Positions 1-62,016 of a stretch of DNA of 62,016 nt are shown piece by piece. The translations under genes were made by a program, and so were the position numbers. The stretch covers positions 1 through 62,016 of the forward strand of contig JAUXSB010000036.1 in the NCBI GenBank assembly GCA_030681595.1, given 5' to 3'. Below the pieces are notes generated by a model, which worked only from the letters and a program-made list of their open reading frames with translations, did no database searches and had not been told where the DNA came from. This DNA comes from Candidatus Omnitrophota bacterium (GTDB lineage Bacteria; Omnitrophota; Gorgyraeia; Ghiorseimicrobiales; Ghiorseimicrobiaceae). Within the stretch, counting starts at the first letter, position 1, and each line of letters starts with the position of its first letter.

Positions 1-490
1 GGCCCAATTCTTTTAGGGCTTTTTCTGCCTGCGATTTATTCTTACAGAAATAACTGCGCGGTAAATCCAGGCCGATTTTCTGCATTGCCTTTTTAAACAA
101 TTGCCGGTCCTCGGCCTTAGCAATGGTTTTTTCGTTTGCGCCGATTAACTCTACTTTATATTTCTTTAGGATTCCTAAACGTGCCACCTCCATCGCGGTA
201 TTTAAGCCGGTTTGGCCGCCAAGCGTAGGTAGAAGCGCGTCCGGCCTTTCTTTAGCTATAATTTTTTCAATAATCGCGGGTGTTACCGGCTCAATATAGG
301 TAGCATCAGCAAACTGCGGATCCGTCATAATCGTAGCCGGGTTAGAATTTATCAAGACTACTTTGTAGCCGTCTTCTTTTAAGGCTTTGAGCGCCTGTGT
401 CCCCGAATAATCAAACTCACAAGCTTGGCCGATAATAATCGGGCCGGAACCGATGATCATGATTTTTTTAATGTCAGTGCGTTTAGGCAT
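1..490 (-). CDS. carB: carbamoyl-phosphate synthase large subunit, N-terminal part (gene runs off the left edge)
   Basis: Reverse translation from the ATG at 488-490 gives [58 protein letters not shown]..., the canonical CarB N-terminus. It lies directly downstream of carA on the same strand. Confidence 0.9.
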
Positions 491-512
491 ATTCTCTCGC
501 TTCGCTCAAGAG

Positions 513-576
513 AAACCAGATACCAGTAGCCAGAGACCAGAGAATTTTCTGGTTACTGGTTTTTAGTTGCTGGTTT
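513..576 (-). repeat. long imperfect hairpin built from ACCAGA/TCTGGT words (carA-carB spacer)
   Basis: Arm aaaccagataccagtagccagagaccaga, short loop, arm tctggttactggtttttagttgctggttt. One arm encodes the last residues of carA (KPATKNQ). A homologous spacer lies at 41903-41956, including the shared flank ctcgcttYgctc..gagaaaccag. Confidence 0.75.
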
Positions 577-1671
577 ATTTTTCATCATATCAACAAATTT
601 TGCAAACAAATACCCCGCGTCGTGCGGGCCGGGGCCGGCTTCCGGGTGGTATTGCACGCTAAAAAGCTTAAGCTTCTTACACTCTAGACCCTCGACAGTA
701 TTATCGTATAAATTAACGTGCGTCATTATAATATCCTTGCGTGGGATAGAAGCAATGTCCACATTAAAGCCGTGATTTTGACTAGTTATCGCGACTCTAC
801 CAGTCTTTAGATCTTTAACGGGGTGATTTCCGCCGTGATGGCCGAATTTTAATTTAAAGGTTTTGCCGCCTAAAGCCAAGCCCAGCATCTGATGCCCCAG
901 GCAAATCCCGAAGATCGGAATTTTACCGATTAAATTACGCGCTGTCTGGGTAACATAGGTTACTGCCGCAGGATCCCCAGGCCCGTTAGAAAGCAAAACT
1001 CCATCGGGCTTAAGTTCCAATATTTCGCTAGCCGAAGTATTTGCGGGGACAACTTTAACTTTACATCCCGCTTTTATCAAATTACGCAGAATATTATATT
1101 TTACCCCGCAATCTAAGACGACAACATTAAAAAATCGTGCGGAGTGCGGAGTGCGGAGTGCGGAATTCCAATCATACAACTGCTTACAAGTCACGCCTTT
1201 AACTAAATCAACGCCTTCTAAATGCGGGGAGGATTTTATTTTCTTGACCAAGTTCTCTAGATTAAAATCTTCGGTAGAAATTACCCCTTGCATTGCGCCC
1301 TGTTGCCTTAAGTGCCGGGTTAAAGCGCGGGTATCTATGCCCTGAATCGCTAAAATGTTATATTTTTTCAGATACTCATCTAATGTCAAAGTAGAGCGCC
1401 AATTAGAGCGGATTGAACTTAACTCTTTTACCACAAAACCCGATAGATAAGGTTTAGCTGATTCTACATCTTCCTCGTTAACCCCGTAATTTCCGATTAA
1501 AGGATAAGTCATGGTAACAATCTGGCCGCAATAAGAAGGATCGGTAATAATCTCCTGATAGCCGGTGATAGAAGTATTAAAAACCACCTCGCCAAAGGCC
1601 TCCCCTTTTGCGCCAAAGCCTATCCCTTCAAAAACCGTCCCGTCTTCTAAAACCAATACTGCCTTTTTCAC
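553..1671 (-). CDS. carA: carbamoyl-phosphate synthase small (glutamine amidotransferase) subunit
   Basis: 372-aa ORF. N-terminus LVLEDGTVFEGIGFGA..GEVVFNTSITGYQEIITDPSY; class I GATase part with GICLGHQ catalytic Cys and HPE near the C-terminus. Confidence 0.95.
   Translation of the reverse strand: MKKAVLVLEDGTVFEGIGFGAKGEAFGEVVFNTSITGYQEIITDPSYCGQIVTMTYPLIGNYGVNEEDVESAKPYLSGFVVKELSSIRSNWRSTLTLDEYLKKYNILAIQGIDTRALTRHLRQQGAMQGVISTEDFNLENLVKKIKSSPHLEGVDLVKGVTCKQLYDWNSALRTPHSARFFNVVVLDCGVKYNILRNLIKAGCKVKVVPANTSASEILELKPDGVLLSNGPGDPAAVTYVTQTARNLIGKIPIFGICLGHQMLGLALGGKTFKLKFGHHGGNHPVKDLKTGRVAITSQNHGFNVDIASIPRKDIIMTHVNLYDNTVEGLECKKLKLFSVQYHPEAGPGPHDAGYLFAKFVDMMKNKPATKNQ
1137..1164 (-). repeat. 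tandem heptamer (GTGCGGA)x4 inside the carA coding sequence
   Basis: Four perfect head-to-tail copies read directly. They encode SALRTPHSAR in the linker between the two CarA domains. Confidence 0.9.
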
Positions 1672-2201
1672 TTTAAATGCCTATCCTTATGGTAAATTCC
1701 GTTATAGCCTTCAGTTTCATCTACGTTTAAAAATACTAGTTGCGCTACGCGCGCATTTTGTTTTATTTTGATACCTGCGGGATTTTCTACCACAAGAATA
1801 AATTCTCCTCTTCCTTGAAATCCGGCATCCCAGACACCATGCTGAGTAAATGCACCCGAGCGAAGAAGTGTGGTGCGGCTAAATGCTAGGGCAGTTAAAT
1901 CATTAGGTAGGTTAACTGTCTCATTCGTCCTTATTTTATAAACTCCTTTTACTAAATTCCACCAGCCGTGCTTATCCCCTGGATCTAGCTTCCGGGGTAA
2001 AATACTTTTTGCCTCCGGCACGACTCGTTCTTTATTGGAAAAATCCACCGCACCAGCTGAAACAAACTCAAAAATCTCCGCTACTGTCAAATCAAATCCG
2101 TTCGGCGTCAGCTGAGTTTCTAAATCAAGACAATTCTCAATCAGCTTTTTTTCTACGATTAACTTTTTAATCTGATTTTTATTTAACATGCCTCTTTCCA
2201 C
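1668..2201 (-). CDS. dCTP deaminase / dUTPase family protein
   Basis: C-terminal half ...FSRTTLLRSGAFTQHGVWDAGFQGRGEFILVVENPAGIKIKQNARVAQLVFL matches the trimeric Dcd/dUTPase fold motifs (GxxDxGFxG, QLxF). Position 2201 is a GTG. The ATG at 2189 (MLNKNQ), preceded by GGAAAGAGG, is the more likely start. Confidence 0.7.
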   Translation of the reverse strand: MERGMLNKNQIKKLIVEKKLIENCLDLETQLTPNGFDLTVAEIFEFVSAGAVDFSNKERVVPEAKSILPRKLDPGDKHGWWNLVKGVYKIRTNETVNLPNDLTALAFSRTTLLRSGAFTQHGVWDAGFQGRGEFILVVENPAGIKIKQNARVAQLVFLNVDETEGYNGIYHKDRHLK

Positions 2202-2202
2202 A

Positions 2203-2245
2203 CCCCCGCGGTGTGAAGTTCTTTCACCGCGGGGGTGCTTTTTTA
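2203..2245. other. GC-rich 13-bp hairpin (CACCCCCGCGGTG ... CACCGCGGGGGTG)
   Basis: Perfect inverted repeat with an 11-nt loop, between the truncated LOG-like fragment and the dcd-like start. The T-run lies on the plus-strand side only, so its role for the minus-strand genes is unclear. Confidence 0.5.
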
Positions 2246-2395
2246 CTACTTACCACTTAATAGATGTTTTTTATATAATTTATGACTTTTTCCACCCACT
2301 TTAGCTATATTTTTGCCTAATTTATGGGGAGTTTGCTCCACTTCTGGCGTACAGTTATGCCCGCCAATAACACTGATAATTAGCCTATTTTGCAT
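2246..2395 (-). pseudogene. truncated N-terminal fragment of a TIGR00725/LOG-like (Rossmann, lysine-decarboxylase-like) gene
   Basis: MQNRLIISVIGGHNCTPEVEQTPHKLGKNIAKVGG... resembles the first ~35 residues of that family (xIxVIGG....e.A..lG..IA..G). It then terminates after 49 aa, whereas full-length members are ~150-190 aa. Confidence 0.3.
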
Positions 2396-2402
2396 ATCTT
2401 TT

Positions 2403-3332
2403 TCACAAAGAATCTGTTCCGAGAATAAATTTAAGAATAGCGCTACCAACAGGATCATCGGCATTATACATCCCCATATTCATATCGCGATGGGTATGGT
2501 TTTTAACAATGAGTAAATGCGCACTGCCTCCCGCGCTTTTTAGAGCATTGGTTAATTCCTTACTCTGCGCTATGGCCGGCTCTCTATTGCCCGAAGCAAA
2601 AATAAGAAACTTGGGATAAACGCTATCCTTGGAGATATTATAAAGCGGGGAAGCCGATTTAAGCACCTCGGGATCGGTTCCGAAAGCTTCTTCAATAAAT
2701 CGCTTTACCAGTTTCTCGTTGCTAGCCGCTATAAGATCAAAACTTGCCGTATCCACAGGTATAACCCCGGCAAACTTCTTGGGCTGGAGGCCATATTGCT
2801 GTAAGTAGCCTGAATCAATGGCTAACAAAGCTGCTAAATGCGCGCCAGCTGAATGTCCGGAAATAAATACCCGGTTTTCATCGCCGCCTAATTCATCAAG
2901 ATGCGCAAAAACCCAGGCCACCGCATCAGCGCAGTCCTGCGCATGAACAGGATGCTGAACATCGGGAGACAAACGATAATTTATCGAGACAAACAAAATT
3001 CCTCTAGTAGCGTAGAAACGCCCGTGTTCCTCAGTTCGAGACTTATCCCCCATTTTCCAGCCTCCGCCGTGAATATGTATAAGAACTGGGAATTTGAATG
3101 TTCCTTTCTCGGGAATATAGACATCTAATTTTTTTAGGGGATCCGCATCGCTAGAATAGGAAATATCGAGTTTCTTGGTTATGGAGGATACCTCCCTTTG
3201 AGATTGCCTCTTTTTTAAGAAAGCTCTTAATCTTCCCCGTCTTTCTCCGGCCCCATCTTGGGCAATAGCAATATACTGCATAAAACTAACAGATAGAATT
3301 AAAGCGATTAAAGCACATTTTAAAATTCTCAT
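2403..3332 (-). CDS. secreted alpha/beta-hydrolase (carboxylesterase/lipase type)
   Basis: N-terminal signal peptide (MRILKCALIALILSVSFMQYIAIA), oxyanion HGGGW motif and nucleophile elbow GHSAGA. Confidence 0.8.
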   Translation of the reverse strand: MRILKCALIALILSVSFMQYIAIAQDGAGERRGRLRAFLKKRQSQREVSSITKKLDISYSSDADPLKKLDVYIPEKGTFKFPVLIHIHGGGWKMGDKSRTEEHGRFYATRGILFVSINYRLSPDVQHPVHAQDCADAVAWVFAHLDELGGDENRVFISGHSAGAHLAALLAIDSGYLQQYGLQPKKFAGVIPVDTASFDLIAASNEKLVKRFIEEAFGTDPEVLKSASPLYNISKDSVYPKFLIFASGNREPAIAQSKELTNALKSAGGSAHLLIVKNHTHRDMNMGMYNADDPVGSAILKFILGTDSL

Positions 3333-3412
3333 GCCCCCATCTCCCCTTTTTCCATTACTTTTCGCCTAATTCTTCTTAATTCTTAACACTTTAATCTTAA
3401 ATCTGATTTTAT

Positions 3413-3484
3413 TGCGCCTGGCAGGAATCGAACCTGCACCACCAGCTTCGGAGGCTAGTGCGCTATCCGTTGCGCTACAGGCGC
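3413..3484 (-). tRNA. tRNA-Arg (anticodon CCG)
   Basis: Reverse complement GCGCCTGTAGCGCAACGGATAGCGCACTAGCCTCCGAAGCTGGTGGTGCAGGTTCGATTCCTGCCAGGCGCA folds as a cloverleaf. 7-bp acceptor, anticodon arm CTAGC/CTCCGAA/GCTGG, T-loop GGTTCGATTCC. CCA is not encoded. Confidence 0.9.
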
Positions 3485-3485
3485 G

Positions 3486-4724
3486 TCAAAATAAGCTTAA
3501 CTGCTCTTCCTGCTTGTTTGTTTTATCGTTATCATCAAAAAGTGAGATAGTGCCGTATTCGCCGTCGTATCCGGCTAAGAGCTTTACCTTACCCTGTCTT
3601 ACTTTAAATATCCCTTCGGCGATGCGCGGCGAAATATTTTTCCTGATTTCTTCCTCGCCTGCCTTAAGCAAGATGTTAAATTCGGTGCCGAATTTAGCTA
3701 CTATTGTTTGGTATTCGCGCCCAACCGCAACCGAACCCTTACCCACGCCTCTGGCATTAGCAATAATTTCATCTAAGGGGATTAAATTTTTAAACGGTAT
3801 GGCATTATCCGGCTTAAAACCTTCCGGCCTGTCGGCAAGCTGTTCTACCCTATTCAGTACGCCGATAGTTAAATTTTTGCCGCATTTAGGGCATTTGTTA
3901 TTATTTGCCTTTGTTTCTTTGGGAGAAAATCGCACACTGCATCCGCGATGGCCGTCATAATGATACTTGCCTTCTTCTGGAAAAAATTCTATTGTTGATA
4001 AAAATTTATTTTTGTCTTTGTTCTTCAGGGCGTCTCTGATTGCCGCGTAACTCATTTCGCAGTTAAAAACATTTGCCTCGCGGCCGATTTTCTGCGGCGA
4101 ATGGCTATCGCTGTTAGAAATTAAGCTAAACCTGTCTAAGGCCGACAGCCGCCAATTCATCGCGGGGTCAGACGATAAACCCGTCTCTAAGGCAAATATT
4201 TTCGGTGTGTGTTTTTCAAAACAGTCCCCGATTTTGTCAAAACCCGACATTGAACCAAAGAGCGAAAACCATGGCGTCCAGATATGGCCGGGAATAATCA
4301 TGCAACTTTCATCGATATCAAAGACAATGCGCGCAAGCTCTGCCGCATCGAGGCCCAAGATGGGGCGGCCGTCAGAAGAAAGATTGCCTATCCCGGAAAG
4401 ATAATGGTTAATTTTATCTACTGTCTTAAATGAAGGGGCAAAAATAAGGTTATGTATACGGTAGCCCTTGTTATTTTTGGAATAAATACTGCTTACTTCG
4501 GTGGTCAAGATAAAATGTACGCCATTATACGCAAAGAGGCCGTTACTCTTATCTTCAAGTTTGCTTTTTAATTCCTCAAGCCAAAGATGGTGGGTAAAAT
4601 CACCCGTTCCCATTAAGGCAACGCCCTTTAGTTTTGCCCATTGGGCGATGTGCTCCACATCCATATCTTTGCTTGTGGCACGAGAATATTTGGAGTGGAC
4701 GTGAAAATCAGCGATAAATTCCAT
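3486..4724 (-). CDS. PHP-domain protein of the endonuclease Q (EndoQ) type
   Basis: N-terminal DFHVHSKYSRATSKDM PHP metal-binding motif, further His clusters, and an internal zinc-ribbon CPKCGK, in a ~410-aa protein. Confidence 0.6.
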   Translation of the reverse strand: MEFIADFHVHSKYSRATSKDMDVEHIAQWAKLKGVALMGTGDFTHHLWLEELKSKLEDKSNGLFAYNGVHFILTTEVSSIYSKNNKGYRIHNLIFAPSFKTVDKINHYLSGIGNLSSDGRPILGLDAAELARIVFDIDESCMIIPGHIWTPWFSLFGSMSGFDKIGDCFEKHTPKIFALETGLSSDPAMNWRLSALDRFSLISNSDSHSPQKIGREANVFNCEMSYAAIRDALKNKDKNKFLSTIEFFPEEGKYHYDGHRGCSVRFSPKETKANNNKCPKCGKNLTIGVLNRVEQLADRPEGFKPDNAIPFKNLIPLDEIIANARGVGKGSVAVGREYQTIVAKFGTEFNILLKAGEEEIRKNISPRIAEGIFKVRQGKVKLLAGYDGEYGTISLFDDNDKTNKQEEQLSLF

Positions 4725-4728
4725 TTCC

Positions 4729-4779
4729 GGGTATCAGGTATCAGGTATCACGATTCCGTGTTACTTGTGACGTGCTACA
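4729..4779 (-). repeat. hairpin built from (GGTATCA)x3 words
   Basis: ggtatcaggtatcaggtatca followed by the imperfect complement cgtgttacttgtgacgtgctac, immediately 5' of the EndoQ-like start. The same word family occurs at 60327-60390. Confidence 0.7.
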
Positions 4780-4815
4780 TGAGACCTATTTCTTTAATAG
4801 TTATTTAACATTACC

Positions 4816-4945
4816 TCAATGCGTGCCCTGCCAGTAAACGCGCTTACACTCGGAGCAGACATTGAACACACTTTGAGTATTATAGACGTATTCCGGAACT
4901 TTGTCTTTTATTTTTTCTTTGGGTATTTGTTCTAAAGGCGGGGTT
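4816..4945 (-). pseudogene. relic of the C-terminal zinc-ribbon of a Mut7-C-type RNase gene (no start codon)
   Basis: The minus-strand frame reads ...EQIPKEKIKDKVPEYVYNTQSVFNVCSECKRVYWQGTH*. The CxxC..YWxGxH ending is typical of Mut7-C family C-termini. The frame opens just after a TAA inside the pyrC 3' end and contains no ATG. Confidence 0.3.
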
Positions 4946-6215
4946 CGTTCTTATAGGCTATTTTCCCGCCGCAGAACGTATACTCAACAATGCCTTTTAA
5001 TTTTCTCCCTAAAAATGCCGAATTTTTAGACCTAGAAACGAAATCCTCTTTTTTCACCACCCATTCTTTATTAGCATCAACAATAATAATATCAGCATCG
5101 GCACCTTCACTTAACGTACCTTTATTGATACCCAAAATCTTTGCCGGGCTAAGCGACATTTTATTTACGAGCCCTGTCCAATCTAAAATCTTATGTGTAA
5201 TTAATTCGGTTATGGCGACAGCTAATTCTGTTTCTAGGCCGATTACGCCGAATTCCGCGCGCTCAAATTCAATATCTTTTTCATTGTCCGTATGCGGGGC
5301 GTGGTCTGAGGCAATAGCGTCAATCGTACCATCAGATAAACCCTGCTTTATCGCTCTCACATCCTCTTTACCCCTTAACGGCGGGTTCATTTTTTTATTA
5401 GTATCGTAGCCCAAAACATCTTCTTCCGTTAGCGCAAAATAATGCGGTGCGGTTTCAGAGGTAACTTTTACTCCTCTTTTTTTTGCGTCTCTAATTATTT
5501 CGACTGATTCTTTGCAACTGACATGGGCGATATGCGCTGAAGCATTCGCTTTTTGAGCTAATTCAATATCTCTTTTTATTCTTTTGTATTCGGATTCGCG
5601 CGATATGCCGCGTAACCCCAGCCGCGTTGAGGTAAAACCCAGATTTACGGCACCATTAGCGGATAACGTCTTATCCTCACAGTGGCAAATTACCAAGATT
5701 TGGCTTTCTTTGGCTTTTTTAAAAGCTGCCGACATCAACTCTTCGTTATCAACGGAAACACCGTCATCTGAGATTGCTATTACGCCTTCTTTCTTTAACG
5801 TAAGCGTATCGGCCAATTCTTTACCGAGGCGTCCAAACGTAATCGTACTACAGATATAAACATTTGCCCGCGCTGTCTTCTGAATAATGCCTTTGACTAA
5901 CGAAACATGCTCGGCGCAATCAGGCGCGGGTGTTGTATTCGGCATTGCCAAAACGCTGGTTATCCCGCCCTTTACGGCGGCGAGTGTTCCGGTTTCAACT
6001 GTCTCTTTGTCTTCCCTGCCCGGCTCTCTTAAATGCACATGCATGTCGACCAAACCCGGCAGGATAATTTTGCCTCCGGCATCAATGACTTCTTCTGCTT
6101 CGCGCTGGATATCTTTGGCGACTTGAACTATTTTTATCCCGTCAACTAGAATATCCAGGATTTCGTTGCGGTTATTAGCAGGGTCAACTACAAGGCCATT
6201 CTTAATTAAAATCAT
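4932..6215 (-). CDS. pyrC: dihydroorotase
   Basis: 427 aa. LPGLVDMHVHLREPG metal-binding motif, ...SDHAPH... and the amidohydrolase fold order. Lies between pyrB and the car genes. Confidence 0.93.
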   Translation of the reverse strand: MILIKNGLVVDPANNRNEILDILVDGIKIVQVAKDIQREAEEVIDAGGKIILPGLVDMHVHLREPGREDKETVETGTLAAVKGGITSVLAMPNTTPAPDCAEHVSLVKGIIQKTARANVYICSTITFGRLGKELADTLTLKKEGVIAISDDGVSVDNEELMSAAFKKAKESQILVICHCEDKTLSANGAVNLGFTSTRLGLRGISRESEYKRIKRDIELAQKANASAHIAHVSCKESVEIIRDAKKRGVKVTSETAPHYFALTEEDVLGYDTNKKMNPPLRGKEDVRAIKQGLSDGTIDAIASDHAPHTDNEKDIEFERAEFGVIGLETELAVAITELITHKILDWTGLVNKMSLSPAKILGINKGTLSEGADADIIIVDANKEWVVKKEDFVSRSKNSAFLGRKLKGIVEYTFCGGKIAYKNEPRL

Positions 6216-6224
6216 GTCAGTGTG

Positions 6225-6299
6225 GAGCGTATAGCGTAGAGCGTATAGTAAAAATCTGTAAATCTATTGATTTCCTATGCGCTATCCGCTAAACGCTAT
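6225..6299 (-). repeat. hairpin built from GCGTATAGC words (pyrB-pyrC spacer)
   Basis: gagcgtatagcgtagagcgtatag ... ctatgcgctatccgctaaacgctat. The same word also forms the leader-peptide coding regions at 22009-22043 and 23571-23604. Confidence 0.7.
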
Positions 6300-7223
6300 T
6301 TTCTCCTGTGCTTGCGCCACTAAAAATAAAACCGCCATTCTCACTGCGATACCGTTGGTAACTTGCTCTAAAATCACCGAATTTGCTCCGTCGGCAACGC
6401 TGCTTTCTATTTCAATGCCGCGGTTTATGGGCCCCGGATGCATCACGATAATATTTTTTTTGGCTTTTTTAAGCCTTTCCTCGGTAATGCCGAAATTTTT
6501 AAAATATTCTAATTGTTGCGGGAAGGCGGTACCTAAATCACGCTCAAACTGCATCCTCAAGACATTGACGGCATCGGCATCTTTTAGCGCATCATTAATA
6601 TTATCACTTACTTTTACGCCCATCTTCTCGATTTCCGGGGGGATAAGCATTTTCGGGGCGCATACCGTTACTTGCGCGCCCAACTTTGTTAAACCCCAGA
6701 TATTTGAACGCGCGACCCTCGAATGGGCAATATCACCAACGATACTTACTTTTAGCCCGGAAATATGCCCCAGCTTTTCCTTTAAAGTAAAAATGTCAAG
6801 GAGCGCTTGCGTTGGATGCTCATGCCAACCATCTCCGGCGTTAACCACGCTGATATTGACACGGCGCGCCAGCATTGCCGCGGCCCCTGAAGCATTGTGC
6901 CGGATAACAATAATATCGGCTTTAAGCGCCTCGATATTGGCGCCGGTATCAACTAATGTTTCGCCTTTTTTAATACTGGAACTTTCGGTCGCGATATTTA
7001 TAACGTCGGCGGATAATCTTTTGGCGGCAACTTCGAAAGATACGCGGGTACGCGTGGAAGGTTCATAGAATAAATTGACTACGGTTTTTCCGCGCAGTGC
7101 CGGAACTTTTTTAATCTCGCGGCTAGAAACCTCTTTAAAAGATTCAGCAGTAGATAAAATAAGCTCGATTTCTTCTTTCCCTAATTCTTCAAGCCCCAAT
7201 AAGTCTTTACGAATCCAAGCCAT
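6282..7223 (-). CDS. pyrB: aspartate carbamoyltransferase catalytic subunit
   Basis: 313 aa. FYEPSTRTRVSFE carbamoyl-phosphate motif and HPxQ (HEHPTQAL) motif. Confidence 0.95.
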   Translation of the reverse strand: MAWIRKDLLGLEELGKEEIELILSTAESFKEVSSREIKKVPALRGKTVVNLFYEPSTRTRVSFEVAAKRLSADVINIATESSSIKKGETLVDTGANIEALKADIIVIRHNASGAAAMLARRVNISVVNAGDGWHEHPTQALLDIFTLKEKLGHISGLKVSIVGDIAHSRVARSNIWGLTKLGAQVTVCAPKMLIPPEIEKMGVKVSDNINDALKDADAVNVLRMQFERDLGTAFPQQLEYFKNFGITEERLKKAKKNIIVMHPGPINRGIEIESSVADGANSVILEQVTNGIAVRMAVLFLVAQAQEKIAFSG

Positions 7224-7230
7224 ATTATTT

Positions 7231-7274
7231 CAAGCTACAAGCCACAAGCCGAACAGCTTGAAGCCTGAAGCTTG
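7231..7274 (-). repeat. hairpin built from CAAGC/GCTTG words (pyrR-pyrB spacer)
   Basis: caagctacaagccacaagc-cgaac-agcttgaagcctgaagcttg. Two of the four plus-strand mismatches are A/C, which become G-U pairs in the minus-strand (sense) RNA. Confidence 0.75.
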
Positions 7275-7287
7275 CAACCTGCAGCTA

Positions 7288-7866
<579 letters not shown>

Positions 7867-7918
7867 TTATTTCGTCTAAACAACTTACGTTCACTGTCGT
7901 TCCGTAATTTGTGGCCTC

Positions 7919-7950
7919 AAAAAAATACCTCTGACTTTTAATCAGAGGCT
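7919..7950 (-). terminator. intrinsic terminator in the pyrR leader (attenuator)
   Basis: Minus strand: AGCCUCUGA-UUAAAAG-UCAGAGGU followed by AUUUUUUU, about 55 nt upstream of the pyrR ATG. Confidence 0.7.
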
Positions 7951-7981
7951 ATAATATTTATATATTATTTTATCCATTTTT

Positions 7982-8013
7982 TCCTTGCCGGCCTCGCTGT
8001 GCCAGCTTAAAGG
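7982..8013 (-). promoter_or_regulatory. candidate PyrR-binding hairpin (anti-antiterminator) of the pyr leader
   Basis: Minus strand: CCUUUAAGCUGGCACAGCGAGGCCGGCAAGGA. Lower stem CCUU/AAGG, upper stem GCUGGC/GCCGGC, loop containing CAGCGAGG. The known PyrR binding-loop core is CCAGAGAGG. The hairpin sits at the 5' end of the predicted transcript. Confidence 0.55.
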
Positions 8014-8024
8014 TTATTATATTA

Positions 8025-8052
8025 AGTATACTACATAATTCTTGTTTGTCAA
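8025..8052 (-). promoter_or_regulatory. sigma70-type promoter for the pyrR operon
   Basis: Minus strand: TTGACA - 16 nt - TATACT. Confidence 0.55.
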
Positions 8053-8053
8053 C

Positions 8054-8100
8054 CAAAAATTATAGTTCTTTCCCATGCTTATCGCAAAATGGAAAGAACT
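8054..8100 (-). terminator. intrinsic terminator downstream of the pil operon
   Basis: Minus strand: AGUUCUUUCCAU-loop-AUGGGAAAGAACU (12 bp with one bulge) followed by AUAAUUUUUGG. Located ~200 nt after the pilM stop. Confidence 0.55.
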
Positions 8101-8303
8101 TGATTGCACAGATTTTAAGAAGATTACACCGATTTTACGCCGTAGATTTAATCTGTGTAATCGATTTTTAATCGGCGTAATCAGAAGCTTTCCGAATAAA
8201 ATAGGGCTAAGACAGAAATTTGACAAAGAACGTCTTCATTCGCGGGCGGTTATATCAAATTCTTGCCACAAATTCGGGAAAGCTTCAAAAATATCCAAAC
8301 CAA

Positions 8304-9350
8304 TTAAAGAGCCAGGCCTATAGCAGTAGCCAATAATGAACTTTTGGCTTCGGCTTCTTCTCTTAATGCCGGATTCCGTAATTTAAAATTACCGGCCGGA
8401 CTCCAAAAACTTATTTCTACTTCTAAGCTGGAACTAAAAAATTCATCAATGTCTTTTAGCCTTGCCCCTCCACCGGATAAATATAGCCGGGAGATCTTTT
8501 TTTGGGTCAACCTTTCACAATAATCAAATGAAAGGCGTACCTCATCCAAAATTCCGTTTAAGTTTGAATTTACTATTGTGCTGGCTTCGCTGGACTTATC
8601 CTGGATATTACGCTTTAACTCCTCCGCAGACTTTAAGTCCATATTCATCCTCTCGGAAATTGCCCTGGTTAACTCATAGCCGCCCAGCATGATATCCCGC
8701 GAGAAGCGCACAATATTTTTCTCTAGCACCAATAGCTTAGTAACCTTATGGCCCATGTCCAATAAAGCAACGGGTACATTACCTTTTGCTGAGGCAAAAT
8801 TAAGATGCTGGAAAGCCTCTAATATGGCAAAGCAATCAACGTTTATAGAGCGTGCCGTAAAGCCTGCTTGTTTAACCATCTCTACCCTCTCGGCGATTAT
8901 ACGGCGCTCAGCCCCCACCACCAAAATTAACATCTGGTTATCCAGCGATTTATCCAGCACCTGATAGTCAATAACCATATCTTCCAGCCTGCCGGGGATA
9001 TGTTTGGTTAATTCAAATTCCAATGAACTAATCAAATCTTTCGGGGCCATCTTAGGCATTAACATATAGCGGGTGATGATATTTGTGCCGGAAAAAGAAA
9101 GGTTAACCCCGCCAGAAGTTATGCCGGCAGATTCTACACACTGCCTTATTGCTGCAACAATCGTATCCTTGGGGCTGCCCTCGGCTATGTCTAGAACGGA
9201 AAAAGTAAGCTGGGATTTTTTTTGAGGCCATTTCTTCTTTACCTCTGCGGCCTTAATGCTAAAGGTACCGATATCTAAACCAAAGACGCCGGAAGACACT
9301 GTTTTTTTAGGAGAAAATATATCCTGAATTTTCTTAAAATCAATCTTCAT
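8304..9350 (-). CDS. pilM: type IV pilus assembly protein PilM (actin-like ATPase fold)
   Basis: 348 aa. VFGLDIGTFSIKAAEV phosphate-1 motif, a later LDMGHKVT, and LYLSGGGARL near the C-terminus. Confidence 0.85.
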   Translation of the reverse strand: MKIDFKKIQDIFSPKKTVSSGVFGLDIGTFSIKAAEVKKKWPQKKSQLTFSVLDIAEGSPKDTIVAAIRQCVESAGITSGGVNLSFSGTNIITRYMLMPKMAPKDLISSLEFELTKHIPGRLEDMVIDYQVLDKSLDNQMLILVVGAERRIIAERVEMVKQAGFTARSINVDCFAILEAFQHLNFASAKGNVPVALLDMGHKVTKLLVLEKNIVRFSRDIMLGGYELTRAISERMNMDLKSAEELKRNIQDKSSEASTIVNSNLNGILDEVRLSFDYCERLTQKKISRLYLSGGGARLKDIDEFFSSSLEVEISFWSPAGNFKLRNPALREEAEAKSSLLATAIGLAL

Positions 9351-10918
9351 TTCTTCTCGCCAGACGGGGGATTAGATATAGAAGTCAACGATTTTTTATA
9401 ATATTCCACCGCACTCTTGCGGTCGCCTAAACTCTGGCCGTAGATAACCGCTAAGTTGTAATAAACATCGCGGTCTTCTTCGGTCCCCTTTATGGCCTGC
9501 TTATATTCTTCCGCGGCACGTTCAAATTGAGCAATCTTGGCATAAAGAAAACCTAAATTGTAATGCACATCCTTATTTTCTTTATCATATTTTAAAGCTT
9601 CTACATATTCCTCTATAGCATATTTATATAAGCCTTTGCGTGCGTATAAAAATCCTAGATTTATGTGGATTTGGCTGTCTAATTTAATCTCGCTGGATAC
9701 CAAATCAAGTTGCCGTAAATCAGTGGTGGCAATTTTCTGCAGCGAAGTTAATACGGCATTTTCCCTTTCCAGAACGCCGACTTTACTTTTAAGCTCTAGT
9801 GTATTTTTCTGCTCTGAAAAATTTTTCTCCTGAAGCTTACTTAATTCTTTGGTTAGGCTTACATTTATTTCTTTAAGCGCTTCTGTATCTGCCAATGCCC
9901 GCTTTAATTTCTGCGCAGGCTCCTTCTCTTCCCGGGATTTAAGCTGCTTAGTCAAGTTAGCATTTGTTTCCTTAAGAGACTTTATCTCCGCCTGCGCCTG
10001 CTGGAGCCGGGAAGAAGAATCTGGCACTATCTCTTTTTTCCTGCGTGATTCATCAAACTGCTTAGTCAAGCTAGAGTTAGCTTCTTTGAGAGATACTATC
10101 TCTGCCTTTGTCTGCTCTAATTCGCGGGAAGCTTCCTTTACCGGTTCTTTCTTCCTGCGCACTTCTTCCAATTCTTTAGCCAAGGTGGATTTTTCTTTTT
10201 TGAGCGTATCTATATCCTTAGAGGCCTGCTGGAGCCGGGAAGAAGAATCTGGCACTATCTCTTTTTTCCTGCGTGATTCATCAAACTGCTTAGCCAAGTT
10301 AGAGTTAGCTTCTTTGAGGACATCTACATCTTTTAATGCCTGCTTAAGCTTCTGGGATAATTCCTTCTTTGCCGGGTCTTCTTTGCGTAAATCTGCCAAC
10401 TGACTGCTTAAAGCGGCGTTTTCTTTCTTTAGCAGGGCTATCTCTATAGATGCCTGTTTTAGCCCGGAAGGCTCTACTTTAGAAGCCTTTTTCTGGCGCA
10501 GATGGTCTAATTCCATGGTTAAAGCGGTATTTGATTTTTTTAATGCATCTGCCTCTGCCTGCGCCTGCTGCAGTTTTTGGGAGGTATCCTTTGCCGGTTC
10601 TTTCTTTCTGCGCACTTCTTCCAATTCTTTAGCCAAGGTGGATTTTTCTTTTTTTAGTAACGCTATTTCGGATAGGGCCTGCTTAAGCTTCTGGGATAAT
10701 TCTTCATTAATACCTTTCTTCCTGCGCACTTCTTCCAATTCTTTAGCCAAGGATTCATTCTTTTTATTCAGGACAATGGCTAATTTTTGCGTACGCTCCA
10801 GTTTCTGGCGCAGGCCTTGTTCGTAAAAACTATCGTCGTTCTCTAACGCAGACACGATACCTGTTGCTGTTAAAACCATCATGAAACCGCTGATTAATGT
10901 TAAATATTTTCTGGCCAT
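9347..10918 (-). CDS. secreted or anchored coiled-coil repeat protein with C-terminal TPR repeats (possible PilF/PilW- or FimV-like pilus accessory protein)
   Basis: N-terminal hydrophobic segment. About 350 aa of heptad-rich repeats (KEKSTLAKELEEVRRKKEP..; EANSxLxKQFDESRRKKEIVPDSSSRLQQA). Three TPR units at the end (HINLGFLYARKG.., HYNLGFLYAKIA.., YYNLAVIYGQS..). Confidence 0.6.
   Translation of the reverse strand: MARKYLTLISGFMMVLTATGIVSALENDDSFYEQGLRQKLERTQKLAIVLNKKNESLAKELEEVRRKKGINEELSQKLKQALSEIALLKKEKSTLAKELEEVRRKKEPAKDTSQKLQQAQAEADALKKSNTALTMELDHLRQKKASKVEPSGLKQASIEIALLKKENAALSSQLADLRKEDPAKKELSQKLKQALKDVDVLKEANSNLAKQFDESRRKKEIVPDSSSRLQQASKDIDTLKKEKSTLAKELEEVRRKKEPVKEASRELEQTKAEIVSLKEANSSLTKQFDESRRKKEIVPDSSSRLQQAQAEIKSLKETNANLTKQLKSREEKEPAQKLKRALADTEALKEINVSLTKELSKLQEKNFSEQKNTLELKSKVGVLERENAVLTSLQKIATTDLRQLDLVSSEIKLDSQIHINLGFLYARKGLYKYAIEEYVEALKYDKENKDVHYNLGFLYAKIAQFERAAEEYKQAIKGTEEDRDVYYNLAVIYGQSLGDRKSAVEYYKKSLTSISNPPSGEKK
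9997..10318 (-). repeat. near-identical ~95-bp direct repeats inside the coiled-coil gene
   Basis: 9997-10090 and 10224-10318 differ at only a few positions. A second repeat, ccggttctttcttYctgcgcacttcttccaattctttagccaaggtggatttttctttttt, occurs at 10141-10200 and 10594-10653, with a partial copy at 10713-10752. Confidence 0.9.
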
Positions 10919-10934
10919 TTTTTCCTCTCTTTTT

Positions 10935-12365
10935 CTATTTAATTCTAACCGGCGGACGTATCGGTAACAGCTCTTTCCCTTGGAAAGAGACTGTTTCTTC
11001 GGTCAAATTACGGATTTTATTCATGCGTTCTACCTGCATCAGCTCTGTTGTTGATGTAAGAGCCCCGGAACCAATCAAATGCGGGGTAATAAATATCACT
11101 AATTCTGTCTCGGTAACGCTCTTATCATGGCTCTTAAATAAATTACCCAAAAGCGGTATATCGCCAAGTATCGGTATTTTGGCTTTAGTAAGGCTAAAAT
11201 CTCTCCTGCGCAGCCCTCCTAAGACTATTGTTTCTCCGTCTTTAACCATGACATTGGTCGTGGCCTTACGGTTGGCCACTACAGGCACCCCGCCTACCGG
11301 GTTGCCGCTCTCCGCGCCATACTCTGTATTTACTTCTACGGAAATAAAATTATCCTTGGTAATATGCGGGGTTACCCCCAGTTTTATGCCAATATCCAAA
11401 AACTCGGTTGTGGTAAGCGTACCGCCTCCCTCTGCCTCGCCTGTCGTCTGGTACGGCTTTTTAGTCACGATATCGATTGTTGCTTCCAGATTATCAAGGG
11501 TCACAATACGCGGATTGGCTAAGATCTCTATCTCGGTATTGGTAATAATTGATTGCAGGGTAAAATCTAAATCGGCGCTTTTTAATACCGGATTGCCCCA
11601 CATCGCTGTTGCCCCCCCTGTTACGCTCAACACACTGCCATTTGTAACCTTCCACTTATTACTACCCCCGGCGTTAGGATCCTTAATATTATTCGCCAGC
11701 GTCTCAAGAACGCCCCATTTAAAATTATCGGTAAGCTTTACATCGATTATTAAAGCCTCAATTAATACCTGCGGCGTGTTGATATCCAACTGCAAAGCCA
11801 CTTCTTCAATACGCCTTACCCTTTCTTTTATATCGGTGATAATAAGGCTGTTAGTCCGGATGTCAATATTAGTCTTGCCTCGCGAACTTAAAAGAGAACT
11901 CAACATTCCTTGCACGTCGCTTACCTGGGAAAAATTAAGCCTGATTATCTTGGTTTCAAGGGCGCCGCTTTCCTCTTGCGCATTGCGCCTTCCTAGGCTA
12001 GTAATAATGATAAAGTTACCTTTCTCTATATAAGCCAAATTATAAGTATCTAAGATAACCTCCATGGCTGTTTTCCAGTTGACGTGGGACATTTTTAAAG
12101 TTACCTTTGCCCTCGCATCATCGCTGATAATAATATTTTTGCCGCTAATTTCAGAAAATGCCCGGGCTATATCTTTTATGTCCACATCCCTGTAGTCAAT
12201 ATCAAGAAGTTGGGAGCTATCAACATTCTCAAGGCCTGCTAACGCCACCTGCTCTCCACTAACAGCGTTACCCGCCTCTTCTGCCAAACTCAGCCTCGTA
12301 AAAGCCAGGCAAGCCGCAACAAAAAACAGAATAAATATCCTAAACTTACGCTCTGCTATATTCAT
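10935..12365 (-). CDS. pilQ: type IV pilus secretin PilQ (type II/III secretion system secretin family)
   Basis: 476 aa. Signal peptide, N-domains, and the C-terminal secretin signature ...VVANRKATTNVMVKDGETIVLGGL...IPILGDIPLLGNLFK...TELVIFITPHLI. Confidence 0.88.
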   Translation of the reverse strand: MNIAERKFRIFILFFVAACLAFTRLSLAEEAGNAVSGEQVALAGLENVDSSQLLDIDYRDVDIKDIARAFSEISGKNIIISDDARAKVTLKMSHVNWKTAMEVILDTYNLAYIEKGNFIIITSLGRRNAQEESGALETKIIRLNFSQVSDVQGMLSSLLSSRGKTNIDIRTNSLIITDIKERVRRIEEVALQLDINTPQVLIEALIIDVKLTDNFKWGVLETLANNIKDPNAGGSNKWKVTNGSVLSVTGGATAMWGNPVLKSADLDFTLQSIITNTEIEILANPRIVTLDNLEATIDIVTKKPYQTTGEAEGGGTLTTTEFLDIGIKLGVTPHITKDNFISVEVNTEYGAESGNPVGGVPVVANRKATTNVMVKDGETIVLGGLRRRDFSLTKAKIPILGDIPLLGNLFKSHDKSVTETELVIFITPHLIGSGALTSTTELMQVERMNKIRNLTEETVSFQGKELLPIRPPVRIK

Positions 12366-12430
12366 AGTATCCTCGTTTTCTGCCTAGGGAAGGCATTATC
12401 AGCGCCGAACCCTAAACCGCTTTCGGCAAC

Positions 12431-12850
12431 TCACTCTTTCATTATTAACCTAAAGGTCTTGCCTTCATAACTCAAAGTTACCCCTGTATTATCAATATCT
12501 TCTACTTTAAAGTTATGCCAAATTTGCCCCTCTGTCACAATCTCTTCGTTAATAATCGCCACAGCCTTGCCTTCACGCACCATCAGGCCGCGAAGAGCCA
12601 TCGGAAACATGGCTATTTCTATTTCTTTATCCGGCTTCTTTAACCGGTCATCACCCAGCAGGCTGACAAAGGGATCCCTTAAAACCTTATCTACACCTAT
12701 AACTTCTGCCTTTTCCTCTCTTTTCTTTTCCTCTTTTTGTTCTTCTGCGAAAATATTTGTTTTTATATTAGCAAAATAAACAATAAGCGCAAGCAATAAT
12801 ATATCTATCACCCTGACAATTTTATCTGTGCGTAACGCTGCCTTCATCAT
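12431..12850 (-). CDS. PilP-like small pilus assembly protein
   Basis: 139 aa. N-terminal TM segment, Lys/Glu-rich linker and a C-terminal beta domain (LRGLMVREGKAVAIINEEIVTEGQ...V.L). Position between pilO-like and pilQ. Confidence 0.45.
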   Translation of the reverse strand: MMKAALRTDKIVRVIDILLLALIVYFANIKTNIFAEEQKEEKKREEKAEVIGVDKVLRDPFVSLLGDDRLKKPDKEIEIAMFPMALRGLMVREGKAVAIINEEIVTEGQIWHNFKVEDIDNTGVTLSYEGKTFRLIMKE

Positions 12851-12897
12851 ATCGGCCCAAAATGAAATAAAGCATAAGAATATAATTTAAAACCGTG

Positions 12898-13476
12898 CTA
12901 ATCTGCGCTGAATACGCTTAAAACCAGCGTCACATTGCGTTTTAAGATATCTTTTGTATCTGGTACTATAGTAAGTTCGTCTATCCTAAAAAACCTGTCC
13001 GACTCTTCAATCCGCGCCAAAAACCCTATAAGCTCCCTGTAACCTGCCTTCATCGTGATATTTACGGCATGTTTATACATTAACACCGTGCCTTCTTTAT
13101 TATCCGCCTTCACCGGCTCGGGCGTAAGGCTGGGCCTAATAGAAATAAAATCAACGGCCAATTGTTCGGCTACATGGCTAAGCTTTCCCAGGAAAAAAGT
13201 TATATCTCTCTTCCAAAACAGCCTTTCTTTGCTTTGGGTTATCTCTTGGCTTAAGGTTTCTATCTGTTTTTCCATCTCGGCGTATTGCCTGCGGTAACCC
13301 GAGGCGTCAGGTGCTATCTTTTCCCCTTTTCTAATTTTCGAATTTAACGAAGATAGTTCTTCAACCAGCGGTATAAATATAATGAAAAACCCAATCACCA
13401 AAGCCAAAGCGGCAAAGGCAACTATACCTATAACTATGTATTCCTGCTTTAATGCGCTTTTTTTTGTCAGATACAT
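12898..13476 (-). CDS. pilO: PilO-like pilus assembly protein
   Basis: 192 aa. Single TM, coiled-coil, C-terminal ferredoxin-like region. Gene order is pilN-pilO-pilP-pilQ. Confidence 0.6.
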   Translation of the reverse strand: MYLTKKSALKQEYIVIGIVAFAALALVIGFFIIFIPLVEELSSLNSKIRKGEKIAPDASGYRRQYAEMEKQIETLSQEITQSKERLFWKRDITFFLGKLSHVAEQLAVDFISIRPSLTPEPVKADNKEGTVLMYKHAVNITMKAGYRELIGFLARIEESDRFFRIDELTIVPDTKDILKRNVTLVLSVFSAD

Positions 13477-13512
13477 TCTTTAAATACAGGCAAACCCCGC
13501 TAGATTAATCCG

Positions 13513-14166
13513 TTATTTGATTACCAGGCTTATTTCAAACGCCATTATATCTACCTTAACCCTCTCTACCCTGCCAATCCTTCCCGAAGGGTCGCTGTAT
13601 CCTGCCTCAATATCGCTTTTTTCTAATTTGGTAACCTGACTTATCAAAAGGTCGTTAAAATCAGAGAAAAACTCCTTGTCCTGCTTCATTTTACTAACAA
13701 AAGCGCTTAGGGTGTTTATGGGGGCTATGTTTTCTATGGGCACAAGAAACCCTTTTAAGTTTAAAGCCTCTTTTTGTGCGCCTCTTTGACCCATCCTTAC
13801 AAAACTTATTGCGCTTAGCCCCACCTCTGGCGGCAGAAACGCGCTTATCTGTTTAAGCTTGCTTGACCAAACAAGCCCGCTGGATAAATACCCGCTCAGG
13901 CCGGCTAATTCCTGCTTAAGGCTTACCTGCCTTTTCTTTAAATCTTCTATATTTTCCGACAATAAATCCGATTCTTTCACTTTATCCATCATTTTTGCTA
14001 AAACCTTACCTTCTCTGGCAATCTCAATCCGTATAACAAACCAGACCAGAAAAAACAACAGTATTAAAGAGCCCAGCACCAGCGCCGTTTTACGGATAAG
14101 CAGAATAAGCTCTCCGCTTAATGCCGCAGGGGCTAAATCCGCAGGAAGAAGGTTTATCTTCTGCAC
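13513..14166 (-). CDS. pilN: PilN-like pilus assembly protein
   Basis: 217 aa. The hallmark N-terminal INLLP motif (MQKINLLPADL) followed by a TM helix and coiled-coil. Confidence 0.7.
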   Translation of the reverse strand: MQKINLLPADLAPAALSGELILLIRKTALVLGSLILLFFLVWFVIRIEIAREGKVLAKMMDKVKESDLLSENIEDLKKRQVSLKQELAGLSGYLSSGLVWSSKLKQISAFLPPEVGLSAISFVRMGQRGAQKEALNLKGFLVPIENIAPINTLSAFVSKMKQDKEFFSDFNDLLISQVTKLEKSDIEAGYSDPSGRIGRVERVKVDIMAFEISLVIK

Positions 14167-14168
14167 TT

Positions 14169-14381
14169 TTAGTCCCCTCCGGATAACATCTTGGCAGGCG
14201 ATATCAATTTATTCTTATAATGCAAAATACGCTGGATATCCCTGGAGGTAAAAATACGGTGGTTGTTCCGGTCGCGCCTGACTTCCGGAATTTTCTTACA
14301 TTTAAACCACAAAAATAATGTATTACGCGAAACCCTTACTTTACCTAACACTTCACTGGTAGAATAGAATCTCTGGTTCAT
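14169..14381 (-). CDS. helix-turn-helix DNA-binding protein (excisionase/MerR-like HTH_17 type)
   Basis: 70 aa. YSTSEVLGKVRVSRNTLFLWFKCKKIPEVRRDRNNHRIFTSRDIQRIL fits the HTH_17 pattern. First gene of the pilNOPQ transcription unit. Confidence 0.65.
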   Translation of the reverse strand: MNQRFYSTSEVLGKVRVSRNTLFLWFKCKKIPEVRRDRNNHRIFTSRDIQRILHYKNKLISPAKMLSGGD

Positions 14382-14466
14382 GGCTTCCCTCCGTCAACTA
14401 TTAACAAATGTATGTATCATTATGTATTAATATATATCACCACACATTAAACTTATTTAATGACTA

Positions 14467-14495
14467 TTTGTATCACATAGTGCTTCTCATGTCAA
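14467..14495 (-). promoter_or_regulatory. sigma70-type promoter for HTH-pilN-pilO-pilP-pilQ-TPR-pilM
   Basis: Minus strand: TTGACA - 17 nt - TACAAA, ~85 nt upstream of the HTH start. Confidence 0.5.
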
Positions 14496-14577
14496 GTGTT
14501 ATTTTATTTAGCTGGCTTCCTAAAAGCTTCTGTGGCGCAAGAGGATAACAAGGGATAAATTAGGCGGGCTAGAAATT

Positions 14578-14619
14578 AAAAAATCGAGGTTTACCCGATA
14601 AGGCTTTGTGGCGGGACCT
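14578..14619 (-). terminator. intrinsic terminator after the third beta-helix gene
   Basis: Minus strand: AGGUCCCG-loop-CGGG(UAA)ACCU followed by CGAUUUUUUAAUUU, directly after the stop at 14631. Confidence 0.5.
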
Positions 14620-14630
14620 GGCCCCAGAGG

Positions 14631-16484
14631 TTAATTATCCTGGTAGGAGAGTTCGAGCCAGTTAGATTTGGCGGAATCGATATCAGCCTTCCAGATTAAG
14701 ACCATATTATCGTATATACCGAGGGTGCGGTTCGCCCCCAATTTAGTATTGGCACTATTGGGGATAGTGATGGTACTTGCTGATAGATTTTCTAATATAA
14801 GCAGGTCGCCGTCAGCCTTTCCGTTGGCAATTGCCGTAGTAGTACTTAAGGTATAGCTTGGGTTGGGATCGAAAGGGATATAGCTTGCCGCTCCGGGCGT
14901 TATCGTGCCGCCTGAGCCGGGATTTTGACCTGAAGCCCGCTCAAGAGTAATCTTTTCTTTACCGGTGTATTTGGTGCCGGTACCAGAGTCGCTAATTTTA
15001 GCAGCCGTAAATCCTACCCCGTCAATATAATTAGCAACAAGATAGTTATCATTTTCTAAGGAAGAATTAATTTTTATGCCGTTTACTGCGCCGTCGGCGG
15101 TAGAGCCGCCAATAGAAAAAGATGAAATGAGATTATTATCGGAGTTTCCCTTAATCCAAATCCCAAAGTTACCATCATCGCTGATTAGATTGCCGGTTAG
15201 ATTGTTATTATTAGAGGCAACGACATTGATACTGGCGCAATTAATATCTACTTTTTTGCCATTGGAATATAACAGGTTTGCGGAAATAACGTTGTTGTTT
15301 GAAGAAGACTCCATAGAGATGCCGTTATATGCGTTCTCCTGAATATTATTGCCGGATACAGCATTGCCGGAAGAAGAGTAAAGCCGGATACCAATGCCTT
15401 CCTTCATTTCGCTGGCACTATTATCATATGCCATCCAATGTCTTTGGATATCGTTGGCGGATATAGTATTATTGTTTGATGAGCTAATCATTAGACCGTA
15501 GCCTCCTGACGGGCCAATATGATTACCGGATATAATGTTATTATTAGAAGTACCGAGGACAATATCCTGTAATGCATTATCTTTACAAATATTGCCGGAT
15601 ATAATGTTATTAGCGGAATTTGTCAAGACGAGGCAATAACCTTTGTTACGAAAAATATTATTAGAGATAATATTGCTGTTGGAATTATCAAGCGTTAGGG
15701 CGTAAATATATTCGTCTGGTGCCCCATCCATCCAAACATTATTAATCTTAGATAAAGTCACAGAATTAAAACTTATGCCGACTATACCGTTATAAATCGT
15801 GAGTTGCGAGATGAGTATTCTTGTTACATTTGAGGCGGTAATTCCGTCTATACTAGTGGCAATCTGCAATACCGTGCCTGCGCCTGCGCCAATAAGCGAG
15901 ATGCCGCTTTGCGCAACAGCAGTTGGATTGATAACGATACCTGGCGTTGCAATCGTAACTAAGCCTCCTGTGTCAGGACGAGTATAAGCAAGGTCTGGAG
16001 AAATTTTATCGCTAATATTATAAGTTCCATCCAAAAGATAAACTATGCCCTGTTTTGATTTGTTAACAGGGGTTGTGGCAGAATAAATAATATCAAGGAT
16101 TGCCTGATTTATCTCTTGCTGGTCATCTGTTCCGTCGCAGATATAGTCGGCCCTTTGGGCATCCAAGGAATCGCCTGCGTCATACTGGCCATCCCTATCT
16201 CTGTCCACACCGACTATCTTGGTGGCGACATTTTTATTGGCTGACAACGGTTTCCACTGTGTCCCGTCCCAAACATAAAGCTCCTCATCGATAGAATTAT
16301 AGCGGATTTCGCCTTCGGAACCTGAACCCAAAGTAGAGATATCCACACTATCTAAGCTTACGGTTTTAGCCTTCGTATCGCCAACCACGGTAATGTCTTC
16401 GCCAGCGGCAAAAATCAGGCCACAGGCCACAGGCTGTAGGCTGCAGGCTAAAAAGAAAATTAAAATTAGTTTAGTTAGCTTCAT
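14631..16484 (-). CDS. secreted right-handed parallel beta-helix repeat protein, paralog 1
   Basis: Sec signal peptide MKLTKLILIFFLACSLQPVACGLIFAAG. Many NNIISGN/NNxISxN beta-helix coils. Shared family blocks ADYICDGTDDQQEINQAI, VYLLDGTYNIS, LIGAGAGTVL, ILISQL, TKYTGKEKITLE, and a C-terminal GDLLILEN...LIW...WLEL module. Confidence 0.8.
   Translation of the reverse strand: MKLTKLILIFFLACSLQPVACGLIFAAGEDITVVGDTKAKTVSLDSVDISTLGSGSEGEIRYNSIDEELYVWDGTQWKPLSANKNVATKIVGVDRDRDGQYDAGDSLDAQRADYICDGTDDQQEINQAILDIIYSATTPVNKSKQGIVYLLDGTYNISDKISPDLAYTRPDTGGLVTIATPGIVINPTAVAQSGISLIGAGAGTVLQIATSIDGITASNVTRILISQLTIYNGIVGISFNSVTLSKINNVWMDGAPDEYIYALTLDNSNSNIISNNIFRNKGYCLVLTNSANNIISGNICKDNALQDIVLGTSNNNIISGNHIGPSGGYGLMISSSNNNTISANDIQRHWMAYDNSASEMKEGIGIRLYSSSGNAVSGNNIQENAYNGISMESSSNNNVISANLLYSNGKKVDINCASINVVASNNNNLTGNLISDDGNFGIWIKGNSDNNLISSFSIGGSTADGAVNGIKINSSLENDNYLVANYIDGVGFTAAKISDSGTGTKYTGKEKITLERASGQNPGSGGTITPGAASYIPFDPNPSYTLSTTTAIANGKADGDLLILENLSASTITIPNSANTKLGANRTLGIYDNMVLIWKADIDSAKSNWLELSYQDN
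16416..16449 (-). repeat. CAGGC/GCCTG word repeat inside the signal-peptide coding region of beta-helix paralog 1
   Basis: caggccacaggccacaggctgtaggctgcaggct encodes part of the hydrophobic core (SLQPVACGL). Confidence 0.7.
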
Positions 16485-16498
16485 CTATTTGTCTCCCG

Positions 16499-16575
16499 CT
16501 TCAAGCTCCAAGCCGTATGTTTTAAGCCTGAAGCTTGCGGCTTTGGCTAATTGGAAGCCAAACCACTGCCCTCTG
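16499..16575 (-). repeat. two adjacent word hairpins: a CAAGC/GCTTG type, plus a GGCTTTGGCT..AGCCAAACC unit related to the terminal tandem repeat
   Basis: cttcaagctccaagccgtatgttttaagcctgaagcttg, followed by ggctttggctaattggaagccaaaccactgcc. Compare ggctttggctaagcggaaagccaaaccattgcc at 61909-62016. Confidence 0.75.
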
Positions 16576-16589
16576 GCTTGCGGCTATGA

Positions 16590-18428
16590 TTACTCGCTCA
16601 ACCCAAGCCATTGGGTGCCGTTCCAAATTAATTCCAAAACATCATCATTGTCCAACGCCCTGTTAGCTCCTATATCAACATTGCCGCCGTTTTGTACAGT
16701 TATTGGATCCAACAGGCTTAGATCTTTACATCTTAAGATTAAAAGGTCTCCCTGACTTTTTCCATTTTCCAGAGTAATAGTTTGGTCACTACCGCTTATA
16801 TTATTAAGAATAATGTGGCTTGACGGCGAATACACCGGAGATCCTGAAGTTTTGCCTGCCGGATATACTATTTGGCCGCTGGCTGTTATATCAACTGTTA
16901 TCGGCTCAAAGGTGATTTTTTCCTTGCCGGTATATTTTGTGTTTACACCCAAGTCGTCTATCTTATTTGTGGCAAATGCTGCACCGGTTATATAATTAGT
17001 TACCAGGTAATTATTGTCGGAATTGGAAGGAATCTTTATCCCATATCCTGTGCCGACAGAATCATAGATTAAATTTCCGGAAATCAAATTATTATCATAC
17101 TTATCGTCTGCTGCTCCTGATGCCCCATCCACGAAAATACCATTGAAAGCGCCTGTTTGGCCATTATCATAAAGCGCGTTTCCGGAAATAAGCTGGCCTA
17201 CTCCGGCGTTAAACAAGATACCCTCATGCCGGTTATTGGCAATCACGTTATTGCTGATTATTGAATAATTGGGAATTTTCCCCCATGGCGAATCAGGAAG
17301 CCCCGGATTAACATCTTTATCCCCCCATAAAGCAATCCCTTCTCTTGCGCCGCCGGTTACAGAGTTTCCAGATACAATAGAACGGTCGCCATCAGCCCAG
17401 ATGCCGCCGGTCTTATTAGCGGAAACAATATTATTAGAAATTATATTGTTCGTGCCCGCGTCCCAAAGAGAGGCATATATTTCAGATGGATCATCTTCTG
17501 GAGCTCCGCCAACATCTCCACCAATGAGTATATTATCGGAAACAATGTTATTCTGCGAACTTCGTCCGAGATACAGTTCACCCTCGCTGCAGCGGCTAAT
17601 ATAGTTATGAGAAACGATGTTATTGCTGGAAGTGCCGACCAGCTCAAGGCCATCGGCGTTTTCGCTAGGATTACCCAAATCAATATGTGCGTTACTAATA
17701 ATATTATTGTTGGAGTTCGTACAATAAATACCCGCTCTGCCGCCTTGCGTGCCTCTTATCCAAACTTTATCAATTTTAGAGTAAGTTACGTTATCAAAAT
17801 ATATACCGGCGGATTTCGTCTCGCTGCCGTCAAGCTGAAGTTGAGAGATTAAAAGATTACTCGCCGAGGTAGCGTTGATAATGTAGTATTGTGTTTCGGC
17901 GGCACTTCTTTTTTTAAGTATTGTCCCATTGCCTGCGCCAATCAAGGAGATATTGTTTCTATTTAAAATAATCCCCGCGTTATCTTGTGTCTGGCCTGAT
18001 TGCATAGTAATATCGTAAGTGCCTTCTAACAAATATACTGCGCCGCCTGAGGCAGGACAAGCGGCAATTGCCGCATTAATCTTTACCTGATCATCCGTGC
18101 CGGTACATTGATAAGACGCCTCTGCCTTGTTTTTATCTAAAGAGTCGCTGGCGGCGACAATGATAGTGGCGACGTTCATAGGAAGAGCGATGGTATTCCA
18201 TTGGGCCGCGTCTGAAATATATACGTCATTCTCGGTAGTATCATAATAAATCTGGCCTTCCGGGCCGGCGGGGCTAGGGGCACTTGTCTTTGGCGTTAAA
18301 TATAAGCTAGGCGTATCTATGTCGCCGTCAACGGATAGCTTCTGGGCAAAGGCAGAAGAAACACTGCCGGCAACCACTAACCAGTAACCAGTAACCAGTA
18401 AAATTGTTGTTAGTCTATTTAGCTTCAT
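16590..18428 (-). CDS. secreted right-handed parallel beta-helix repeat protein, paralog 2
   Basis: The ORF is open to 18455, but MKLNRLTTILLVTGYWLVVAGSVSSAFA (start 18428) is a typical signal peptide. Blocks SYQCTGTDDQVKINAAI, VYLLEGTYDIT, LIGAGNGTIL, LLISQL, NNIISN repeats, TKYTGKEKITFE, and a C-terminal GDLLILR...LIWNGTQWLGL. Confidence 0.8.
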   Translation of the reverse strand: MKLNRLTTILLVTGYWLVVAGSVSSAFAQKLSVDGDIDTPSLYLTPKTSAPSPAGPEGQIYYDTTENDVYISDAAQWNTIALPMNVATIIVAASDSLDKNKAEASYQCTGTDDQVKINAAIAACPASGGAVYLLEGTYDITMQSGQTQDNAGIILNRNNISLIGAGNGTILKKRSAAETQYYIINATSASNLLISQLQLDGSETKSAGIYFDNVTYSKIDKVWIRGTQGGRAGIYCTNSNNNIISNAHIDLGNPSENADGLELVGTSSNNIVSHNYISRCSEGELYLGRSSQNNIVSDNILIGGDVGGAPEDDPSEIYASLWDAGTNNIISNNIVSANKTGGIWADGDRSIVSGNSVTGGAREGIALWGDKDVNPGLPDSPWGKIPNYSIISNNVIANNRHEGILFNAGVGQLISGNALYDNGQTGAFNGIFVDGASGAADDKYDNNLISGNLIYDSVGTGYGIKIPSNSDNNYLVTNYITGAAFATNKIDDLGVNTKYTGKEKITFEPITVDITASGQIVYPAGKTSGSPVYSPSSHIILNNISGSDQTITLENGKSQGDLLILRCKDLSLLDPITVQNGGNVDIGANRALDNDDVLELIWNGTQWLGLSE

Positions 18429-18490
18429 CTCTGCCTCGTTTTTAACGCATAACACACTTGCCCGCCGAAGCTTTGTGGCGGGTAGCGCGG

Positions 18491-20371
18491 CTAATTATCC
18501 GCATGGACCAACTCAAGCCATGCCGTGCCGTTCCAGATAAACTTTGAGGTAGTGTTTTTGCTCCATGTCCGGTTATTATCACTACCGCGAATCTCAAAAT
18601 TACTACCGCATATTGATTCATCTCCCACTCTGATAGAATAAGACGATGTGTTTTCTATAATGAGCAGGTCGCCTAATGCCTTGCCGTCATCAATTGCGGC
18701 AAGGCCGGGAAGGGGTAGCGTAGGATCGCCTAGCGTAACATCTGCGCTTCCGTTAACACTTAACCGAAGATAAGTTACTGGACCGGTGCCGGTAGAAGAA
18801 AGGTCAATTTTGCCCCCATTAACAACGGTATAAGTAACCGGCTCAAGGGTAATTTTGTCTTTACCGGTGTATTTGGTGTTGGTGCCGGAGTCATTTATTC
18901 TTCTATCGTATCCGCTACCAACGTATCCTGCGCCGTCAATATAATTGCCTGTAAGATAATTATTAGCACTTTCGGGAGAAACAATATATACGCCATACTT
19001 GCCATTAGCGCCGCCTGCGGCTTTATATATCCGGTTGGAAGAAATCGTATTATCATCAATTCCCGACTCAAGCACAATACCAAAATAGTTCGGCTCGTAA
19101 ATAATATTTCCGTAGATTGAATTACTACCGGCGCTTGACCTCCAAATATAAACCCCAGAATTTCCTGCTTCCTCTATAATATTATTATGGATCAAGTTGT
19201 TCTTAGCATATTCAATCAGAATACCCTGACCCATGGTATCTGTATTGTTAAATTTAATTATATTGCCGGAAATAATATTGTTATCGCAAGGGTAGTATGT
19301 AGAAGGGGCGAGATAATAAGCGAGGAGCTTAATGCCGGTTGCGCCGCCGGTAGTCATATCAATGGAATTATTAGAAATAACGTTACTGGTAGTAAGTTGA
19401 AGAAAAATACCGGTTGAGCCTACCCCCCCAATGGTATTGGCAGAAACAGTATTGTTTGTGCTGGCTGGCGGGTTAGCCATGCTGCCGTAGATTAATACCG
19501 CGAAGCCATTGCTGTAAAACACATTATTATGAATAGTGTTATTGGAAGATCCGACAAGAGATAACCCATTATTATTATTATAAAAATGATTATCGCAGAC
19601 AATGTTCATATTAGAAGAGGAAATAATTACAGCTTGATCTCCTCCGCCAAGTATATTTTCTACCCATACCGCGCTAATCTTAGAATTGGTTACACCGCTA
19701 AAAGACATACCTGTATTAGTACCCCCAAAATCGCCACTGCCGTCAATTCTAAGCTGGGAAATAAGAATATTACTGATATTACTTGCTTTAATAACGCCGT
19801 CTATGCCTTCGAGAACTTGTTTTAGCACTGTGCCTGCGCCGGTGCCGATTAGGGCCTTACCGGAATCCGTGGTGCCACTGGCACCGGTATTATCAAAATT
19901 TATCGAGCCCGATATATTATAAGTCCCTTCCAAAAGATAGATTACTCCCGGTATCTTATTACCTGAAGTATCCACTAATGAATCTATGGCCGCATTTATC
20001 TCGGCTTGGTCGTCTGTGCCGTCACAGATGTAATCCGCGGTTTTATTGGTAAGCCGGGAATCTAAAGCCGGAACTGCGGGGTTGCGAGTTACCCCCACAA
20101 TCCTTGAAGCAATGGTTTTGCCGCCAGCGACTGCATCCCAGCCTGTGCCGTCGGAAACATAAACTTTGTCATTCTGGTAAACCACTCTTCCGCCAGTTCC
20201 GTCTCCCTTTTGAGCGGGAGAAGTTGTTTGCTCAACAAAAGTCGCGGTCTCCGTCTTAAGCTTTCCGCCACTTTCAACGGCAAGGTCGGCGGAAAACAGA
20301 GGAACGAATGACGAAAGGAGAAAGACGAAAATAAAAAATACGCTTGTGCTAATTGATTTACCCGCTTTCAT
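18491..20371 (-). CDS. secreted right-handed parallel beta-helix repeat protein, paralog 3
   Basis: The ORF is open to 20437, overlapping the upstream gene. MKAGKSISTSVFFIFVFLLSSFVPLFSA (start 20371) is the likely signal peptide. Blocks ADYICDGTDDQAEINAAI, VIYLLEGTYNIS, LIGTGAGTVL, ILISQL, TKYTGKDKITLE, and a C-terminal GDLLIIEN...FIWNGTAWLEL. Confidence 0.8.
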   Translation of the reverse strand: MKAGKSISTSVFFIFVFLLSSFVPLFSADLAVESGGKLKTETATFVEQTTSPAQKGDGTGGRVVYQNDKVYVSDGTGWDAVAGGKTIASRIVGVTRNPAVPALDSRLTNKTADYICDGTDDQAEINAAIDSLVDTSGNKIPGVIYLLEGTYNISGSINFDNTGASGTTDSGKALIGTGAGTVLKQVLEGIDGVIKASNISNILISQLRIDGSGDFGGTNTGMSFSGVTNSKISAVWVENILGGGDQAVIISSSNMNIVCDNHFYNNNNGLSLVGSSNNTIHNNVFYSNGFAVLIYGSMANPPASTNNTVSANTIGGVGSTGIFLQLTTSNVISNNSIDMTTGGATGIKLLAYYLAPSTYYPCDNNIISGNIIKFNNTDTMGQGILIEYAKNNLIHNNIIEEAGNSGVYIWRSSAGSNSIYGNIIYEPNYFGIVLESGIDDNTISSNRIYKAAGGANGKYGVYIVSPESANNYLTGNYIDGAGYVGSGYDRRINDSGTNTKYTGKDKITLEPVTYTVVNGGKIDLSSTGTGPVTYLRLSVNGSADVTLGDPTLPLPGLAAIDDGKALGDLLIIENTSSYSIRVGDESICGSNFEIRGSDNNRTWSKNTTSKFIWNGTAWLELVHADN

Positions 20372-20417
20372 TGCTACATCCTTTGTTCTATTAATTTTTC
20401 GCTTTTCATTTTTAATT

Positions 20418-21311
20418 TTACTGTATCCCCACCCCACCCATGGTACTTGTGCCCGCGCCGGATATGGTGACTGAACCAGTGATAATACTTCTATTTAAAC
20501 CTGTGTTGCGCGAGGCATCGGTAAAATTATAGCTGTATCCGCCTTTAATAGTTACGCCTTGGCCGATAGTAACGTTTTCCCATGTCAAGGTTTCTGCGGA
20601 AATCCTAATCTCATGGTCATTGGTTGCCGCGGTAAGATTATCTACCGCTGATGGCGACTCAAGCGGAGAATCAAGCGTATCATGCAACCTTTCTATTTCC
20701 ACAAAAGCCCTTGTCGCCGGGATTACCTTTACCAAAGCCAGCGATTTTATTCTGGCGAGCTGGGTTAAAGTTACCTGGTCCTTAATGCTACCGTCGCTAT
20801 TATATACTTTGCCCGTTGACCTTACCCAAAGGCGACCCGGGACAAAAGTATTAGCACTAGCTACGGTCTTACCAAATGCTATCTTCACCGTATACTTACC
20901 GACAGAATTTGCCGCATCGGGAAAATCCACATCAACATAAAAATCTTGGTAATCAGAACGGATATCGCTGGGGTCATCCGGGTCTGTGCCGGCGGAAGAC
21001 GGACTAGGCACTGCGGCGGCCACCCTATTAATCTTATTGTTAGAATTAGCTACGGTGCCGTTAGCCGCGCCGCCTGTCCCATCTGCCCAGCTTTTATCTT
21101 TGTCATACTCGCAGGATAAATCAATAAACGCCTGCTCAAGGCCGGCTCTGGCGATATATTCAGCAGAGCCTGTAGCCATTTCATGCTCCGCTCTCTTGCG
21201 CTCGCTGATAGTCATCGCCACATAGGCGGTCAAAAGGGCGCTTACCATCGTTACTACGATGATCGCCATAATTAACGCCATACCCTTATTGTTCTTTCTT
21301 GGTTTATTCAT
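20418..21311 (-). CDS. PilX-like minor pseudopilin
   Basis: 297 aa. N-terminal KGMALIMAIIVVTMVSALLTAYVAMTI hydrophobic helix typical of the PilX_N domain. Lies in a pseudopilin gene row. Confidence 0.6.
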   Translation of the reverse strand: MNKPRKNNKGMALIMAIIVVTMVSALLTAYVAMTISERKRAEHEMATGSAEYIARAGLEQAFIDLSCEYDKDKSWADGTGGAANGTVANSNNKINRVAAAVPSPSSAGTDPDDPSDIRSDYQDFYVDVDFPDAANSVGKYTVKIAFGKTVASANTFVPGRLWVRSTGKVYNSDGSIKDQVTLTQLARIKSLALVKVIPATRAFVEIERLHDTLDSPLESPSAVDNLTAATNDHEIRISAETLTWENVTIGQGVTIKGGYSYNFTDASRNTGLNRSIITGSVTISGAGTSTMGGVGIQ

Positions 21312-21319
21312 CTCTTATG

Positions 21320-21384
21320 CTCCAAGCTGCATGCCACAGGCTACAAGCTAAAAGCATGGAGCTTGAAGCCTGAAGCTTGTGGCC
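21320..21384 (-). repeat. hairpin built from CAAGC/GCTTG words
   Basis: ctccaagctgcatgccacaggctacaagct-aaa-agcatggagcttgaagcctgaagcttgtggcc. Same family as 7231-7274 and 16499-16537. Confidence 0.75.
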
Positions 21385-21389
21385 TAAAA

Positions 21390-22058
21390 TTAGTTCCTAA
21401 AATCCACCCTTGCGGACATGGGTACGCTCAAAGCGGGAATATTACCCCTTTGCATTGCTTTGCTTGCGATTACGGTTATGGTCAAAGAATTTCCGGATAA
21501 GGTAAACTGTACACTGCTAATATCGTTGGCTAAAATCCTTCTTTTAGATATATCCAGGCCTCCTCCTGACGAAAAATTATCCCTGATAAACTGGTTTGGT
21601 TTACTGTCAGTACCTACATAATACTTAAGCTGGCCGTTTAGGTTAGTCCCAGATTCGCCTCCATCGCCCCAGACAATATTGCCTAAAGCATCTATCCCTT
21701 GAGACCCCTTTAGCGGTATCATAAAAGCTATTTCGCTTACCAAAACACCCTCTGAAAAAGGAACATTATAGGCAGGGGGCGGGCTAGGATTCAACGTAGC
21801 GGTATCGTATACCCGCGCCTTGCTGGAAAGGCCAAGCTCGCCAACCATCTTACTTAAGGCCTGATTTGCCTGCGCGGAAAGATAAGCTTTAGTAGTACCC
21901 ATACTCAGCGAGATATCATAAATACGCATTGCGCCGAAGGTAACGCCGGAAACAATGGTGAGGATAGAAACGGTCACCAGAATTTCCATAAGAGTAAATC
22001 CTCTTCTTCGTTTAGCGTTTAGCGTATAGCGTATAGCGTATAGTAAAGAATAAATCAT
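21390..22058 (-). CDS. pseudopilin with prepilin-type N-terminal cleavage/methylation domain
   Basis: ...AKRRRG/FTLMEILVTVSILTIVSG is the class III signal peptide (G|F, Glu at +5). It has an unusually long 20-aa leader, MIYSLLYAIRYTLNAKRRRG. Confidence 0.8.
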   Translation of the reverse strand: MIYSLLYAIRYTLNAKRRRGFTLMEILVTVSILTIVSGVTFGAMRIYDISLSMGTTKAYLSAQANQALSKMVGELGLSSKARVYDTATLNPSPPPAYNVPFSEGVLVSEIAFMIPLKGSQGIDALGNIVWGDGGESGTNLNGQLKYYVGTDSKPNQFIRDNFSSGGGLDISKRRILANDISSVQFTLSGNSLTITVIASKAMQRGNIPALSVPMSARVDFRN

Positions 22059-22063
22059 TTTAC

Positions 22064-23623
22064 CTACTCTCTCCCCAAATAAACCTGTGACGGATAGCCC
22101 CGGCTAGCAAGTATCCCGGTAACGTGCACCGGCGAATCTAAAAAGCCGTTTCCGTTAACGTCTTCTGTTTCCGCGCCGGCTCCAAAAGTATCCAATCCGC
22201 CATTTAATGCCTTAGGCAAATCTTCACTGGCATATCCTTGCTTGCCATTGTCTTCGCCGATAATTCTTCCTTTGTTATCCCGAAAAGCGACCGTGATATC
22301 TACCTGATACATCCGGTCCGCGCCGTATGACATCCAATTATTCCCGGTAACTCCGCCGCCGAGTATCCAAAGCCTGCCATAAAAAACAACCGCGTCAAAG
22401 CCACCGGCTGCCCAGGAAGGAACAGCGGAAAGAATCCATTTTATACCATCCGAGGAATACCAAATTTGCCTAAGGTTAGTAGCGCCATCATTACCGCCGA
22501 CAACCCAGATTTTTCCGTCCAAGACAACCGCCCGATGCATGTATCTCGGGATCCAGGCAGCGTTGGCTACCTGCGTCCAGCTTACCCCATCTGAAGAATA
22601 CCAAACATCATTAAGATAACCGCTACTGCCCTTACCGCCTAAAACCCAGATTTTGTTATCAAAGACCACCGCGGCATGATGATATCTCGCGCTCCAGGCA
22701 GCGTCGGCAACCCGTGTCCAGGTCGCTCCATCTGAAGAATACCAAACATCATTACGGTAGCCGCTAGTATCCCGGCCGCCGAATACCCAGATTCTCCCAT
22801 CATATACAAGTGCGGTATGCCCGTCTCGCGCGGTCCATCCTGCGTTAGAAGTTTTCGCATACCATGCCTGCTTGCCATCAGCTAAATCGGCATCACTAAC
22901 CTCCGGCGTATACCAGACATCATTTAACAGGTTTCCCCAGCCCATATCGCCGCCAAGAATAAAAATTCCATTATCAAAATTCACGGCGGGAAAAGAGAAT
23001 CTGCCGGGCCATATGCCTGAACCCAGCGGAGTAACATCAAAAACTAAGGTTTGCACCCAAGCCCAAGTCTTAGCATCGAAATAATGACGGTTATCATAAA
23101 CGATACCGCACTCATTGCCGCCAAGTACCCAGATTTTTGCACCGGTTGTGCTATCACCTTGCGTTACTACAGCGGCGGGATTATAAATATAGGCATCAAC
23201 AGTAAGATTCGGGCCTGCTGTCCAGGTATCATAAATATCCGTAAGCCTGATATTCCCCATGGCGTATTTATTATTTGCGCTATCGCGCAGTGGAAAAATC
23301 CGATTTATATAGAGCATCTCTGCCGTGTCTCCGTCGCCGTCAATATCAGTTACGTCCATTTGATTTGTATCATACCAATCAAAAAGCTTGCGGAAATTCA
23401 TTGCCCGCATTTCCTCCAGCTTCGCCTTTGCTGCCTGTAAAACTGTGGATTGCTTCTGGGTAGTTTCGCTTAAATTTTGGGTAACATTAAAAGAAGTTAA
23501 TGTGGCGGTAAGAAAAACGATCAAAATACCCATAGAAGCAAGGGTCTCAACGAGGGTAAAACCGCTTCTTCGTTTAGCGTATAGCGTATAGCGTATAGCG
23601 TATAATAATAGGCCCGCAGTCAT
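22064..23623 (-). CDS. pseudopilin carrying a large Kelch-type beta-propeller insertion
   Basis: Leader MTAGLLLYAIRYTLYAKRRSG/FTLVETLASMGILIVF (prepilin motif). Then about six Kelch-like blades, e.g. DGRIWVFGGRDTSGYRNDVWYSSDGATWTRVADAAWSARYHHAAVVFDNKIWVLGGKGSSGYLNDVWYSSDGVSWTQV... Asp-rich loops DIDGDGD and EDVNGNGFLD. Confidence 0.8.
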   Translation of the reverse strand: MTAGLLLYAIRYTLYAKRRSGFTLVETLASMGILIVFLTATLTSFNVTQNLSETTQKQSTVLQAAKAKLEEMRAMNFRKLFDWYDTNQMDVTDIDGDGDTAEMLYINRIFPLRDSANNKYAMGNIRLTDIYDTWTAGPNLTVDAYIYNPAAVVTQGDSTTGAKIWVLGGNECGIVYDNRHYFDAKTWAWVQTLVFDVTPLGSGIWPGRFSFPAVNFDNGIFILGGDMGWGNLLNDVWYTPEVSDADLADGKQAWYAKTSNAGWTARDGHTALVYDGRIWVFGGRDTSGYRNDVWYSSDGATWTRVADAAWSARYHHAAVVFDNKIWVLGGKGSSGYLNDVWYSSDGVSWTQVANAAWIPRYMHRAVVLDGKIWVVGGNDGATNLRQIWYSSDGIKWILSAVPSWAAGGFDAVVFYGRLWILGGGVTGNNWMSYGADRMYQVDITVAFRDNKGRIIGEDNGKQGYASEDLPKALNGGLDTFGAGAETEDVNGNGFLDSPVHVTGILASRGYPSQVYLGRE

Positions 23624-23633
23624 CCTAGCTCCT

Positions 23634-23674
23634 AAAATAAAAATGCCATCTGCCGAAGAATTCTAGCAAATGGC
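23634..23674 (-). terminator. intrinsic terminator forming the expression platform of the riboswitch candidate
   Basis: Minus strand: GCCAUUUGCU-(10-nt loop)-GGCAGAUGGC followed by AUUUUUAUUUU, immediately before the SD AGGAG (23629-23633) and the ATG at 23623. Confidence 0.65.
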
Positions 23675-23694
23675 TTCTTGTGTGCATTGCTTCC

Positions 23695-23780
23695 TTCGGC
23701 AATTCAGCCATCCGCCAACGTACTGTGGTGGATCTGTAATTTTGCGCCCCCTGATTACTCAGGGTTTGCCTTTTCGAGAA
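23695..23780 (-). promoter_or_regulatory. candidate c-di-GMP-I (GEMM-I) riboswitch aptamer
   Basis: Minus strand: AAAAGGCAAACC CUGA-GUAA-UCAG GGGGCGCAAAAUUACAGAUCCACCACAGUACGUUGGCGGAUGGCUGAAUUGCC. It has the GGCAAACC core, a 4-bp helix capped by a GNRA tetraloop, the GGGRCGCAAA junction and a second bulged helix, as in the V. cholerae Vc2 aptamer. Confidence 0.65.
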
Positions 23781-23808
23781 ATTTATATTATATTGATTTT
23801 GCATAAAA

Positions 23809-23837
23809 AGTATAGCATATATTTTATAACTTTACAA
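23809..23837 (-). promoter_or_regulatory. sigma70-type promoter of the riboswitch-controlled operon
   Basis: Minus strand: TTGTAA - 17 nt - TATACT, ~25 nt upstream of the aptamer core. Confidence 0.5.
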
Positions 23838-23875
23838 GGGGTATAATCATAACCTATTATTTTACAACGGGTTAA

Positions 23876-23995
23876 CCCCGTTAGAGATAGCCCCGAAACT
23901 TCGGGGCGTCTATTAAGCTTAAAACTAATCATTGCTTCTTGCTTCCTTATATAACACTTACCCCGTAGATGCATCTCTTGTTATCTCTAACGGGG
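23876..23995. mobile_element. MITE-like element copy a (14-bp perfect terminal inverted repeats CCCCGTTAGAGATA / TATCTCTAACGGGG)
   Basis: 120 bp. Internal hairpin GCCCCGAAACTTCGGGGC next to the left end. Flanked on both sides by TTAA. The right flank supplies the pilC stop codon. Confidence 0.6.
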
Positions 23996-25210
23996 TTAAT
24001 GCCCTAACTTCTTAATAATCTCCAGGATCGGCAAAAACATCGAGAGGGCAATCGTGGCAACTATGCCTCCCAAAAAAATGATTAACAACGGCTCTATTAA
24101 AGACATTAAAGCCCCGATAGCCGCATCCGCTTCACTTTCATAAAAATCCGCGATTTTATCCAACATCGGCGAAATACTACCCGTTTCCTCCCCCACCGTA
24201 ATCATATCTACAACCAGGGGGGCAAAAACGCCCTTGCCTGAGGCTTTAAGCGAATCACCGATTTTTTCACCCCGCGAAACCCGGGCCCTGGCACCCATAA
24301 GCCCTTTTTCTACTACCATATTATCAGCAGTTTTGGCTACTATTTCTAATCCATTAATGATGGAAATACCGCTCTTAACCAAGGTGGCCAAGGTGCGGGC
24401 AAAACGCGCGATCACTACCTTAAGGATAATATTGCCGAACACCGGCGTCTTTAAACACGCCCTATCAAAATTATAGCGGCCGGTTTCGCTACGGACATAC
24501 AGCCTGAGGGCAATAACAATCGCGGCTATCGCTGCCAAAAGATACGGATAAAACCCGCGGATAAGATCGCTTATCTTAATTACTATCTGCGTAGGCAGCG
24601 GCAGTTCGATTTGCAGGGAAACAAACATCTCCCGAAACGATGGGATTACTTTAATAAAAATAAAGGATGTGATTAAGACCGACATAGCAACTACTATCGC
24701 CGGATAAATTAAAGCCCCCTTCAATTTACGGGCGAGCTTATCTATTTCTTCTAAGTAACCGGCCATTTTTTCTAAGATCAAATCCAAGGCACCCCCCATC
24801 TCGCCGGCCTTGACCATATTGACATAGATAGAAGAGAATACGCGCGGATGAGCCGCCATTGCCTCAGAAAGGCTGCGCCCGGATTCAATATTAACCTGCA
24901 GGGAGTTAACCATCTTTTTTAAAGTCTTGTTTGTTACCTGATCATGGATAATGCTTAATCCTTTAACTAGAGGCACCCCGGCTTTAACCAGTGTGGCAAG
25001 CTGGCGAGAAAACACTACCAGCTCATTTAGCTTTACCCCTTTTTCTCTGCTAAGAAAAGACATGCCTTCGGCTTTTATTTCGTTAACAGAGACGATTGTT
25101 ACCGGCTCCTTTCTTAAAAAAGAAATGACGCTGGCACGATCGCGGGATTCTACTTCGCCTTGAATACGCTGGTTTTTGACATTAATAATACTATATTTAA
25201 ACTTGGACAT
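23996..25210 (-). CDS. pilC: type IV pilus / T2SS platform protein PilC (GspF family)
   Basis: 404 aa. Duplicated GspF domains and three TM segments. Motifs LATLVKAGVPL and LATLVKSGISI. Confidence 0.9.
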   Translation of the reverse strand: MSKFKYSIINVKNQRIQGEVESRDRASVISFLRKEPVTIVSVNEIKAEGMSFLSREKGVKLNELVVFSRQLATLVKAGVPLVKGLSIIHDQVTNKTLKKMVNSLQVNIESGRSLSEAMAAHPRVFSSIYVNMVKAGEMGGALDLILEKMAGYLEEIDKLARKLKGALIYPAIVVAMSVLITSFIFIKVIPSFREMFVSLQIELPLPTQIVIKISDLIRGFYPYLLAAIAAIVIALRLYVRSETGRYNFDRACLKTPVFGNIILKVVIARFARTLATLVKSGISIINGLEIVAKTADNMVVEKGLMGARARVSRGEKIGDSLKASGKGVFAPLVVDMITVGEETGSISPMLDKIADFYESEADAAIGALMSLIEPLLIIFLGGIVATIALSMFLPILEIIKKLGH

Positions 25211-25211
25211 T

Positions 25212-26840
25212 TTATCCTTCCGGGGTTACCCGCATAATCTCTTCTACGGCGATTTCTCCTTTTAAGGCCTTCTCTATGGCGTCCTCTCTTAGCGTGCGCA
25301 TGCCGTGCGCGCGGGCGTAAGCTCTGATTTCATCTAACGGTGCCCTCTTTAATATCATCTGCCGCACAACATCATCCACGCTTAACGCCTCCACCACAGC
25401 AACCCTTCCCAAATAACCGCTCTTATTGCAGGCATCGCAACCCGCCCCGCGATAAAGTACGACATTTTTCTCTAAAACAAACGCCGATAAGCCGGCAATG
25501 CTTCCGGTGGGAACCTCATACGGCTCTTTACATTTTACGCAGATTTTACGCGCCAAGCGCTGGGCCGCGACTAAAATTAAAGTGGAAGCAATAAGAAAAG
25601 GCTCAACCTTCATGTCCATAAGCCGCACTATCGCGCTGGGCGCGTCATTAGTATGCAGGGTGCTTAAGATAATATGCCCTGTCAGGGCTGCCTTCATTGC
25701 TATGTCCACAGTTTCATAATCACGAATTTCTCCGACCATTATTACGTCGGGGCTTTGCCTCAATACCGCCCGAAGGGCCGCGGCAAAATTAAGGCCGATA
25801 TCCGGTTTTACCTGTATTTGCGTCAACCCTTTCATCTGGTATTCTACCGGGTCTTCAACGGTAACTAAATGTTTGTGGGGAGTATTTAGCCTGCCCATAA
25901 TGGAATAAAGCGTGGTAGATTTTCCTGAACCGGTGGGGCCGGTCAAAAGAATCATCCCGTATGGCTTGCTTGCTGCCTCTGTAAATGCCTCCAGCGCGTA
26001 AGTAGAAAACCCCAGCCTTCCTAAATCCATAGACATGCTGGTTTTATCCAAAATCCTTAAAACTGCCTTCTCCCCGAAATGAACGGGTAAAATGGATACG
26101 CGGAAATCCACCTCCTTGTCTTTTAATTTTAAAGAGAACCTGCCATCCTGCGGCGTGCGCCTTATGGTTATGTCTAAACCCGACACAATCTTAATCCTGG
26201 CAATGATAGCCGCGGTATTCTCGCGAAATAACGGGGTACGTTCCTGCATAATACCGTCTATACGGAACCTTAAGCGCAACACATCCGAATACGGCTCTAT
26301 GTGAATATCACTTGCGCGTAAATCAATCGCATCTTTAACAATATTATTAACCATGTTGACTATCGCGGCGTCTTGGCTAACCCTGATTATTTCTTTAATA
26401 TCAAGGCCCTCCTCATCAACAGCGGCAGGCTTCCAAATAAGCTCAAGCTCTCTGTCTTTCTTAAGCGTTTCCTCGCCGATTAACAGGTCTATTACCAAAG
26501 AGCTATAATAATCATCCTGCGATTTTTTGATTTGAGGGGCGGTAGCCACCACCGGCTGGATATTGCACTTGGTAATAATCTTGAGGTTATCCAGCACAAA
26601 CACTTCAAAAGGGTCCACCATTGCAACAGTCAAAACCATCCCCATTTTTGCCAAAGGCATAATGCGGTAACTGCGCGCGAGATGTTCGGGAACAGCCTTT
26701 AAAACATCCGTGTCTACTTTATATTTAGCCAGATTTATCGGGGGGAAACCAGAATCTTCAGAAACGGCGATTAATTCCCTCTGTTCTTCGGAGACCTCTT
26801 GTAAATCAACAGCTTTTGGTTTTTTGATTCCTTCTTTCAT
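25212..26840 (-). CDS. pilB: type IV pilus assembly ATPase PilB (GspE family)
   Basis: 542 aa. T2SSE_N-type N-terminal domain, Walker A GPTGSGKST, Asp and His boxes, and the C-terminal CxxC..CxxC cluster (CVKCKEPY ... CDACNKSGY). Confidence 0.9.
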   Translation of the reverse strand: MKEGIKKPKAVDLQEVSEEQRELIAVSEDSGFPPINLAKYKVDTDVLKAVPEHLARSYRIMPLAKMGMVLTVAMVDPFEVFVLDNLKIITKCNIQPVVATAPQIKKSQDDYYSSLVIDLLIGEETLKKDRELELIWKPAAVDEEGLDIKEIIRVSQDAAIVNMVNNIVKDAIDLRASDIHIEPYSDVLRLRFRIDGIMQERTPLFRENTAAIIARIKIVSGLDITIRRTPQDGRFSLKLKDKEVDFRVSILPVHFGEKAVLRILDKTSMSMDLGRLGFSTYALEAFTEAASKPYGMILLTGPTGSGKSTTLYSIMGRLNTPHKHLVTVEDPVEYQMKGLTQIQVKPDIGLNFAAALRAVLRQSPDVIMVGEIRDYETVDIAMKAALTGHIILSTLHTNDAPSAIVRLMDMKVEPFLIASTLILVAAQRLARKICVKCKEPYEVPTGSIAGLSAFVLEKNVVLYRGAGCDACNKSGYLGRVAVVEALSVDDVVRQMILKRAPLDEIRAYARAHGMRTLREDAIEKALKGEIAVEEIMRVTPEG

Positions 26841-26843
26841 TTA

Positions 26844-26990
26844 CCCCGTTAGAGATAGCCCCGAAACTTCGGGGTGTCTACTCTTCGTAATCCTGCTGAT
26901 AAAATTTATGCTTCTATAATCACCAAACCCCGCTTGCTATGAAGAAAAGCGTTATCCCCGCCAGACTGAAGTCGGGCTGGTCTAACGGGG
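26844..26990. mobile_element. MITE-like element copy b
   Basis: 147 bp. The left module CCCCGTTAGAGATAGCCCCGAAACTTCGGGGTGTCTA is nearly identical to copy a. The right end is GGTCTAACGGGG (10-bp inverted repeat). It fills the whole spacer between the MshE-like ATPase stop (26992) and the pilB start (26840). Confidence 0.6.
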
Positions 26991-26991
26991 T

Positions 26992-28212
26992 TCATTTAGT
27001 AGTTACCCTTACCACCTCTTCCATTGTAGTTATGCCCCCCGCCGCTAAGCTCACCGCGATCTCCCGTAAAAGAATCATCCCTTCTTCCCGGGCGCACTTA
27101 CGGATTTCTGATTCGGGAGCGTTAGAGATAATGAGTTTCCTGATATTGGGGCTTACTTCCATAGTTTCTGCCAAGGCGACCCTGCTTTTATATCCGGTAT
27201 TATTACATCCAACACAGCCTTTGGCTTTATACAGCTGCGACACCTCTTTTATTCTCGGGTTTTCCGCTTTAATTCCGGCGGCCACCTCCATGGATACCGG
27301 ATACGGCTCTTTGCATTCGGAACAAAGCGTCCTCAATAAAACCTGGCAGGAAATTAAAAGGCAGGACGAGCTAATCAGAAAAGGTTCCACCCCCATGTCT
27401 CTTAGCCTTATCATGGCGCTGGAGGCAGAGGTGGTATGCAGAGTAGAAAGCAAAAGGTGCCCGGTTAAAGCCGCCTTAACCGCGATATCCGCCGTCTCAG
27501 AATCGCGAATTTCTCCGATAAGAATAATATCGGGGTCCTGTCTTAATATTGAGCGAAGCGCAGATACAAACGTAAGCCCGATGCTCTCCTGAACCGCCAC
27601 CTGATTTATCCCGGATAATTCATATTCAATCGGGTCTTCAACAGTAAGGATATTGGTCTCGACTGAATTAATAAAATTTATTGCCGAATAAAGCGTGGTA
27701 GTTTTGCCGGAGCCTGTCGGGCCGCAGACTAAAATCATGCCGAACGGCTTAATTAGGTTGCGCTTAAATAAAACGAGTGTCCTCTCATCAAACCCCAATT
27801 TATTTATATCTAAAATTATCTTTGATTTATCCAAGACGCGCAAGACTATCTTTTCCCCCATGCTCGTAGGAACTATTGAGACGCGGAAATCCACATCACG
27901 CGCCTGAAACTGCATACGGAACCGCCCCTCCTGCGGCAGGCGGTGCTCGGCAATATCCAGGCCTGCCATTACTTTAATGCGGCTGACTATGCCCGAATGG
28001 AATGAAACCGGCAGAGTTATACGCTCATAGAGGATGCCGTCTATCCTATAACGAATCCTCACCGCTTCAGGGTCCGGTTCTATAAAAATATCACTGGTTT
28101 TCTGGTCTATACCGAGAGCTAAAATTTTGGTCACCGCTTTTACCGTTGGCCCATGCGCAACTATGGACTTAGAAATATCCTGTTCAAGTTTTTTAGATTC
28201 CTCCTGCTCCAT
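26992..28212 (-). CDS. GspE/MshE-type secretion ATPase lacking its N-terminal regulatory domain
   Basis: 406 aa. Walker A GPTGSGKTT, Walker B/Asp box, His box, tetracysteine CSECKEPY ... CVGCNNTGY. The start ATG overlaps the end of the upstream MshEN ORF by 20 nt and has its own SD, AGGGAG. Confidence 0.88.
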   Translation of the reverse strand: MEQEESKKLEQDISKSIVAHGPTVKAVTKILALGIDQKTSDIFIEPDPEAVRIRYRIDGILYERITLPVSFHSGIVSRIKVMAGLDIAEHRLPQEGRFRMQFQARDVDFRVSIVPTSMGEKIVLRVLDKSKIILDINKLGFDERTLVLFKRNLIKPFGMILVCGPTGSGKTTTLYSAINFINSVETNILTVEDPIEYELSGINQVAVQESIGLTFVSALRSILRQDPDIILIGEIRDSETADIAVKAALTGHLLLSTLHTTSASSAMIRLRDMGVEPFLISSSCLLISCQVLLRTLCSECKEPYPVSMEVAAGIKAENPRIKEVSQLYKAKGCVGCNNTGYKSRVALAETMEVSPNIRKLIISNAPESEIRKCAREEGMILLREIAVSLAAGGITTMEEVVRVTTK

Positions 28213-28651
28213 AATTCTCCCTTTGCGCCTTCTTTAATTCTGAAGGCGTAGTAACAAAAATTTTTATCTTCAGGCCCAGGGCTTCCTCTAAGCCCTTAAG
28301 CGAATCTTCATCTAGCGGGTTTAACATCGCCACGGTAAGAATGTTGCCTATCCTGTCTACGGGCATGATATTAAATTTTTCGGCGCTTTCTTGAGGAACG
28401 AGCGTTAGGGTTTCCTCATCGATAGAACAGTTGGCAATCTTGATATAGGGATAGCCCAATTGCATTGCCAAAGCGCTGTAAATTTCCTCCTCGGTGACAT
28501 AACCTAAATCGCTTAAGACTTCGCCTAAAACCTTCCCCTTGCACTTGGTGCGCTGCAAGATTAATGCCTCTTCCAGGCGTTCTTTAGTAATTACGCCTTT
28601 TTCTAAAAGGAGTTCACCAAGCCGGGTTTTTAATCTTCGTTTTGGCGGCAT
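28193..28651 (-). CDS. stand-alone T2SSE_N / MshEN domain protein (predicted c-di-GMP receptor)
   Basis: 152 aa. RLGELLLEKGVITKERLEEALILQ matches the MshEN motif RLGxx(L/V/I)(L/V/I)xxG(L/V/I/F)(L/V/I)xxxxLxxxLxxQ exactly. A second, degenerate copy follows (VLGEVLSDLGYVTEEEIYSALAMQ). Confidence 0.75.
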   Translation of the reverse strand: MPPKRRLKTRLGELLLEKGVITKERLEEALILQRTKCKGKVLGEVLSDLGYVTEEEIYSALAMQLGYPYIKIANCSIDEETLTLVPQESAEKFNIMPVDRIGNILTVAMLNPLDEDSLKGLEEALGLKIKIFVTTPSELKKAQRENYGAGGI

Positions 28652-28662
28652 ATCTTATGGGC

Positions 28663-28816
28663 ACATAACTTACGAACATATGGTGCAGTAAGTTATAAGT
28701 GCGAGTTAGGCCCCACACCCAGATACTTCGAAGTATTTCTTCCTTAAGCTGGGTGTGGGGTTAAATTCAACCAGATAAGTTATGCCGCCGTATAATTAGG
28801 CATCCATAACTTATGC
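28663..28816 (-). repeat. cluster of three hairpins (TATAACTTA words; CCCCACACCCAG/CTGGGTGTGGGG)
   Basis: cacataacttac...gtaagttataagtg (28663-28701). A perfect 12-bp stem at 28711-28722/28749-28760 encloses the palindrome atacttcgaagtat. ataagttatgcc...ggcatccataacttat (28775-28816). Confidence 0.75.
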
Positions 28817-28818
28817 CT

Positions 28819-31800
28819 TTATTTAATTTTCCTGCTTAATACTTTTTTTATCAAGAGCTGCATCTCTTTATTTTTTTCAATCTCAAGCAAACCGGATAAA
28901 ACATCGTCGGAATTTTTAGTGCCTATTACGCCCAGCGCTGACACCGCCTGCCGGCGCAACTCTAAATCTTCATGGTAAAGAAACGACTCAATTGCTTCAG
29001 ACAAACCCTCCTTGCCGAGGTAGCCGGCCAACTCCAGAAGAATCGACAGGTTTTCCTTGTTTTTTTCCTCGGACAAATATTTCTTTACTTTAACCAAGGC
29101 TGTCTCGCCCATTTCTTTTAAGACTGCGGCTACGCGTTTACGCATCGCATATCCCTCAAAAGAATCTTTGGCAATTTTCTTTGCGCTTAAGCAGATATCT
29201 AGCAGCGCATCGCAAGAAGCGCTACCTAAAATCTCAAGTAACGCTTTTACCCGTTTAGGCTCAGCCTGAAAATAATCCAAGATAACGGCAACCAGCATCT
29301 CCAAAAAGTTAACCACTTTTAATGTGCTTTGAATAAAGGTTGTTATCGCGCTATATAGGGCGGTATCTTCGGGAGCCTGAGATTTAAGCCTCTTCTCCAG
29401 GATGCTAAAAACCTCGGCAATAAACACCGCGTAATCTTTCCTAGAAGTCTTCTCTACGACCAAATACAACTCTTCCGGCTCCAGGCTTTTCATAAAGTCT
29501 TCGCTTAGCCATTTTATAATATCTAATATTTCGCTATAAACTTTGGGGTCGGCCTCAACCCTTAATATTTCAAGGAACACCTGGCATCTGCTTAAAATAT
29601 GGGTATCTTTACATATAAATTCTTTAATAATTTTGCTTATTTTTTTATGCGTCTCCAGATCGCTGGCTAAAGCTTTAAGCATAAATGATTGAATCAAGCT
29701 TTTAAACCCCGGGGTATCCTGCCCGTAAAACAGCTCTTCCATAAAGGCGCCGACGAGGCTTAAATCAATTGTCGCAAACTCTTCTTGCGGTAAATCGAGA
29801 AGGGCCTTTAACCTTTTCTCTCTCGCAAGCTTATTCCAACCGGACTTGCTACAAAGCGAGCCGACAGTCTCTTTATCCATCCCTAATTCCGTAAGCTTTG
29901 CCTCGACCAACGGCAGGACCTCCCGTTTTTTAGCCGCGGACGGCGTAGCCTTATCAATTAAATCTTTTACCACTAAAGGGTTATCTGAACCCTCGCGGAT
30001 ACTGCGCTCTATAAGGCTGACGATCTCCTGCGCGGAGAGCTTATTGATAATCTCTTCGGTAATGTTTGTTTTATTGGAAGAGGTTATCTGCGGCTTTAGG
30101 CGGATAAACTTAGCCTTCAGTTTCCAGTCCAATTCCTGAATAACCTTAGCTAAATTCTCTACCGCCTCGGAGGCGGCAAGGCGCTCAACAGGAATTTGCG
30201 CGCTGATTTTTTTTATCGTTTCGGCAAGCACATTAATTTCACCGGTTTTATCTTGCTTTCCGCTGGAGGCGGCAATTTTACTTATAGCCTCCGCAAACTT
30301 CCGCGGCTCCTCGGCGATCTTGGAAAGAAAGCTTTTTTTATCCACATCATCGTGGCCGACCTTACCGAGGAGAAACTCCATCATCATCGCGTCTTCAAAC
30401 TTCTTGCGTGGCCCTGCCCTGCCCAAGCTAGATTTGGCAATTTCTTCATAACTAAACTCATCTATCCTGATATGGGCCAGCCTTTTTTCCTGAATAACCG
30501 CCTTCCATATATTCTTATTCGTCGCTGAGCGCCTTGGCTGGCTAAAATTATCTAAAAATATACTTACTTCTTCTTCGTTAATACCCTGAGTAAATGAAAG
30601 GGATTTTATGTTGCTTTCTACCATAAGAGAAATAAAATCTCCTTCGCCTAATTCCTGAATCTCACGCAAAGAAAAACGCCTGCCGTTTATTACAAGGCTG
30701 TTTCCCGATTCGATAATCTCTAATCTCGGCGTATCTTGCAGGATCAACTCCAGGCTATGGTAAATATCCATCACGAAATTGTTGCGTATAGAGCTACCCG
30801 TGGGGTAAAGCTGAAAATTCTTTACCGCCGACTGGGTCAATTTTATCAGCCGGGATATCTCGACTCGCGTCAGCGCAACCAGCTCTAATTTAATCTCTTT
30901 CTCTTCTCCTGTTTTTATTGCTCTGGCGGCAAATTCCTTGAGGTAATCAACGACTTCTGCCGGATTGAATAGATCCGAGGCCCTTTCTTCTAGGAGGCGG
31001 CCGTATTTGTCGGAAATAACTCCGGCGGCGGCCTTTCCAAAATGCAGCGAAAGATCAGCCGCCACATCGGATAAATCATCCTCGTGCTCTGAGGCCAACA
31101 TCTCGCCTATTTTCTGATGCAGGTTTTTTTGCTCTTCTTCGCTTAACTCGTTATACAGCGCGTCCTGTATCCCGCTGCTAATAAAATTAAATTTGCCGAT
31201 TTTCTCCGACTCTTTTACCAAATGCTTCTTCTTCGCCCGGGCCATTACTTCAAATATGTAACCTTCGTTTTTTTCGCCTAATTTTTTAAGTAAATCGACA
31301 CTAAAGTCTTCTCCGATAACCGCTGCCTGCACTATCAGCTCCTTAGTTTCTTTATCCAGCGTCTTTACCCGCCTCTTAATAGTTTCTTCCAATGAATTGG
31401 GTATATCTATTGCCTCAAGGCCCGCGGCCAGGCCCCATCCGTTATCTTTATAAACTAAAAGCTTATTCTCCGCCAGCGACTTAAATATCTCCTCAATAAA
31501 AGCCGGGTTTCCTTTAGTGATCTCAAAAATAGAGTCGCTTAATTCCTTGATTTGTTTTAAGCCGGGGAACATCGCTTCAATCATCTCACGCGTATCGCGT
31601 TTAGCTAAATCCGGTAACGGTATTTCTATGGCATTTTCGCCGTTATGCAGATATTCTAACAACTGCGCAAGGGCGCTTTTTTCTCCCCGCTCAACAACAG
31701 GTTTGCCTTTTAAGGTAGCTATGGCCAATATTTTTCTTTTCTTCTCGTATTTAATGAGGTAATGCAATAATTCTATGCTGGCGTTATCCGCCCACTGCAA

Positions 31801-32865
31801 ATCATCAAAATAGAGGATCAACGGATTCTTAGAATTTATCGCGATCAACAAATCCAACATTGACTTAAACAGTAACGCCCTTGCTTCTTTGCCTGCCAAG
31901 GACGATCTTGCGCCCTCTATCTGCGGAAGCAATTTAGCCAATTCGGCTAATTCATCTTCGGGGAGAATAGAGATGAGTTCTTGGGCCTGCAGGCTATGCG
32001 GGCGTATATTGCTTAAATAATTATCTAGTGCTGCGGCAAAAAGATAATAAGGGTCTTCCGCATGTTTGTGAGCGCCTTTGGCGGTAAGGACTACCGCCTC
32101 ATTTTTGGCATAATTACTAAACTCTTCCGCTAACCTGCTCTTCCCCGTGCCTGTCTCGCCGTAAATAAGAACGGCGGTTAAAAGGCCCTTGCTTAAAACC
32201 GTACCGCTATATGCCTCTTTAAGCTTCGCCATCTCGGTATCTCTGTCAATAAATTTTGGGCAAGGAAAAAAATCCAGGGCCATCTGGGTAGCCGCGCTCT
32301 CCAGAGTAACTTCCTGCGAATACGAAATTTGGTTTTTCCCTTTTTCCTTAGATAAATAGAGGGCCTTATCGGCAAGGTCTATCAGCTTATCTACCTCGGT
32401 AGAATCAGCCGGGCAAAGAGAAAAACCCATGCTTATAGTCAGGCGTATCTCCTGCCCATCTTTAGCCCGGAAAGATGTTTGGGCTATTTGTTCAACTAAA
32501 CGCTTTCCCAGGCTTAGTCCCGTCTCTTTGTCAACTCCGGGGAGTAATACCATAAACTCATCTCCGGCGTAGCGTATTACCATATCAGTCAGCCTGCGGG
32601 TTTTCTTCAGCGCTTCAGAAAACTGTTTTAAAATTTCGTCTCCGGAAAGATGCCCGCATGTGTCATTTAACTCTTTAAAATTATCTATGTCTATGATAAA
32701 TACTCCCAAAGAATAATCGCTGAATTGCGATTTTTTGATTTCCTGGGGAAGAAACTCGTAGAGGTAATAACGGTTAAATAACCCCGTCAGAGGATCAATA
32801 AAGGTGGGTTTTTCAAAACGGATGTCTTTAACCGGTTCCTGAGGGCGCAATTTCTCATTGTCCAT
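28819..32865 (-). CDS. GGDEF (diguanylate cyclase) - STAND/AAA_16 NTPase - helical/HEAT-repeat protein
   Basis: 1348 aa. N-terminal GGDEF domain (DPLTGLFNR, DIDNFKELNDTCGHLSGD, RYAGDEF with RLTD five residues upstream, which is I-site-like). Walker A GETGTGKSRL and Walker B LILYFDDLQWAD. Long alpha-helical region ending in HEAT-like repeats (EDLELRRQAVSALGVIG). Confidence 0.8.
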   Translation of the reverse strand: MDNEKLRPQEPVKDIRFEKPTFIDPLTGLFNRYYLYEFLPQEIKKSQFSDYSLGVFIIDIDNFKELNDTCGHLSGDEILKQFSEALKKTRRLTDMVIRYAGDEFMVLLPGVDKETGLSLGKRLVEQIAQTSFRAKDGQEIRLTISMGFSLCPADSTEVDKLIDLADKALYLSKEKGKNQISYSQEVTLESAATQMALDFFPCPKFIDRDTEMAKLKEAYSGTVLSKGLLTAVLIYGETGTGKSRLAEEFSNYAKNEAVVLTAKGAHKHAEDPYYLFAAALDNYLSNIRPHSLQAQELISILPEDELAELAKLLPQIEGARSSLAGKEARALLFKSMLDLLIAINSKNPLILYFDDLQWADNASIELLHYLIKYEKKRKILAIATLKGKPVVERGEKSALAQLLEYLHNGENAIEIPLPDLAKRDTREMIEAMFPGLKQIKELSDSIFEITKGNPAFIEEIFKSLAENKLLVYKDNGWGLAAGLEAIDIPNSLEETIKRRVKTLDKETKELIVQAAVIGEDFSVDLLKKLGEKNEGYIFEVMARAKKKHLVKESEKIGKFNFISSGIQDALYNELSEEEQKNLHQKIGEMLASEHEDDLSDVAADLSLHFGKAAAGVISDKYGRLLEERASDLFNPAEVVDYLKEFAARAIKTGEEKEIKLELVALTRVEISRLIKLTQSAVKNFQLYPTGSSIRNNFVMDIYHSLELILQDTPRLEIIESGNSLVINGRRFSLREIQELGEGDFISLMVESNIKSLSFTQGINEEEVSIFLDNFSQPRRSATNKNIWKAVIQEKRLAHIRIDEFSYEEIAKSSLGRAGPRKKFEDAMMMEFLLGKVGHDDVDKKSFLSKIAEEPRKFAEAISKIAASSGKQDKTGEINVLAETIKKISAQIPVERLAASEAVENLAKVIQELDWKLKAKFIRLKPQITSSNKTNITEEIINKLSAQEIVSLIERSIREGSDNPLVVKDLIDKATPSAAKKREVLPLVEAKLTELGMDKETVGSLCSKSGWNKLAREKRLKALLDLPQEEFATIDLSLVGAFMEELFYGQDTPGFKSLIQSFMLKALASDLETHKKISKIIKEFICKDTHILSRCQVFLEILRVEADPKVYSEILDIIKWLSEDFMKSLEPEELYLVVEKTSRKDYAVFIAEVFSILEKRLKSQAPEDTALYSAITTFIQSTLKVVNFLEMLVAVILDYFQAEPKRVKALLEILGSASCDALLDICLSAKKIAKDSFEGYAMRKRVAAVLKEMGETALVKVKKYLSEEKNKENLSILLELAGYLGKEGLSEAIESFLYHEDLELRRQAVSALGVIGTKNSDDVLSGLLEIEKNKEMQLLIKKVLSRKIK

Positions 32866-33073
32866 TAGGAGTTATTATATAGCCTGCGCTATCGTGATGT
32901 CAATATGTTACTTGTATTAATAATACGCTAACTCTTTTAATCTCTAAATGTTTTGCGAATTCTTCCGGGGGATAACGGGAAAAGCGTAGGCAGATATTTT
33001 TCTAAAAAATTTTGCCGGGTAAACGGTGGGAGAATCGTAAATCCGCGCATTGGCTAAAAGCGCGCATAAAACG

Positions 33074-33625
33074 CTAGATCCAGCCGGCGACAATCTCAGA
33101 CAAAACTACGATATCTTCGGTGCAGAAGATTTTGGCAATACTGCGGTCAAAATGAATATTTGCCTCCGGCTCGAACTCGGAATCGCCGCGCCACATATTA
33201 ATTAAAAGCGGGATGCTTTCAAATGTTTCTATGACAATGCTGACGTCGGCCAGTTGCGTCCTTTTTGCCCCAAAACGCTCCAGCAATTCCAAGAGCCCGT
33301 CGGGATTTGTGCCATATTTACGCAATATCCGCGCAATTACGCGCTTTTTAAAGGTAGGGTAATAGCCGATGCTGCCCGGTAATTCTTGAAAAGAAATCCA
33401 CTCGCCGGTTAAGACAGGAAGGCCTTTAAGCGACTGGATAAGATAATGCAGAAGGACAATCGTTATGTGGTCTTTTGCCGGGACATTACATGCGAGAGAA
33501 AGAACCCGTCGCTTTTCCATATCGATGCTGTAATTATCCGCCAAAAAAGAAACGGCAGCCTCGTTTTTTTGAACAAGGCTGCCTAGCTCTTCCCACGCTT
33601 TGGATAATGCCGCATCATAAGGCAT
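33074..33625 (-). CDS. DUF3786-like protein
   Basis: 183 aa. ...ITIVLLHYLIQSLKGLPVLTGEWISFQELPGS..YYPTFKKRV... and ...IPLLINMWRGDSEFEPEANIHFD resemble the DUF3786 pattern as I recall it. No functional inference is possible. Confidence 0.45.
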   Translation of the reverse strand: MPYDAALSKAWEELGSLVQKNEAAVSFLADNYSIDMEKRRVLSLACNVPAKDHITIVLLHYLIQSLKGLPVLTGEWISFQELPGSIGYYPTFKKRVIARILRKYGTNPDGLLELLERFGAKRTQLADVSIVIETFESIPLLINMWRGDSEFEPEANIHFDRSIAKIFCTEDIVVLSEIVAGWI

Positions 33626-33634
33626 AACAATACC

Positions 33635-34327
33635 TTATTCGTATTTTATGTCGTCGAGATAAAAAATAACACCGTCGGGGTTAACATCTATATTGGTCGA
33701 CCAGACAAATCCTCCGATAATATGCGTTAGGTCTCTGCCTGATAAATCTATTGTGTATTGCTTCCATTCGCTAGTCAATGTCAGCGGGCCGACACCGGCA
33801 GTATCGGAATCCGAATATTCTCCGGAAATACCCCCCATTTTAATCTCTTGGATTACCTCGCCGCCTTTTTCGCCGCGAATCCAGAAAGTAAGTTTAGTCG
33901 CGCCGCCTAAATCATGGGATTTATCTACCCCGCCCCAATTATTTGCCGGGTACTGCCAGTAAATCCCTGCCCAGCGCGCCCCGCCTGTTGCTTTACTATT
34001 GTAGGTAACTTTAATACAAGTTGCGCCGCCGTGCGGATTATCGCCTGAGGCGTCTTCAAATTTTATATCCATATAATCACCCATCCAGCCCGAAGGAATA
34101 AAGTGATTGTCCGGTGAAGACTTATCCGAATATACCGGAAAAACCTTAAACGCGCCCTTTTCTGCCGGCACAACAGCCCGCTGCTCAACCGGCACAGCCG
34201 GCGTAGATACGACCATTGATGCCTTTTCTTCGGACGGAACACTCCTTGTTTCTTCGCCCTTGTTGCCGCCGCAACCCGACATCCACACTAAAAACACTAA
34301 AGATAGTACCCCTATTAGTTTTGCCAT
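33635..34327 (-). CDS. lipoprotein with C-terminal carbohydrate-binding-module-like beta-sandwich
   Basis: Lipobox LVWMSGC. The C-terminal region (ATCIKVTYNSKATGGARWAGIYWQYPANNWGG...TFWIRGEKGGE...WKQYTIDL) looks like a CBM/CIA30-type jelly roll. Confidence 0.5.
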   Translation of the reverse strand: MAKLIGVLSLVFLVWMSGCGGNKGEETRSVPSEEKASMVVSTPAVPVEQRAVVPAEKGAFKVFPVYSDKSSPDNHFIPSGWMGDYMDIKFEDASGDNPHGGATCIKVTYNSKATGGARWAGIYWQYPANNWGGVDKSHDLGGATKLTFWIRGEKGGEVIQEIKMGGISGEYSDSDTAGVGPLTLTSEWKQYTIDLSGRDLTHIIGGFVWSTNIDVNPDGVIFYLDDIKYE

Positions 34328-34390
34328 TTTGCGCCCCTTTCTTTAATAATGTATCGTTAATATAATAACACAAAACCCGCTCCGGTCAAG

Positions 34391-34511
34391 CCCCGTTAGA
34401 GATAACCCCGAAGTTTCGGGGCGTCTATCACACATAATTTTATTGATTAAGCCGTTGTTTCTATAATTAAGTGTTGCTGCATAAATGCTAAACAAGGTAT
34501 CTCTAACGGGG
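34391..34511. mobile_element. MITE-like element copy c
   Basis: 121 bp. Perfect 14-bp inverted ends CCCCGTTAGAGATA/TATCTCTAACGGGG and internal hairpin ACCCCGAAGTTTCGGGGC. Flanked by the direct repeat TCAAG on both sides. Confidence 0.65.
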
Positions 34512-34573
34512 TCAAGCAAAAATGCCGGTGAATTGGCTTAGCTTAAATACCGGGGGTGTTTTGCTGTAACTGA

Positions 34574-37500
34574 TTAGTTAAAGGCGAGTTTTACCTCTCT
34601 TAAATCCTGGCTGGCTTGGAGGACTGTAAAGAACCGGCTTGCTTCTTCGTCTAATTCTTGCCGCTGGCTTAATTGACTTAATAACTCTAAGATAGCCGCC
34701 TTCTGGGTAAGGTCTTTAATGAGGCCATATTTTACAAAAGATATTATTTCGTGGACATGTAGCAGGGCCAAGCTATCCCAGCCTTGATTTAAAGCCCTTG
34801 TTGCGCGCAGGATTTTTACGTCCGCGGCGTTAAGGCTAGATACATATTTTTCGTCTTTAAGGATTAATTCTATTTTGCTTAGGTCGATACCGCCTTTATC
34901 CGCCTCCGATAAACCACTATCTCTGTATGTTTGTAACGGCATTATTCTATTTAGTGACGCTTCATTTTCCCCGGCTAACGCCGCGGTGGATTGCTCATCA
35001 GGCGTGTTTTGAATAGTGGCGAGTTTTTTAAAATCATCCACGACGCTTGTGATATTTTGATATTCTGCTTCGCCAAAACGGGCCTTTGCTTGGCTTAATT
35101 TTTCCTTTACCTTAGCGATAAACGCTTCAAGCTCTTTTACTTTTTCGCCACCGCTAAAATTATCTTTTATTATCGCGCTCAGCAATTCTTCCCGGTCGTC
35201 TTCCTGTATCAACCCTCCGGGCAAACTTAAGGCCTTTAGGGCTGTTTCTTTCAGCGCTTCCGCAACCTGCGGAACCATGCTTAATTCTTTGCTTAATCTA
35301 CCCTGGCGCTTTAAATAATCCAATGTATTTAAAAAATCGCCTGCCGCTTTATCCATCGACAAAGGAGAAAAAGCAAGGCTGCTGCCATCTTTTTTTAACA
35401 CCTTTCCTTCGCTATCCAAATCAAACACTAATGTATTTAAGCCGCGTTTGGAGAATCTGTAGCCCCGGCTATCCAATAAGACGACCAGCTTATCAAATGC
35501 GCTATCATTAACCGAAAACTCGGCGCTTGCTTCCTGCGCTGTATTCCTTACTCTCTCCCAAAAATCACTATAAGGCTTAAAAAGATTTTCATACCCGAAA
35601 CCCCCGGCAAGCATTCCGTTTTTAGAAAACACGGCCTCTGTTCCTAAAGCCACCGGAACAAGCTTAAGGCCGGCATCGGTTTTTTGGTTTTTGTAAACCA
35701 TAAATTCCATTAAAGGAGCAAGCCCTTGCCCGGAAGCCTTATTGCCTATAAGAATATACCCGCCTTCTTTTACATTTTTTGCCAATATGCCCAATACTTC
35801 ATTTTCCCGCCCCTTATAATAATCCATACCGTTAAAGAAACGCACAACATCCGCCTTTTCTTCCAAGGCCAGATTAAACAAATCACCCTCTTTGAATTTT
35901 AAATTCGCAAGCTCATAATCTTTAAAAGGGCTGACGATTCTTTTATTACCATTTTCATCTTTGAAAACATTGTTTTTAATCAAAAGCTCCCTGCGCCTTA
36001 AAACATTCTCTATCTCTTCCGGAGACAAAGAATCACTTCCCGCGTATCCATATAAGAATTGTTCGTTTGCGTCGAAAAAAGCAACAATCTCTTCACCCAA
36101 ACCAAGCGGCCTTCCGGACATGTCGGTATAAATCTCTACTGTTTCCTGCGGGATAATACGGTCCATGCCTATAACATTTGCCCGTCCGCCCAAAGCCGCG
36201 GCCAACTCATTTGTAGTCGCGGGAATACGGCCCATACCAATATCTAAAACCACGGGCTTGCTTTCCTCATTCCCAGGCTCATCTTTAAGCAAGCTGCTGA
36301 TGTAAGGGTGTGTTGCCGCTAATCTCTTTTCGTAAGTTGTTCCGGGGGTTAAATGCCCTATTTCACGCTCGTCTATTTTTCTAGAGGAATAAGCATTAAC
36401 GATCCTCTCGGCGGTTTTAAGATTCCCCTCCGCGGATAATTTTAGCAGATAAACATCGCTTGCTTCTATATTCTCTATTTTATTAAATCCGTCGAGCGCC
36501 TCTCGATAAAGCGGCAACGCGTCTTTAAACGCTCCTACTGACATATATCTGTTTGCCCGCCCAAGGATCTCCTCTGCCCCCGAGGAAACGGATTGCGTTT
36601 CGTTATTCGCCAGCGGCGAGCCGGCAGCGGCATTTTTTAACCTTAAATTTTTAAACGGAATATCTAAAACAATTTCTTTTCTGCCGTCATCTTTTATTAG
36701 CGCAGAAAGCCTGCCGCCAACCTTATTCAGAGATCTTTCTACAGCGCTTAAGCCTTCGCCTAATCCCCCCAGGCCGCCGTATTTTGCCTTATCATCAGCG
36801 GTGAGCTGTTCGGGGCTTAAGCCGTTATCAATAAAGCTGATTTTTAAATTATCTTCTTCTATTTTAAAAGACGCCTCTATCTTTCCGGCATATCCTTGCG
36901 GCCTTAAAATACCTTTTTCCTTTAAGTAGTCTTCCTTGTAAAAAAAGTTGACGGCATCAGAGGCATTTTTTCCAATCTCCCCTAAGCTTTCTTTTAAGTT
37001 AAAATCATTTTTTGGGTCAAGAAAAGACGGGTCATACTCGACAGGCAAAGAGGAGATAAATTTATTCATCTGATATAGATAGATTTTTTCCCGCGGGAAA
37101 AACTCAAGCGGCTTGCTTATAAAATCGGCTAAGGCATTCTTTATCTTTAATCCCTCCCCGTTTATACTGCCCGGGACAAAAAGGTTAGATTGTTTCTTGC
37201 GGGATAATATATATTCTATTCTTTCACCAATGCTCGGGTGGGTCTCCCTGTCCTTTATTCTTCCCTTAATCAGCCCGGCTTTTTCTGCCTCGTCAAATAA
37301 TTCGGGCGTCCTTTTAAGTATACTTACCGCGTCTTCAATGCTATGGCCCTCTTTTTCTATCAGCTCGACTGCCCGCCAATCCATATTATGCTCTTTTTGT
37401 TTTACCGCTTTTATTTTTTCTTTTTCCGGCTTAAATAATCCACTAAAGGTATTTTTAATATTTTGGAATACGCTCGCATTATCGCTATTTTCTAGCTCCG

Positions 37501-38995
37501 CGAGCTCGTGAGCGAATAAAAAAGCAAGCCCCCCCCCGCTAATCTCGCCTGCATGGTATTTGGCAATAATAAAATTGTGCGCCAGTACTTTCCCGAAGGC
37601 CGGCTGTAAAACTATCAAGCCCGGTAAATCGTCTTCAAAATAAAGCCCGGCCGGTTTATATTTTAACACGGGTTTTAGCGCTGTGAATATATCCTCCGGC
37701 GTGGATATCTTTTTCCCTGCTGCTCTGCCTCCCGCTGCCGCGGCGATGGCTGGCCCTTGCCCGCCAGAGGCAAGATTTTTTTTCATTGACGACGCGACAG
37801 AAACAATCTTTAATTCCGTCCGGGACATTTCATTACGAAAAGTCGGATCCGTGCCGCCGATAACAACCAGATTAGAATCATTGGCGAGATCAACTTTTAT
37901 TTTATCTAAGATGCCGGGGGTTTTTAGCGCATCGTTAAGCCCCACCACCTTAAGAGGCGAGGCTGTACCTACGCTGCCTCCTGTACCTAGTGTACCCGGG
38001 ACTGAAAAACCTGTAGTAGTGCCTTGACCGGCCAAGTCCATCACTATGCCGCCGCTCCAATACATCCGCCTTAAACCGAAAAGAGTATCCTGTAATTTAT
38101 ATTCACTTTTTTGATAGGAATCAACATATTCCTGCCAGATTTTCTGCTTTGCCCAAGGGAGCTCCGATTCTAATCCGTTTGTATAGCCGCGGTTAATGCT
38201 CAAGGCAAAGACGCTGGCTGATGATTTATGCTTTCGCTTAAACCACTCTGCCAAAATAAGCGAATGGTAAATCTGGCGTAGCGGCGCATAGGCAGGCCCG
38301 CTATTTATTTCATCTGTCAACGCCGGCAGGATAATCTCTTTCATTAATTTTTCCATAACTACCTGCGTTTCATCCTGCGGGTTTTCTTTTAGGTATTCGT
38401 TTTCCGATAAAACTTTCAGTTTTGCCGAGGCAACCAAAGCACCGTCTTCCGTCTCAACCACCACCGCCTCATCAGGGACAATCCAGACACGGTTGGAGGT
38501 GGCGATTTTCATCTTCTTGACGTTATCTTTGCCGATTGCCGCGTAAAGCTTTTCCCAGAATTCTTTTCCTTTTGCATTTGCCGGATGCAGGTATTTAGCC
38601 GCATCTTTTTTTAGCTGCAAATCCTCTTCGAGCAGAACCCTGCCCATATCTGTTTTAGCGAGCTCTTCGGAAGCGATTCTTTCGGGCTCGTCCGGGCGAA
38701 GATTAACCCAGAGCGTATGGTTAGGCAGGGTTACCCCTAAGAAAAAATAATTGATAAGTTTTTTGGCTTCCCGGTCTAAGTTTTCTTTTGCCTGTGGATT
38801 TACGCCTAAAAGAAAATTAAAGTAGTTAAAGGGGTTGGCAGAATTGACGCTCAGATATTTAAGTACGGGGGGTTGCCCAAAATTAACCCGGGGGTTTACG
38901 GCAGGCAAAACCTGAGCAAGCCCCGAAGAATGGGCGCAAAAACACAAAGCTGCCGTCAAAGCGATGGTTTTCTTAAAAAGGGTGCTATGTCGCAT
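34574..38995 (-). CDS. very large secreted multidomain protein (degenerate M48-like region, GHKL-ATPase-like domain, TPR-like region, class I SAM-methyltransferase-like domain)
   Basis: The ORF is open to 39040, but MRHSTLFKKTIALTAALCFCAHSSGLA (start 38995) is the signal peptide. FAHELAELEN ... ETHPSIGERI resembles an M48 site with HExxE instead of HExxH. NASDAV / DNGLS / GGLGGLGEGLS resemble GHKL N, G1 and G2 boxes. VVLDIGMGRIP ... VIGMDR resembles SAM motifs I/II. Confidence 0.6.
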   Translation of the reverse strand: MRHSTLFKKTIALTAALCFCAHSSGLAQVLPAVNPRVNFGQPPVLKYLSVNSANPFNYFNFLLGVNPQAKENLDREAKKLINYFFLGVTLPNHTLWVNLRPDEPERIASEELAKTDMGRVLLEEDLQLKKDAAKYLHPANAKGKEFWEKLYAAIGKDNVKKMKIATSNRVWIVPDEAVVVETEDGALVASAKLKVLSENEYLKENPQDETQVVMEKLMKEIILPALTDEINSGPAYAPLRQIYHSLILAEWFKRKHKSSASVFALSINRGYTNGLESELPWAKQKIWQEYVDSYQKSEYKLQDTLFGLRRMYWSGGIVMDLAGQGTTTGFSVPGTLGTGGSVGTASPLKVVGLNDALKTPGILDKIKVDLANDSNLVVIGGTDPTFRNEMSRTELKIVSVASSMKKNLASGGQGPAIAAAAGGRAAGKKISTPEDIFTALKPVLKYKPAGLYFEDDLPGLIVLQPAFGKVLAHNFIIAKYHAGEISGGGLAFLFAHELAELENSDNASVFQNIKNTFSGLFKPEKEKIKAVKQKEHNMDWRAVELIEKEGHSIEDAVSILKRTPELFDEAEKAGLIKGRIKDRETHPSIGERIEYILSRKKQSNLFVPGSINGEGLKIKNALADFISKPLEFFPREKIYLYQMNKFISSLPVEYDPSFLDPKNDFNLKESLGEIGKNASDAVNFFYKEDYLKEKGILRPQGYAGKIEASFKIEEDNLKISFIDNGLSPEQLTADDKAKYGGLGGLGEGLSAVERSLNKVGGRLSALIKDDGRKEIVLDIPFKNLRLKNAAAGSPLANNETQSVSSGAEEILGRANRYMSVGAFKDALPLYREALDGFNKIENIEASDVYLLKLSAEGNLKTAERIVNAYSSRKIDEREIGHLTPGTTYEKRLAATHPYISSLLKDEPGNEESKPVVLDIGMGRIPATTNELAAALGGRANVIGMDRIIPQETVEIYTDMSGRPLGLGEEIVAFFDANEQFLYGYAGSDSLSPEEIENVLRRRELLIKNNVFKDENGNKRIVSPFKDYELANLKFKEGDLFNLALEEKADVVRFFNGMDYYKGRENEVLGILAKNVKEGGYILIGNKASGQGLAPLMEFMVYKNQKTDAGLKLVPVALGTEAVFSKNGMLAGGFGYENLFKPYSDFWERVRNTAQEASAEFSVNDSAFDKLVVLLDSRGYRFSKRGLNTLVFDLDSEGKVLKKDGSSLAFSPLSMDKAAGDFLNTLDYLKRQGRLSKELSMVPQVAEALKETALKALSLPGGLIQEDDREELLSAIIKDNFSGGEKVKELEAFIAKVKEKLSQAKARFGEAEYQNITSVVDDFKKLATIQNTPDEQSTAALAGENEASLNRIMPLQTYRDSGLSEADKGGIDLSKIELILKDEKYVSSLNAADVKILRATRALNQGWDSLALLHVHEIISFVKYGLIKDLTQKAAILELLSQLSQRQELDEEASRFFTVLQASQDLREVKLAFN

Positions 38996-39129
38996 AGTTA
39001 AATAATTTAAGTATAATAAGGCTATATATAAATATACCACATTTTTGCGGCGGGTATAAGAGGATAGGAAAGTTTCGAAGAAAGCGCTTTCAAAGAAAAA
39101 CCCTAACTGTAAAAAATTAGAGTTTTATT

Positions 39130-39310
<181 letters not shown>

Positions 39311-39319
39311 AAAAAATAT

Positions 39320-39396
39320 TGGCGACCCCAACGGGATTTGAACCCGTGTCGAGAGCTTGAAAAGCTCTTGTCCTAACCAGGCTAGACGATGGGGTC
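39320..39396 (-). tRNA. tRNA-Glu (anticodon UUC), CCA encoded
   Basis: Reverse complement GACCCCATCGTCTAGCCTGGTTAGGACAAGAGCTTTTCAAGCTCTCGACACGGGTTCAAATCCCGTTGGGGTCGCCA. Anticodon arm AGAGC/TTTTCAA/GCTCT. Confidence 0.9.
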
Positions 39397-39442
39397 AACG
39401 CTTACGCTAAATGCAAAATTCAGAACGGAAAATGTAAAATCC

Positions 39443-41881
39443 CTACTCCTCTTCGCCTTCTTCGGCGATGACCGGAGCGACACAAGAAACCCGATCTTTA
39501 TCTCCCAGTTTAATCAGACGCACACCTTGGGCTGAGCGGCCGGTTTCGCGGATATCTTTTATGGCACAACGCAAGAACATCCCGTTTTGGGTAATCACCA
39601 TCAGCTCATCATTGTCGTTCACCGTCTTTAACGCCACTGCTTCGCCATTTTTATCGGTAACTTTAATATTTACTACGCCTTTGCCGCCGCGCGAGGTTAA
39701 CCGGTATTCTTTTACCGGGGTGCGCTTAGCAAAACCCAGCTCGGTAACAGTTAATACCGTAGCCTCTTTGTCGGCCACTATCATAGCGATAACTTCATCT
39801 TTCTTGGCGAGCGTTACGCCGCGCACGCCTTTCGCGCCCCTCCCCATATCCCGGACCTTTTCCTCGGAGAACCTAACAGCTTTACCCTGGCGCGTGCCAA
39901 TAAATAATTCCTTCTTCCCATCGGTCATTTCCACACCGATAAGCTCATCATCTTTTTCTAAGGTAATCCCGATAATGCCGCCCTTACGCGGGTTGCTGTA
40001 AGCATCAAGCTTAGTTTTTTTAATTAAGCCTAATTTAGTCACCATCACTAAATATTTATCCGCGGAAAATTCCTTCACCGGGATAGTAGAGCTAATTTTA
40101 TAGCCCTGCTCCATCGCCAATAAGTTAACAATGGCCTTACCTTTAGACACGCGAGAGCCTTGGGGGATTTCATAAACTTTTAGCCAATGCACCTGGCCTT
40201 TATCGGTAAAAACCAAGAGGTAGTCTTTGGTTGAGGCGACAAAAAGGTGTTCAATAAAATCTTCTTCTTTGAGATCCGCTCCTGTTGCCCCCTTGCCGCC
40301 GCGCTTTTGCTTGCGATAAGAGCTTACCGGCAGGCGCTTAATGTAGCCGCCATGACTAATCGTTACCACTACATCTTCTTCGGCAATCAAATCTTCTACT
40401 TCCAGCTCTTCTACTTCACCAACAATGTCTGTGCGGCGCTCATCTCCATATTTCTTTTTTAAATTTTCCAGCTCTTCTTTAATAATTGCCTCTATTTTTT
40501 TCTCGGAGGCAAGTATCGCGCGGCATAGCTCAATCTTCTTTAAGAGCTCGGCATATTCGGCATCTATCTTATCTTGTTCAAGGGCAGTCAAACGCTGCAG
40601 CTGCATCTCAAGGATCGCCTGCGCCTGAATTTCTGAAAGCTCAAATTCCTTCATCAAGCGCTCTTTGGCAACCTCTGTATTTTTTGAGGTTTTGATTGTT
40701 TTTATAATGCGGTCAATATATTTTAAGGCAATCTTTAAGCCTTCTAAAATATGCGCGCGCTTTAATGCCTTATCCAGCTCAAACTGCGTCCTCCGCCGGA
40801 TAATTACCTTACGGTGGGTAATATAATACTCCAGCATTTGGCGCAGGTTCAAAACGCACGGACGGTTCTCTACCAAGGCAAGCATAATAACCCCGAAGGT
40901 GCCTTCCAGCTGGGTATGCTTAAACAACTGGTTTAGGACAATCTGCGGCTCGGTATCGCGCTTGAGCTCTATCACGATGCGCATCCCGTCTTTATCCGAC
41001 TCATCGCGAATATCAGAAATTCCCTCAATCTTTTTATCATCCACTAAGTCGGCGATAGATTCAATCAAGCCTGATTTTTGCACTTGATACGGTATCTCGG
41101 TAACAACTACCCAATCTTTGCCGTTTTTCTGGTGTTCAACTATTGCCCGGGCGCGCACCAAAAGCTTGCCCCTGCCGGTTAAATACGCCTCTTTAATGCC
41201 GCCCTTACCGCAAATAATCCCGCCGGTCGGAAAATCCGGGCCCTTAATATAATGCATTAAATCTTTTATCCCAGCCGTAGGGTGCTCAAGAAGATATATT
41301 ACCGCATCGACCACTTCATTTAAATTATGCGGGGGAATATTCGTTGCCATGCCTACAGCAATGCCGCTTGATCCGTTAACTAACAAATTAGGCAATGCCG
41401 CCGGAAGTAACAACGGCTCTTTCAACGAGGCGTCAAAATTCGGCCCGAAATTCACCGTTTCTTTATCAATATCGGCAAGCATCTCATCGGAAATTGCGGC
41501 AAGGCGAGCCTCTGTGTACCTCATCGCTGCTGCCGCGTCCCCATCAACCGATCCGAAATTGCCTTGACCGTCGACCAAGGGATAGCGTAAAGAGAAATCC
41601 TGGGCCATGCGCACTAAGGTATCATAGATAGCCACATCTCCATGCGGATGATACTTACCCATGGTTTCGCCGACGATACGCGCGCATTTCTTATAAGGCT
41701 TAGAGTGCTCGAGATTAAGCTCCTGCATAGCATACAGTATACGCCTATGCACCGGCTTAAGCCCATCGCGGACATCGGGCAAAGCACGGCCGACAATAAC
41801 GCTCATGGCGTAATTTAAATACGAATCCTTTACTTCTTCTTCGATATAAACCGGGATTATTTTTTCGCCCCTTGTGTACAT
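39443..41881 (-). CDS. gyrA: DNA gyrase subunit A
   Basis: 812 aa. N-terminus ...[30 protein letters not shown], catalytic-Tyr region AAAMRYTE, C-terminal beta-pinwheel repeats. Confidence 0.97.
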
Positions 41882-41902
41882 CTACCCTCGCTTTGCTCGG
41901 GA

Positions 41903-41956
41903 GAAACCAGCTTACAGTAACCAGAGATACCAGATTTTTCTGGTTTCTGGCTTCCG
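41903..41956 (-). repeat. ACCAGA/TCTGGT word hairpin (gyrB-gyrA spacer), homologous to 513-576
   Basis: aaaccagcttacagtaaccagagataccaga-tttt-tctggtttctggcttccgg. Shares the flank ctcgctttgctcgggagaaaccag with the carA-carB spacer. Confidence 0.75.
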
Positions 41957-41965
41957 GCCCCTAAC

Positions 41966-46019
<4,054 letters not shown>

Positions 46020-46030
46020 AAGACCAATCC

Positions 46031-47125
46031 TTAACCTAGCCGCATTGGCAAGACCACATACACATAGCCATTATGGCGGATTACCCCGGGTTTTTCACCG
46101 TCACTCAATTCTAGTATAATATCTTCTGTTTTTAAATTTTTCAAGACATCTATTAAATAATTCGGGTTAAACCCTACCACTATTTCTCTGCCCCCGTATT
46201 CTACGCCAATTTCTTCTCTGGATTCGCCAATATCAGGCGTGGATTTGGAAACTACGATTTTATTTTTAAATACTTCTATTTTTACCGCTTGATAATCAGG
46301 GGTATAAAGCAGGCTCGCTCTTTTCAGGGCAGCCATAAAAACATCCCTACCCACTTTTATCTTGTTATCCACAGCCTGTGGAATAACCTGTTGATAATTC
46401 GGAAATTCCCCTTCAATTAAGCGAGAAATTATTAACAGGTTAGATAAATCAAACATTACCTGGTTAAACCCCAAAACAATAGAAACCACACCCTCATCCT
46501 TAAGGTTGCGCATTAACTCTTGTATCGTTTTAACCGGTATAATCATTTTTATTTCCTGGTTTATAGAAGCGTTTAATTTTCTCTCCACCACCGCAAGCCT
46601 TCTTCCATCCGTGGCTACCATTTTTAACATATCTTGCTTTATTTCTACTAGCATACCATTCAAAACATATCTCGTTTCATCGTGAGAAATAGCAAAATAA
46701 GTTAAATTTAACAACTCTTTTAGTGTTTTCTGCTCAACACTAACTACTTTCTTATCTTTAAACTCCGGTAATTTAGGGAATTCATCCTTGGGTAACCCCA
46801 TTAATTTAAACTGACATTTCTGTGAATCAATAATTACAGAATTGTTTTTCTTTACAGTAATATCAATATTACCTTCCGGTAAATCCCTAATTATTTCAAA
46901 AATTTTCTTTGCCGGCACAGTGATCGCGCCCTGTTCTTGAATATTGTTTGCGGGTATATTTATTAATATTCCTATATCCAGGTCTGTGGCGACAAGTTTG
47001 ATGTTGTTATTTTCAGTTTCAATTAAAATATTAGAAAGTATCGGCAGGGTATTTTTAAGACTTACTATATTTTGCATAATCTGAAGGTTATTTAATAGGT
47101 CTTCTTTAAAAATCTGGATTTTCAT
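46031..47125 (-). CDS. dnaN: DNA polymerase III beta sliding clamp
   Basis: 364 aa, three-domain clamp. N-terminus MKIQIFKEDLLNNLQIMQNIVSLKNTLPILSNILIE. Follows dnaA. Confidence 0.95.
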   Translation of the reverse strand: MKIQIFKEDLLNNLQIMQNIVSLKNTLPILSNILIETENNNIKLVATDLDIGILINIPANNIQEQGAITVPAKKIFEIIRDLPEGNIDITVKKNNSVIIDSQKCQFKLMGLPKDEFPKLPEFKDKKVVSVEQKTLKELLNLTYFAISHDETRYVLNGMLVEIKQDMLKMVATDGRRLAVVERKLNASINQEIKMIIPVKTIQELMRNLKDEGVVSIVLGFNQVMFDLSNLLIISRLIEGEFPNYQQVIPQAVDNKIKVGRDVFMAALKRASLLYTPDYQAVKIEVFKNKIVVSKSTPDIGESREEIGVEYGGREIVVGFNPNYLIDVLKNLKTEDIILELSDGEKPGVIRHNGYVYVVLPMRLG

Positions 47126-47252
47126 TATTATTCCTCCGATGATTACTAACTATATTAAACAAATAAAATAGTAGTTGTAGTAGTAGTGGTGAATATAAAC
47201 TTTGATAAGCCTGAAACTACACGGGCTTGCGCGGGTTGTAAATAAAAAAACC

Positions 47253-47261
47253 TGTGGATAA
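47253..47261. promoter_or_regulatory. perfect DnaA box (TGTGGATAA) in the dnaA-dnaN spacer
   Basis: Exact reverse complement of the consensus TTATCCACA, 9 nt past the dnaA stop and next to an AT-rich stretch (47126-47200). Confidence 0.7.
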
Positions 47262-47269
47262 GGTTTTAA

Positions 47270-48601
47270 TTAACTCTTAATATCCGTGCTTAATTTGTCA
47301 ATAATATCAGAGATCTTTTTGTCTTCTTTAATTTCCCGTTTTATTTTATTACACGCATAAAGCACTGTGGTGTGGTCTTTGCCGCTAAAAGCTTCACCTA
47401 TATCGGGAAGTGAGTGGTTGGTTAATTCCCGGGTTAAATACATCGCAATTTGGCGAGGTAGCACAAATTGTTTATTGCGTTTTTTGTTTTTTAGCTCTCC
47501 CACGCTCAGGCTAAAAAAGTCCGCGACAGAACGCTGTATCAATTCAATAGTGACGGTTTTTTTAGTTTCTTTTAACATGTCTTTTAAAACCTCCCGAGCT
47601 AAATGTAAAGAAATAGCCCTTTCTTCCAGTGAAGAATAAGCCACTACTCTAATCAGCGCGCCTTCCAATTCACGGATGTTGGTCTTTATGTGCTCAGCGA
47701 TAAAGGAAATTACCTCGTCAGGGACCTTAAACGGTTCAAGTTCTATTTTTTTTCTTAAGATGGCTGCGCGGGTTTCAAAATCCGGCGGCTGGATATCGGT
47801 GACTAAACCCCAGCTAAAACGGCTGATAAGCCTTTCCTGTAGGTTTGGAATTTCTTTTGACGGCCTGTCGGAAGACATAATAATCTGTTTGTGGTTGTCG
47901 TATAAGGCGTTAAAAGTGTGGAAAAATTCTTCTTGCGTGGATTCTTTGCCGGCAATAAACTGGATGTCATCAATCAGCAAGATATCAACATTTCTGTATT
48001 TAGCGCGGAAGGCGTTAGTGGAATGGCCACGGATAGCCTCGATTAATTCGTTGGTAAAACATTCGGAAGTAGTGTAGGAGATTTTTATTTTGGGGTTGCG
48101 TTTAAATGAAGCCAAGCAGATTGCCTGCATTAGATGGGTTTTGCCCAACCCCACCCCGCCGTAAATAGACAAAGGATTATAGGCTTTTGCCGGCGCGTCT
48201 ACTATGGCTAAAGCCGCGGCATGGGCAAACCTGTTAGATGAGCCGACGATAAAGTTTTCAAAAGAATAGCGCGGATTTATATGCGGCAAATTTATCGTTG
48301 GGGTAATAGATCTGGCTTGTGGTGGGTTTTGGGTTTGCGCCGGTTGTTGGCCGCCAGCCTCGGGAATGACAGATAGGCTTATGTTCAGGCCGGGCTCTAT
48401 GCCGTTTAAGATTTCCCGCAGCAGGCTAGAATAGTGCCTTTCAAACCACCCCTTGAAAAAAACATCGGGCATTTCCAATATCAGGGTGTGCGGATGTTCT
48501 AATCTTGCTTTTATGGGGTCAAACCAAGTTTGTTTAACGACGGTCCCAACCTTTTCTTCAATGATTTTTTGGGCCCGTGACCAGATAGGATATATATCCA
48601 T
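47270..48601 (-). CDS. dnaA: chromosomal replication initiator DnaA
   Basis: The ORF is open to 48676, but the likely start is MDIYPIWSRAQKIIEEKV at 48601; the extension would cover a DnaA box. AAA+ Walker A GGVGLGKTHL, box VII and a C-terminal DNA-binding domain (HTTVLYACNKI). Confidence 0.95.
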   Translation of the reverse strand: MDIYPIWSRAQKIIEEKVGTVVKQTWFDPIKARLEHPHTLILEMPDVFFKGWFERHYSSLLREILNGIEPGLNISLSVIPEAGGQQPAQTQNPPQARSITPTINLPHINPRYSFENFIVGSSNRFAHAAALAIVDAPAKAYNPLSIYGGVGLGKTHLMQAICLASFKRNPKIKISYTTSECFTNELIEAIRGHSTNAFRAKYRNVDILLIDDIQFIAGKESTQEEFFHTFNALYDNHKQIIMSSDRPSKEIPNLQERLISRFSWGLVTDIQPPDFETRAAILRKKIELEPFKVPDEVISFIAEHIKTNIRELEGALIRVVAYSSLEERAISLHLAREVLKDMLKETKKTVTIELIQRSVADFFSLSVGELKNKKRNKQFVLPRQIAMYLTRELTNHSLPDIGEAFSGKDHTTVLYACNKIKREIKEDKKISDIIDKLSTDIKS

Positions 48602-48928
48602 AAGGAAAGCTACGAATTCACAAGTTATCCACAGGTTATTTGTCAACGGATAAAAATATGTTACGGCTAAAAGCAATATGATCTACCGGACAGCATAATG
48701 TTTGTTTTTCGCCAGTTTCTGACCGGGAATTTTGACAACCTGTGTAGGTTTTTGTTGCCTGTAACAGCATAAGAATTATAACAGAGGAATATTTTTTTGC
48801 AAGAAAAATTTTCAATAAGCGTATAACTTAGGAGCGTAAAAGGGCGAGCATATTAGGCGAGCGGGTATAAGTTGTGCCGTCATTTATTTCGCTTGACTTA
48901 ATAAGGCGTTGTGTTATAATTTTTCATT
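48602..48928. other. candidate oriC / divergent promoter region between dnaA and rpmH
   Basis: Perfect DnaA box TTATCCACA at 48625-48633, degenerate box-like sites (e.g. TTATCCGTT on the complement of 48645-48653) and an AT-rich tract at 48780-48815. The coding strand switches exactly here. Confidence 0.6.
48893..48920 (+). promoter_or_regulatory. sigma70-type promoter of rpmH
   Basis: TTGACT - 16 nt - TATAAT, ending 8 nt before the rpmH ATG region. Confidence 0.6.
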
Positions 48929-49066
48929 ATGAAAAAGCATCTTAAGACACCTACGCATATAAAGGGTAAGCGTGTGCATGGTTTCCGACGGAGAATGCGC
49001 ACGCGTTCGGGGGAGTTAGTTCTTAAAAGAAGAAGACAAAAAGGCAGAAAGAGGCTTACGGTCTAG
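48929..49066 (+). CDS. rpmH: 50S ribosomal protein L34
   Basis: Not in the ORF track (45 aa). [45 protein letters not shown] is a typical L34. Confidence 0.9.
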
Positions 49067-49098
49067 TTGTCGCTGGCCGGGGCCGGAGTTGTTGAAAA

Positions 49099-49308
49099 AT
49101 GAAAAGATTAATCCTTTGGGGGTTAGCCTTTTATAAAAATTATATATCTGTTGTTCTGCCGAAATCTTGTCGTTTCTGGCCGAGCTGTTCCTGTTATGCC
49201 CGCGAATCTATAAAGAGGTATGGCGCGCTAAAAGGCGGATTACGAGCTCTCTGGCGCATTGTCCGCTGCCAGCCTTTTTCTGCCGGTGGTTATGACCCAG
49301 TCAAGTAA
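49099..49308 (+). CDS. yidD: membrane protein insertion efficiency factor YidD
   Basis: 69 aa. ...CRFWPSCSCYARESIKRYGALKGGLRALWRIVRCQPFSAGGYDPV is the YidD signature. Confidence 0.9.
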   Translation: MKRLILWGLAFYKNYISVVLPKSCRFWPSCSCYARESIKRYGALKGGLRALWRIVRCQPFSAGGYDPVK

Positions 49309-49324
49309 AAGTAATAATTAGCTT

Positions 49325-50842
49325 ATGGAAAAACGTACACTCTTAGCGATAGTGTTATCGGTGGTTGTTTTATTTATTTATTCTACATTTGCTTCTCGGA
49401 TGTATCCAGTTGCAAACAAAGAAGATACATCTAAAAAAACAGCGCTTGTACTGCTGGAAAAACCAGTTACGCCATCTGCTGATATAGCTTTACCCCAAGA
49501 ATCAACGGTCGATGAATATTTTCAATGGGAAACGGATAAGATGAAAATATTTTTCGCCAACCCCGGTGCTCGTATCAGCAGAGTAGAGTTAAAAGAGCAT
49601 AATACTAGTTTTTTTCTAGAAGATTTGTTGGTTTTTAATGATGAAAAAACCAGTGATTTTAAGGTTGAAAGAACAAAAGACGCAATAATTTTTACTTTTA
49701 GGGATACAGATCAAGAGATTATTAAGCGATATTCTTTACATAACAATAGCTATTACATAGAGTTAGAGCATACAATTCGCAGATTTAATACGTCTGCGCC
49801 TTCCGCTTGTAGAGTATGGCTAAATTCAAAATTAATTAAACAGACAGATCAGGATAATCGCTTCATGGAGTTAGCGATTGCCCAGCCGAAAAATATTGTT
49901 CGTAAGGCCCTGCTGGGCTTAAAACCGAGCACCTTTCAGTCAGATAAGGTTGATTGGGTAGGCCTACGGGATAGATATTTTGCTTTTATTTTGCGTCCTG
50001 AGAGCAAGATCGAAAAGATTATAACCCAGCAAAATAATGAGCAGGTTCTGGTTGAGGTAGTGTTAGAATCTAAGGAGGTGGATAAATTTACCCTCTATTT
50101 GGGCCCGCAAGATATTAGATATCTAAATGCGGCGAACCTAGGCTTTGAAAATATCCTTTATTTCGGATTTTTTGATACCATTAGCCAGGTTTTGCTTTCG
50201 GTGTTAAAATTTCTTTTTGGCGTTACGCATAACTGGGGAGGAGCAATTCTTTTGTTTGGTTTCTTAATTTTTATCTCCATGTATCCCCTAACCCTAAAAC
50301 AGATGCGTTCGATGAAAGAGATGCAGATTTTACAGCCAAAAATTAAGGAACTACAGGAACGTTATAAGGGGGATAGCCAGAGATTAAACAAGGAAATCAT
50401 GCAGTTATATAGAGATCATAAAGTTAACCCGCTAGGCGGGTGTTTGCCAATGTTGCTTCAAATGCCCATCTTTTTTGCTTTATATCAAGCTTTGATGCGT
50501 TTTGTGGGTTTAAGAGGAGCGAAATTTTTATGGATAAAAGATTTATCTCAGCCGGATAGGTTCATAATGCTTCCGAATAAATTGCCCATTATCGGGAGTG
50601 AAATCAATATACTACCAATACTAATGATGGTAAGCATGTTTATGCAACAAAAGGTGAGTATGGGAGCTATGTCAGGCGGTAGCTCTGCAGAGCAGCAAAA
50701 ATTAATGTTAATTCTTATGCCATTGTTATTCGGCTTTCTTTTTTATTCCATGCCGGCAGCTTTAGTTTTATATTGGTTTGTGTATGGCGTTTTGAGTGGC
50801 GCTCAACAGTGGCTATTAATGCGAAGAAGGCAGGCAGAATAA
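49325..50842 (+). CDS. yidC: membrane protein insertase YidC
   Basis: 505 aa. N-terminal TM, periplasmic domain, and a C-terminal 60-kDa IMP core (LQPKIKELQERYKGD...NPLGGCLPMLLQMPIFFALY). Confidence 0.93.
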   Translation: MEKRTLLAIVLSVVVLFIYSTFASRMYPVANKEDTSKKTALVLLEKPVTPSADIALPQESTVDEYFQWETDKMKIFFANPGARISRVELKEHNTSFFLEDLLVFNDEKTSDFKVERTKDAIIFTFRDTDQEIIKRYSLHNNSYYIELEHTIRRFNTSAPSACRVWLNSKLIKQTDQDNRFMELAIAQPKNIVRKALLGLKPSTFQSDKVDWVGLRDRYFAFILRPESKIEKIITQQNNEQVLVEVVLESKEVDKFTLYLGPQDIRYLNAANLGFENILYFGFFDTISQVLLSVLKFLFGVTHNWGGAILLFGFLIFISMYPLTLKQMRSMKEMQILQPKIKELQERYKGDSQRLNKEIMQLYRDHKVNPLGGCLPMLLQMPIFFALYQALMRFVGLRGAKFLWIKDLSQPDRFIMLPNKLPIIGSEINILPILMMVSMFMQQKVSMGAMSGGSSAEQQKLMLILMPLLFGFLFYSMPAALVLYWFVYGVLSGAQQWLLMRRRQAE

Positions 50843-51025
50843 ATGGAAAGCATAGAGATAGAAGGTAAGACCGTAGAAGAGGCAATTAAGAAAGCGTTGG
50901 CTCAATTAAAAGCCAAGCGTTCAGAAGTGCAGATTAAGATTATTTCTGAAGAGGTGCGCGGCTTATTTGGCATGCCGGGAGCCAAGCCGGCAAAAATAAG
51001 AGCCACGCTAATAGTAAAAAAATGA
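50843..51025 (+). CDS. Jag_N-domain-only protein (truncated Jag/KhpB homolog)
   Basis: 60 aa. IEIEGKTVEEAIKKALAQLKAKRSEVQIKIISE matches the Jag N-terminal domain. The KH and R3H domains are absent. Confidence 0.6.
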   Translation: MESIEIEGKTVEEAIKKALAQLKAKRSEVQIKIISEEVRGLFGMPGAKPAKIRATLIVKK

Positions 51026-51061
51026 CCTTCTTATGCCAAAAATTTTGACGCAGAAATAAAA

Positions 51062-51077
51062 TGCTCCACGTGGAGCA
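51062..51077. promoter_or_regulatory. parS-like 16-bp palindrome TGCTCCACGTGGAGCA (also the stem of a hairpin with flanking A/T runs)
   Basis: Perfect palindrome. 12/16 identical to the consensus parS TGTTNCACGTGAAACA, with symmetric substitutions. Located 23 nt upstream of parA. Confidence 0.45.
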
Positions 51078-51099
51078 TTTTATAACTTGTTTAATTACA

Positions 51100-51945
51100 A
51101 TGGGTAAGGTAATCGCGATTTGCAATCAGAAGGGCGGAACCGGTAAAACTACTTCGGCGGTTAATCTCGCGGCCTATTTATCCTTAGAGGGTAAAAAAGT
51201 TTTATTAATTGACTTGGATGCGCAGGCGAACGCCACTAGCGGGTTAGGCATAGATAAGTTAAAAGTAAGCCGAAGTATCTACAGCGCGCTTTTAGAGGAT
51301 GCGCCGTTAACAGATTTAATTCTGCCTACGGTAATACCAAATTTATTTTTAGTTCCGGCTAATATTGATTTGAGCGGTTGCGAGATAGAGTTGGTTGGCG
51401 TAATGGCGCGGGAATACCGCCTGCAAAAAGCCATTCAGCCGGTTAAGGATGATTTTGATTTTATTTTTATTGACTGTCCGCCGTCCCTCGGTTTATCGAC
51501 GATAAATGCGCTTTGCGCGGCAGATTCGGTTTGTATTCCGGTGCAGTGTGAGTATTATGCTTTAGAAGGACTGGGGCAGCTTTTAAATACTATCTCTTTA
51601 GTACGAGAGAACCTCAATTCGCATTTAAATGTAGAGGGTGTCATTTTAACCATGGCGGATTTTCGCACTAATTTAACGCGCGAGGTAATTGCTGAGACCC
51701 GTAAGTATTTTTCTTCGGATCAGTTACAGGTTAAGGTCTATAATACGATTATCCCGCGTAACATCCGCTTAAGTGAAGCGCCGGGGTTTGGAAAACCCAT
51801 TGCTTTGTATGACAAAGAATCCTTGGGCGCTAAAAAATACTTAGAATTGTCTTACGAAATGCTAGGTTTAGGCGTTGAGGCATTAGATATCAATAGCCAT
51901 AATTCTAAATCTAATATCGAGTTAGGAGAAAATAATGTCCAATGA
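51100..51945 (+). CDS. parA: chromosome partitioning ATPase ParA/Soj
   Basis: The ORF is open from 51061, inside the palindrome. The likely start is MGKVIAICNQKGGTGKTT (deviant Walker A). Confidence 0.9.
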   Translation: MGKVIAICNQKGGTGKTTSAVNLAAYLSLEGKKVLLIDLDAQANATSGLGIDKLKVSRSIYSALLEDAPLTDLILPTVIPNLFLVPANIDLSGCEIELVGVMAREYRLQKAIQPVKDDFDFIFIDCPPSLGLSTINALCAADSVCIPVQCEYYALEGLGQLLNTISLVRENLNSHLNVEGVILTMADFRTNLTREVIAETRKYFSSDQLQVKVYNTIIPRNIRLSEAPGFGKPIALYDKESLGAKKYLELSYEMLGLGVEALDINSHNSKSNIELGENNVQ

Positions 51946-52816
51946 GACAAGGAGAGCATTAGGTAGAGGGTTAAGCGCTTTAATCCCGGAAAAAGTTTTG
52001 GAAAAACCGGAATTAAAAGAAGAAATCAAGGGGATGGTAAATTTAAAAATTGAGCAAATTATGCCTAACCCCTATCAGCCGCGAGAAGAATTTAATGCGC
52101 AGGCCCTAGAAGAGTTGGCCGCTTCAATCAAGGAAAAAGGTTTTATTCAGCCGATAATTGTGCGTAAAAGCTTAGACGGTAAATACGAATTGATAGCTGG
52201 CGAGCGCAGGCTTCGTGCTGCTAACTTATTGCGTTGCAATGAGATACCAGCAATAATTAAAGAGGTAAACGACGAAGAGTCATTGGAGTTAGCTTTAATT
52301 GAAAACATTCAAAGAGAGGACCTAAATCCTTTAGAAGAAGCGCAGGCTTATCAGAAGCTAGTCGATCGCTTTGGTTTTACGCAGGAAAAGATTGCTCAAG
52401 TAGTGGGTAAGGCCCGGGCAACCATTAATAACGCGTTGCGTATTTTAAAATTGCCGGCGAAGATCCAGGAAAGCATTAAAAAAAATCTTTTATCTTTCAG
52501 CCATGCGCGGGCTCTCTTGGAGATAGAGAATAAAGAGGAGCAGCAGGTTTTAGCTGACAAAATCATTTCTTCGGAATTATCTGTCAGGGAGCTGGAAAAT
52601 ATATTAAAGCATAAGCGGCGTGAAAAAAACAAAAAGCCGAAAGCCGCCGCACTTCAGAAAGAACCCCATGCCGTGGCGGTAGAAGAAGAGTTGCAGCATA
52701 TTTTATGCACCAAGGTAAGAATTATGCAGGCGAAGAAGCGCGGCCGCATAGAGATAGAATTTTATTCGCCGGAAGACTTGGAAAGAATTTTGGGCGTGCT
52801 GTTAAAGAAAAAATGA
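51935..52816 (+). CDS. parB: chromosome partitioning protein ParB/Spo0J
   Basis: 293 aa. ParB box GERRLRAA, HTH region and a C-terminal dimerisation domain. Confidence 0.92.
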   Translation: MSNETRRALGRGLSALIPEKVLEKPELKEEIKGMVNLKIEQIMPNPYQPREEFNAQALEELAASIKEKGFIQPIIVRKSLDGKYELIAGERRLRAANLLRCNEIPAIIKEVNDEESLELALIENIQREDLNPLEEAQAYQKLVDRFGFTQEKIAQVVGKARATINNALRILKLPAKIQESIKKNLLSFSHARALLEIENKEEQQVLADKIISSELSVRELENILKHKRREKNKKPKAAALQKEPHAVAVEEELQHILCTKVRIMQAKKRGRIEIEFYSPEDLERILGVLLKKK

Positions 52817-52907
52817 GGCCCCGTTCTTCCCGCGTTGGTTTGGCTAAGGCGTTGCCTCGAGGGGGCAGGCATATTTTGAAATAATAAATTTAAGGAGGAA
52901 GAGCGGG

Positions 52908-53417
52908 ATGAAGAACACGCAGGCGACCTTAGTGTTGATTAAGCCGGATGGCTTAAAAAAATCTTTGACAGGCAATATTTTGGCGCGGCTTTCCGAGACG
53001 AAGCTGGAAATCATTGCGGCAAAGGTAGTGCGGGTTTCTAAGGAATTAGCCGAGCAGCATTATTACCACTTAAAAGATAAGCCATTTTTTCCCGAGTTGA
53101 TTAAATACCTTCAGGGGGAGCTGCACGACAGAAAAAAAGTTTTAGCCCTTGTTTACGGCGGCGAAGATGCCATAAATAAGGTAAGGCAGCTTGCCGGCGC
53201 AACTAATCCCGAGGAGGCAGACCCGACGAGCATCAGAGGTTCTTACGGCAGAATCACCACCAAGGGTTTATATGAAAATGTAATTCATGCCTCAACCAAT
53301 GAAAGCGAGGCAGAAAGAGAAATAAAACTTTGGTTTTTACCCGAAGAGATAATCGTAGATTTGTATCATGCGAAAATAAAGACTCAGGATCAATGTACGC
53401 ACCGCGTCTGGGCGTAG
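52908..53417 (+). CDS. ndk: nucleoside-diphosphate kinase (with C-terminal extension)
   Basis: TLVLIKPDG..., NVIHASTNESEAEREIKLWF (active-site His region). Confidence 0.85.
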   Translation: MKNTQATLVLIKPDGLKKSLTGNILARLSETKLEIIAAKVVRVSKELAEQHYYHLKDKPFFPELIKYLQGELHDRKKVLALVYGGEDAINKVRQLAGATNPEEADPTSIRGSYGRITTKGLYENVIHASTNESEAEREIKLWFLPEEIIVDLYHAKIKTQDQCTHRVWA

Positions 53418-53520
53418 ATACAGGATTTCCGCTGAAGGCGGATTCGTCTCCGGCGCAGAGGGCGGAGAGCTTAAGAATTAACCAGGATTTCATTATTTAA
53501 GAAGAACAAAAGGATCGCGT

Positions 53521-54366
53521 ATGCTTACAGGAATGACCGGTTTTGGCCGCGCGCAATTAAGGTATGGTAAAATACATTTTACGCTGCAGATGAGCAGTGT
53601 CAATCACCGTTTTTTCGAGGTGGTGTTCCATATTCCGGGGAGCCTGATTTACCTGGAAGATAAAATTAAACACTATCTGCACAAAAGGATAAAAAGGGGC
53701 AGGATTACGCTTAATCTTTCTGTCTCGGGGAATCTTTGCAGTAAGGCCTCTTTAGATAAAGAATTGGCCAAAGAATACTTTCGGGCGGTATGCGCATTAA
53801 AAAAAGAAGTATCTCTTTCTGGGGAAATAAGCCTTGCGCAGTTGAGCGCTATGCCGGGAGTGTTGAGCCCGCAGGAGAGCGTACTCCCTGAAGAGGTAAT
53901 CTGGCCAAGAATAGAGAAGCTGTTAATTTCAGCCTGCGATAATTTATCCCGGATGCGGCTTAAGGAAGGAGAGGCGATAGAGAAAGATGTTTTGTCCCGG
54001 CTGGGTAAAATAAATACGAAGCTGTTATTTATTAATCGTAAGATACCGGTAGTTATCGCGCAGAAATGTAAGCGTTTCGGATCATCCGGTATAAGCAGCG
54101 AAGAAACAAACGCGGCAATTAGAAATTGCGATATAGCCGAAGAAGTTACGCGCCTTGCTTTTCATGGTAAAAGTTTTGCCGCGAAAATAAAAAATAACCG
54201 CAGGCGCGTTCCCCTCGGAAAAGAGTTGGACTTTATTACACAAGAGATGCAGCGTGAGGCGAATACGATGGGCGCGAAAGCACAGGATGTTCATTTAAGT
54301 GCCGCAGTTATAGAGATGAAAAGCCAGATTGAGAAAATCCGGGAACAGATACAGAATGCGGAGTAA
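53521..54366 (+). CDS. yicC: YicC family protein
   Basis: 281 aa. N-terminus MTGFGRAQ and C-terminal DIAEEVTRL...QEMQREANTMGAK motifs. Conserved yicC-gmk-rpoZ order. Confidence 0.85.
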   Translation: MLTGMTGFGRAQLRYGKIHFTLQMSSVNHRFFEVVFHIPGSLIYLEDKIKHYLHKRIKRGRITLNLSVSGNLCSKASLDKELAKEYFRAVCALKKEVSLSGEISLAQLSAMPGVLSPQESVLPEEVIWPRIEKLLISACDNLSRMRLKEGEAIEKDVLSRLGKINTKLLFINRKIPVVIAQKCKRFGSSGISSEETNAAIRNCDIAEEVTRLAFHGKSFAAKIKNNRRRVPLGKELDFITQEMQREANTMGAKAQDVHLSAAVIEMKSQIEKIREQIQNAE

Positions 54367-55063
54367 AAAACCAGAAACCAGTCCCAAAAGTAGAAATACT
54401 ACGCAGAGAAACATCGGGATCCCGAAGATTATCGTACAAAGTAACTGCATTCGGGAAAACCAGAAACCAGAAAGTAAAAAAATAGGGCTTATTTTTATTG
54501 TTTCCGGCCCTTCAGGCTCAGGCAAGACGACGCTGATAAAGCATCTGTTGGGAAAAGATGAATACAGAAATAACCTAAAAAAGGCAGTAACTTGCACGAC
54601 GAGAAAACCCCGCGGCAAGGAAAAAAACGGCCAAGATTATATTTTTATAAACGAGCGGGAATTTAAAAACAGGATTAAGAGAAAAGAGTTTTTTGAATGG
54701 CAGAGGGTTTTAGGTAGTTTTTACGGTACGCCGCAAGACGAGGTAGAAAAAAATCTCCTCTCGGGCAGTGACGTCATTCTTTGTATCGATGTCAAGGGGG
54801 CCGAGTTTCTGCGGGGCAATAGAAAATGCCGTTTCGTATATATTTTTATCCTGCCTTCGGGAAAAGACTGGCGGCAAACCTTAAAAATAAGGTTAACTAA
54901 GCGTTCCAGCGAGCCGCAACGAGAGATAGAGAAACGCTTGAAACTGGCCGAAAAAGAAATATTCCGCGCAAGAGATTATGACCACGTGGTCATAAATAAA
55001 AACATTGAAGAGGCAACAGATGAGCTTGGTTCGATCATCGCTTGCGAGAGGCTGAAAGGTTAA
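54356..55063 (+). CDS. gmk: guanylate kinase (start uncertain)
   Basis: Core LIFIVSGPSGSGKTTL... The only canonical in-frame starts (54329, 54356) add a ~40-50-aa low-complexity extension. That extension is encoded by AAAACCAGAAACCAG direct repeats and the palindrome TCGGGATCCCGA. Confidence 0.8.
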   Translation: MRSKKPETSPKSRNTTQRNIGIPKIIVQSNCIRENQKPESKKIGLIFIVSGPSGSGKTTLIKHLLGKDEYRNNLKKAVTCTTRKPRGKEKNGQDYIFINEREFKNRIKRKEFFEWQRVLGSFYGTPQDEVEKNLLSGSDVILCIDVKGAEFLRGNRKCRFVYIFILPSGKDWRQTLKIRLTKRSSEPQREIEKRLKLAEKEIFRARDYDHVVINKNIEEATDELGSIIACERLKG

Positions 55064-55207
55064 ACGAGCCCGTCTGCGGCGGAAATTCGCGCAGATTTTA
55101 TTTTGTGACTTTATCCCTTGCTTAGGCGCTTGTCCCGAAGTTTCGGGACTACGCGAGCTTCGGGATTTATTTTCCCGCTGTCAGCGGAAAAATTAAGGAG
55201 AGATAAT

Positions 55208-55417
55208 ATGGAAAATGTTCCGCTGGAAAAGTTACTAAACGTAACCGGCAATTCACTGTATAAATTAGTAATTTTGGTGTCGCGCCGGGCAATAGAGATT
55301 GCTGAAGGTGCGCCCAAGTTATGCGACGTAAATTCTACGGTTAAGCCGGCAAGCATTGCCTTCCGCGAAATCTTAGAAGGCAAAGTGTCTTGTAAGAAAA
55401 TCAAGAAAAGCGAATAA
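55208..55417 (+). CDS. rpoZ: DNA-directed RNA polymerase subunit omega
   Basis: MENVPLEKLLNVTGNSLYKLVILVSRRAIEIAEG... The upstream part of the 55118 ORF covers a hairpin-rich spacer. SD AAGGAGAG. Confidence 0.85.
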   Translation: MENVPLEKLLNVTGNSLYKLVILVSRRAIEIAEGAPKLCDVNSTVKPASIAFREILEGKVSCKKIKKSE

Positions 55418-55953
55418 TGAGGAGCAAAAAAATTATTTTAGGCGTAACCGGCAGTATCGCGGCCTATAAAAGCGCGGACATTATCCGGCGCCTACAGGAT
55501 GAAAAAATTCAAGCCGTGGTTATTATGACCAAAGAGGCAGAGGCATTTATTACGCCCCTGACTTTAGAGGCGCTATCCGGCAATAAAGTTTATAAGGAGA
55601 TGTTTGGAGGGCGCGAATACAGCGATATAGAACACATTTCTTTAGCCGATCAGGCAGATTTAATTTTAATTGCGCCGGCAACCGCGAATATCATTGCCAA
55701 AATCGCCGCGGGCATTTGCGATGATTTATTGACTGCCACGGTTTGCGCCGTCAAGGCGAAGGTTTTAATCGCTCCGGCGATGAATGAAAATATGTATTTG
55801 AATAAAATCACGCAGGAAAACATTAGGAAATTAAAAGCGCTTGGTTATAAATTTGTCGAACCGAAAAAAGGAAGGCTTGCCTGCGGGAAAGTAGGCGTTG
55901 GTTGTTTAGCTGATGTTGAGACGATAATTAAGGAAGTTAAAAAGGTTCTTTGA
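55417..55953 (+). CDS. coaC: phosphopantothenoylcysteine decarboxylase (flavoprotein, CoaC domain only)
   Basis: 178 aa. KIILGVTGSIAAYKSADIIRRL..., PAMNENM. No CoaB half follows. Confidence 0.8.
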   Translation: MRSKKIILGVTGSIAAYKSADIIRRLQDEKIQAVVIMTKEAEAFITPLTLEALSGNKVYKEMFGGREYSDIEHISLADQADLILIAPATANIIAKIAAGICDDLLTATVCAVKAKVLIAPAMNENMYLNKITQENIRKLKALGYKFVEPKKGRLACGKVGVGCLADVETIIKEVKKVL

Positions 55954-55958
55954 GATTT

Positions 55959-56030
55959 GGCGACGTAGCCAAGCGGCAAGGCAGTTGTCTGCAAAACAAC
56001 TATACAGCGGTTCGAATCCGCTCGTCGCCT
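55959..56030 (+). tRNA. tRNA-Cys (anticodon GCA)
   Basis: GGCGACG TA GCC..GGC A GTTGT CTGCAAA ACAAC TATAC AGCGG TTCGAAT CCGCT CGTCGCC T. A clean cloverleaf; CCA is not encoded. Confidence 0.9.
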
Positions 56031-56109
56031 TGAATTTTGCTTCGCAAAATTCAATCCCGAGCAACCGTAGCATTAATAATTAGTTGCGAGGGATCTTAGA
56101 AAGCATAAC

Positions 56110-56192
56110 GGGCAAGTGGTGGAATGGCATACACGAAGGACTTAAAATCCTTTGGCTGTAAGGTCGTGAGGGTTCGACTCCCTCCTTGCCCA
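56110..56192 (+). tRNA. tRNA-Leu (anticodon UAA)
   Basis: Acceptor GGGCAAG/CTTGCCC, anticodon arm AAGGA/CTTAAAA/TCCTT, long variable arm, T-arm GAGGG/TTCGACT/CCCTC. Confidence 0.9.
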
Positions 56193-56200
56193 TTAAAATA

Positions 56201-56271
56201 GAACTAAGATTAAAGAGCTAAGAATTAAGATAAAAAATGCCCGAATTTTCTTAGATCTTAGTTCTTGGTTC
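56201..56271 (+). repeat. hairpin built from CTAAGA/TCTTAG words (tRNA-Leu - tRNA-Val spacer)
   Basis: gaactaagattaaagagctaagaattaaga ... tcttagatcttagttcttggttc. Confidence 0.7.
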
Positions 56272-56287
56272 TTTTGTCTGATTTTGA

Positions 56288-56364
56288 GGGCTCATAGCTC
56301 AGTTGGTTAGAGCGTTTCCTTGACATGGAAGAGGCCGGAGGTTCGAGTCCTCCTGGGCCCACCA
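56288..56364 (+). tRNA. tRNA-Val (anticodon GAC), CCA encoded
   Basis: GGGCTCATAGCTCAGTTGGTTAGAGCGTTTCCTTGACATGGAAGAGGCCGGAGGTTCGAGTCCTCCTGGGCCCACCA. Confidence 0.9.
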
Positions 56365-56479
56365 TATAAAATTAAAAGCTCAAAATACAAAATGAAAAAT
56401 TAGTAGTTTTAAAGCATTCATGTTCGCGTATCTTAGCGCAGGCAAAGATTTGTAGTTGAGGTTAAATTAAGGATAAGAA

Positions 56480-56978
56480 GTGTTTTTTTACGAAGAGATA
56501 TTAAGGGCGTTTCAAAGGCAAAAAGTAAAATATGTGCTTGTGGGCGGGATTGCGGTTAATCTCCTTGGTTTAATGCGTAGCACGGCAGATTTGGATATCC
56601 TTGTTGAGATGAGCGATGATAATCTTAGGAAGATTGTTGGCATTTTGACAAGCCGGGGCTATCGTGTTAAACAACCCGTAGAACCAGTGAAATTAGCAGA
56701 TTAGGAAAACAAGAGAGAGTTGGATTAAAAATAAGCATATGAAAGCGTTTAATTTTTATAAAGAGGACGAGCTAAAAGAAGTTGATATAATTATAGAATC
56801 CCCCGTTTCTTTCCATGAAGCGAAAGAAGATGCTGTGCGTATCAAAATCGGCAGTTTAATTTTGCCGGTAATTTCTATAAAAAATCTGATTAAGATGAAA
56901 CAAAAGACTGGGCGCGCAATTGATAAGTTAGATATAGAAGAGTTAAGGAAGATAAGAAAACTAAAAGGAAGTATATGA
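56480..56978 (+). pseudogene. nucleotidyltransferase-fold protein split by a frameshift (two ORFs, 56480-56704 and 56739-56978)
   Basis: ORF1 carries YVLVGGIAVNLLGLMRSTADLDILV (NTase G..R..D.D motif) and stops at 56702. The +1 frame is open from 56697 (QIRKTRESWIKNKHMKAF...) and continues into ORF2. A 1-nt shift near 56695-56700 would therefore fuse them into one ~155-aa protein. Confidence 0.5.
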
Positions 56979-57133
56979 TTTTTAAATGGGAGACAGAAAA
57001 AGAGCGGCTTTTAAGACTTATGCGGATTGATCCTAAGAAAAAATTAGAGTGGTTAAGACAGATGAATGAATTTATTCTGAAATGCTCGTCAAAACAAACC
57101 AAATTGCTGCGATGGAAATTAAGAGGGATTTAG
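56975..57133 (+). CDS. small hypothetical protein (52 aa) coupled by an ATGA overlap to the nucleotidyltransferase module
   Basis: MIFKWETEKERLLRLMRIDPKKKLEWLRQMNEFILKCSSKQTKLLRWKLRGI. It is below the ORF-track cutoff. Its 3' end overlaps the thrS 5' region. Confidence 0.35.
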   Translation: MIFKWETEKERLLRLMRIDPKKKLEWLRQMNEFILKCSSKQTKLLRWKLRGI

Positions 57134-58860
57134 ATACTTTAAGGCATTCTTGTTCGCATATAATGGCTCAGGCGGTAAAGGAGCTGTGGCCAGATACTAA
57201 GCTGGGGATTGGGCCAGCGATCGAGGAAGGATTTTACTACGACTTTGATACTTCGACTGCGCTCAGCGCAGGTAAAAAAGAACCTTTCACCCCCGAAGAT
57301 TTAGAAAAAATAGAAAAGAGGATGCGGGAAATAATAAATAAGAATTTGCCTTTTATCCGCGAGGAATTGGCTAAAGATAAGGCACAAGAGTTTTTTGCGG
57401 GCAGAAAAGAAAATTATAAAGTAGAGTTGATTAATGAATTGCCCGACGAGAGAGTTTCGATATATAAAACAGGCAGTACCTTTATCGATTTATGTAAAGG
57501 GCCGCACCTAAATTCTAGCGGCGAAATAAAAGCGTTTAAATTATTGTCTATAGCGGGAGCCTATTGGCGGGGAAGCGAAAAAAACGCCATGCTGCAGCGT
57601 ATTTACGGTACGGCATTTTTTTCGCAAAAAGAACTGGATGATTATCTCATCCTTCTCGAAGAAATAAAAAAGCGCGACCATAGAAAACTCGGGGCCGATT
57701 TAGAGTATTTTAGCATTGAAGGAGAGATGGGGCCGGGCCTTGCTTTTTGGCATCCCAAGGCAGGGTTATTGCGTAAAATTATTGAAGACTTCTGGAAAAA
57801 CGAACACCTCAGGCGCGGCTATGGCTTGGTGAATACCCCGCATATCGGCAGGGCCGAACTTTGGAAAACCAGCGGGCACTTGGAATTTTATAAGGACTAC
57901 ATGTTTCCGTTGATGAAGATCGAAAATCAGGAATATGTGTTAAAGCCGATGAACTGCCCGGGGCATATCCTGATTTATAAAAGTAAGACGCGTAGTTATC
58001 GCGAGTTGCCGCTTAAGCTCGCAGAATTAGGTACGGTTTATCGCTATGAGCGTTCAGGCGTATTGCATGGCCTTTTGCGTGTGCGGGGCTTTACTCAGGA
58101 TGACGCGCATGTTTTCTGCCGCCCGAATCAACTCGAAGAAGAAATACAAAAGGTTTTGGATTTAACTTTTACATTCTTAAATAAGTTCGGTTTTTCTCAA
58201 TGCGAAGTTTATGTATCTACCAAGCCCGAAAAGCACGTCGGAGGCGATGCGCATTGGGCTAGCGCGACAGAGGCACTCAAAGGTTCCTTAGATAAAAAAG
58301 GGATAATTTGGCAGGAAGATCCCGGTGAGGGCGTTTTCTATGGCCCAAAAATCGATATAAAAATAAAGGATGCGCTTGGGCGCGCGTGGCAGTGTACGAC
58401 CATTCAGGTAGATTTTAATCTCCCGGAGAGATTTGATATTGCATACATAGATGAGGATGGCGGCCAGAAGCAGCCGGTTATGATCCATCGGGCGATATTC
58501 GGTTCTTTAGAGAGGTTTCTAGGGGTTTTGCTTGAGCATTACGCCGGAGACCTGCCTTTGTGGTTGGCACCTACGCAGGTAGTAATTATACCGATAAAAG
58601 ATTCCTGTCTTGATTACGCCGGCAGGGTTAAAGAAAAGCTTTTAGATTCAGGCCTGCGCGCGGAATTAGATGAACGCCGCTCGACTCTAGATAAAAAAAT
58701 CCGTGAAGCAGAATTACAGAAGACGCCTTATATTTTAATTATCGGCGAACGTGAAGTAAAAGCCGATAAGGTTTCGGTGCGCAAAAGATTAAAAGGAGAT
58801 TTAGGGGTAATGGCGATAGAGGGATTTATTAAAAGTATCAAAGAGGGAGATGGAAAATGA
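57112..58860 (+). CDS. thrS: threonine--tRNA ligase lacking the N-terminal TGS domain
   Basis: The ORF is open from 57082; the likely start is MEIKRDLDTLRHSCSHIMAQAV (editing-domain HxxxH). Class II motifs and a C-terminal anticodon-binding domain are present. No TGS-like sequence lies upstream. Confidence 0.9.
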   Translation: MEIKRDLDTLRHSCSHIMAQAVKELWPDTKLGIGPAIEEGFYYDFDTSTALSAGKKEPFTPEDLEKIEKRMREIINKNLPFIREELAKDKAQEFFAGRKENYKVELINELPDERVSIYKTGSTFIDLCKGPHLNSSGEIKAFKLLSIAGAYWRGSEKNAMLQRIYGTAFFSQKELDDYLILLEEIKKRDHRKLGADLEYFSIEGEMGPGLAFWHPKAGLLRKIIEDFWKNEHLRRGYGLVNTPHIGRAELWKTSGHLEFYKDYMFPLMKIENQEYVLKPMNCPGHILIYKSKTRSYRELPLKLAELGTVYRYERSGVLHGLLRVRGFTQDDAHVFCRPNQLEEEIQKVLDLTFTFLNKFGFSQCEVYVSTKPEKHVGGDAHWASATEALKGSLDKKGIIWQEDPGEGVFYGPKIDIKIKDALGRAWQCTTIQVDFNLPERFDIAYIDEDGGQKQPVMIHRAIFGSLERFLGVLLEHYAGDLPLWLAPTQVVIIPIKDSCLDYAGRVKEKLLDSGLRAELDERRSTLDKKIREAELQKTPYILIIGEREVKADKVSVRKRLKGDLGVMAIEGFIKSIKEGDGK

Positions 58861-58861
58861 T

Positions 58862-58962
58862 GTTTCGTAAGGTTTTGTTAGGTTTCGTAATGTTTCGCGA
58901 GGTTTCAAGAGGTAACTTTACGGAATCCTATGTAACCTAACTTAACGTAACATTACGTAACT
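58862..58962 (+). repeat. hairpin built from GTTTCGTAA / TTACGTAAC words (thrS-infC spacer)
   Basis: gtttcgtaaggttttgttaggtttcgtaatgtttcgcgaggtttc ... atgtaacctaacttaacgtaacattacgtaac. Confidence 0.7.
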
Positions 58963-58983
58963 TTAAAAATAAGGAGGTGGGCT

Positions 58984-59490
58984 ATTCGTAAGTTTATACG
59001 AGTAAATGAAAGGATTCGTGCTCCAGAAATAAGAGTGATTGGCCCAGAGGGCGAACAGCTGGGGGTAATGACCCCTAGCAAAGGTTTAGAGGTGGCTTTA
59101 CAGAGCGGGTTAGATTTGGTAGAGGTTGCTCCCGGTACTCAGCCGCCAGTCTGCCGGGTTATGGATTTTAGCAAGTATAAGTATGATCAGGAAAGAAAAG
59201 AACGTGAAGCAAAAAAACATCAGAAGGCAGTACATTTAAAGGAAATCAGGTTTAAGCCTCACATTGAAGAGCATGATTATCAAACCAAGCTGCAGCATTT
59301 AATAGAATTCCTGAAAAAAGGCGACAAGGTAAAAGTGGCGCTTATATATCGAGGCCGAGAGATGAGTCATCAGGAGTTAGGTAGGCGGATAATTGATAGG
59401 CTGATTGCTGATTCCGCCAGCGCTGGGCAGATGGAAAAACCGCCCGTTTTAGAAGGCAGGATGATTATAATGGTGGTAGCGCCCAAGTAG
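58984..59490 (+). CDS. infC: translation initiation factor IF-3 (AUU start)
   Basis: The frame of the 59035 ORF extends upstream as IRKFIRVNERIRAPEIRVIGPEGEQLGV, the conserved IF3 N-terminus. ATT at 58984 lies 5 nt after the SD AAGGAGGTG. AUU initiation is the known infC autoregulatory feature. Confidence 0.85.
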   Translation: MRKFIRVNERIRAPEIRVIGPEGEQLGVMTPSKGLEVALQSGLDLVEVAPGTQPPVCRVMDFSKYKYDQERKEREAKKHQKAVHLKEIRFKPHIEEHDYQTKLQHLIEFLKKGDKVKVALIYRGREMSHQELGRRIIDRLIADSASAGQMEKPPVLEGRMIIMVVAPK

Positions 59491-59557
59491 ACTGACGAAG
59501 CTTTAATATAAAACAAATATTGCTTACAGTAATAATATACAATAAGAGGAATAAAAC

Positions 59558-59758
59558 ATGCCAAAACTTAAAACTAAAAAAGGCGTAGCTAAACGTTTTC
59601 GTTTAACCAAGTCGGGGAAAATTAAACATCGGTCTTCTTTCCGCGGGCACTTATTGAGCGGGCGGGCAAAGAACAGGAAGAGAGGGCTAAGGCGCGGCAA
59701 TATCTTGTCCGGCCATGCCGACATAAAATCAATTAAAAGGCAGTTACCGTATGGATAA
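59558..59758 (+). CDS. rpmI: 50S ribosomal protein L35
   Basis: MPKLKTKKGVAKRFRLTKSGKIKHR... Confidence 0.93.
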   Translation: MPKLKTKKGVAKRFRLTKSGKIKHRSSFRGHLLSGRAKNRKRGLRRGNILSGHADIKSIKRQLPYG

Positions 59759-59917
59759 AAAAACAGCATAGATAGGTACATACATAAGTTGTTTATCCCG
59801 AAGAGAGAAAAACCGCCCTGCTAAAATAAGGGTGGAACCGGGGTTATATGTTGCGCCGGAAGCAAAACACTCGAAAATTTGTAACAAATTTTCTCGTAGC
59901 TTTCGGCATTAATTCGC

Positions 59918-59958
59918 GCGTATAACTTACTCATGCTACGCATTCGTAAGTTATACGC
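59918..59958 (+). repeat. perfect 13-bp hairpin GCGTATAACTTAC / GTAAGTTATACGC just upstream of the rplT SD
   Basis: Read directly. The TATAACTTA word is shared with 28663-28816 and 48820-48875. Confidence 0.85.
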
Positions 59959-59975
59959 TCATTAAGGAGTAAATC

Positions 59976-60329
59976 ATGGCAAGAGTAAAAACTAATGTAG
60001 CAAGAAAAAGAAGGGTTAAGCGTACCTTAAAAGCGGCAAAGGGTTATTGGGGGGATAGAAGTAAGCGTTATAAGCATGCCAAGCTTACGGTAATGCGTGC
60101 TGAGAGCTATGCCTATCGTGACCGTAAGCGCAAGAAAAGAGATTTCCGTAAACTTTGGATTTCCCGTATTAATGCTGCCTGTCGCGCGGAAGGATTAACC
60201 TACAGCCGGTTTATTCAGGGCTTAAAAAAGGCGCAGGTACAATTGGATAGAAAGTCGTTGGCGGAATTAGCCGTAAACGATACGGCGGCTTTTAGTAAGC
60301 TGATCGAGATTACGAAAGGAAAGGCTTGA
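59976..60329 (+). CDS. rplT: 50S ribosomal protein L20
   Basis: [36 protein letters not shown]... Confidence 0.95.
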
Positions 60330-60390
60330 TACTTTACACATGATACTTGATACAGGCGTATTATTTTGTGTCAAGTGTCAGGTATCAGGT
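60327..60390 (+). repeat. hairpin built from GATAC/GTATC words
   Basis: cttgatactttacacatgatacttgatacagg ... ttgtgtcaagtgtcaggtatcaggtgg. Several mismatches are U-G pairs in the plus-strand (sense) RNA. Confidence 0.7.
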
Positions 60391-60412
60391 GGCACGTAAA
60401 AAAGGGATTAAG

Positions 60413-61066
60413 ATGTACGTCATAATTATCGGTTGCGGCAGGGTTGGTTCGGAATTGGCAAAACTATTGTCTAACGAAGGCCATAACGTGGTTGTTATAG
60501 ATAGAAACCGCGCCGCTTTTGAACGTTTGGGTGGGACATTTAACGGCGTGACCCTGGCCGGAAACGGTTTTGATTTGGAATTATTAAAGCAGGCAGGGAT
60601 TGAGCAGGCAGATGCTTTTTGCGCGGTAACCAATGGCGATAACAGCAATTTAGTTTCCGCGCAAGTTGCTAAAAAGATATTCAAAGTCCCGAAGGTTATC
60701 GCCCGCGTATACGACCCCCAGCGGGCGCATATATATTCTAGCCTTGGGCTTGATGTCTTAAGCGGGACTATTCTTTTTGCCGCGATGGTTAGGGATAAAA
60801 TTATTGAAACGAGGTTTTCCGATTATTTAATCGAGACTAAAGAATTGGGTGTAATAGAAATAGATGTAAAGGGGGCGCTGGTAGGAAAGACTGTGGAGCA
60901 GGTGAATATACCGGGCGAACTGGTTGTTACCGCAATAATCAAAATGCGCGGGGTAATTATTCCAGAGCCGCAGACAGCGCTTAAAGAAAAAGAGACTTTG
61001 ATGGCGGTAGTAAAGGTGGCAAGCTTAGCGAAGATAAAAGAAAAATTAGGCATAGGCGAGAGGTAA
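60413..61066 (+). CDS. trkA: TrkA/KtrA-type potassium transporter NAD-binding regulatory subunit
   Basis: Likely start MYVIIIGCGRVGSELA (Rossmann GxGxxG). RCK_N plus RCK_C organisation. Confidence 0.8.
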   Translation: MYVIIIGCGRVGSELAKLLSNEGHNVVVIDRNRAAFERLGGTFNGVTLAGNGFDLELLKQAGIEQADAFCAVTNGDNSNLVSAQVAKKIFKVPKVIARVYDPQRAHIYSSLGLDVLSGTILFAAMVRDKIIETRFSDYLIETKELGVIEIDVKGALVGKTVEQVNIPGELVVTAIIKMRGVIIPEPQTALKEKETLMAVVKVASLAKIKEKLGIGER

Positions 61067-61102
61067 AACGTTGTGTTTGCGGCCTATGGTTAGGTTTAAG
61101 GT

Positions 61103-61765
61103 ATGAATATTTTAATCGTCGGGGCAGGTAAGGTGGGTTATTTTTTGGCGAAGAGGCTCATCGCCGATAAGCATACAGTAAGCATCATTGATAAAGACCG
61201 CGCAACTTGCGAAGAGATAGCTAAAGAACTGGATATTTTAGTTATTCACGGCGATGGCTGTGACCCGCGTATTTTAGAAGAGGCGGGGGTTGAGCGCGCG
61301 GAGGTGGTTGCGGCAGTGACCGGCGACGATGAGGATAATCTGGTAGTTTGTCAGATCACCAAAGAAAGATTTAATGTCCGCCGCACCGTAGGCAGGATTA
61401 ACGATTCAAAGAACGAAAAAATTTTTACAGAATTAGGCGTAGATGTGCCCATAGATTCTACCGCCATCATCGCCAAAATCATTAAAGGCGAAGCTGCTTT
61501 TGAAGATTTTGTAAACTTGATGAGTTTTCAGCGGGGGAAGCTCGCTATTGTGCGGCTTGATTTACCGGAAGATTCACCGGTGATTAATAAGAAAGTAATG
61601 GAAGTGGAGCTCCCGCCGGATGCGGTTTTGGTTTCAATCTTGCGCGGAGATGAAGTTATCATCCCTAAGGGCAATACTGTTTTTATGCCCAGCGACGACG
61701 TGATTGCTATTACTTCAGTTGGCAATGAAGCCCGGTTGTTGAAAATACTGGTGGGTAAATTATGA
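61103..61765 (+). CDS. trkA: second TrkA/KtrA-type regulatory subunit
   Basis: MNILIVGAGKVGYFLAKRL..., RCK_N plus RCK_C. Confidence 0.8.
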   Translation: MNILIVGAGKVGYFLAKRLIADKHTVSIIDKDRATCEEIAKELDILVIHGDGCDPRILEEAGVERAEVVAAVTGDDEDNLVVCQITKERFNVRRTVGRINDSKNEKIFTELGVDVPIDSTAIIAKIIKGEAAFEDFVNLMSFQRGKLAIVRLDLPEDSPVINKKVMEVELPPDAVLVSILRGDEVIIPKGNTVFMPSDDVIAITSVGNEARLLKILVGKL

Positions 61766-61893
61766 ATAAAGTAATCAGGGGCCCTCTCAATGCCGCCCTG
61801 GGTATAGCGGTTGAACTTCTTTATGTTGCATGTATTATACTGGCGGGCCTCTTTATTTGCTGGTTTTTGTCTTTGCCGCATTCCGCAATTTAG
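61762..61893 (+). CDS. possible 43-aa membrane peptide (ATGA-coupled to trkA)
   Basis: MNKVIRGPLNAALGIAVELLYVACIILAGLFICWFLSLPHSAI. One hydrophobic helix. No homology argument is available. Confidence 0.25.
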   Translation: MNKVIRGPLNAALGIAVELLYVACIILAGLFICWFLSLPHSAI

Positions 61894-61908
61894 TTGTGGC
61901 ACCCCTAT

Positions 61909-62016
61909 TTATGGCTTTGGCTAAGCGGAAAGCCAAACCATTGCCTTACCGGCTTATGGCTTTGGCTAAGCGGAAAGCCAAACCATTGCCTTACCGGCTT
62001 ATGGCTTTGGCTAAGC
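61909..62016 (+). repeat. 45-bp tandem repeat, at least 2.4 units, truncated by the window end
   Basis: The unit ttatggctttggctaagcggaaagccaaaccattgccttaccggc occurs at 61909-61953 and 61954-61998, with a partial unit to 62016. All copies are identical. Each unit contains the hairpin ggctttggct/agccaaacc. Confidence 0.9.

Follow-up and report, generated by a model that had tools for sequence, protein, structure and literature searches.

A free-standing MshEN protein encoded beside a PilB-class ATPase without an N1 domain in type IV pilus loci of Omnitrophota

Gene organization of the locus

The window, by which we mean the whole 62,016-nt stretch of a Candidatus Omnitrophota contig (JAUXSB010000036.1) analysed here, contains on its minus strand an operon in which the gene for an AGDEF-STAND-HEAT protein is followed by those for a free MshEN protein, a PilB1-type ATPase without an N1 domain, a second PilB (PilB2) and PilC, and then by a riboswitch-like element and pilin-like genes. 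The first gene of this conserved cassette (28819..32865) encodes a 1348-aa GGDEF/AAA_16-STAND NTPase/HEAT protein, with Pfam matches to GGDEF (E 4.2e-42, residues 22-179), AAA_16 (205-372) and, in its C-terminal HEAT repeats, HEAT_2 (1262-1332), as well as 154.8 bits against NCBIfam TIGR00254 (GGDEF). The N-terminal GGDEF domain carries an AGDEF variant of the active site and an RxxD I-site; the motifs RxxD-x5-AGDEF, DxDxFKxxND and GHxxGD are present in 12/12 orthologues, always as AGDEF and never as GGDEF. AGDEF domains are active in VCA0965 (PMC3974145) and have been counted as degenerate in NbdA.

Downstream lie the 152-aa MshEN gene, here ORF1 (28193..28651), and the gene for a 406-aa PilB/GspE-class assembly ATPase (26992..28212). 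The end of the one and the start of the other overlap by 20 nt (28193..28212, ATGGAGCAGGAGGAATCTAA), the ATPase frame being +1 relative to ORF1 and staying open for just seven codons upstream of its ATG. Both this overlap in another frame and a Shine-Dalgarno sequence of the ATPase's own had been noted in the original prediction and can be confirmed, the latter by direct reading of AGGGAG at 28217..28222, 4 nt 5' of the ATG. Such a layout is consistent with translational coupling of the two genes.

The cassette continues with the 542-aa PilB2-type paralogue (25212..26840), the N terminus of which retains the MshEN_C subdomain only, and closes as its fifth gene with the 404-aa platform protein PilC (23996..25210; Pfam T2SSF, E 1.2e-58). 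PilM is encoded elsewhere in the window, at 8304..9350. Between pilC and the pilin-like genes lies a c-di-GMP-I-GGC riboswitch-like aptamer (23694..23779), scoring 61.3 bits on Rfam RF03167 against a gathering score of 59. Related aptamers were found at two other loci, one at 64.7 bits (L013) and one of the c-di-GMP-I type at 36.9 bits against a threshold of 35 (L007).

Cassettes of this kind, referred to below as type A, have the order GGDEF-giant, MshEN of ~150 aa, ATPase of 403-430 aa, PilB and PilC, and were found in 12 non-redundant Omnitrophota loci, including seven GTDB species representatives; in all of them a gene of the 1348-aa type is directly upstream of the free MshEN. Some 30 related loci (type B) have the order degenerate GGDEF, PilT-like, free MshEN, PilB of ~575 aa, PilB of ~570 aa and PilC. 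Here the first PilB is PilB1 and the second PilB2, both full-length with an N1 domain of their own, and the GGDEF-type neighbour of the free MshEN is catalytically degenerate.

A complete MshEN domain as a separate protein

The published MshEN motif, RLGxx(L/V/I)(L/V/I)xxG(L/V/I)(L/V/I)xxxxLxxxLxxQ, is 24 residues long and occurs twice in tandem (PMC5013675). The residue-for-residue match that had been claimed for the 152-aa ORF holds: motif I (RLGELLLEKGVITKERLEEALILQ, residues 10-33, 28553..28624) fits the published motif exactly at all specified positions. So does the claim of a second, degenerate copy, since motif II (VLGEVLSDLGYVTEEEIYSALAMQ, residues 41-64, 28460..28531) retains L2, G3, L6, G10, V12, L21 and Q24 and deviates at positions 1, 7, 11 and 17. 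Among 30 homologues, G12, L15, L26, L30 and Q33 of motif I are invariant, and homologue alignments show G43 of motif II to be invariant and L42, L46, L61 and Q64 to be conserved. The two motifs are joined by seven residues, RTKCKGK, ending in the invariant K40, a spacer length shared by 11/11 type-A proteins; 26 of 27 type-B free proteins have the five residues expected of the 53-residue MshEN unit (Wang et al., 2016), an expectation from which ORF1 thus departs. On the NCBIfam model for this 53-residue c-di-GMP motif (NF053729), ORF1 scores 63.6 bits (cut-off 38) across model positions 1-53. Together with matches to Pfam MshEN (PF05157, residues 65-150, E 1e-17) and to the structure 5HTL (E 7.6e-18), this speaks for homology to MshEN and not for chance resemblance.

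An AlphaFold2 model of ORF1 (pLDDT 86.7) has helices at residues 11-65 followed by an alpha/beta part, and Foldseek ranks 5HTL, the structure of MshE with c-di-GMP, first among its matches (E 1e-11, TM 0.66-0.71, 141 columns). Model and match agree on the two subdomains of the fold, a four-helix MshEN_N bundle and then an alpha/beta MshEN_C (T2SSE_N1). Equivalents of G11, G40, Q32 and Q61 are present in 11/11 type-A and in 26-27 of the 27 type-B free MshENs; in MshEN itself the G11L mutant does not bind, G40I binds 72-fold more weakly, and Q32A or Q61A about 10-fold more weakly (PMC5013675, supplement), and the isolated domain is sufficient for c-di-GMP binding (Wang et al., 2016, PMC5013675). 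By its sequence, then, the 152-aa protein amounts to an entire MshEN domain in which no key c-di-GMP-contact residue is missing, and it is a predicted c-di-GMP receptor.

With 53 homologues, nearly all of 145-154 aa, the protein is a member of a family of free-standing MshENs conserved in Omnitrophota and neighbouring candidate phyla. Proteins consisting only of MshEN are common in a profile search of 1.84 billion representatives, a search that ranks by summed score and is dominated by multi-MshEN proteins, hence giving no clean single-domain count. Wang et al. (2016) list MshEN fusions in the main text and name MshEN_N-only proteins in the supplement (PMC5013675), and full-text literature searches turned up no account of a complete, free MshEN that is paired with a PilB lacking N1.

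The two assembly ATPases

The 406-aa ATPase has the N2 + CTD core (Pfam T2SSE, E 1.1e-126, residues 20-402), with Walker A, Asp box, Walker B, His box and tetracysteine zinc motif all present; we read GPTGSGKT for Walker A, DIILIGEIRD for Walker B, GHLLLSTLHT for the His box and CSEC...CVGC for the zinc motif, as well as TVEDPIEY. Its nearest model is that of PilB (TIGR02538), which it matches at model positions 165-563 only and at 519.6 bits, below the cut-off of 675.65. The polypeptide starts about 23 residues before N2 and contains no N1/GSPII domain. It had been called MshE-like, and of that label the assignment to the GspE/PilB class stands, while the assignment to MshE in particular does not. 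About 75 homologues of 403-430 aa were found. The N-terminal 20 residues of these N1-less ATPases are not conserved among the type-A orthologues, and no docking peptide is evident in them.

PilB2 of the window is 49% identical to the 406-aa ATPase over N2 + CTD, has no NF053729 match and can be aligned with ORF1 no earlier than residue 48 of the latter; it is most closely related to the PilB2 proteins of type B. Both ATPases of the window are matched by the TfpB model. In the type-B loci, the N1 domain of PilB2 has lost three of the critical residues (G11, G40 and Q61, each 0/22), and that of PilB1 has Q61 in 1/21. Residue counts of this kind had led us to read the PilB1 N1 as degenerate as well, a reading that was softened when the NCBIfam motif model accepted these domains at 55-67 bits. 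Among the fused N1 domains of type B, only that of PilB2 therefore looks clearly degenerate by sequence, the key residues of the PilB1 N1 being partly lost.

Two genes, probably by loss of N1

The original prediction left it open whether the two reading frames are natural separate genes or the product of a frameshift. In principle, a 1-nt indel in the linker, whether an error of sequencing or assembly or the mark of a recent pseudogene, would yield just such a 20-nt out-of-frame overlap, and the short open stretch upstream of the ATPase ATG is in keeping with this. The indels that were to be looked for at the junction are, however, absent from both assemblies compared, for which assembler contigs from runs X1 and X2 were used: X1 is identical, and X2 holds a strain variant with 16 substitutions and no gaps across 27947-28700, its changes being mostly synonymous (8 synonymous and 2 non-synonymous in ORF1, 3 and 1 in the 5' part of the ATPase gene). 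The same arrangement, sought in related genomes, recurs in the 12 type-A loci down to identities of 41% (MshEN) and 58% (ATPase), with five junction geometries (-20, -11, +2, +3 and +57 nt) and frame offsets of 1, 0 and 2. The 20-nt overlap is found again in L007 and L009 and an overlap of 11 nt in L003, and gaps of 2, 3 and 57 nt separate the genes in L016, L015 and L013. AGGGAG or AGGGAA precedes the ATPase gene in L009 and L007 and is missing in L003. With no indel in the contigs, mostly synonymous change and 12 loci of such varied geometry, a frameshift is excluded for practical purposes. The two-gene layout is a genuine, conserved arrangement in Omnitrophota that reflects neither an error of sequencing nor a broken gene, and gene pairs of this kind should not be merged in annotation or flagged as frameshifted PilB.

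Programmed +1 frameshifting or stop read-through, which would yield a fused MshE-like protein of 550 aa, is also highly improbable. An AGGAGG stands just before ATC-TAA-A at the ORF1 stop and loosely resembles the +1 site of prfB, but the shift from ATC to TCT permits no re-pairing of the tRNA, L007, L009 and L003 are without AGGAGG, and we rejected frameshifting at AGGAGG-A-ATC-TAA-A because the junction is not conserved: among orthologues the frame offset is 0, 1 or 2, and the genes lie as far as 57 nt apart.

A different matter is whether one gene was cut in two, as the description of the locus as a split MshE-like ATPase implied. A true fission would have cleaved an ancestral full-length MshE or PilB1 in the N1-N2 linker, the 152-aa protein being the former N1 of the ATPase. 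Several features are those expected of it: the parts lie side by side on one strand in the order of the domains, both in the window and in the type-A loci, and here they overlap; the PilB model breaks in the linker, with positions 2-136 in ORF1 and 165-563 in the ATPase; and the two proteins add up, as had been pointed out, to about a full-length motor (152 + 406 = 558 aa, against 565-584 aa in full-length PilB1). Fission would, however, place the free domain closest to the matching domain of the fused orthologues of its partner, and this is not what was found. On an HMM of the type-B free MshENs, the 11 type-A MshENs all reach 143-161 bits, as opposed to 101-117 on the HMM of the PilB1 N1, some 30-50 bits lower, and 73-93 on that of the PilB2 N1; the best non-self BLAST match is a type-B free MshEN in 11 of 11 cases. 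In a neighbour-joining tree of MshEN the two free groups are joined, and grouping with the PilB1 N1 occurs in 0/200 bootstraps. The tree is weakly supported on its 143 columns (type A 82/200, all free MshENs 74/200), a point that leaves fission some room, and the call between loss and fission rests for this reason mainly on the HMM and BLAST score gaps. The one clear case of a broken PilB1 (L049, with a single in-frame TAG) gives the opposite result, with 205 bits on the PilB1 N1 and 113 on the free MshEN, and under fission the ancestral free MshEN would have had to be lost separately as well.

The N1-less ATPases and the type-B PilB1 proteins form one clade (bootstrap 93/100), and on this evidence the 406-aa ATPase can be identified as an orthologue of PilB1, which keeps its own, different N1 in the type-B loci. 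Since the 152-aa protein is nearest to the free MshENs and the ATPase is orthologous to an N1-bearing motor, the most likely course of events is that a free sensor was already present next to the ATPase when the latter lost its N1, by domain loss and not by fission. What had been seen as separate domains encoded by two genes is thus real, but it probably did not arise by the splitting of an MshE; we consider fission unlikely.

Possible role of the free MshEN

The explanation that we favour, at a probability of about 0.7 for the whole, is that these are real separate proteins, that N1 was lost beside a free sensor acting in trans, and that the N1 function is now supplied in trans, the ATPase presumably being regulated by the free MshEN. 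Sensing of c-di-GMP would have moved to the free MshEN first, and the redundant cis N1 of PilB1 would have been deleted later; in the lineage of the window PilB1 is without any N1 and PilB2 without the four-helix c-di-GMP subdomain. The PilB1 N1 of type B lies above the motif cut-off and may still bind c-di-GMP, which weakens this argument from 'outsourcing'. In the mechanism that we envisage, the adjacent AGDEF cyclase would make c-di-GMP, or bind it at its RxxD site, and the dinucleotide would be bound in the four-helix bundle of the free MshEN. Thus loaded, MshEN could recruit or activate the N1-less ATPase at the PilM/PilC platform through its MshEN_C (T2SSE_N1) face, providing the missing N1 function from outside. 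It is through the corresponding face that the N1 domain of GspE binds GspL. The overlapping stop and start would fit coupled translation of the two partners. No RNA run with the locus was found.

Free MshENs also occur where both PilBs are full-length, so that PilM, PilB2 or the GGDEF protein could be the target instead. A c-di-GMP-dependent regulator with a main target other than the 406-aa ATPase, which we regard as unlikely, might act at PilM as a competitor or helper of the PilB2 MshEN_C and so select the extension motor, or might partner the adjacent GGDEF protein or serve as its sink. That the same family is present in ~30 loci with two full-length PilBs means that its conserved role cannot be just that of a 'missing N1', and the free MshEN is always found beside a GGDEF-type protein, a catalytically degenerate one in type B; two extension motors on one machine are described for Acinetobacter baylyi in a review (PMC11656802). 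Against this, in every type-A locus the MshEN gene directly precedes that of the N1-less ATPase, often with an overlap, as would suit a stoichiometric partnership.

Beyond our preferred reading of N1 supplied in trans, we offer tentatively, as a possibility well short of even odds, that in Omnitrophota and neighbouring candidate phyla c-di-GMP control of type IV pili has moved from the motor N1 to a free MshEN adaptor and a dedicated GGDEF protein, the adaptor choosing which of the two ATPases engages PilM/PilC. If so, the lineage of the window would stand at the end of this process, with N1 entirely gone from one motor, and would demonstrate by a natural example that N1 can serve PilB-class motors as a subunit of its own. 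What N1/MshEN does in these motors is little understood, since it is a flexible domain that never occurs apart from the motor (reviewed in PMC11656802). Here a complete MshEN, predicted to be well folded as a small separate protein beside an N1-less motor, would provide a natural system in which two purified proteins could reveal whether N1 docks the motor to the platform, acts allosterically on the hexamer, or both. For the type IV pili of Omnitrophota, a role in attaching to host or prey cells has been proposed (PMC10066038), in an account without mention of c-di-GMP; the AGDEF-STAND-HEAT protein, the free MshEN and the riboswitch-like element together point to a conserved candidate c-di-GMP module for these pili.

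Comparison with known systems

The N-terminal domain of Vibrio cholerae MshE (5HTL, PMC5013675), the top structural match, shares with ORF1 the two-subdomain fold, the tandem 24-residue motifs and the Leu, Gly and Gln residues of the contact site, and the crystallised construct (residues 1-145) is of nearly the same length. There MshEN forms the N terminus of the ATPase, whereas here it is a separate gene product; sequence identity is just 28-29%, the spacer has five residues instead of seven, and motif II begins with Arg where ORF1 has Val. Full-length, c-di-GMP-binding motors, namely Myxococcus PilB (3JC8), Geobacter PilB (5TSG/5ZFR) and Thermus PilF (6F8L), share the N2 + CTD core and zinc motif with the 406-aa ATPase, and their N1 domains can be aligned with ORF1 over its whole length; a seven-residue spacer is found in Geobacter PilB as well. 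In these motors N1 is in cis (in three copies in PilF), whereas our locus encodes N1 and motor as distinct polypeptides, and the N1 domain of the orthologous motor is not the one to which the free N1 is most closely related.

Signalling to an extension ATPase through separate proteins in trans has a precedent in the PilB-PilZ-FimX system of Xanthomonas and Pseudomonas (7LKM/7LKO; PMC8389850, PMC11656802), where the c-di-GMP sensor is the degenerate EAL protein FimX, with PilZ as a bridge to a cis N1; here, by contrast, the predicted sensor is itself of the N1 type and the motor has none. Two paralogous extension ATPases per pilus machine, as at our locus, are known from PilB/TfpB of A. baylyi, where both motors are full length and no free MshEN is described (cited in PMC11656802). 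A pairing of an MshEN-type receptor with a dedicated diguanylate cyclase, its genetic or functional neighbour, exists in NfrB-DgcJ of Escherichia coli (PMC8669469), although NfrB has its MshEN fused to a glycosyltransferase and its output is a polysaccharide, where ours would be a pilus motor; ORF1 matches the MshEN region of NfrB (NF008411).

A free MshEN protein beside a motor without N1

ORF1 (28193..28651, minus strand; 152 aa) shares 20 nt, ATGGAGCAGGAGGAATCTAA, with the ORF of a 406-aa ATPase (26992..28212, minus strand), which lies in the +1 frame relative to ORF1 and has an AGGGAG (28217..28222) 4 nt ahead of its ATG. This layout stands as the original prediction had read it from the sequence, and the stop/start overlap is consistent with coupled translation. 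Upstream of the ATG, the ATPase frame is open for 7 codons only.

Residues 10-33 of ORF1 (RLGELLLEKGVITKERLEEALILQ) match the published MshEN motif (PMC5013675) at each specified position, and a second, looser copy follows at residues 41-64 after a spacer of 7 residues; the exact match and the degenerate second copy proposed originally were thus both found. NF053729, the curated 53-residue c-di-GMP-motif model of NCBIfam, aligns over positions 1 to 53 with 63.6 bits (cut-off 38 bits), Pfam MshEN covers residues 65-150, and PDB sequence searches recovered the N-terminal domains of PilF, PilB and MshE. An AlphaFold2 model (pLDDT 86.7) has as its top structural match 5HTL, the V. cholerae MshE with c-di-GMP (TM 0.66-0.71 over 141 columns). 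On these profile and modelling grounds, the motif likeness is homology and not chance, and ORF1 is a complete MshEN with its predicted c-di-GMP site intact.

The neighbouring ATPase is a motor without N1, the N-terminal MshEN-type domain of PilB-class ATPases. It belongs to the PilB/GspE class and comprises just N2 and CTD (Pfam T2SSE, E 1.1e-126); the PilB model TIGR02538 aligns at model positions 165 to 563 with 519.6 bits, short of its cut-off of 675.65. It retains intact Walker, Asp, His and tetracysteine motifs.

Two conserved genes, and two kinds of cassette

A frameshift had been left as an option for this locus. Contigs of two independent groundwater metagenome runs cross the junction, one identical to the window and the other from a variant strain that differs by 16 substitutions without a gap (in ORF1, 8 synonymous and 2 non-synonymous; 3 synonymous and 1 non-synonymous in the 5' part of the ATPase gene). 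The search for the same split in related genomes, also suggested at the outset, returned the two-gene layout in 12 non-redundant loci (type A). At their junctions the genes overlap by 20 nt or 11 nt or are separated by 2, 3 or 57 nt, and the frame offset varies too (1, 0 and 2); neither an assembly error nor a conserved recoding site can explain such variety. ORF1 and the ATPase are two separate conserved genes.

A search with ORF1 returned 53 homologues, nearly all of 145-154 aa, at identities down to 37%, and one with the ATPase about 75 homologues of 403-430 aa, all from Omnitrophota where the source is named; fused ATPase homologues (570-578 aa) were seen only from about 57% identity down. 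Gene contexts, together with 59 loci from species-representative genomes, were classified with purpose-built HMMs. The type-A cassette has five genes, encoding a GGDEF/AAA_16/HEAT protein (1344-1418 aa), the free MshEN (149-153 aa), the N1-less ATPase (403-430 aa), a PilB (538-566 aa) and PilC. A commoner cassette (type B; about 30 loci), from Omnitrophota, some MAGs labelled Planctomycetia, Auribacterota and Makaraimicrobium, encodes a small GGDEF-like protein, a PilT-like ATPase (about 355 aa), a free MshEN (145-160 aa), two full-length PilBs, PilB1 (about 575 aa) and PilB2 (about 570 aa), and PilC (e.g. L006 1962..9588; L028 35..7095; L033 1245..8413). The free MshEN therefore occurs also where both motors retain their own N1, and it is constantly linked to the gene of a GGDEF protein. 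The small type-B GGDEF proteins are probably not cyclases, because GG(D/E)EF, FKxxND and GHxxGD are absent, as are RxxD-x5-AGDEF and DxDxFKxxND.

Predicted ligand site

We compared the groups at four residues through which V. cholerae MshE contacts c-di-GMP. In the V. cholerae domain, binding falls about 10-fold with Q32A or Q61A and 72-fold with G40I, and is lost with G11L (PMC5013675 supplement). All four residues are present in 11/11 type-A free MshENs, and in type B G11 and Q32 are kept in 27/27, G40 and Q61 in 26/27. PilB1 N1 domains have G11 in 8/21, G40 in 12/21, Q32 in 13/21 and Q61 in 1/21 (mostly Glu), while still scoring above the NCBIfam motif cut-off (55-67 bits); for PilB2 N1 domains the counts are 0/22, 0/22, 2/22 and 0/22, and of three scored with the motif model two fall below that cut-off. 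By these residues, the free MshEN is the one module per cassette, and the only module within the window, with a fully preserved predicted site.

Origin of the pair

Did the pair arise by fission of a PilB, or by loss of N1 beside an existing free MshEN? When HMMs competed for the 11 type-A free MshENs, that of the type-B free MshENs gave 143-161 bits throughout, that of N1 domains of PilBs from other phyla 121-134, that of PilB1 N1 101-117 and that of PilB2 N1 73-93. The best non-self BLAST match was a type-B free MshEN in 11/11 (119-132 bits), with at most 106 bits to any fused N1. In a neighbour-joining tree, type-A and type-B free MshENs share a weakly supported clade (74/200), and a grouping of the former with PilB1 N1 was seen in 0/200. 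The ATPase-core tree (383 columns) gave a clearer picture: the N1-less ATPases are monophyletic (97/100) and form one clade with type-B PilB1 (93/100), and the nearest neighbours of the window's 542-aa PilB are PilB2 proteins. A real PilB1 break is exemplified by L049, a type-B locus in which PilB1 (8476..10200) is divided by one in-frame TAG into a 145-aa MshEN and a 412-aa ATPase, still colinear with intact relatives; the N1 so detached reaches 205 bits with the PilB1 N1 HMM, against only 113 with that of the free MshENs. The TAG may reflect a nonsense mutation or a sequencing error, or be a stop that is read through. These comparisons are read most economically as an old free MshEN beside which, in the window lineage, N1 disappeared from PilB1 and the four-helix half of N1 from PilB2.

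Possible roles

We suggest that locally supplied or sensed c-di-GMP is bound by the free MshEN, which, once loaded, would recruit or activate the N1-less motor at the PilM/PilC platform via its MshEN_C face. In GspE (PDB 2BH1, 4PHT), N1 binds GspL with the equivalent surface; both structures are among the weaker matches of the ORF1 model. Because the family also accompanies full-length PilBs, a serious alternative is that the free MshEN chooses between two extension motors, or partners the GGDEF protein.

The MshEN domain is known, with many output domains fused to it, and binds in isolation (PMC5013675); FimX and PilZ are known trans-acting c-di-GMP inputs to PilB (PMC11656802). Full-text literature searches turned up no account of an N1-less PilB paired with a free complete MshEN, and none of the type-A cassette; the main genomics paper on Omnitrophota describes T4aP loci and mentions neither c-di-GMP nor PilB. 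As MshEN-only architectures proved numerous in metagenomes by profile search, a free MshEN as such is not exotic; ORF1 and the ATPase form a natural two-protein system in which the role of N1 can be addressed. Tandem arrays of 3-8 MshEN domains (in proteins of up to about 1,300 aa), or two such domains with no ATPase, occur in many metagenomic proteins (e.g. among P0174-P0179), a diversity that appears largely uncharacterised.

Genomic surroundings

Upstream of the free MshEN lies the gene of a 1348-aa GGDEF/AAA_16-STAND/HEAT protein (28819..32865, minus strand), of the type encoded first in 12/12 type-A cassettes. Its GGDEF domain has RxxD-x5-AGDEF (RxxD being the I-site), DxDxFKxxND and GHxxGD, kept in 12/12 orthologues; AGDEF is catalytically active in VCA0965 (PMC3974145) and elsewhere may be inactive. 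It is unusual for a cyclase-type domain to be fused with a STAND module. A c-di-GMP-I-GGC riboswitch-type aptamer (23694..23779, minus strand; Rfam RF03167, 61.3 bits, gathering score 59) lies 3' of pilC and ahead of the pilin-like genes, with related matches in two orthologous loci (L013 12434..12521; L007 9667..9745).

The rest of the operon encodes two pilin-like proteins, three beta-helix proteins, PilO, a secretin, a TPR protein and PilM; no PilT was found in the window. In one pilin-like protein (22064..23623, minus strand; 519 aa), possibly an adhesin of the pilus tip, Kelch beta-propeller repeats are fused to an N-terminal pilin methylation motif; the second (21390..22058, minus strand) follows it. 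The three consecutive beta-helix proteins (14631..20437, minus strand; about 620-650 aa) have right-handed beta-helix/NosD domains and are all encoded inside the pilus operon; two of the three end in a C-terminal domain resembling those of phage depolymerases.

No Pfam match was found for a 1488-aa ORF (34574..39040, minus strand) or a 230-aa ORF (33635..34327, minus strand); a DUF3786 protein is encoded at 33074..33625. In L001 and L007, too, the 230-aa gene lies upstream of that for the GGDEF protein, in L001 with a DUF3786 gene intervening. The gyrB gene (41966..45706, minus strand) carries an intein ahead of the Toprim domain, with an HNH endonuclease (Pfam Intein_splicing residues 458-881, HNH_3 586-623).

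Follow-up and report, generated by a model that had tools for sequence, protein, structure and literature searches.

A predicted STAND-gated diguanylate cyclase encoded beside type IV pilus genes in Omnitrophota

The long open reading frame (ORF) at positions 28819..32865 of the 62,016-nt window (the whole stretch of DNA that was analyzed; this and all features below lie on the minus strand) encodes a 1348-amino acid protein that is probably a cytoplasmic, STAND-gated diguanylate cyclase which feeds local c-di-GMP to a pilus motor, and not an immune protein. Three parts can be recognized in this protein: a GGDEF domain, an AAA_16/STAND NTPase and, at the C-terminus, a HEAT-repeat helical solenoid, giving the order GGDEF-STAND-(alpha/beta domain)-HEAT solenoid. 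Its catalytic, I-site and NTPase motifs are intact, each of its domains is under purifying selection as judged by dN/dS, and across the phylum its gene adjoins one for an MshEN protein within pilus clusters.

Gene integrity, distribution and domain order

The ORF begins with ATG and runs unbroken for 1348 codons, with the stop included in its coordinates. It is a genuine gene and not a chance ORF, since it has >80 full-length colinear homologues (26-88% identity) and a dN/dS of 0.11 over the whole gene when compared to an 88%-identical orthologue (L001). These colinear orthologues, of ~1350 amino acids with few gaps over deep divergence, make up a family that is essentially confined to Omnitrophota, and all genomes which contain a member are groundwater metagenomes. 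The locus is part of the core chromosome near oriC, ~15 kb from dnaA, dnaN, gyrB and gyrA. A putative sigma-70-type promoter at 32874..32903 (TTGACA, an 18-nt spacer, TATAAT) matches the consensus at 12/12 positions, and the end of its -10 box is only 8 nt from the ATG, so the cyclase mRNA probably has little or no leader.

A first-pass annotation of this DNA had proposed a tripartite layout of effector, Walker A/B NTPase and C-terminal helical repeats, and this is borne out by domain calls combined with AlphaFold2 (AF2) modeling and Foldseek searches. GGDEF and AAA_16 score above their Pfam cut-offs and HEAT_2 below its own. An AF2 model of residues 190-1348 has a pLDDT of 86 and a pTM of only 0.48, so the inter-domain packing that it predicts, autoinhibitory contacts included, is unreliable.

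The GGDEF effector domain

The predicted diguanylate cyclase domain (residues 22-179; 32329..32802) matches Pfam GGDEF with an E-value of 4.2e-42 and 144 bits (cut-off 23.8) and NCBIfam TIGR00254 with 154.8 bits, and its alignment with active diguanylate cyclases of solved structure spans the domain end to end (E 6e-35 to 1e-21). As first noticed in the sequence, the active-site motif reads AGDEF (100-104) instead of GGDEF, and an RxxD I-site, RLTD (91-94), lies exactly five residues upstream, a spacing shared with PleD (R91-L-T-D94-MVIRY-A100-G-D-E-F104; 32554..32595). Among 78 family members, A100 is present in 77/78, the G, D and E of the motif in 78/78, R91 in 71/78 and D94 in 74/78. We take D59/D61, K64, N67, D76, K173 and K177 to be the counterparts of PleD D327/D329, K332, N335, D344, K442 and R446, on the basis of PleD numbering anchored on its I-site (R359-D362) and GGEEF motif (368-372) and not of a printed alignment; all of these columns, plus GDEF, are invariant or nearly so across the 78 orthologues. 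By its sequence, the domain thus keeps all catalytic, substrate-binding and I-site residues and is predicted to be an intact c-di-GMP-making enzyme and not a degenerate one, in agreement with the effector function first assigned to it. Constraint on the protein is strongest in this domain (dN/dS 0.03). The replacement of the first Gly by Ala may nevertheless reduce or alter activity.

The STAND NTPase module

The central region had been taken for a P-loop NTPase of the STAND type, and both its sequence and its predicted fold point to this assignment. The nucleotide-binding domain (residues 205-372; 31750..32253) matches Pfam AAA_16 with an E-value of 4.7e-20 and 73.2 bits against a gathering score (GA) of 32.6. 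It contains the Walker A motif GETGTGKS (236-243; 32137-32160) and a Walker B region (349-360; 31786-31821) in which LILYFDD (349-355) is followed by LQWAD; in the family alignment (n=78), K242 and D354 are each conserved in 76/78 sequences and D355 in 72/78. A STAND helical domain and a winged-helix domain (residues ~373-575; 31141..31749) are indicated by TIGR03903, which aligns with residues 206-614 (E 7e-34), by conserved columns, by AF2 secondary structure and by matches to MalT, CED-4 and Apaf-1. The helical domain includes the GxP motif TKGNPAFIEE (450-459), in which the family shows no variation at GNP and little or none at G452, P454, F456, E458 and E459. The predicted model has a STAND fold, its top Foldseek matches being 6mfv (STAND-TPR), MalT (8bob, TMt 0.64), CED-4 and Apaf-1, with plant resistosomes also among the best structural matches.

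The NTPase has a dN/dS of 0.09. The position usually occupied by the sensor-1 Arg after Walker B is not conserved in the family, so ATP hydrolysis may be slow or absent. Sister proteins with the same NTPase carry a different effector (TIR, Ser/Thr kinase or class III cyclase) or different repeats (TPR), and such exchange of parts around one NTPase is the STAND pattern.

The C-terminal region

The C-terminal 900 residues had been described as a HEAT-repeat sensor region. A HEAT-like solenoid is indeed predicted there by AF2 and Foldseek, but its sequence is recognizable as HEAT in no more than the last ~90 residues, and the solenoid is preceded by the STAND helical and winged-helix domains, a helical arm and an alpha/beta domain. 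The arm and a low-confidence linker (residues 576-660; 30886..31140) connect the nucleotide-binding (NOD) module to this middle domain; in the AF2 model the arm helices are at model residues 387-467, and pLDDT falls below 50 at model residues 460-471.

The alpha/beta domain (residues 661-804; 30454..30885), defined by AF2 and conserved columns, is conserved, uncharacterized and previously undescribed. A model of residues 655-825 has a pLDDT of 86.9 and a pTM of 0.80, and fold searches with the domain gave no match in the PDB (best E 0.24) or among viral structures in BFVD (best E 0.19), while sequence searches gave no noteworthy match in the PDB and none in Pfam or NCBIfam. An L-Y-P triplet (686-688), Arg694, Asn727 and Trp787 do not vary in a 19-sequence subset alignment (A3). 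Across the 70-sequence alignments, invariance is confined to Pro688, with Leu686, Tyr687 and Asn727 close to invariant. The dN/dS of this domain is 0.09.

The alpha-solenoid (residues 824-1348, ~525 amino acids; 28822..30396) is modeled as helical hairpins throughout, with pLDDT mostly 85-94, and its Foldseek matches include SF3b155, FANCI, beta-catenin, importin-13 and PP2A-A. AlphaRep proteins match it (E 3.7e-6), residues ~1241-1332 score as PBS/HEAT-type repeats, and HEAT_2 aligns with residues 1262-1332 (E 1.2e-4) at 22.7 bits, under the 27.7 cut-off; precomputed calls place HEAT_2 in most orthologues, and P0143, a longer relative, scores 72 bits with it. Selection on the solenoid is purifying and not diversifying (dN/dS 0.16). 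The unit formed by the alpha/beta domain and solenoid is also found alone or fused to cNMP-binding and PilZ domains, and this association with receptor domains fits a unit that docks onto a shared target. The C-terminal region may act as a sensor, as first proposed, or just as well serve for docking.

Association with a type IV pilus gene cluster

The gene directly downstream (28193..28651) encodes a predicted stand-alone MshEN c-di-GMP receptor of 152 amino acids (PF05157, NF053729), with the canonical c-di-GMP-binding motif RLGELLLEKGVITKERLEEALILQ at residues 10-33, a second motif at 41-64 and 63.6 bits against the NF053729 c-di-GMP_motif model (cut-off 38). A gene for such a protein (150-162 amino acids) directly follows that of the cyclase in 9/9 distinct loci with readable downstream sequence, whose cyclases share 28-88% identity, and this pair is set among PilB, PilC, PilM, PilO and secretin genes. 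The MshEN ORF overlaps by 20 nt the ORF of a 406-amino acid PilB-type ATPase without the N-terminal MshEN part (26992..28212; T2SSE, E 1e-126). Positions 2-136 of TIGR02538 match the MshEN ORF and positions 165-563 match the ATPase ORF, so that the two predicted products jointly cover a full PilB and constitute a split PilB, which is also found in L001, L003, L007, L018 and L020.

The cluster continues with a second PilB-type ATPase of 542 amino acids, whose N-terminal domain is without the c-di-GMP motif in domain and motif searches (25212..26840), and the PilC platform protein (T2SSF; 23996..25210). A c-di-GMP-I-GGC riboswitch aptamer (RF03167, 61.3 bits against a GA of 59, E 5e-12) lies at 23694..23779, in the leader of two genes whose products carry pilin N-methylation motifs by domain calls: a Kelch-repeat pilin (22064..23623) and a second pilin (21390..22058). 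Aptamers of the c-di-GMP-I type are present in five of the pilus clusters. With a receptor motif in the MshEN protein and a riboswitch ahead of the pilins, the earlier description of these pilus genes as c-di-GMP-responsive is plausible.

Between the cyclase and MshEN genes is a conserved, structured intergenic element (28652..28818), recognized by folding, by comparison with L001 and by motif counts. Besides a GC-rich hairpin of 12 bp, the near-palindrome ATAAGTTAT occurs in it four to five times, a number that exceeds chance; its predicted fold has an energy of -59 kcal/mol (z -5.2), and it is 95% identical to the L001 element, compared to a dS of 0.57 at synonymous sites of the flanking gene. 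A search of Rfam with this element gave no match.

Relationship to known systems

The NOD, with Walker A, an hhhhDD Walker B, GxP and winged helix, is the same as that of Escherichia coli MalT (8bob), the MalT/AAA_16 clade and the archaeal STAND-TPR protein 6mfv, and in the MalT clade, as here, a helical-repeat region follows it. In MalT, which senses maltotriose, the repeats are SUPR/TPR-like and a LuxR DNA-binding effector is C-terminal, whereas the Omnitrophota protein has an N-terminal diguanylate cyclase and a C-terminal part composed of the alpha/beta domain and HEAT-like solenoid. A cyclase that needs dimerization is also N-terminal to a similar STAND NTPase in the TOMM kinase/cyclase fusion TIGR03903 and in class III adenylyl cyclase-AAA_16-TPR(-LuxR) proteins, of which we take the Mycobacterium tuberculosis Rv0386 group to be an example and which include P0110 (PF00211, AAA_16 and TPR). 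These proteins differ in having a cNMP cyclase and not GGDEF as effector, TPR repeats and no pilus-gene link. Ser/Thr kinase-AAA_16-(TPR)-GAF-GGDEF proteins (~1600-1800 amino acids, many phyla), such as one from Herpetosiphon llansteffanensis (L012), combine the same NTPase clade and GGDEF in one polypeptide. In these, however, the N-terminal effector is a kinase, a GGDEF or GGEEF motif is C-terminal behind GAF domains, and there is neither a mid-domain/HEAT module nor a pilus link.

PleD and WspR share the canonical GGDEF catalytic residues and an RxxD five residues before the motif, and they are activated when oligomerization of a regulatory domain joins their GGDEF domains. Their regulatory domain is a phosphorylated receiver and their motif GGEEF, in contrast to an NTP-driven STAND module of >1100 residues and AGDEF here. 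AGDEF is also the active-site motif of VCA0965 from Vibrio cholerae, which synthesizes c-di-GMP (PMC3974145); VCA0965 has another architecture with no STAND module, whereas AGDEF is fixed across the whole Omnitrophota family. The tandem 24-residue MshEN motif of the downstream protein is that of MshE/PilB-type ATPases, and c-di-GMP binding by the MshEN/GSPII domains of pilus ATPases is established (PMC11731258). Unlike in those ATPases, MshEN is here a separate polypeptide always encoded beside the cyclase, and the ATPase encoded next is without its own N-terminal domain in one sub-clade.

Alternative functions

The effector-NOD-repeat logic and a structurally similar NOD are shared with Avs, Apaf-1 and NLR proteins, and the sister set of the NTPase includes a TIR-AAA_16 protein (L021). 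On this basis the solenoid might recognize a phage protein and the cyclase make an abortive-infection alarm signal, a function suggested by matches to Apaf-1, CED-4 and plant resistosomes. It is very improbable, as a defense-system HMM search of the protein gave only a P-loop fragment (E 0.004), its colinear orthologues stay in fixed pilus-operon synteny over deep divergence (9/9 loci), its own locus is core chromosome, the solenoid is not diversifying, the protein has no toxic effector, and the neighboring receptor is a pilus-motor domain and not a toxin. The likeness to immune proteins that was first noted here thus extends to the architecture and no further; the genomic context argues for housekeeping signaling. 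There is a similarly slim chance that the product is another cyclic dinucleotide, such as the 3',3'-cGAMP of Hypr GGDEF enzymes: in 6d9m, which gave the best sequence match in the PDB (E 6e-35), the base-recognition position is occupied by Ser, the Hypr signature, and the riboswitch is a GGC variant of c-di-GMP-I. Yet this position (D76) is the canonical Asp in 78/78 members, never Ser or Thr, the substitution S348D turns the Hypr enzyme GacA into a pure diguanylate cyclase (PMC6456294), and the partner MshEN protein carries a c-di-GMP motif.

If AGDEF were a dead active site, the conserved I-site could bind c-di-GMP from elsewhere and make the protein a c-di-GMP-controlled STAND adaptor. In favor of this, the Ala is near-universal, and in relatives other cyclases (HAMP-GAF-GGDEF and CHASE2-GGDEF-HD-GYP) adjoin the pilus cluster. 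This is improbable, because the substrate and metal residues usually lost from receptor-type GGDEF domains are retained (in the PleD numbering used above), no part of the protein is more constrained, and an AGDEF enzyme is active. A docking scaffold without a switch, in which an I-site-limited cyclase makes c-di-GMP locally with no ligand gating while NTPase and solenoid only tether it to the pilus base or form a static oligomer, is unlikely but deserves more weight. It would accommodate the lack of conservation of the sensor-1 Arg, the occurrence of the alpha/beta-solenoid unit alone or fused to receptor domains, as expected of a docking module, and a perfect-consensus promoter that would permit transcriptional control. 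However, Walker A, Walker B and GxP are almost invariant across 26-88% identity and, together with the NTPase dN/dS, argue that the protein depends on binding or turnover of nucleotide; in MalT and Apaf-1, among the STAND proteins that have been studied, the NTPase acts as the switch.

A model for local control of pilus assembly

In the preferred reading, a STAND-gated cyclase, the resting protein would be a closed monomer, presumably ADP-bound, in which the alpha/beta domain and HEAT-like solenoid keep the nucleotide-binding domain shut. The C-terminal module would take a ligand, most likely a type IV pilus machine or cell-envelope protein, and binding would lead to nucleotide exchange and oligomerization via the NTPase domains. 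This would gather the N-terminal GGDEF domains and turn on c-di-GMP synthesis by induced proximity, since GGDEF catalysis requires dimerization (PMC7825114). Each half of such a dimer carries one GTP. The conserved I-site would then cap output through product inhibition. The c-di-GMP may be captured by the MshEN protein encoded immediately downstream, which in this lineage would be the detached N-terminal domain of the split PilB extension ATPase, and the riboswitch before the pilin genes may respond as well. The outcome would be a local turning-on or tuning of pilus assembly, and phylum-wide conservation beside MshEN inside a type IV pilus cluster makes pilus control, not immunity, the most likely function of this family.

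The cyclase gene and its family

The gene at 28819..32865 (- strand) is a single, unbroken ORF of 1348 codons that starts with ATG, and both these coordinates and the layout proposed in the first-pass annotation, a GGDEF effector followed by a STAND NTPase and a HEAT-repeat region, were borne out by reading of the ORF and by Pfam and NCBIfam calls. Pfam GGDEF (PF00990) spans residues 22-179 (E 4.2e-42; 144.1 bits against a cut-off of 23.8; profile positions 2-161 of 161), and TIGR00254 calls the same domain at 154.8 bits (cut-off 37.4). Pfam AAA_16 covers residues 205-372 (E 4.7e-20; 73.2 bits, GA 32.6), while TIGR03903, which describes a kinase/cyclase fusion with an NTPase of the same kind, covers residues 206-614 (E 7e-34). 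Toward the C-terminus, HEAT_2 (PF13646) matches residues 1262-1332 at a sub-threshold 22.7 bits (GA 27.7).

When 5.8 billion proteins were searched by a word index, this protein, hereafter the cyclase, fell into a family of ~1350-residue proteins that are colinear end to end at 26-88% identity. All members with a named source come from Candidatus Omnitrophota/Omnitrophica MAGs, and their existing annotation reads 'diguanylate cyclase' and nothing more. The cyclase sequence itself is present in groundwater DNA metagenomes only, with no RNA-seq run among its holders, and the window contains no other copy of its C-terminal module, NTPase or GGDEF domain. A profile scan of genome contigs with the family alignment, for which the patterns used were those of generic GGDEF domains, returned at least 4 loci, all of them distant kinase-AAA_16-GGDEF genes; a metagenome scan with the GNP/WHD alignment returned at least 9 loci and was used for the analysis of synteny. 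In one 88%-identical relative (L016, 939-4924), the gene is read as two ORFs of 126 aa and 1207 aa with a break near residue 120 that reflects either a frameshift or a fault in the assembly.

Conservation of the GGDEF domain

The motif region of the cyclase reads R91-LT-D94-MVIRY-A100-GDEF, so that, as the first-pass annotation had it, an RxxD lies exactly five residues ahead of AGDEF. In a 78-sequence alignment of the family, the first Gly of the motif is replaced by Ala (A100) in 77 members, while G101, D102 and E103 are present in all 78, and the I-site keeps R91 in 71 members and D94 in 74. Alignment with cyclases of solved structure, PleD and WspR included, runs over the whole domain (E 6e-35 to 1e-21), and little or no variation is seen across the family at D59/D61, K64, N67, D76 and K173, with K or R at position 177. 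By a mapping onto PleD residue numbers, anchored on the PleD I-site R359-D362 and GGEEF 368-372, we take these residues to be PleD D327/D329, K332, N335, D344, K442 and R446; N335 falls within the xND motif and D344 within GDExL, and their counterparts in the family, N67 and D76, do not vary. On this assumed mapping, the metal-, phosphate- and guanine-binding positions are all kept, and the proposal that the domain is an enzymatic effector, which loss of the other catalytic residues had been named to overturn, survives in an alignment where those columns are retained.

Hypr GGDEF enzymes, which make cGAMP, carry Ser at the base-recognition position, and an S348D change made GacA a pure diguanylate cyclase (PMC6456294). 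The presence of Asp76 at this specificity position predicts GTP as the substrate, and the expected product is c-di-GMP. Since c-di-GMP synthesis has been demonstrated for VCA0965, an AGDEF enzyme (PMC3974145), Ala in place of the first Gly does not exclude activity. Relative to the 88%-identical orthologue of locus L001, dN/dS of the GGDEF domain is 0.03.

The STAND NTPase

The central region contains a Walker A motif (GETGTGKS, 236-243), a Walker B motif followed by LQWAD (349-360, with LILYFDD at 349-355) and an invariant or nearly invariant GxP motif (TKGNPAFIEE, 450-459); K242 and D354 are each kept in 76 of the 78 members and D355 in 72. Residues 190-1348 were modelled with AlphaFold2 from a 70-sequence alignment; the mean pLDDT is 86 and the pTM 0.48, the latter making the inter-domain geometry of the model unreliable. 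When this model was compared with the PDB by Foldseek, the top match was the STAND-TPR protein 6mfv (E 4e-7), followed by MalT (8bob; E 3e-6, TMt 0.64) and then CED-4, Apaf-1 and plant resistosomes; Cdc6/ORC also match as more distant relatives, as expected from the wider AAA+ relationship. The AAA_16 score above cut-off, the conserved Walker A/B and GxP motifs and this MalT/6mfv-like predicted fold thus corroborate the earlier assignment of the region as a STAND/AAA_16 NTPase.

Relatives of the NTPase include GGDEF-NTPase-TPR proteins of 1120-1153 aa with MalT-like TPR, as well as TIR-AAA_16, class III cyclase-AAA_16-TPR and Ser/Thr kinase-AAA_16-GAF-GGDEF proteins, so that TPR can replace HEAT, and the place of the N-terminal GGDEF domain can be taken by TIR, kinase or cNMP cyclase. 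Such swapping of effectors and repeats is the pattern typical of STANDs. The TIR-AAA_16 protein at locus L021 (680-4138; 1153 aa) has an NTPase related to that of the family, here combined with an effector of the immune type.

A composite C-terminal region

The 900-residue C-terminal region of the first-pass annotation does contain a HEAT/ARM-like solenoid, but in the AlphaFold2 model the region is a composite with several other parts. STAND helical and winged-helix domains occupy residues about 373-575 and are followed by a helical arm that ends in a low-confidence linker (576-660), a compact alpha/beta domain (661-804), a disordered linker (805-820) and an all-helical solenoid (824-1348). 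Structural matches of the solenoid are the HEAT/ARM proteins SF3b155, FANCI, beta-catenin, importin-13 and PP2A-A, and residues about 1241-1324 match alphaRep (designed HEAT) proteins at E 3.7e-6. By precomputed calls, PF13646 is found in most orthologues, and it reaches 72.1 bits in a longer relative (P0143). The solenoid is under purifying selection (dN/dS 0.16), as is the alpha/beta domain (dN/dS 0.09).

Modelled alone, the alpha/beta domain reaches a pLDDT of 86.9 and a pTM of 0.80. Fold searches against the PDB (best E 0.24) and BFVD (best E 0.19) gave nothing significant, and the domain has no sequence match in the PDB and none in Pfam or NCBIfam; weak GAF-like matches (probability <=0.08, TM about 0.2) were not accepted as evidence. 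Its L-Y-P triplet (686-688), Arg694, Asn727 and Trp787 are invariant in a 19-sequence subset alignment; in the 70-sequence alignments full invariance is confined to Pro688, and Leu686, Tyr687 and Asn727 come close.

With residues 655-1348 as query, 414 relatives were found among 1.84 billion representative proteins. Besides the cyclase family, the alpha/beta domain and HEAT solenoid also occur alone, in proteins of about 700-750 aa, and fused to cNMP-binding and PilZ domains (P0246 and P0253, the former a complete gene at L009 8001-11474). At that locus, the P0246 gene is preceded by one for a 672-aa paralogue that has the module alone. Because the module is joined to either a c-di-GMP synthase or a c-di-GMP receptor, its distribution points to docking onto a common target rather than to sensing of a small molecule.

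A conserved link to type IV pilus genes

Synteny was analyzed in nine loci with readable downstream sequence (the window, L001, L003, L005, L006, L007, L008, L018 and L020), which span 28-88% identity and were taken from the loci listed by the scans. In all nine, the cyclase gene is followed directly by one for a 150-162 aa stand-alone MshEN protein, in most cases after a gap of 3-30 nt, and the pair is surrounded by genes for PilB-type ATPases, PilC, PilM, PilO, secretin and pilins. The MshEN protein of the window (28193..28651, -; 152 aa) has the tandem 24-residue motif RLGxx(L/V/I)(L/V/I)xxG(L/V/I)(L/V/I)xxxxLxxxLxxQ, with a canonical copy, RLGELLLEKGVITKERLEEALILQ, at residues 10-33 and a second at 41-64, and it passes the NCBIfam c-di-GMP_motif model NF053729 (63.6 bits against 38). 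On the strength of this motif, it is predicted to be a c-di-GMP receptor. Among the relatives, the motif is mostly near-canonical in the stand-alone MshEN proteins, and the full-length PilBs have a degenerate motif or none.

The MshEN gene overlaps by 20 nt that of a 406-aa PilB-type ATPase (26992..28212, -), which in the sub-clade of the window lacks the N-terminal domain; on the PilB model, MshEN covers positions 2-136 and the ATPase 165-563. The possibility that the 152-aa ORF is the N-terminus of a frameshifted PilB was rejected, as every relative likewise has this ORF standing alone. The two genes therefore represent a conserved split PilB and not a frameshift, and the split is kept in L001, L003 (with 58 nt between MshEN and ATPase), L007, L018 and L020. 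In L005, L006 and L008 the stand-alone MshEN occurs alongside full-length PilBs, and in the first two of these PilC comes next after MshEN.

A c-di-GMP-I-GGC riboswitch aptamer (23694..23779, -; c-di-GMP-I class RF01051/RF03167, with 61.3 bits on RF03167, GA 59) lies between PilC and a Kelch-repeat pilin gene, in the pilin-gene leader. Aptamers of the c-di-GMP-I type, at 63-77 bits, recur in L001 (20959-21040), L003 (20030-20117), L008 (122-201) and L020 (172-269), in each case within the pilus cluster. The downstream gene (22064..23623, -) encodes a 519-aa pilin-like protein with an N-terminal methylation motif and a Kelch beta-propeller, and L001 has two such genes in tandem. The pilus cluster also encodes three tandem paralogues of about 620-650 aa (14631..20437, -), each with a right-handed beta-helix (NosD/Beta_helix) and two with a phage-depolymerase-like C-terminal beta-sandwich, which may be polysaccharide-degrading, pilus-associated proteins. 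Other c-di-GMP enzymes, CHASE2-GGDEF-HD-GYP and HAMP-GAF-GGDEF proteins, flank the pilus clusters of relatives (L003 1185-3635; L005 4719-6083; L008 571-1989); the HAMP-GAF-GGDEF gene of L005 and L006 is in turn followed by a second MshEN gene of the stand-alone kind.

A perfect consensus match to a promoter, TTGACA-18-TATAAT, ends 8 nt ahead of the cyclase ATG, so the gene may head its own, nearly leaderless transcript. The 167-nt spacer between cyclase and MshEN (28652..28818, -) is 95% identical to that of L001, against a flanking-gene dS of 0.57; it folds strongly (z -5.2), with a 12-bp GC-rich hairpin, and contains 4-5 copies of the near-palindrome ATAAGTTAT. Neither a credible Rfam family nor a conserved small ORF was found in the spacer, and more distant relatives, where the gap is 3-30 nt, lack the element.

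Chromosomal setting

The window is core chromosome, with dnaA (47270..48676, -), dnaN (46031..47125, -), an intein-containing gyrB and gyrA 7-16 kb upstream of the cyclase. GC skew flips sign near 48 kb and dnaA/dnaN face yidC (49325..50842, +) and parA/parB; the region of about 46000..49300 is probably the replication origin. In gyrB (41966..45706, -), the intein splicing domain spans residues 458-881 and an HNH endonuclease residues 586-623. At 34574..39040 (-), an ORF of 1488 aa whose N-terminus resembles a signal peptide has no match in Pfam, NCBIfam or PADLOC; its positional counterpart in L001 encodes 2160 aa, and after the ORF come a 230-aa lipoprotein-like ORF and a DUF3786 protein.

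A model for cyclase control, and its alternatives

STAND proteins such as MalT and Apaf-1 switch on N-terminal effectors via ligand-triggered, nucleotide-dependent oligomerisation. GGDEF domains, for their part, are catalytic only as dimers, with one GTP per half (PMC7825114). Taken together, these two properties make a STAND-gated diguanylate cyclase the simplest and best-supported reading of the protein. In such a scheme, binding of a partner by the C-terminal module would lead the NTPase to swap nucleotide and oligomerise, the GGDEF domains would pair and produce c-di-GMP, and the I-site would cap output. The adjacent MshEN protein, and through it the ATPase for pilus extension, would then read the c-di-GMP, as would the riboswitch ahead of the pilin genes. 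Domain layout, intact motifs, predicted fold, purifying selection and gene order come from the data, and from these the activity, the oligomerisation, the ligand and the sign of any effect on pili are inferred.

A more specific version of this scheme, which we consider possible but doubtful, is an NTP-gated 'cyclase signalosome' that runs from the state of the pilus machine through STAND oligomers, c-di-GMP and MshEN to the truncated PilB. Here, the alpha/beta domain and HEAT solenoid would sense the state of the type IV pilus, for example when it touches a host or prey cell; oligomerisation of the STAND would follow, and pairing of AGDEF domains would give a local burst of c-di-GMP that the dedicated stand-alone MshEN adaptor passes in trans to the N-terminally truncated PilB motor. 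If true, the ultra-small, host-dependent Omnitrophota would have a contact-to-pilus circuit of their own that is complete in itself, and the protein would be the first diguanylate cyclase activated by a STAND.

Other readings fit the data less well. A protein that serves as a static docking scaffold, with no switching, is unlikely when its NTPase motifs are near-invariant, and the notion of a dead GGDEF domain that acts as an I-site receptor is less probable again, as its catalytic residues are fully conserved and it is the most constrained part of the protein. Production of another cyclic dinucleotide is hardly to be expected, with both Asp76 and the MshEN motif arguing against it. It is likewise very improbable that the protein is an immune STAND of the Avs or bacterial NLR-like kind: the only PADLOC match is a 26-residue P-loop fragment to mad8 (E 0.004), with none for neighbouring genes, and the family shows fixed orthology, synteny within pilus operons in every locus of the sample, a core-chromosome site near dnaA and a solenoid under purifying selection. 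In addition, its predicted effector and cognate receptor are a cyclase and a pilus-motor domain rather than the toxic effector of a patchily distributed island.

The protein belongs by its parts to two known families, the GGDEF cyclases and the MalT-clade STAND NTPases. It differs from known examples of either in that a cyclase is the N-terminal effector of a STAND NTPase, AGDEF is fixed across the lineage, a new alpha/beta domain and HEAT module is present, and the gene is paired phylum-wide with that of a stand-alone MshEN receptor in pilus operons. In the literature searched, no description of a GGDEF-STAND enzyme was found, and the sole related remark was that GGDEF domains are rare in vWA-MoxR conflict systems (PMC7159879); a further candidate source on AAA_16 (PMC10154355) was set aside, 'AAA16' there being a catalogue number only.

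The conserved alpha/beta domain of ~145 residues, common to the cyclase family and the cNMP/PilZ proteins, is a candidate new signalling module. The way in which diguanylate cyclases are switched on has been worked out for a few input domains, receiver, PAS, GAF, globin and CHASE among them; a STAND NTPase would add to these an induced-proximity, nucleotide-gated route, carrying the principle of the apoptosome and resistosome over to second-messenger synthesis. Omnitrophota are very small, probably host-dependent or predatory bacteria, and no tractable cultures of them are known. Because the cyclase family is fixed across this phylum and hard-wired to a c-di-GMP receptor and pilus motor, it offers a concrete handle on the control of attachment in Omnitrophota, one that is testable in a heterologous host.
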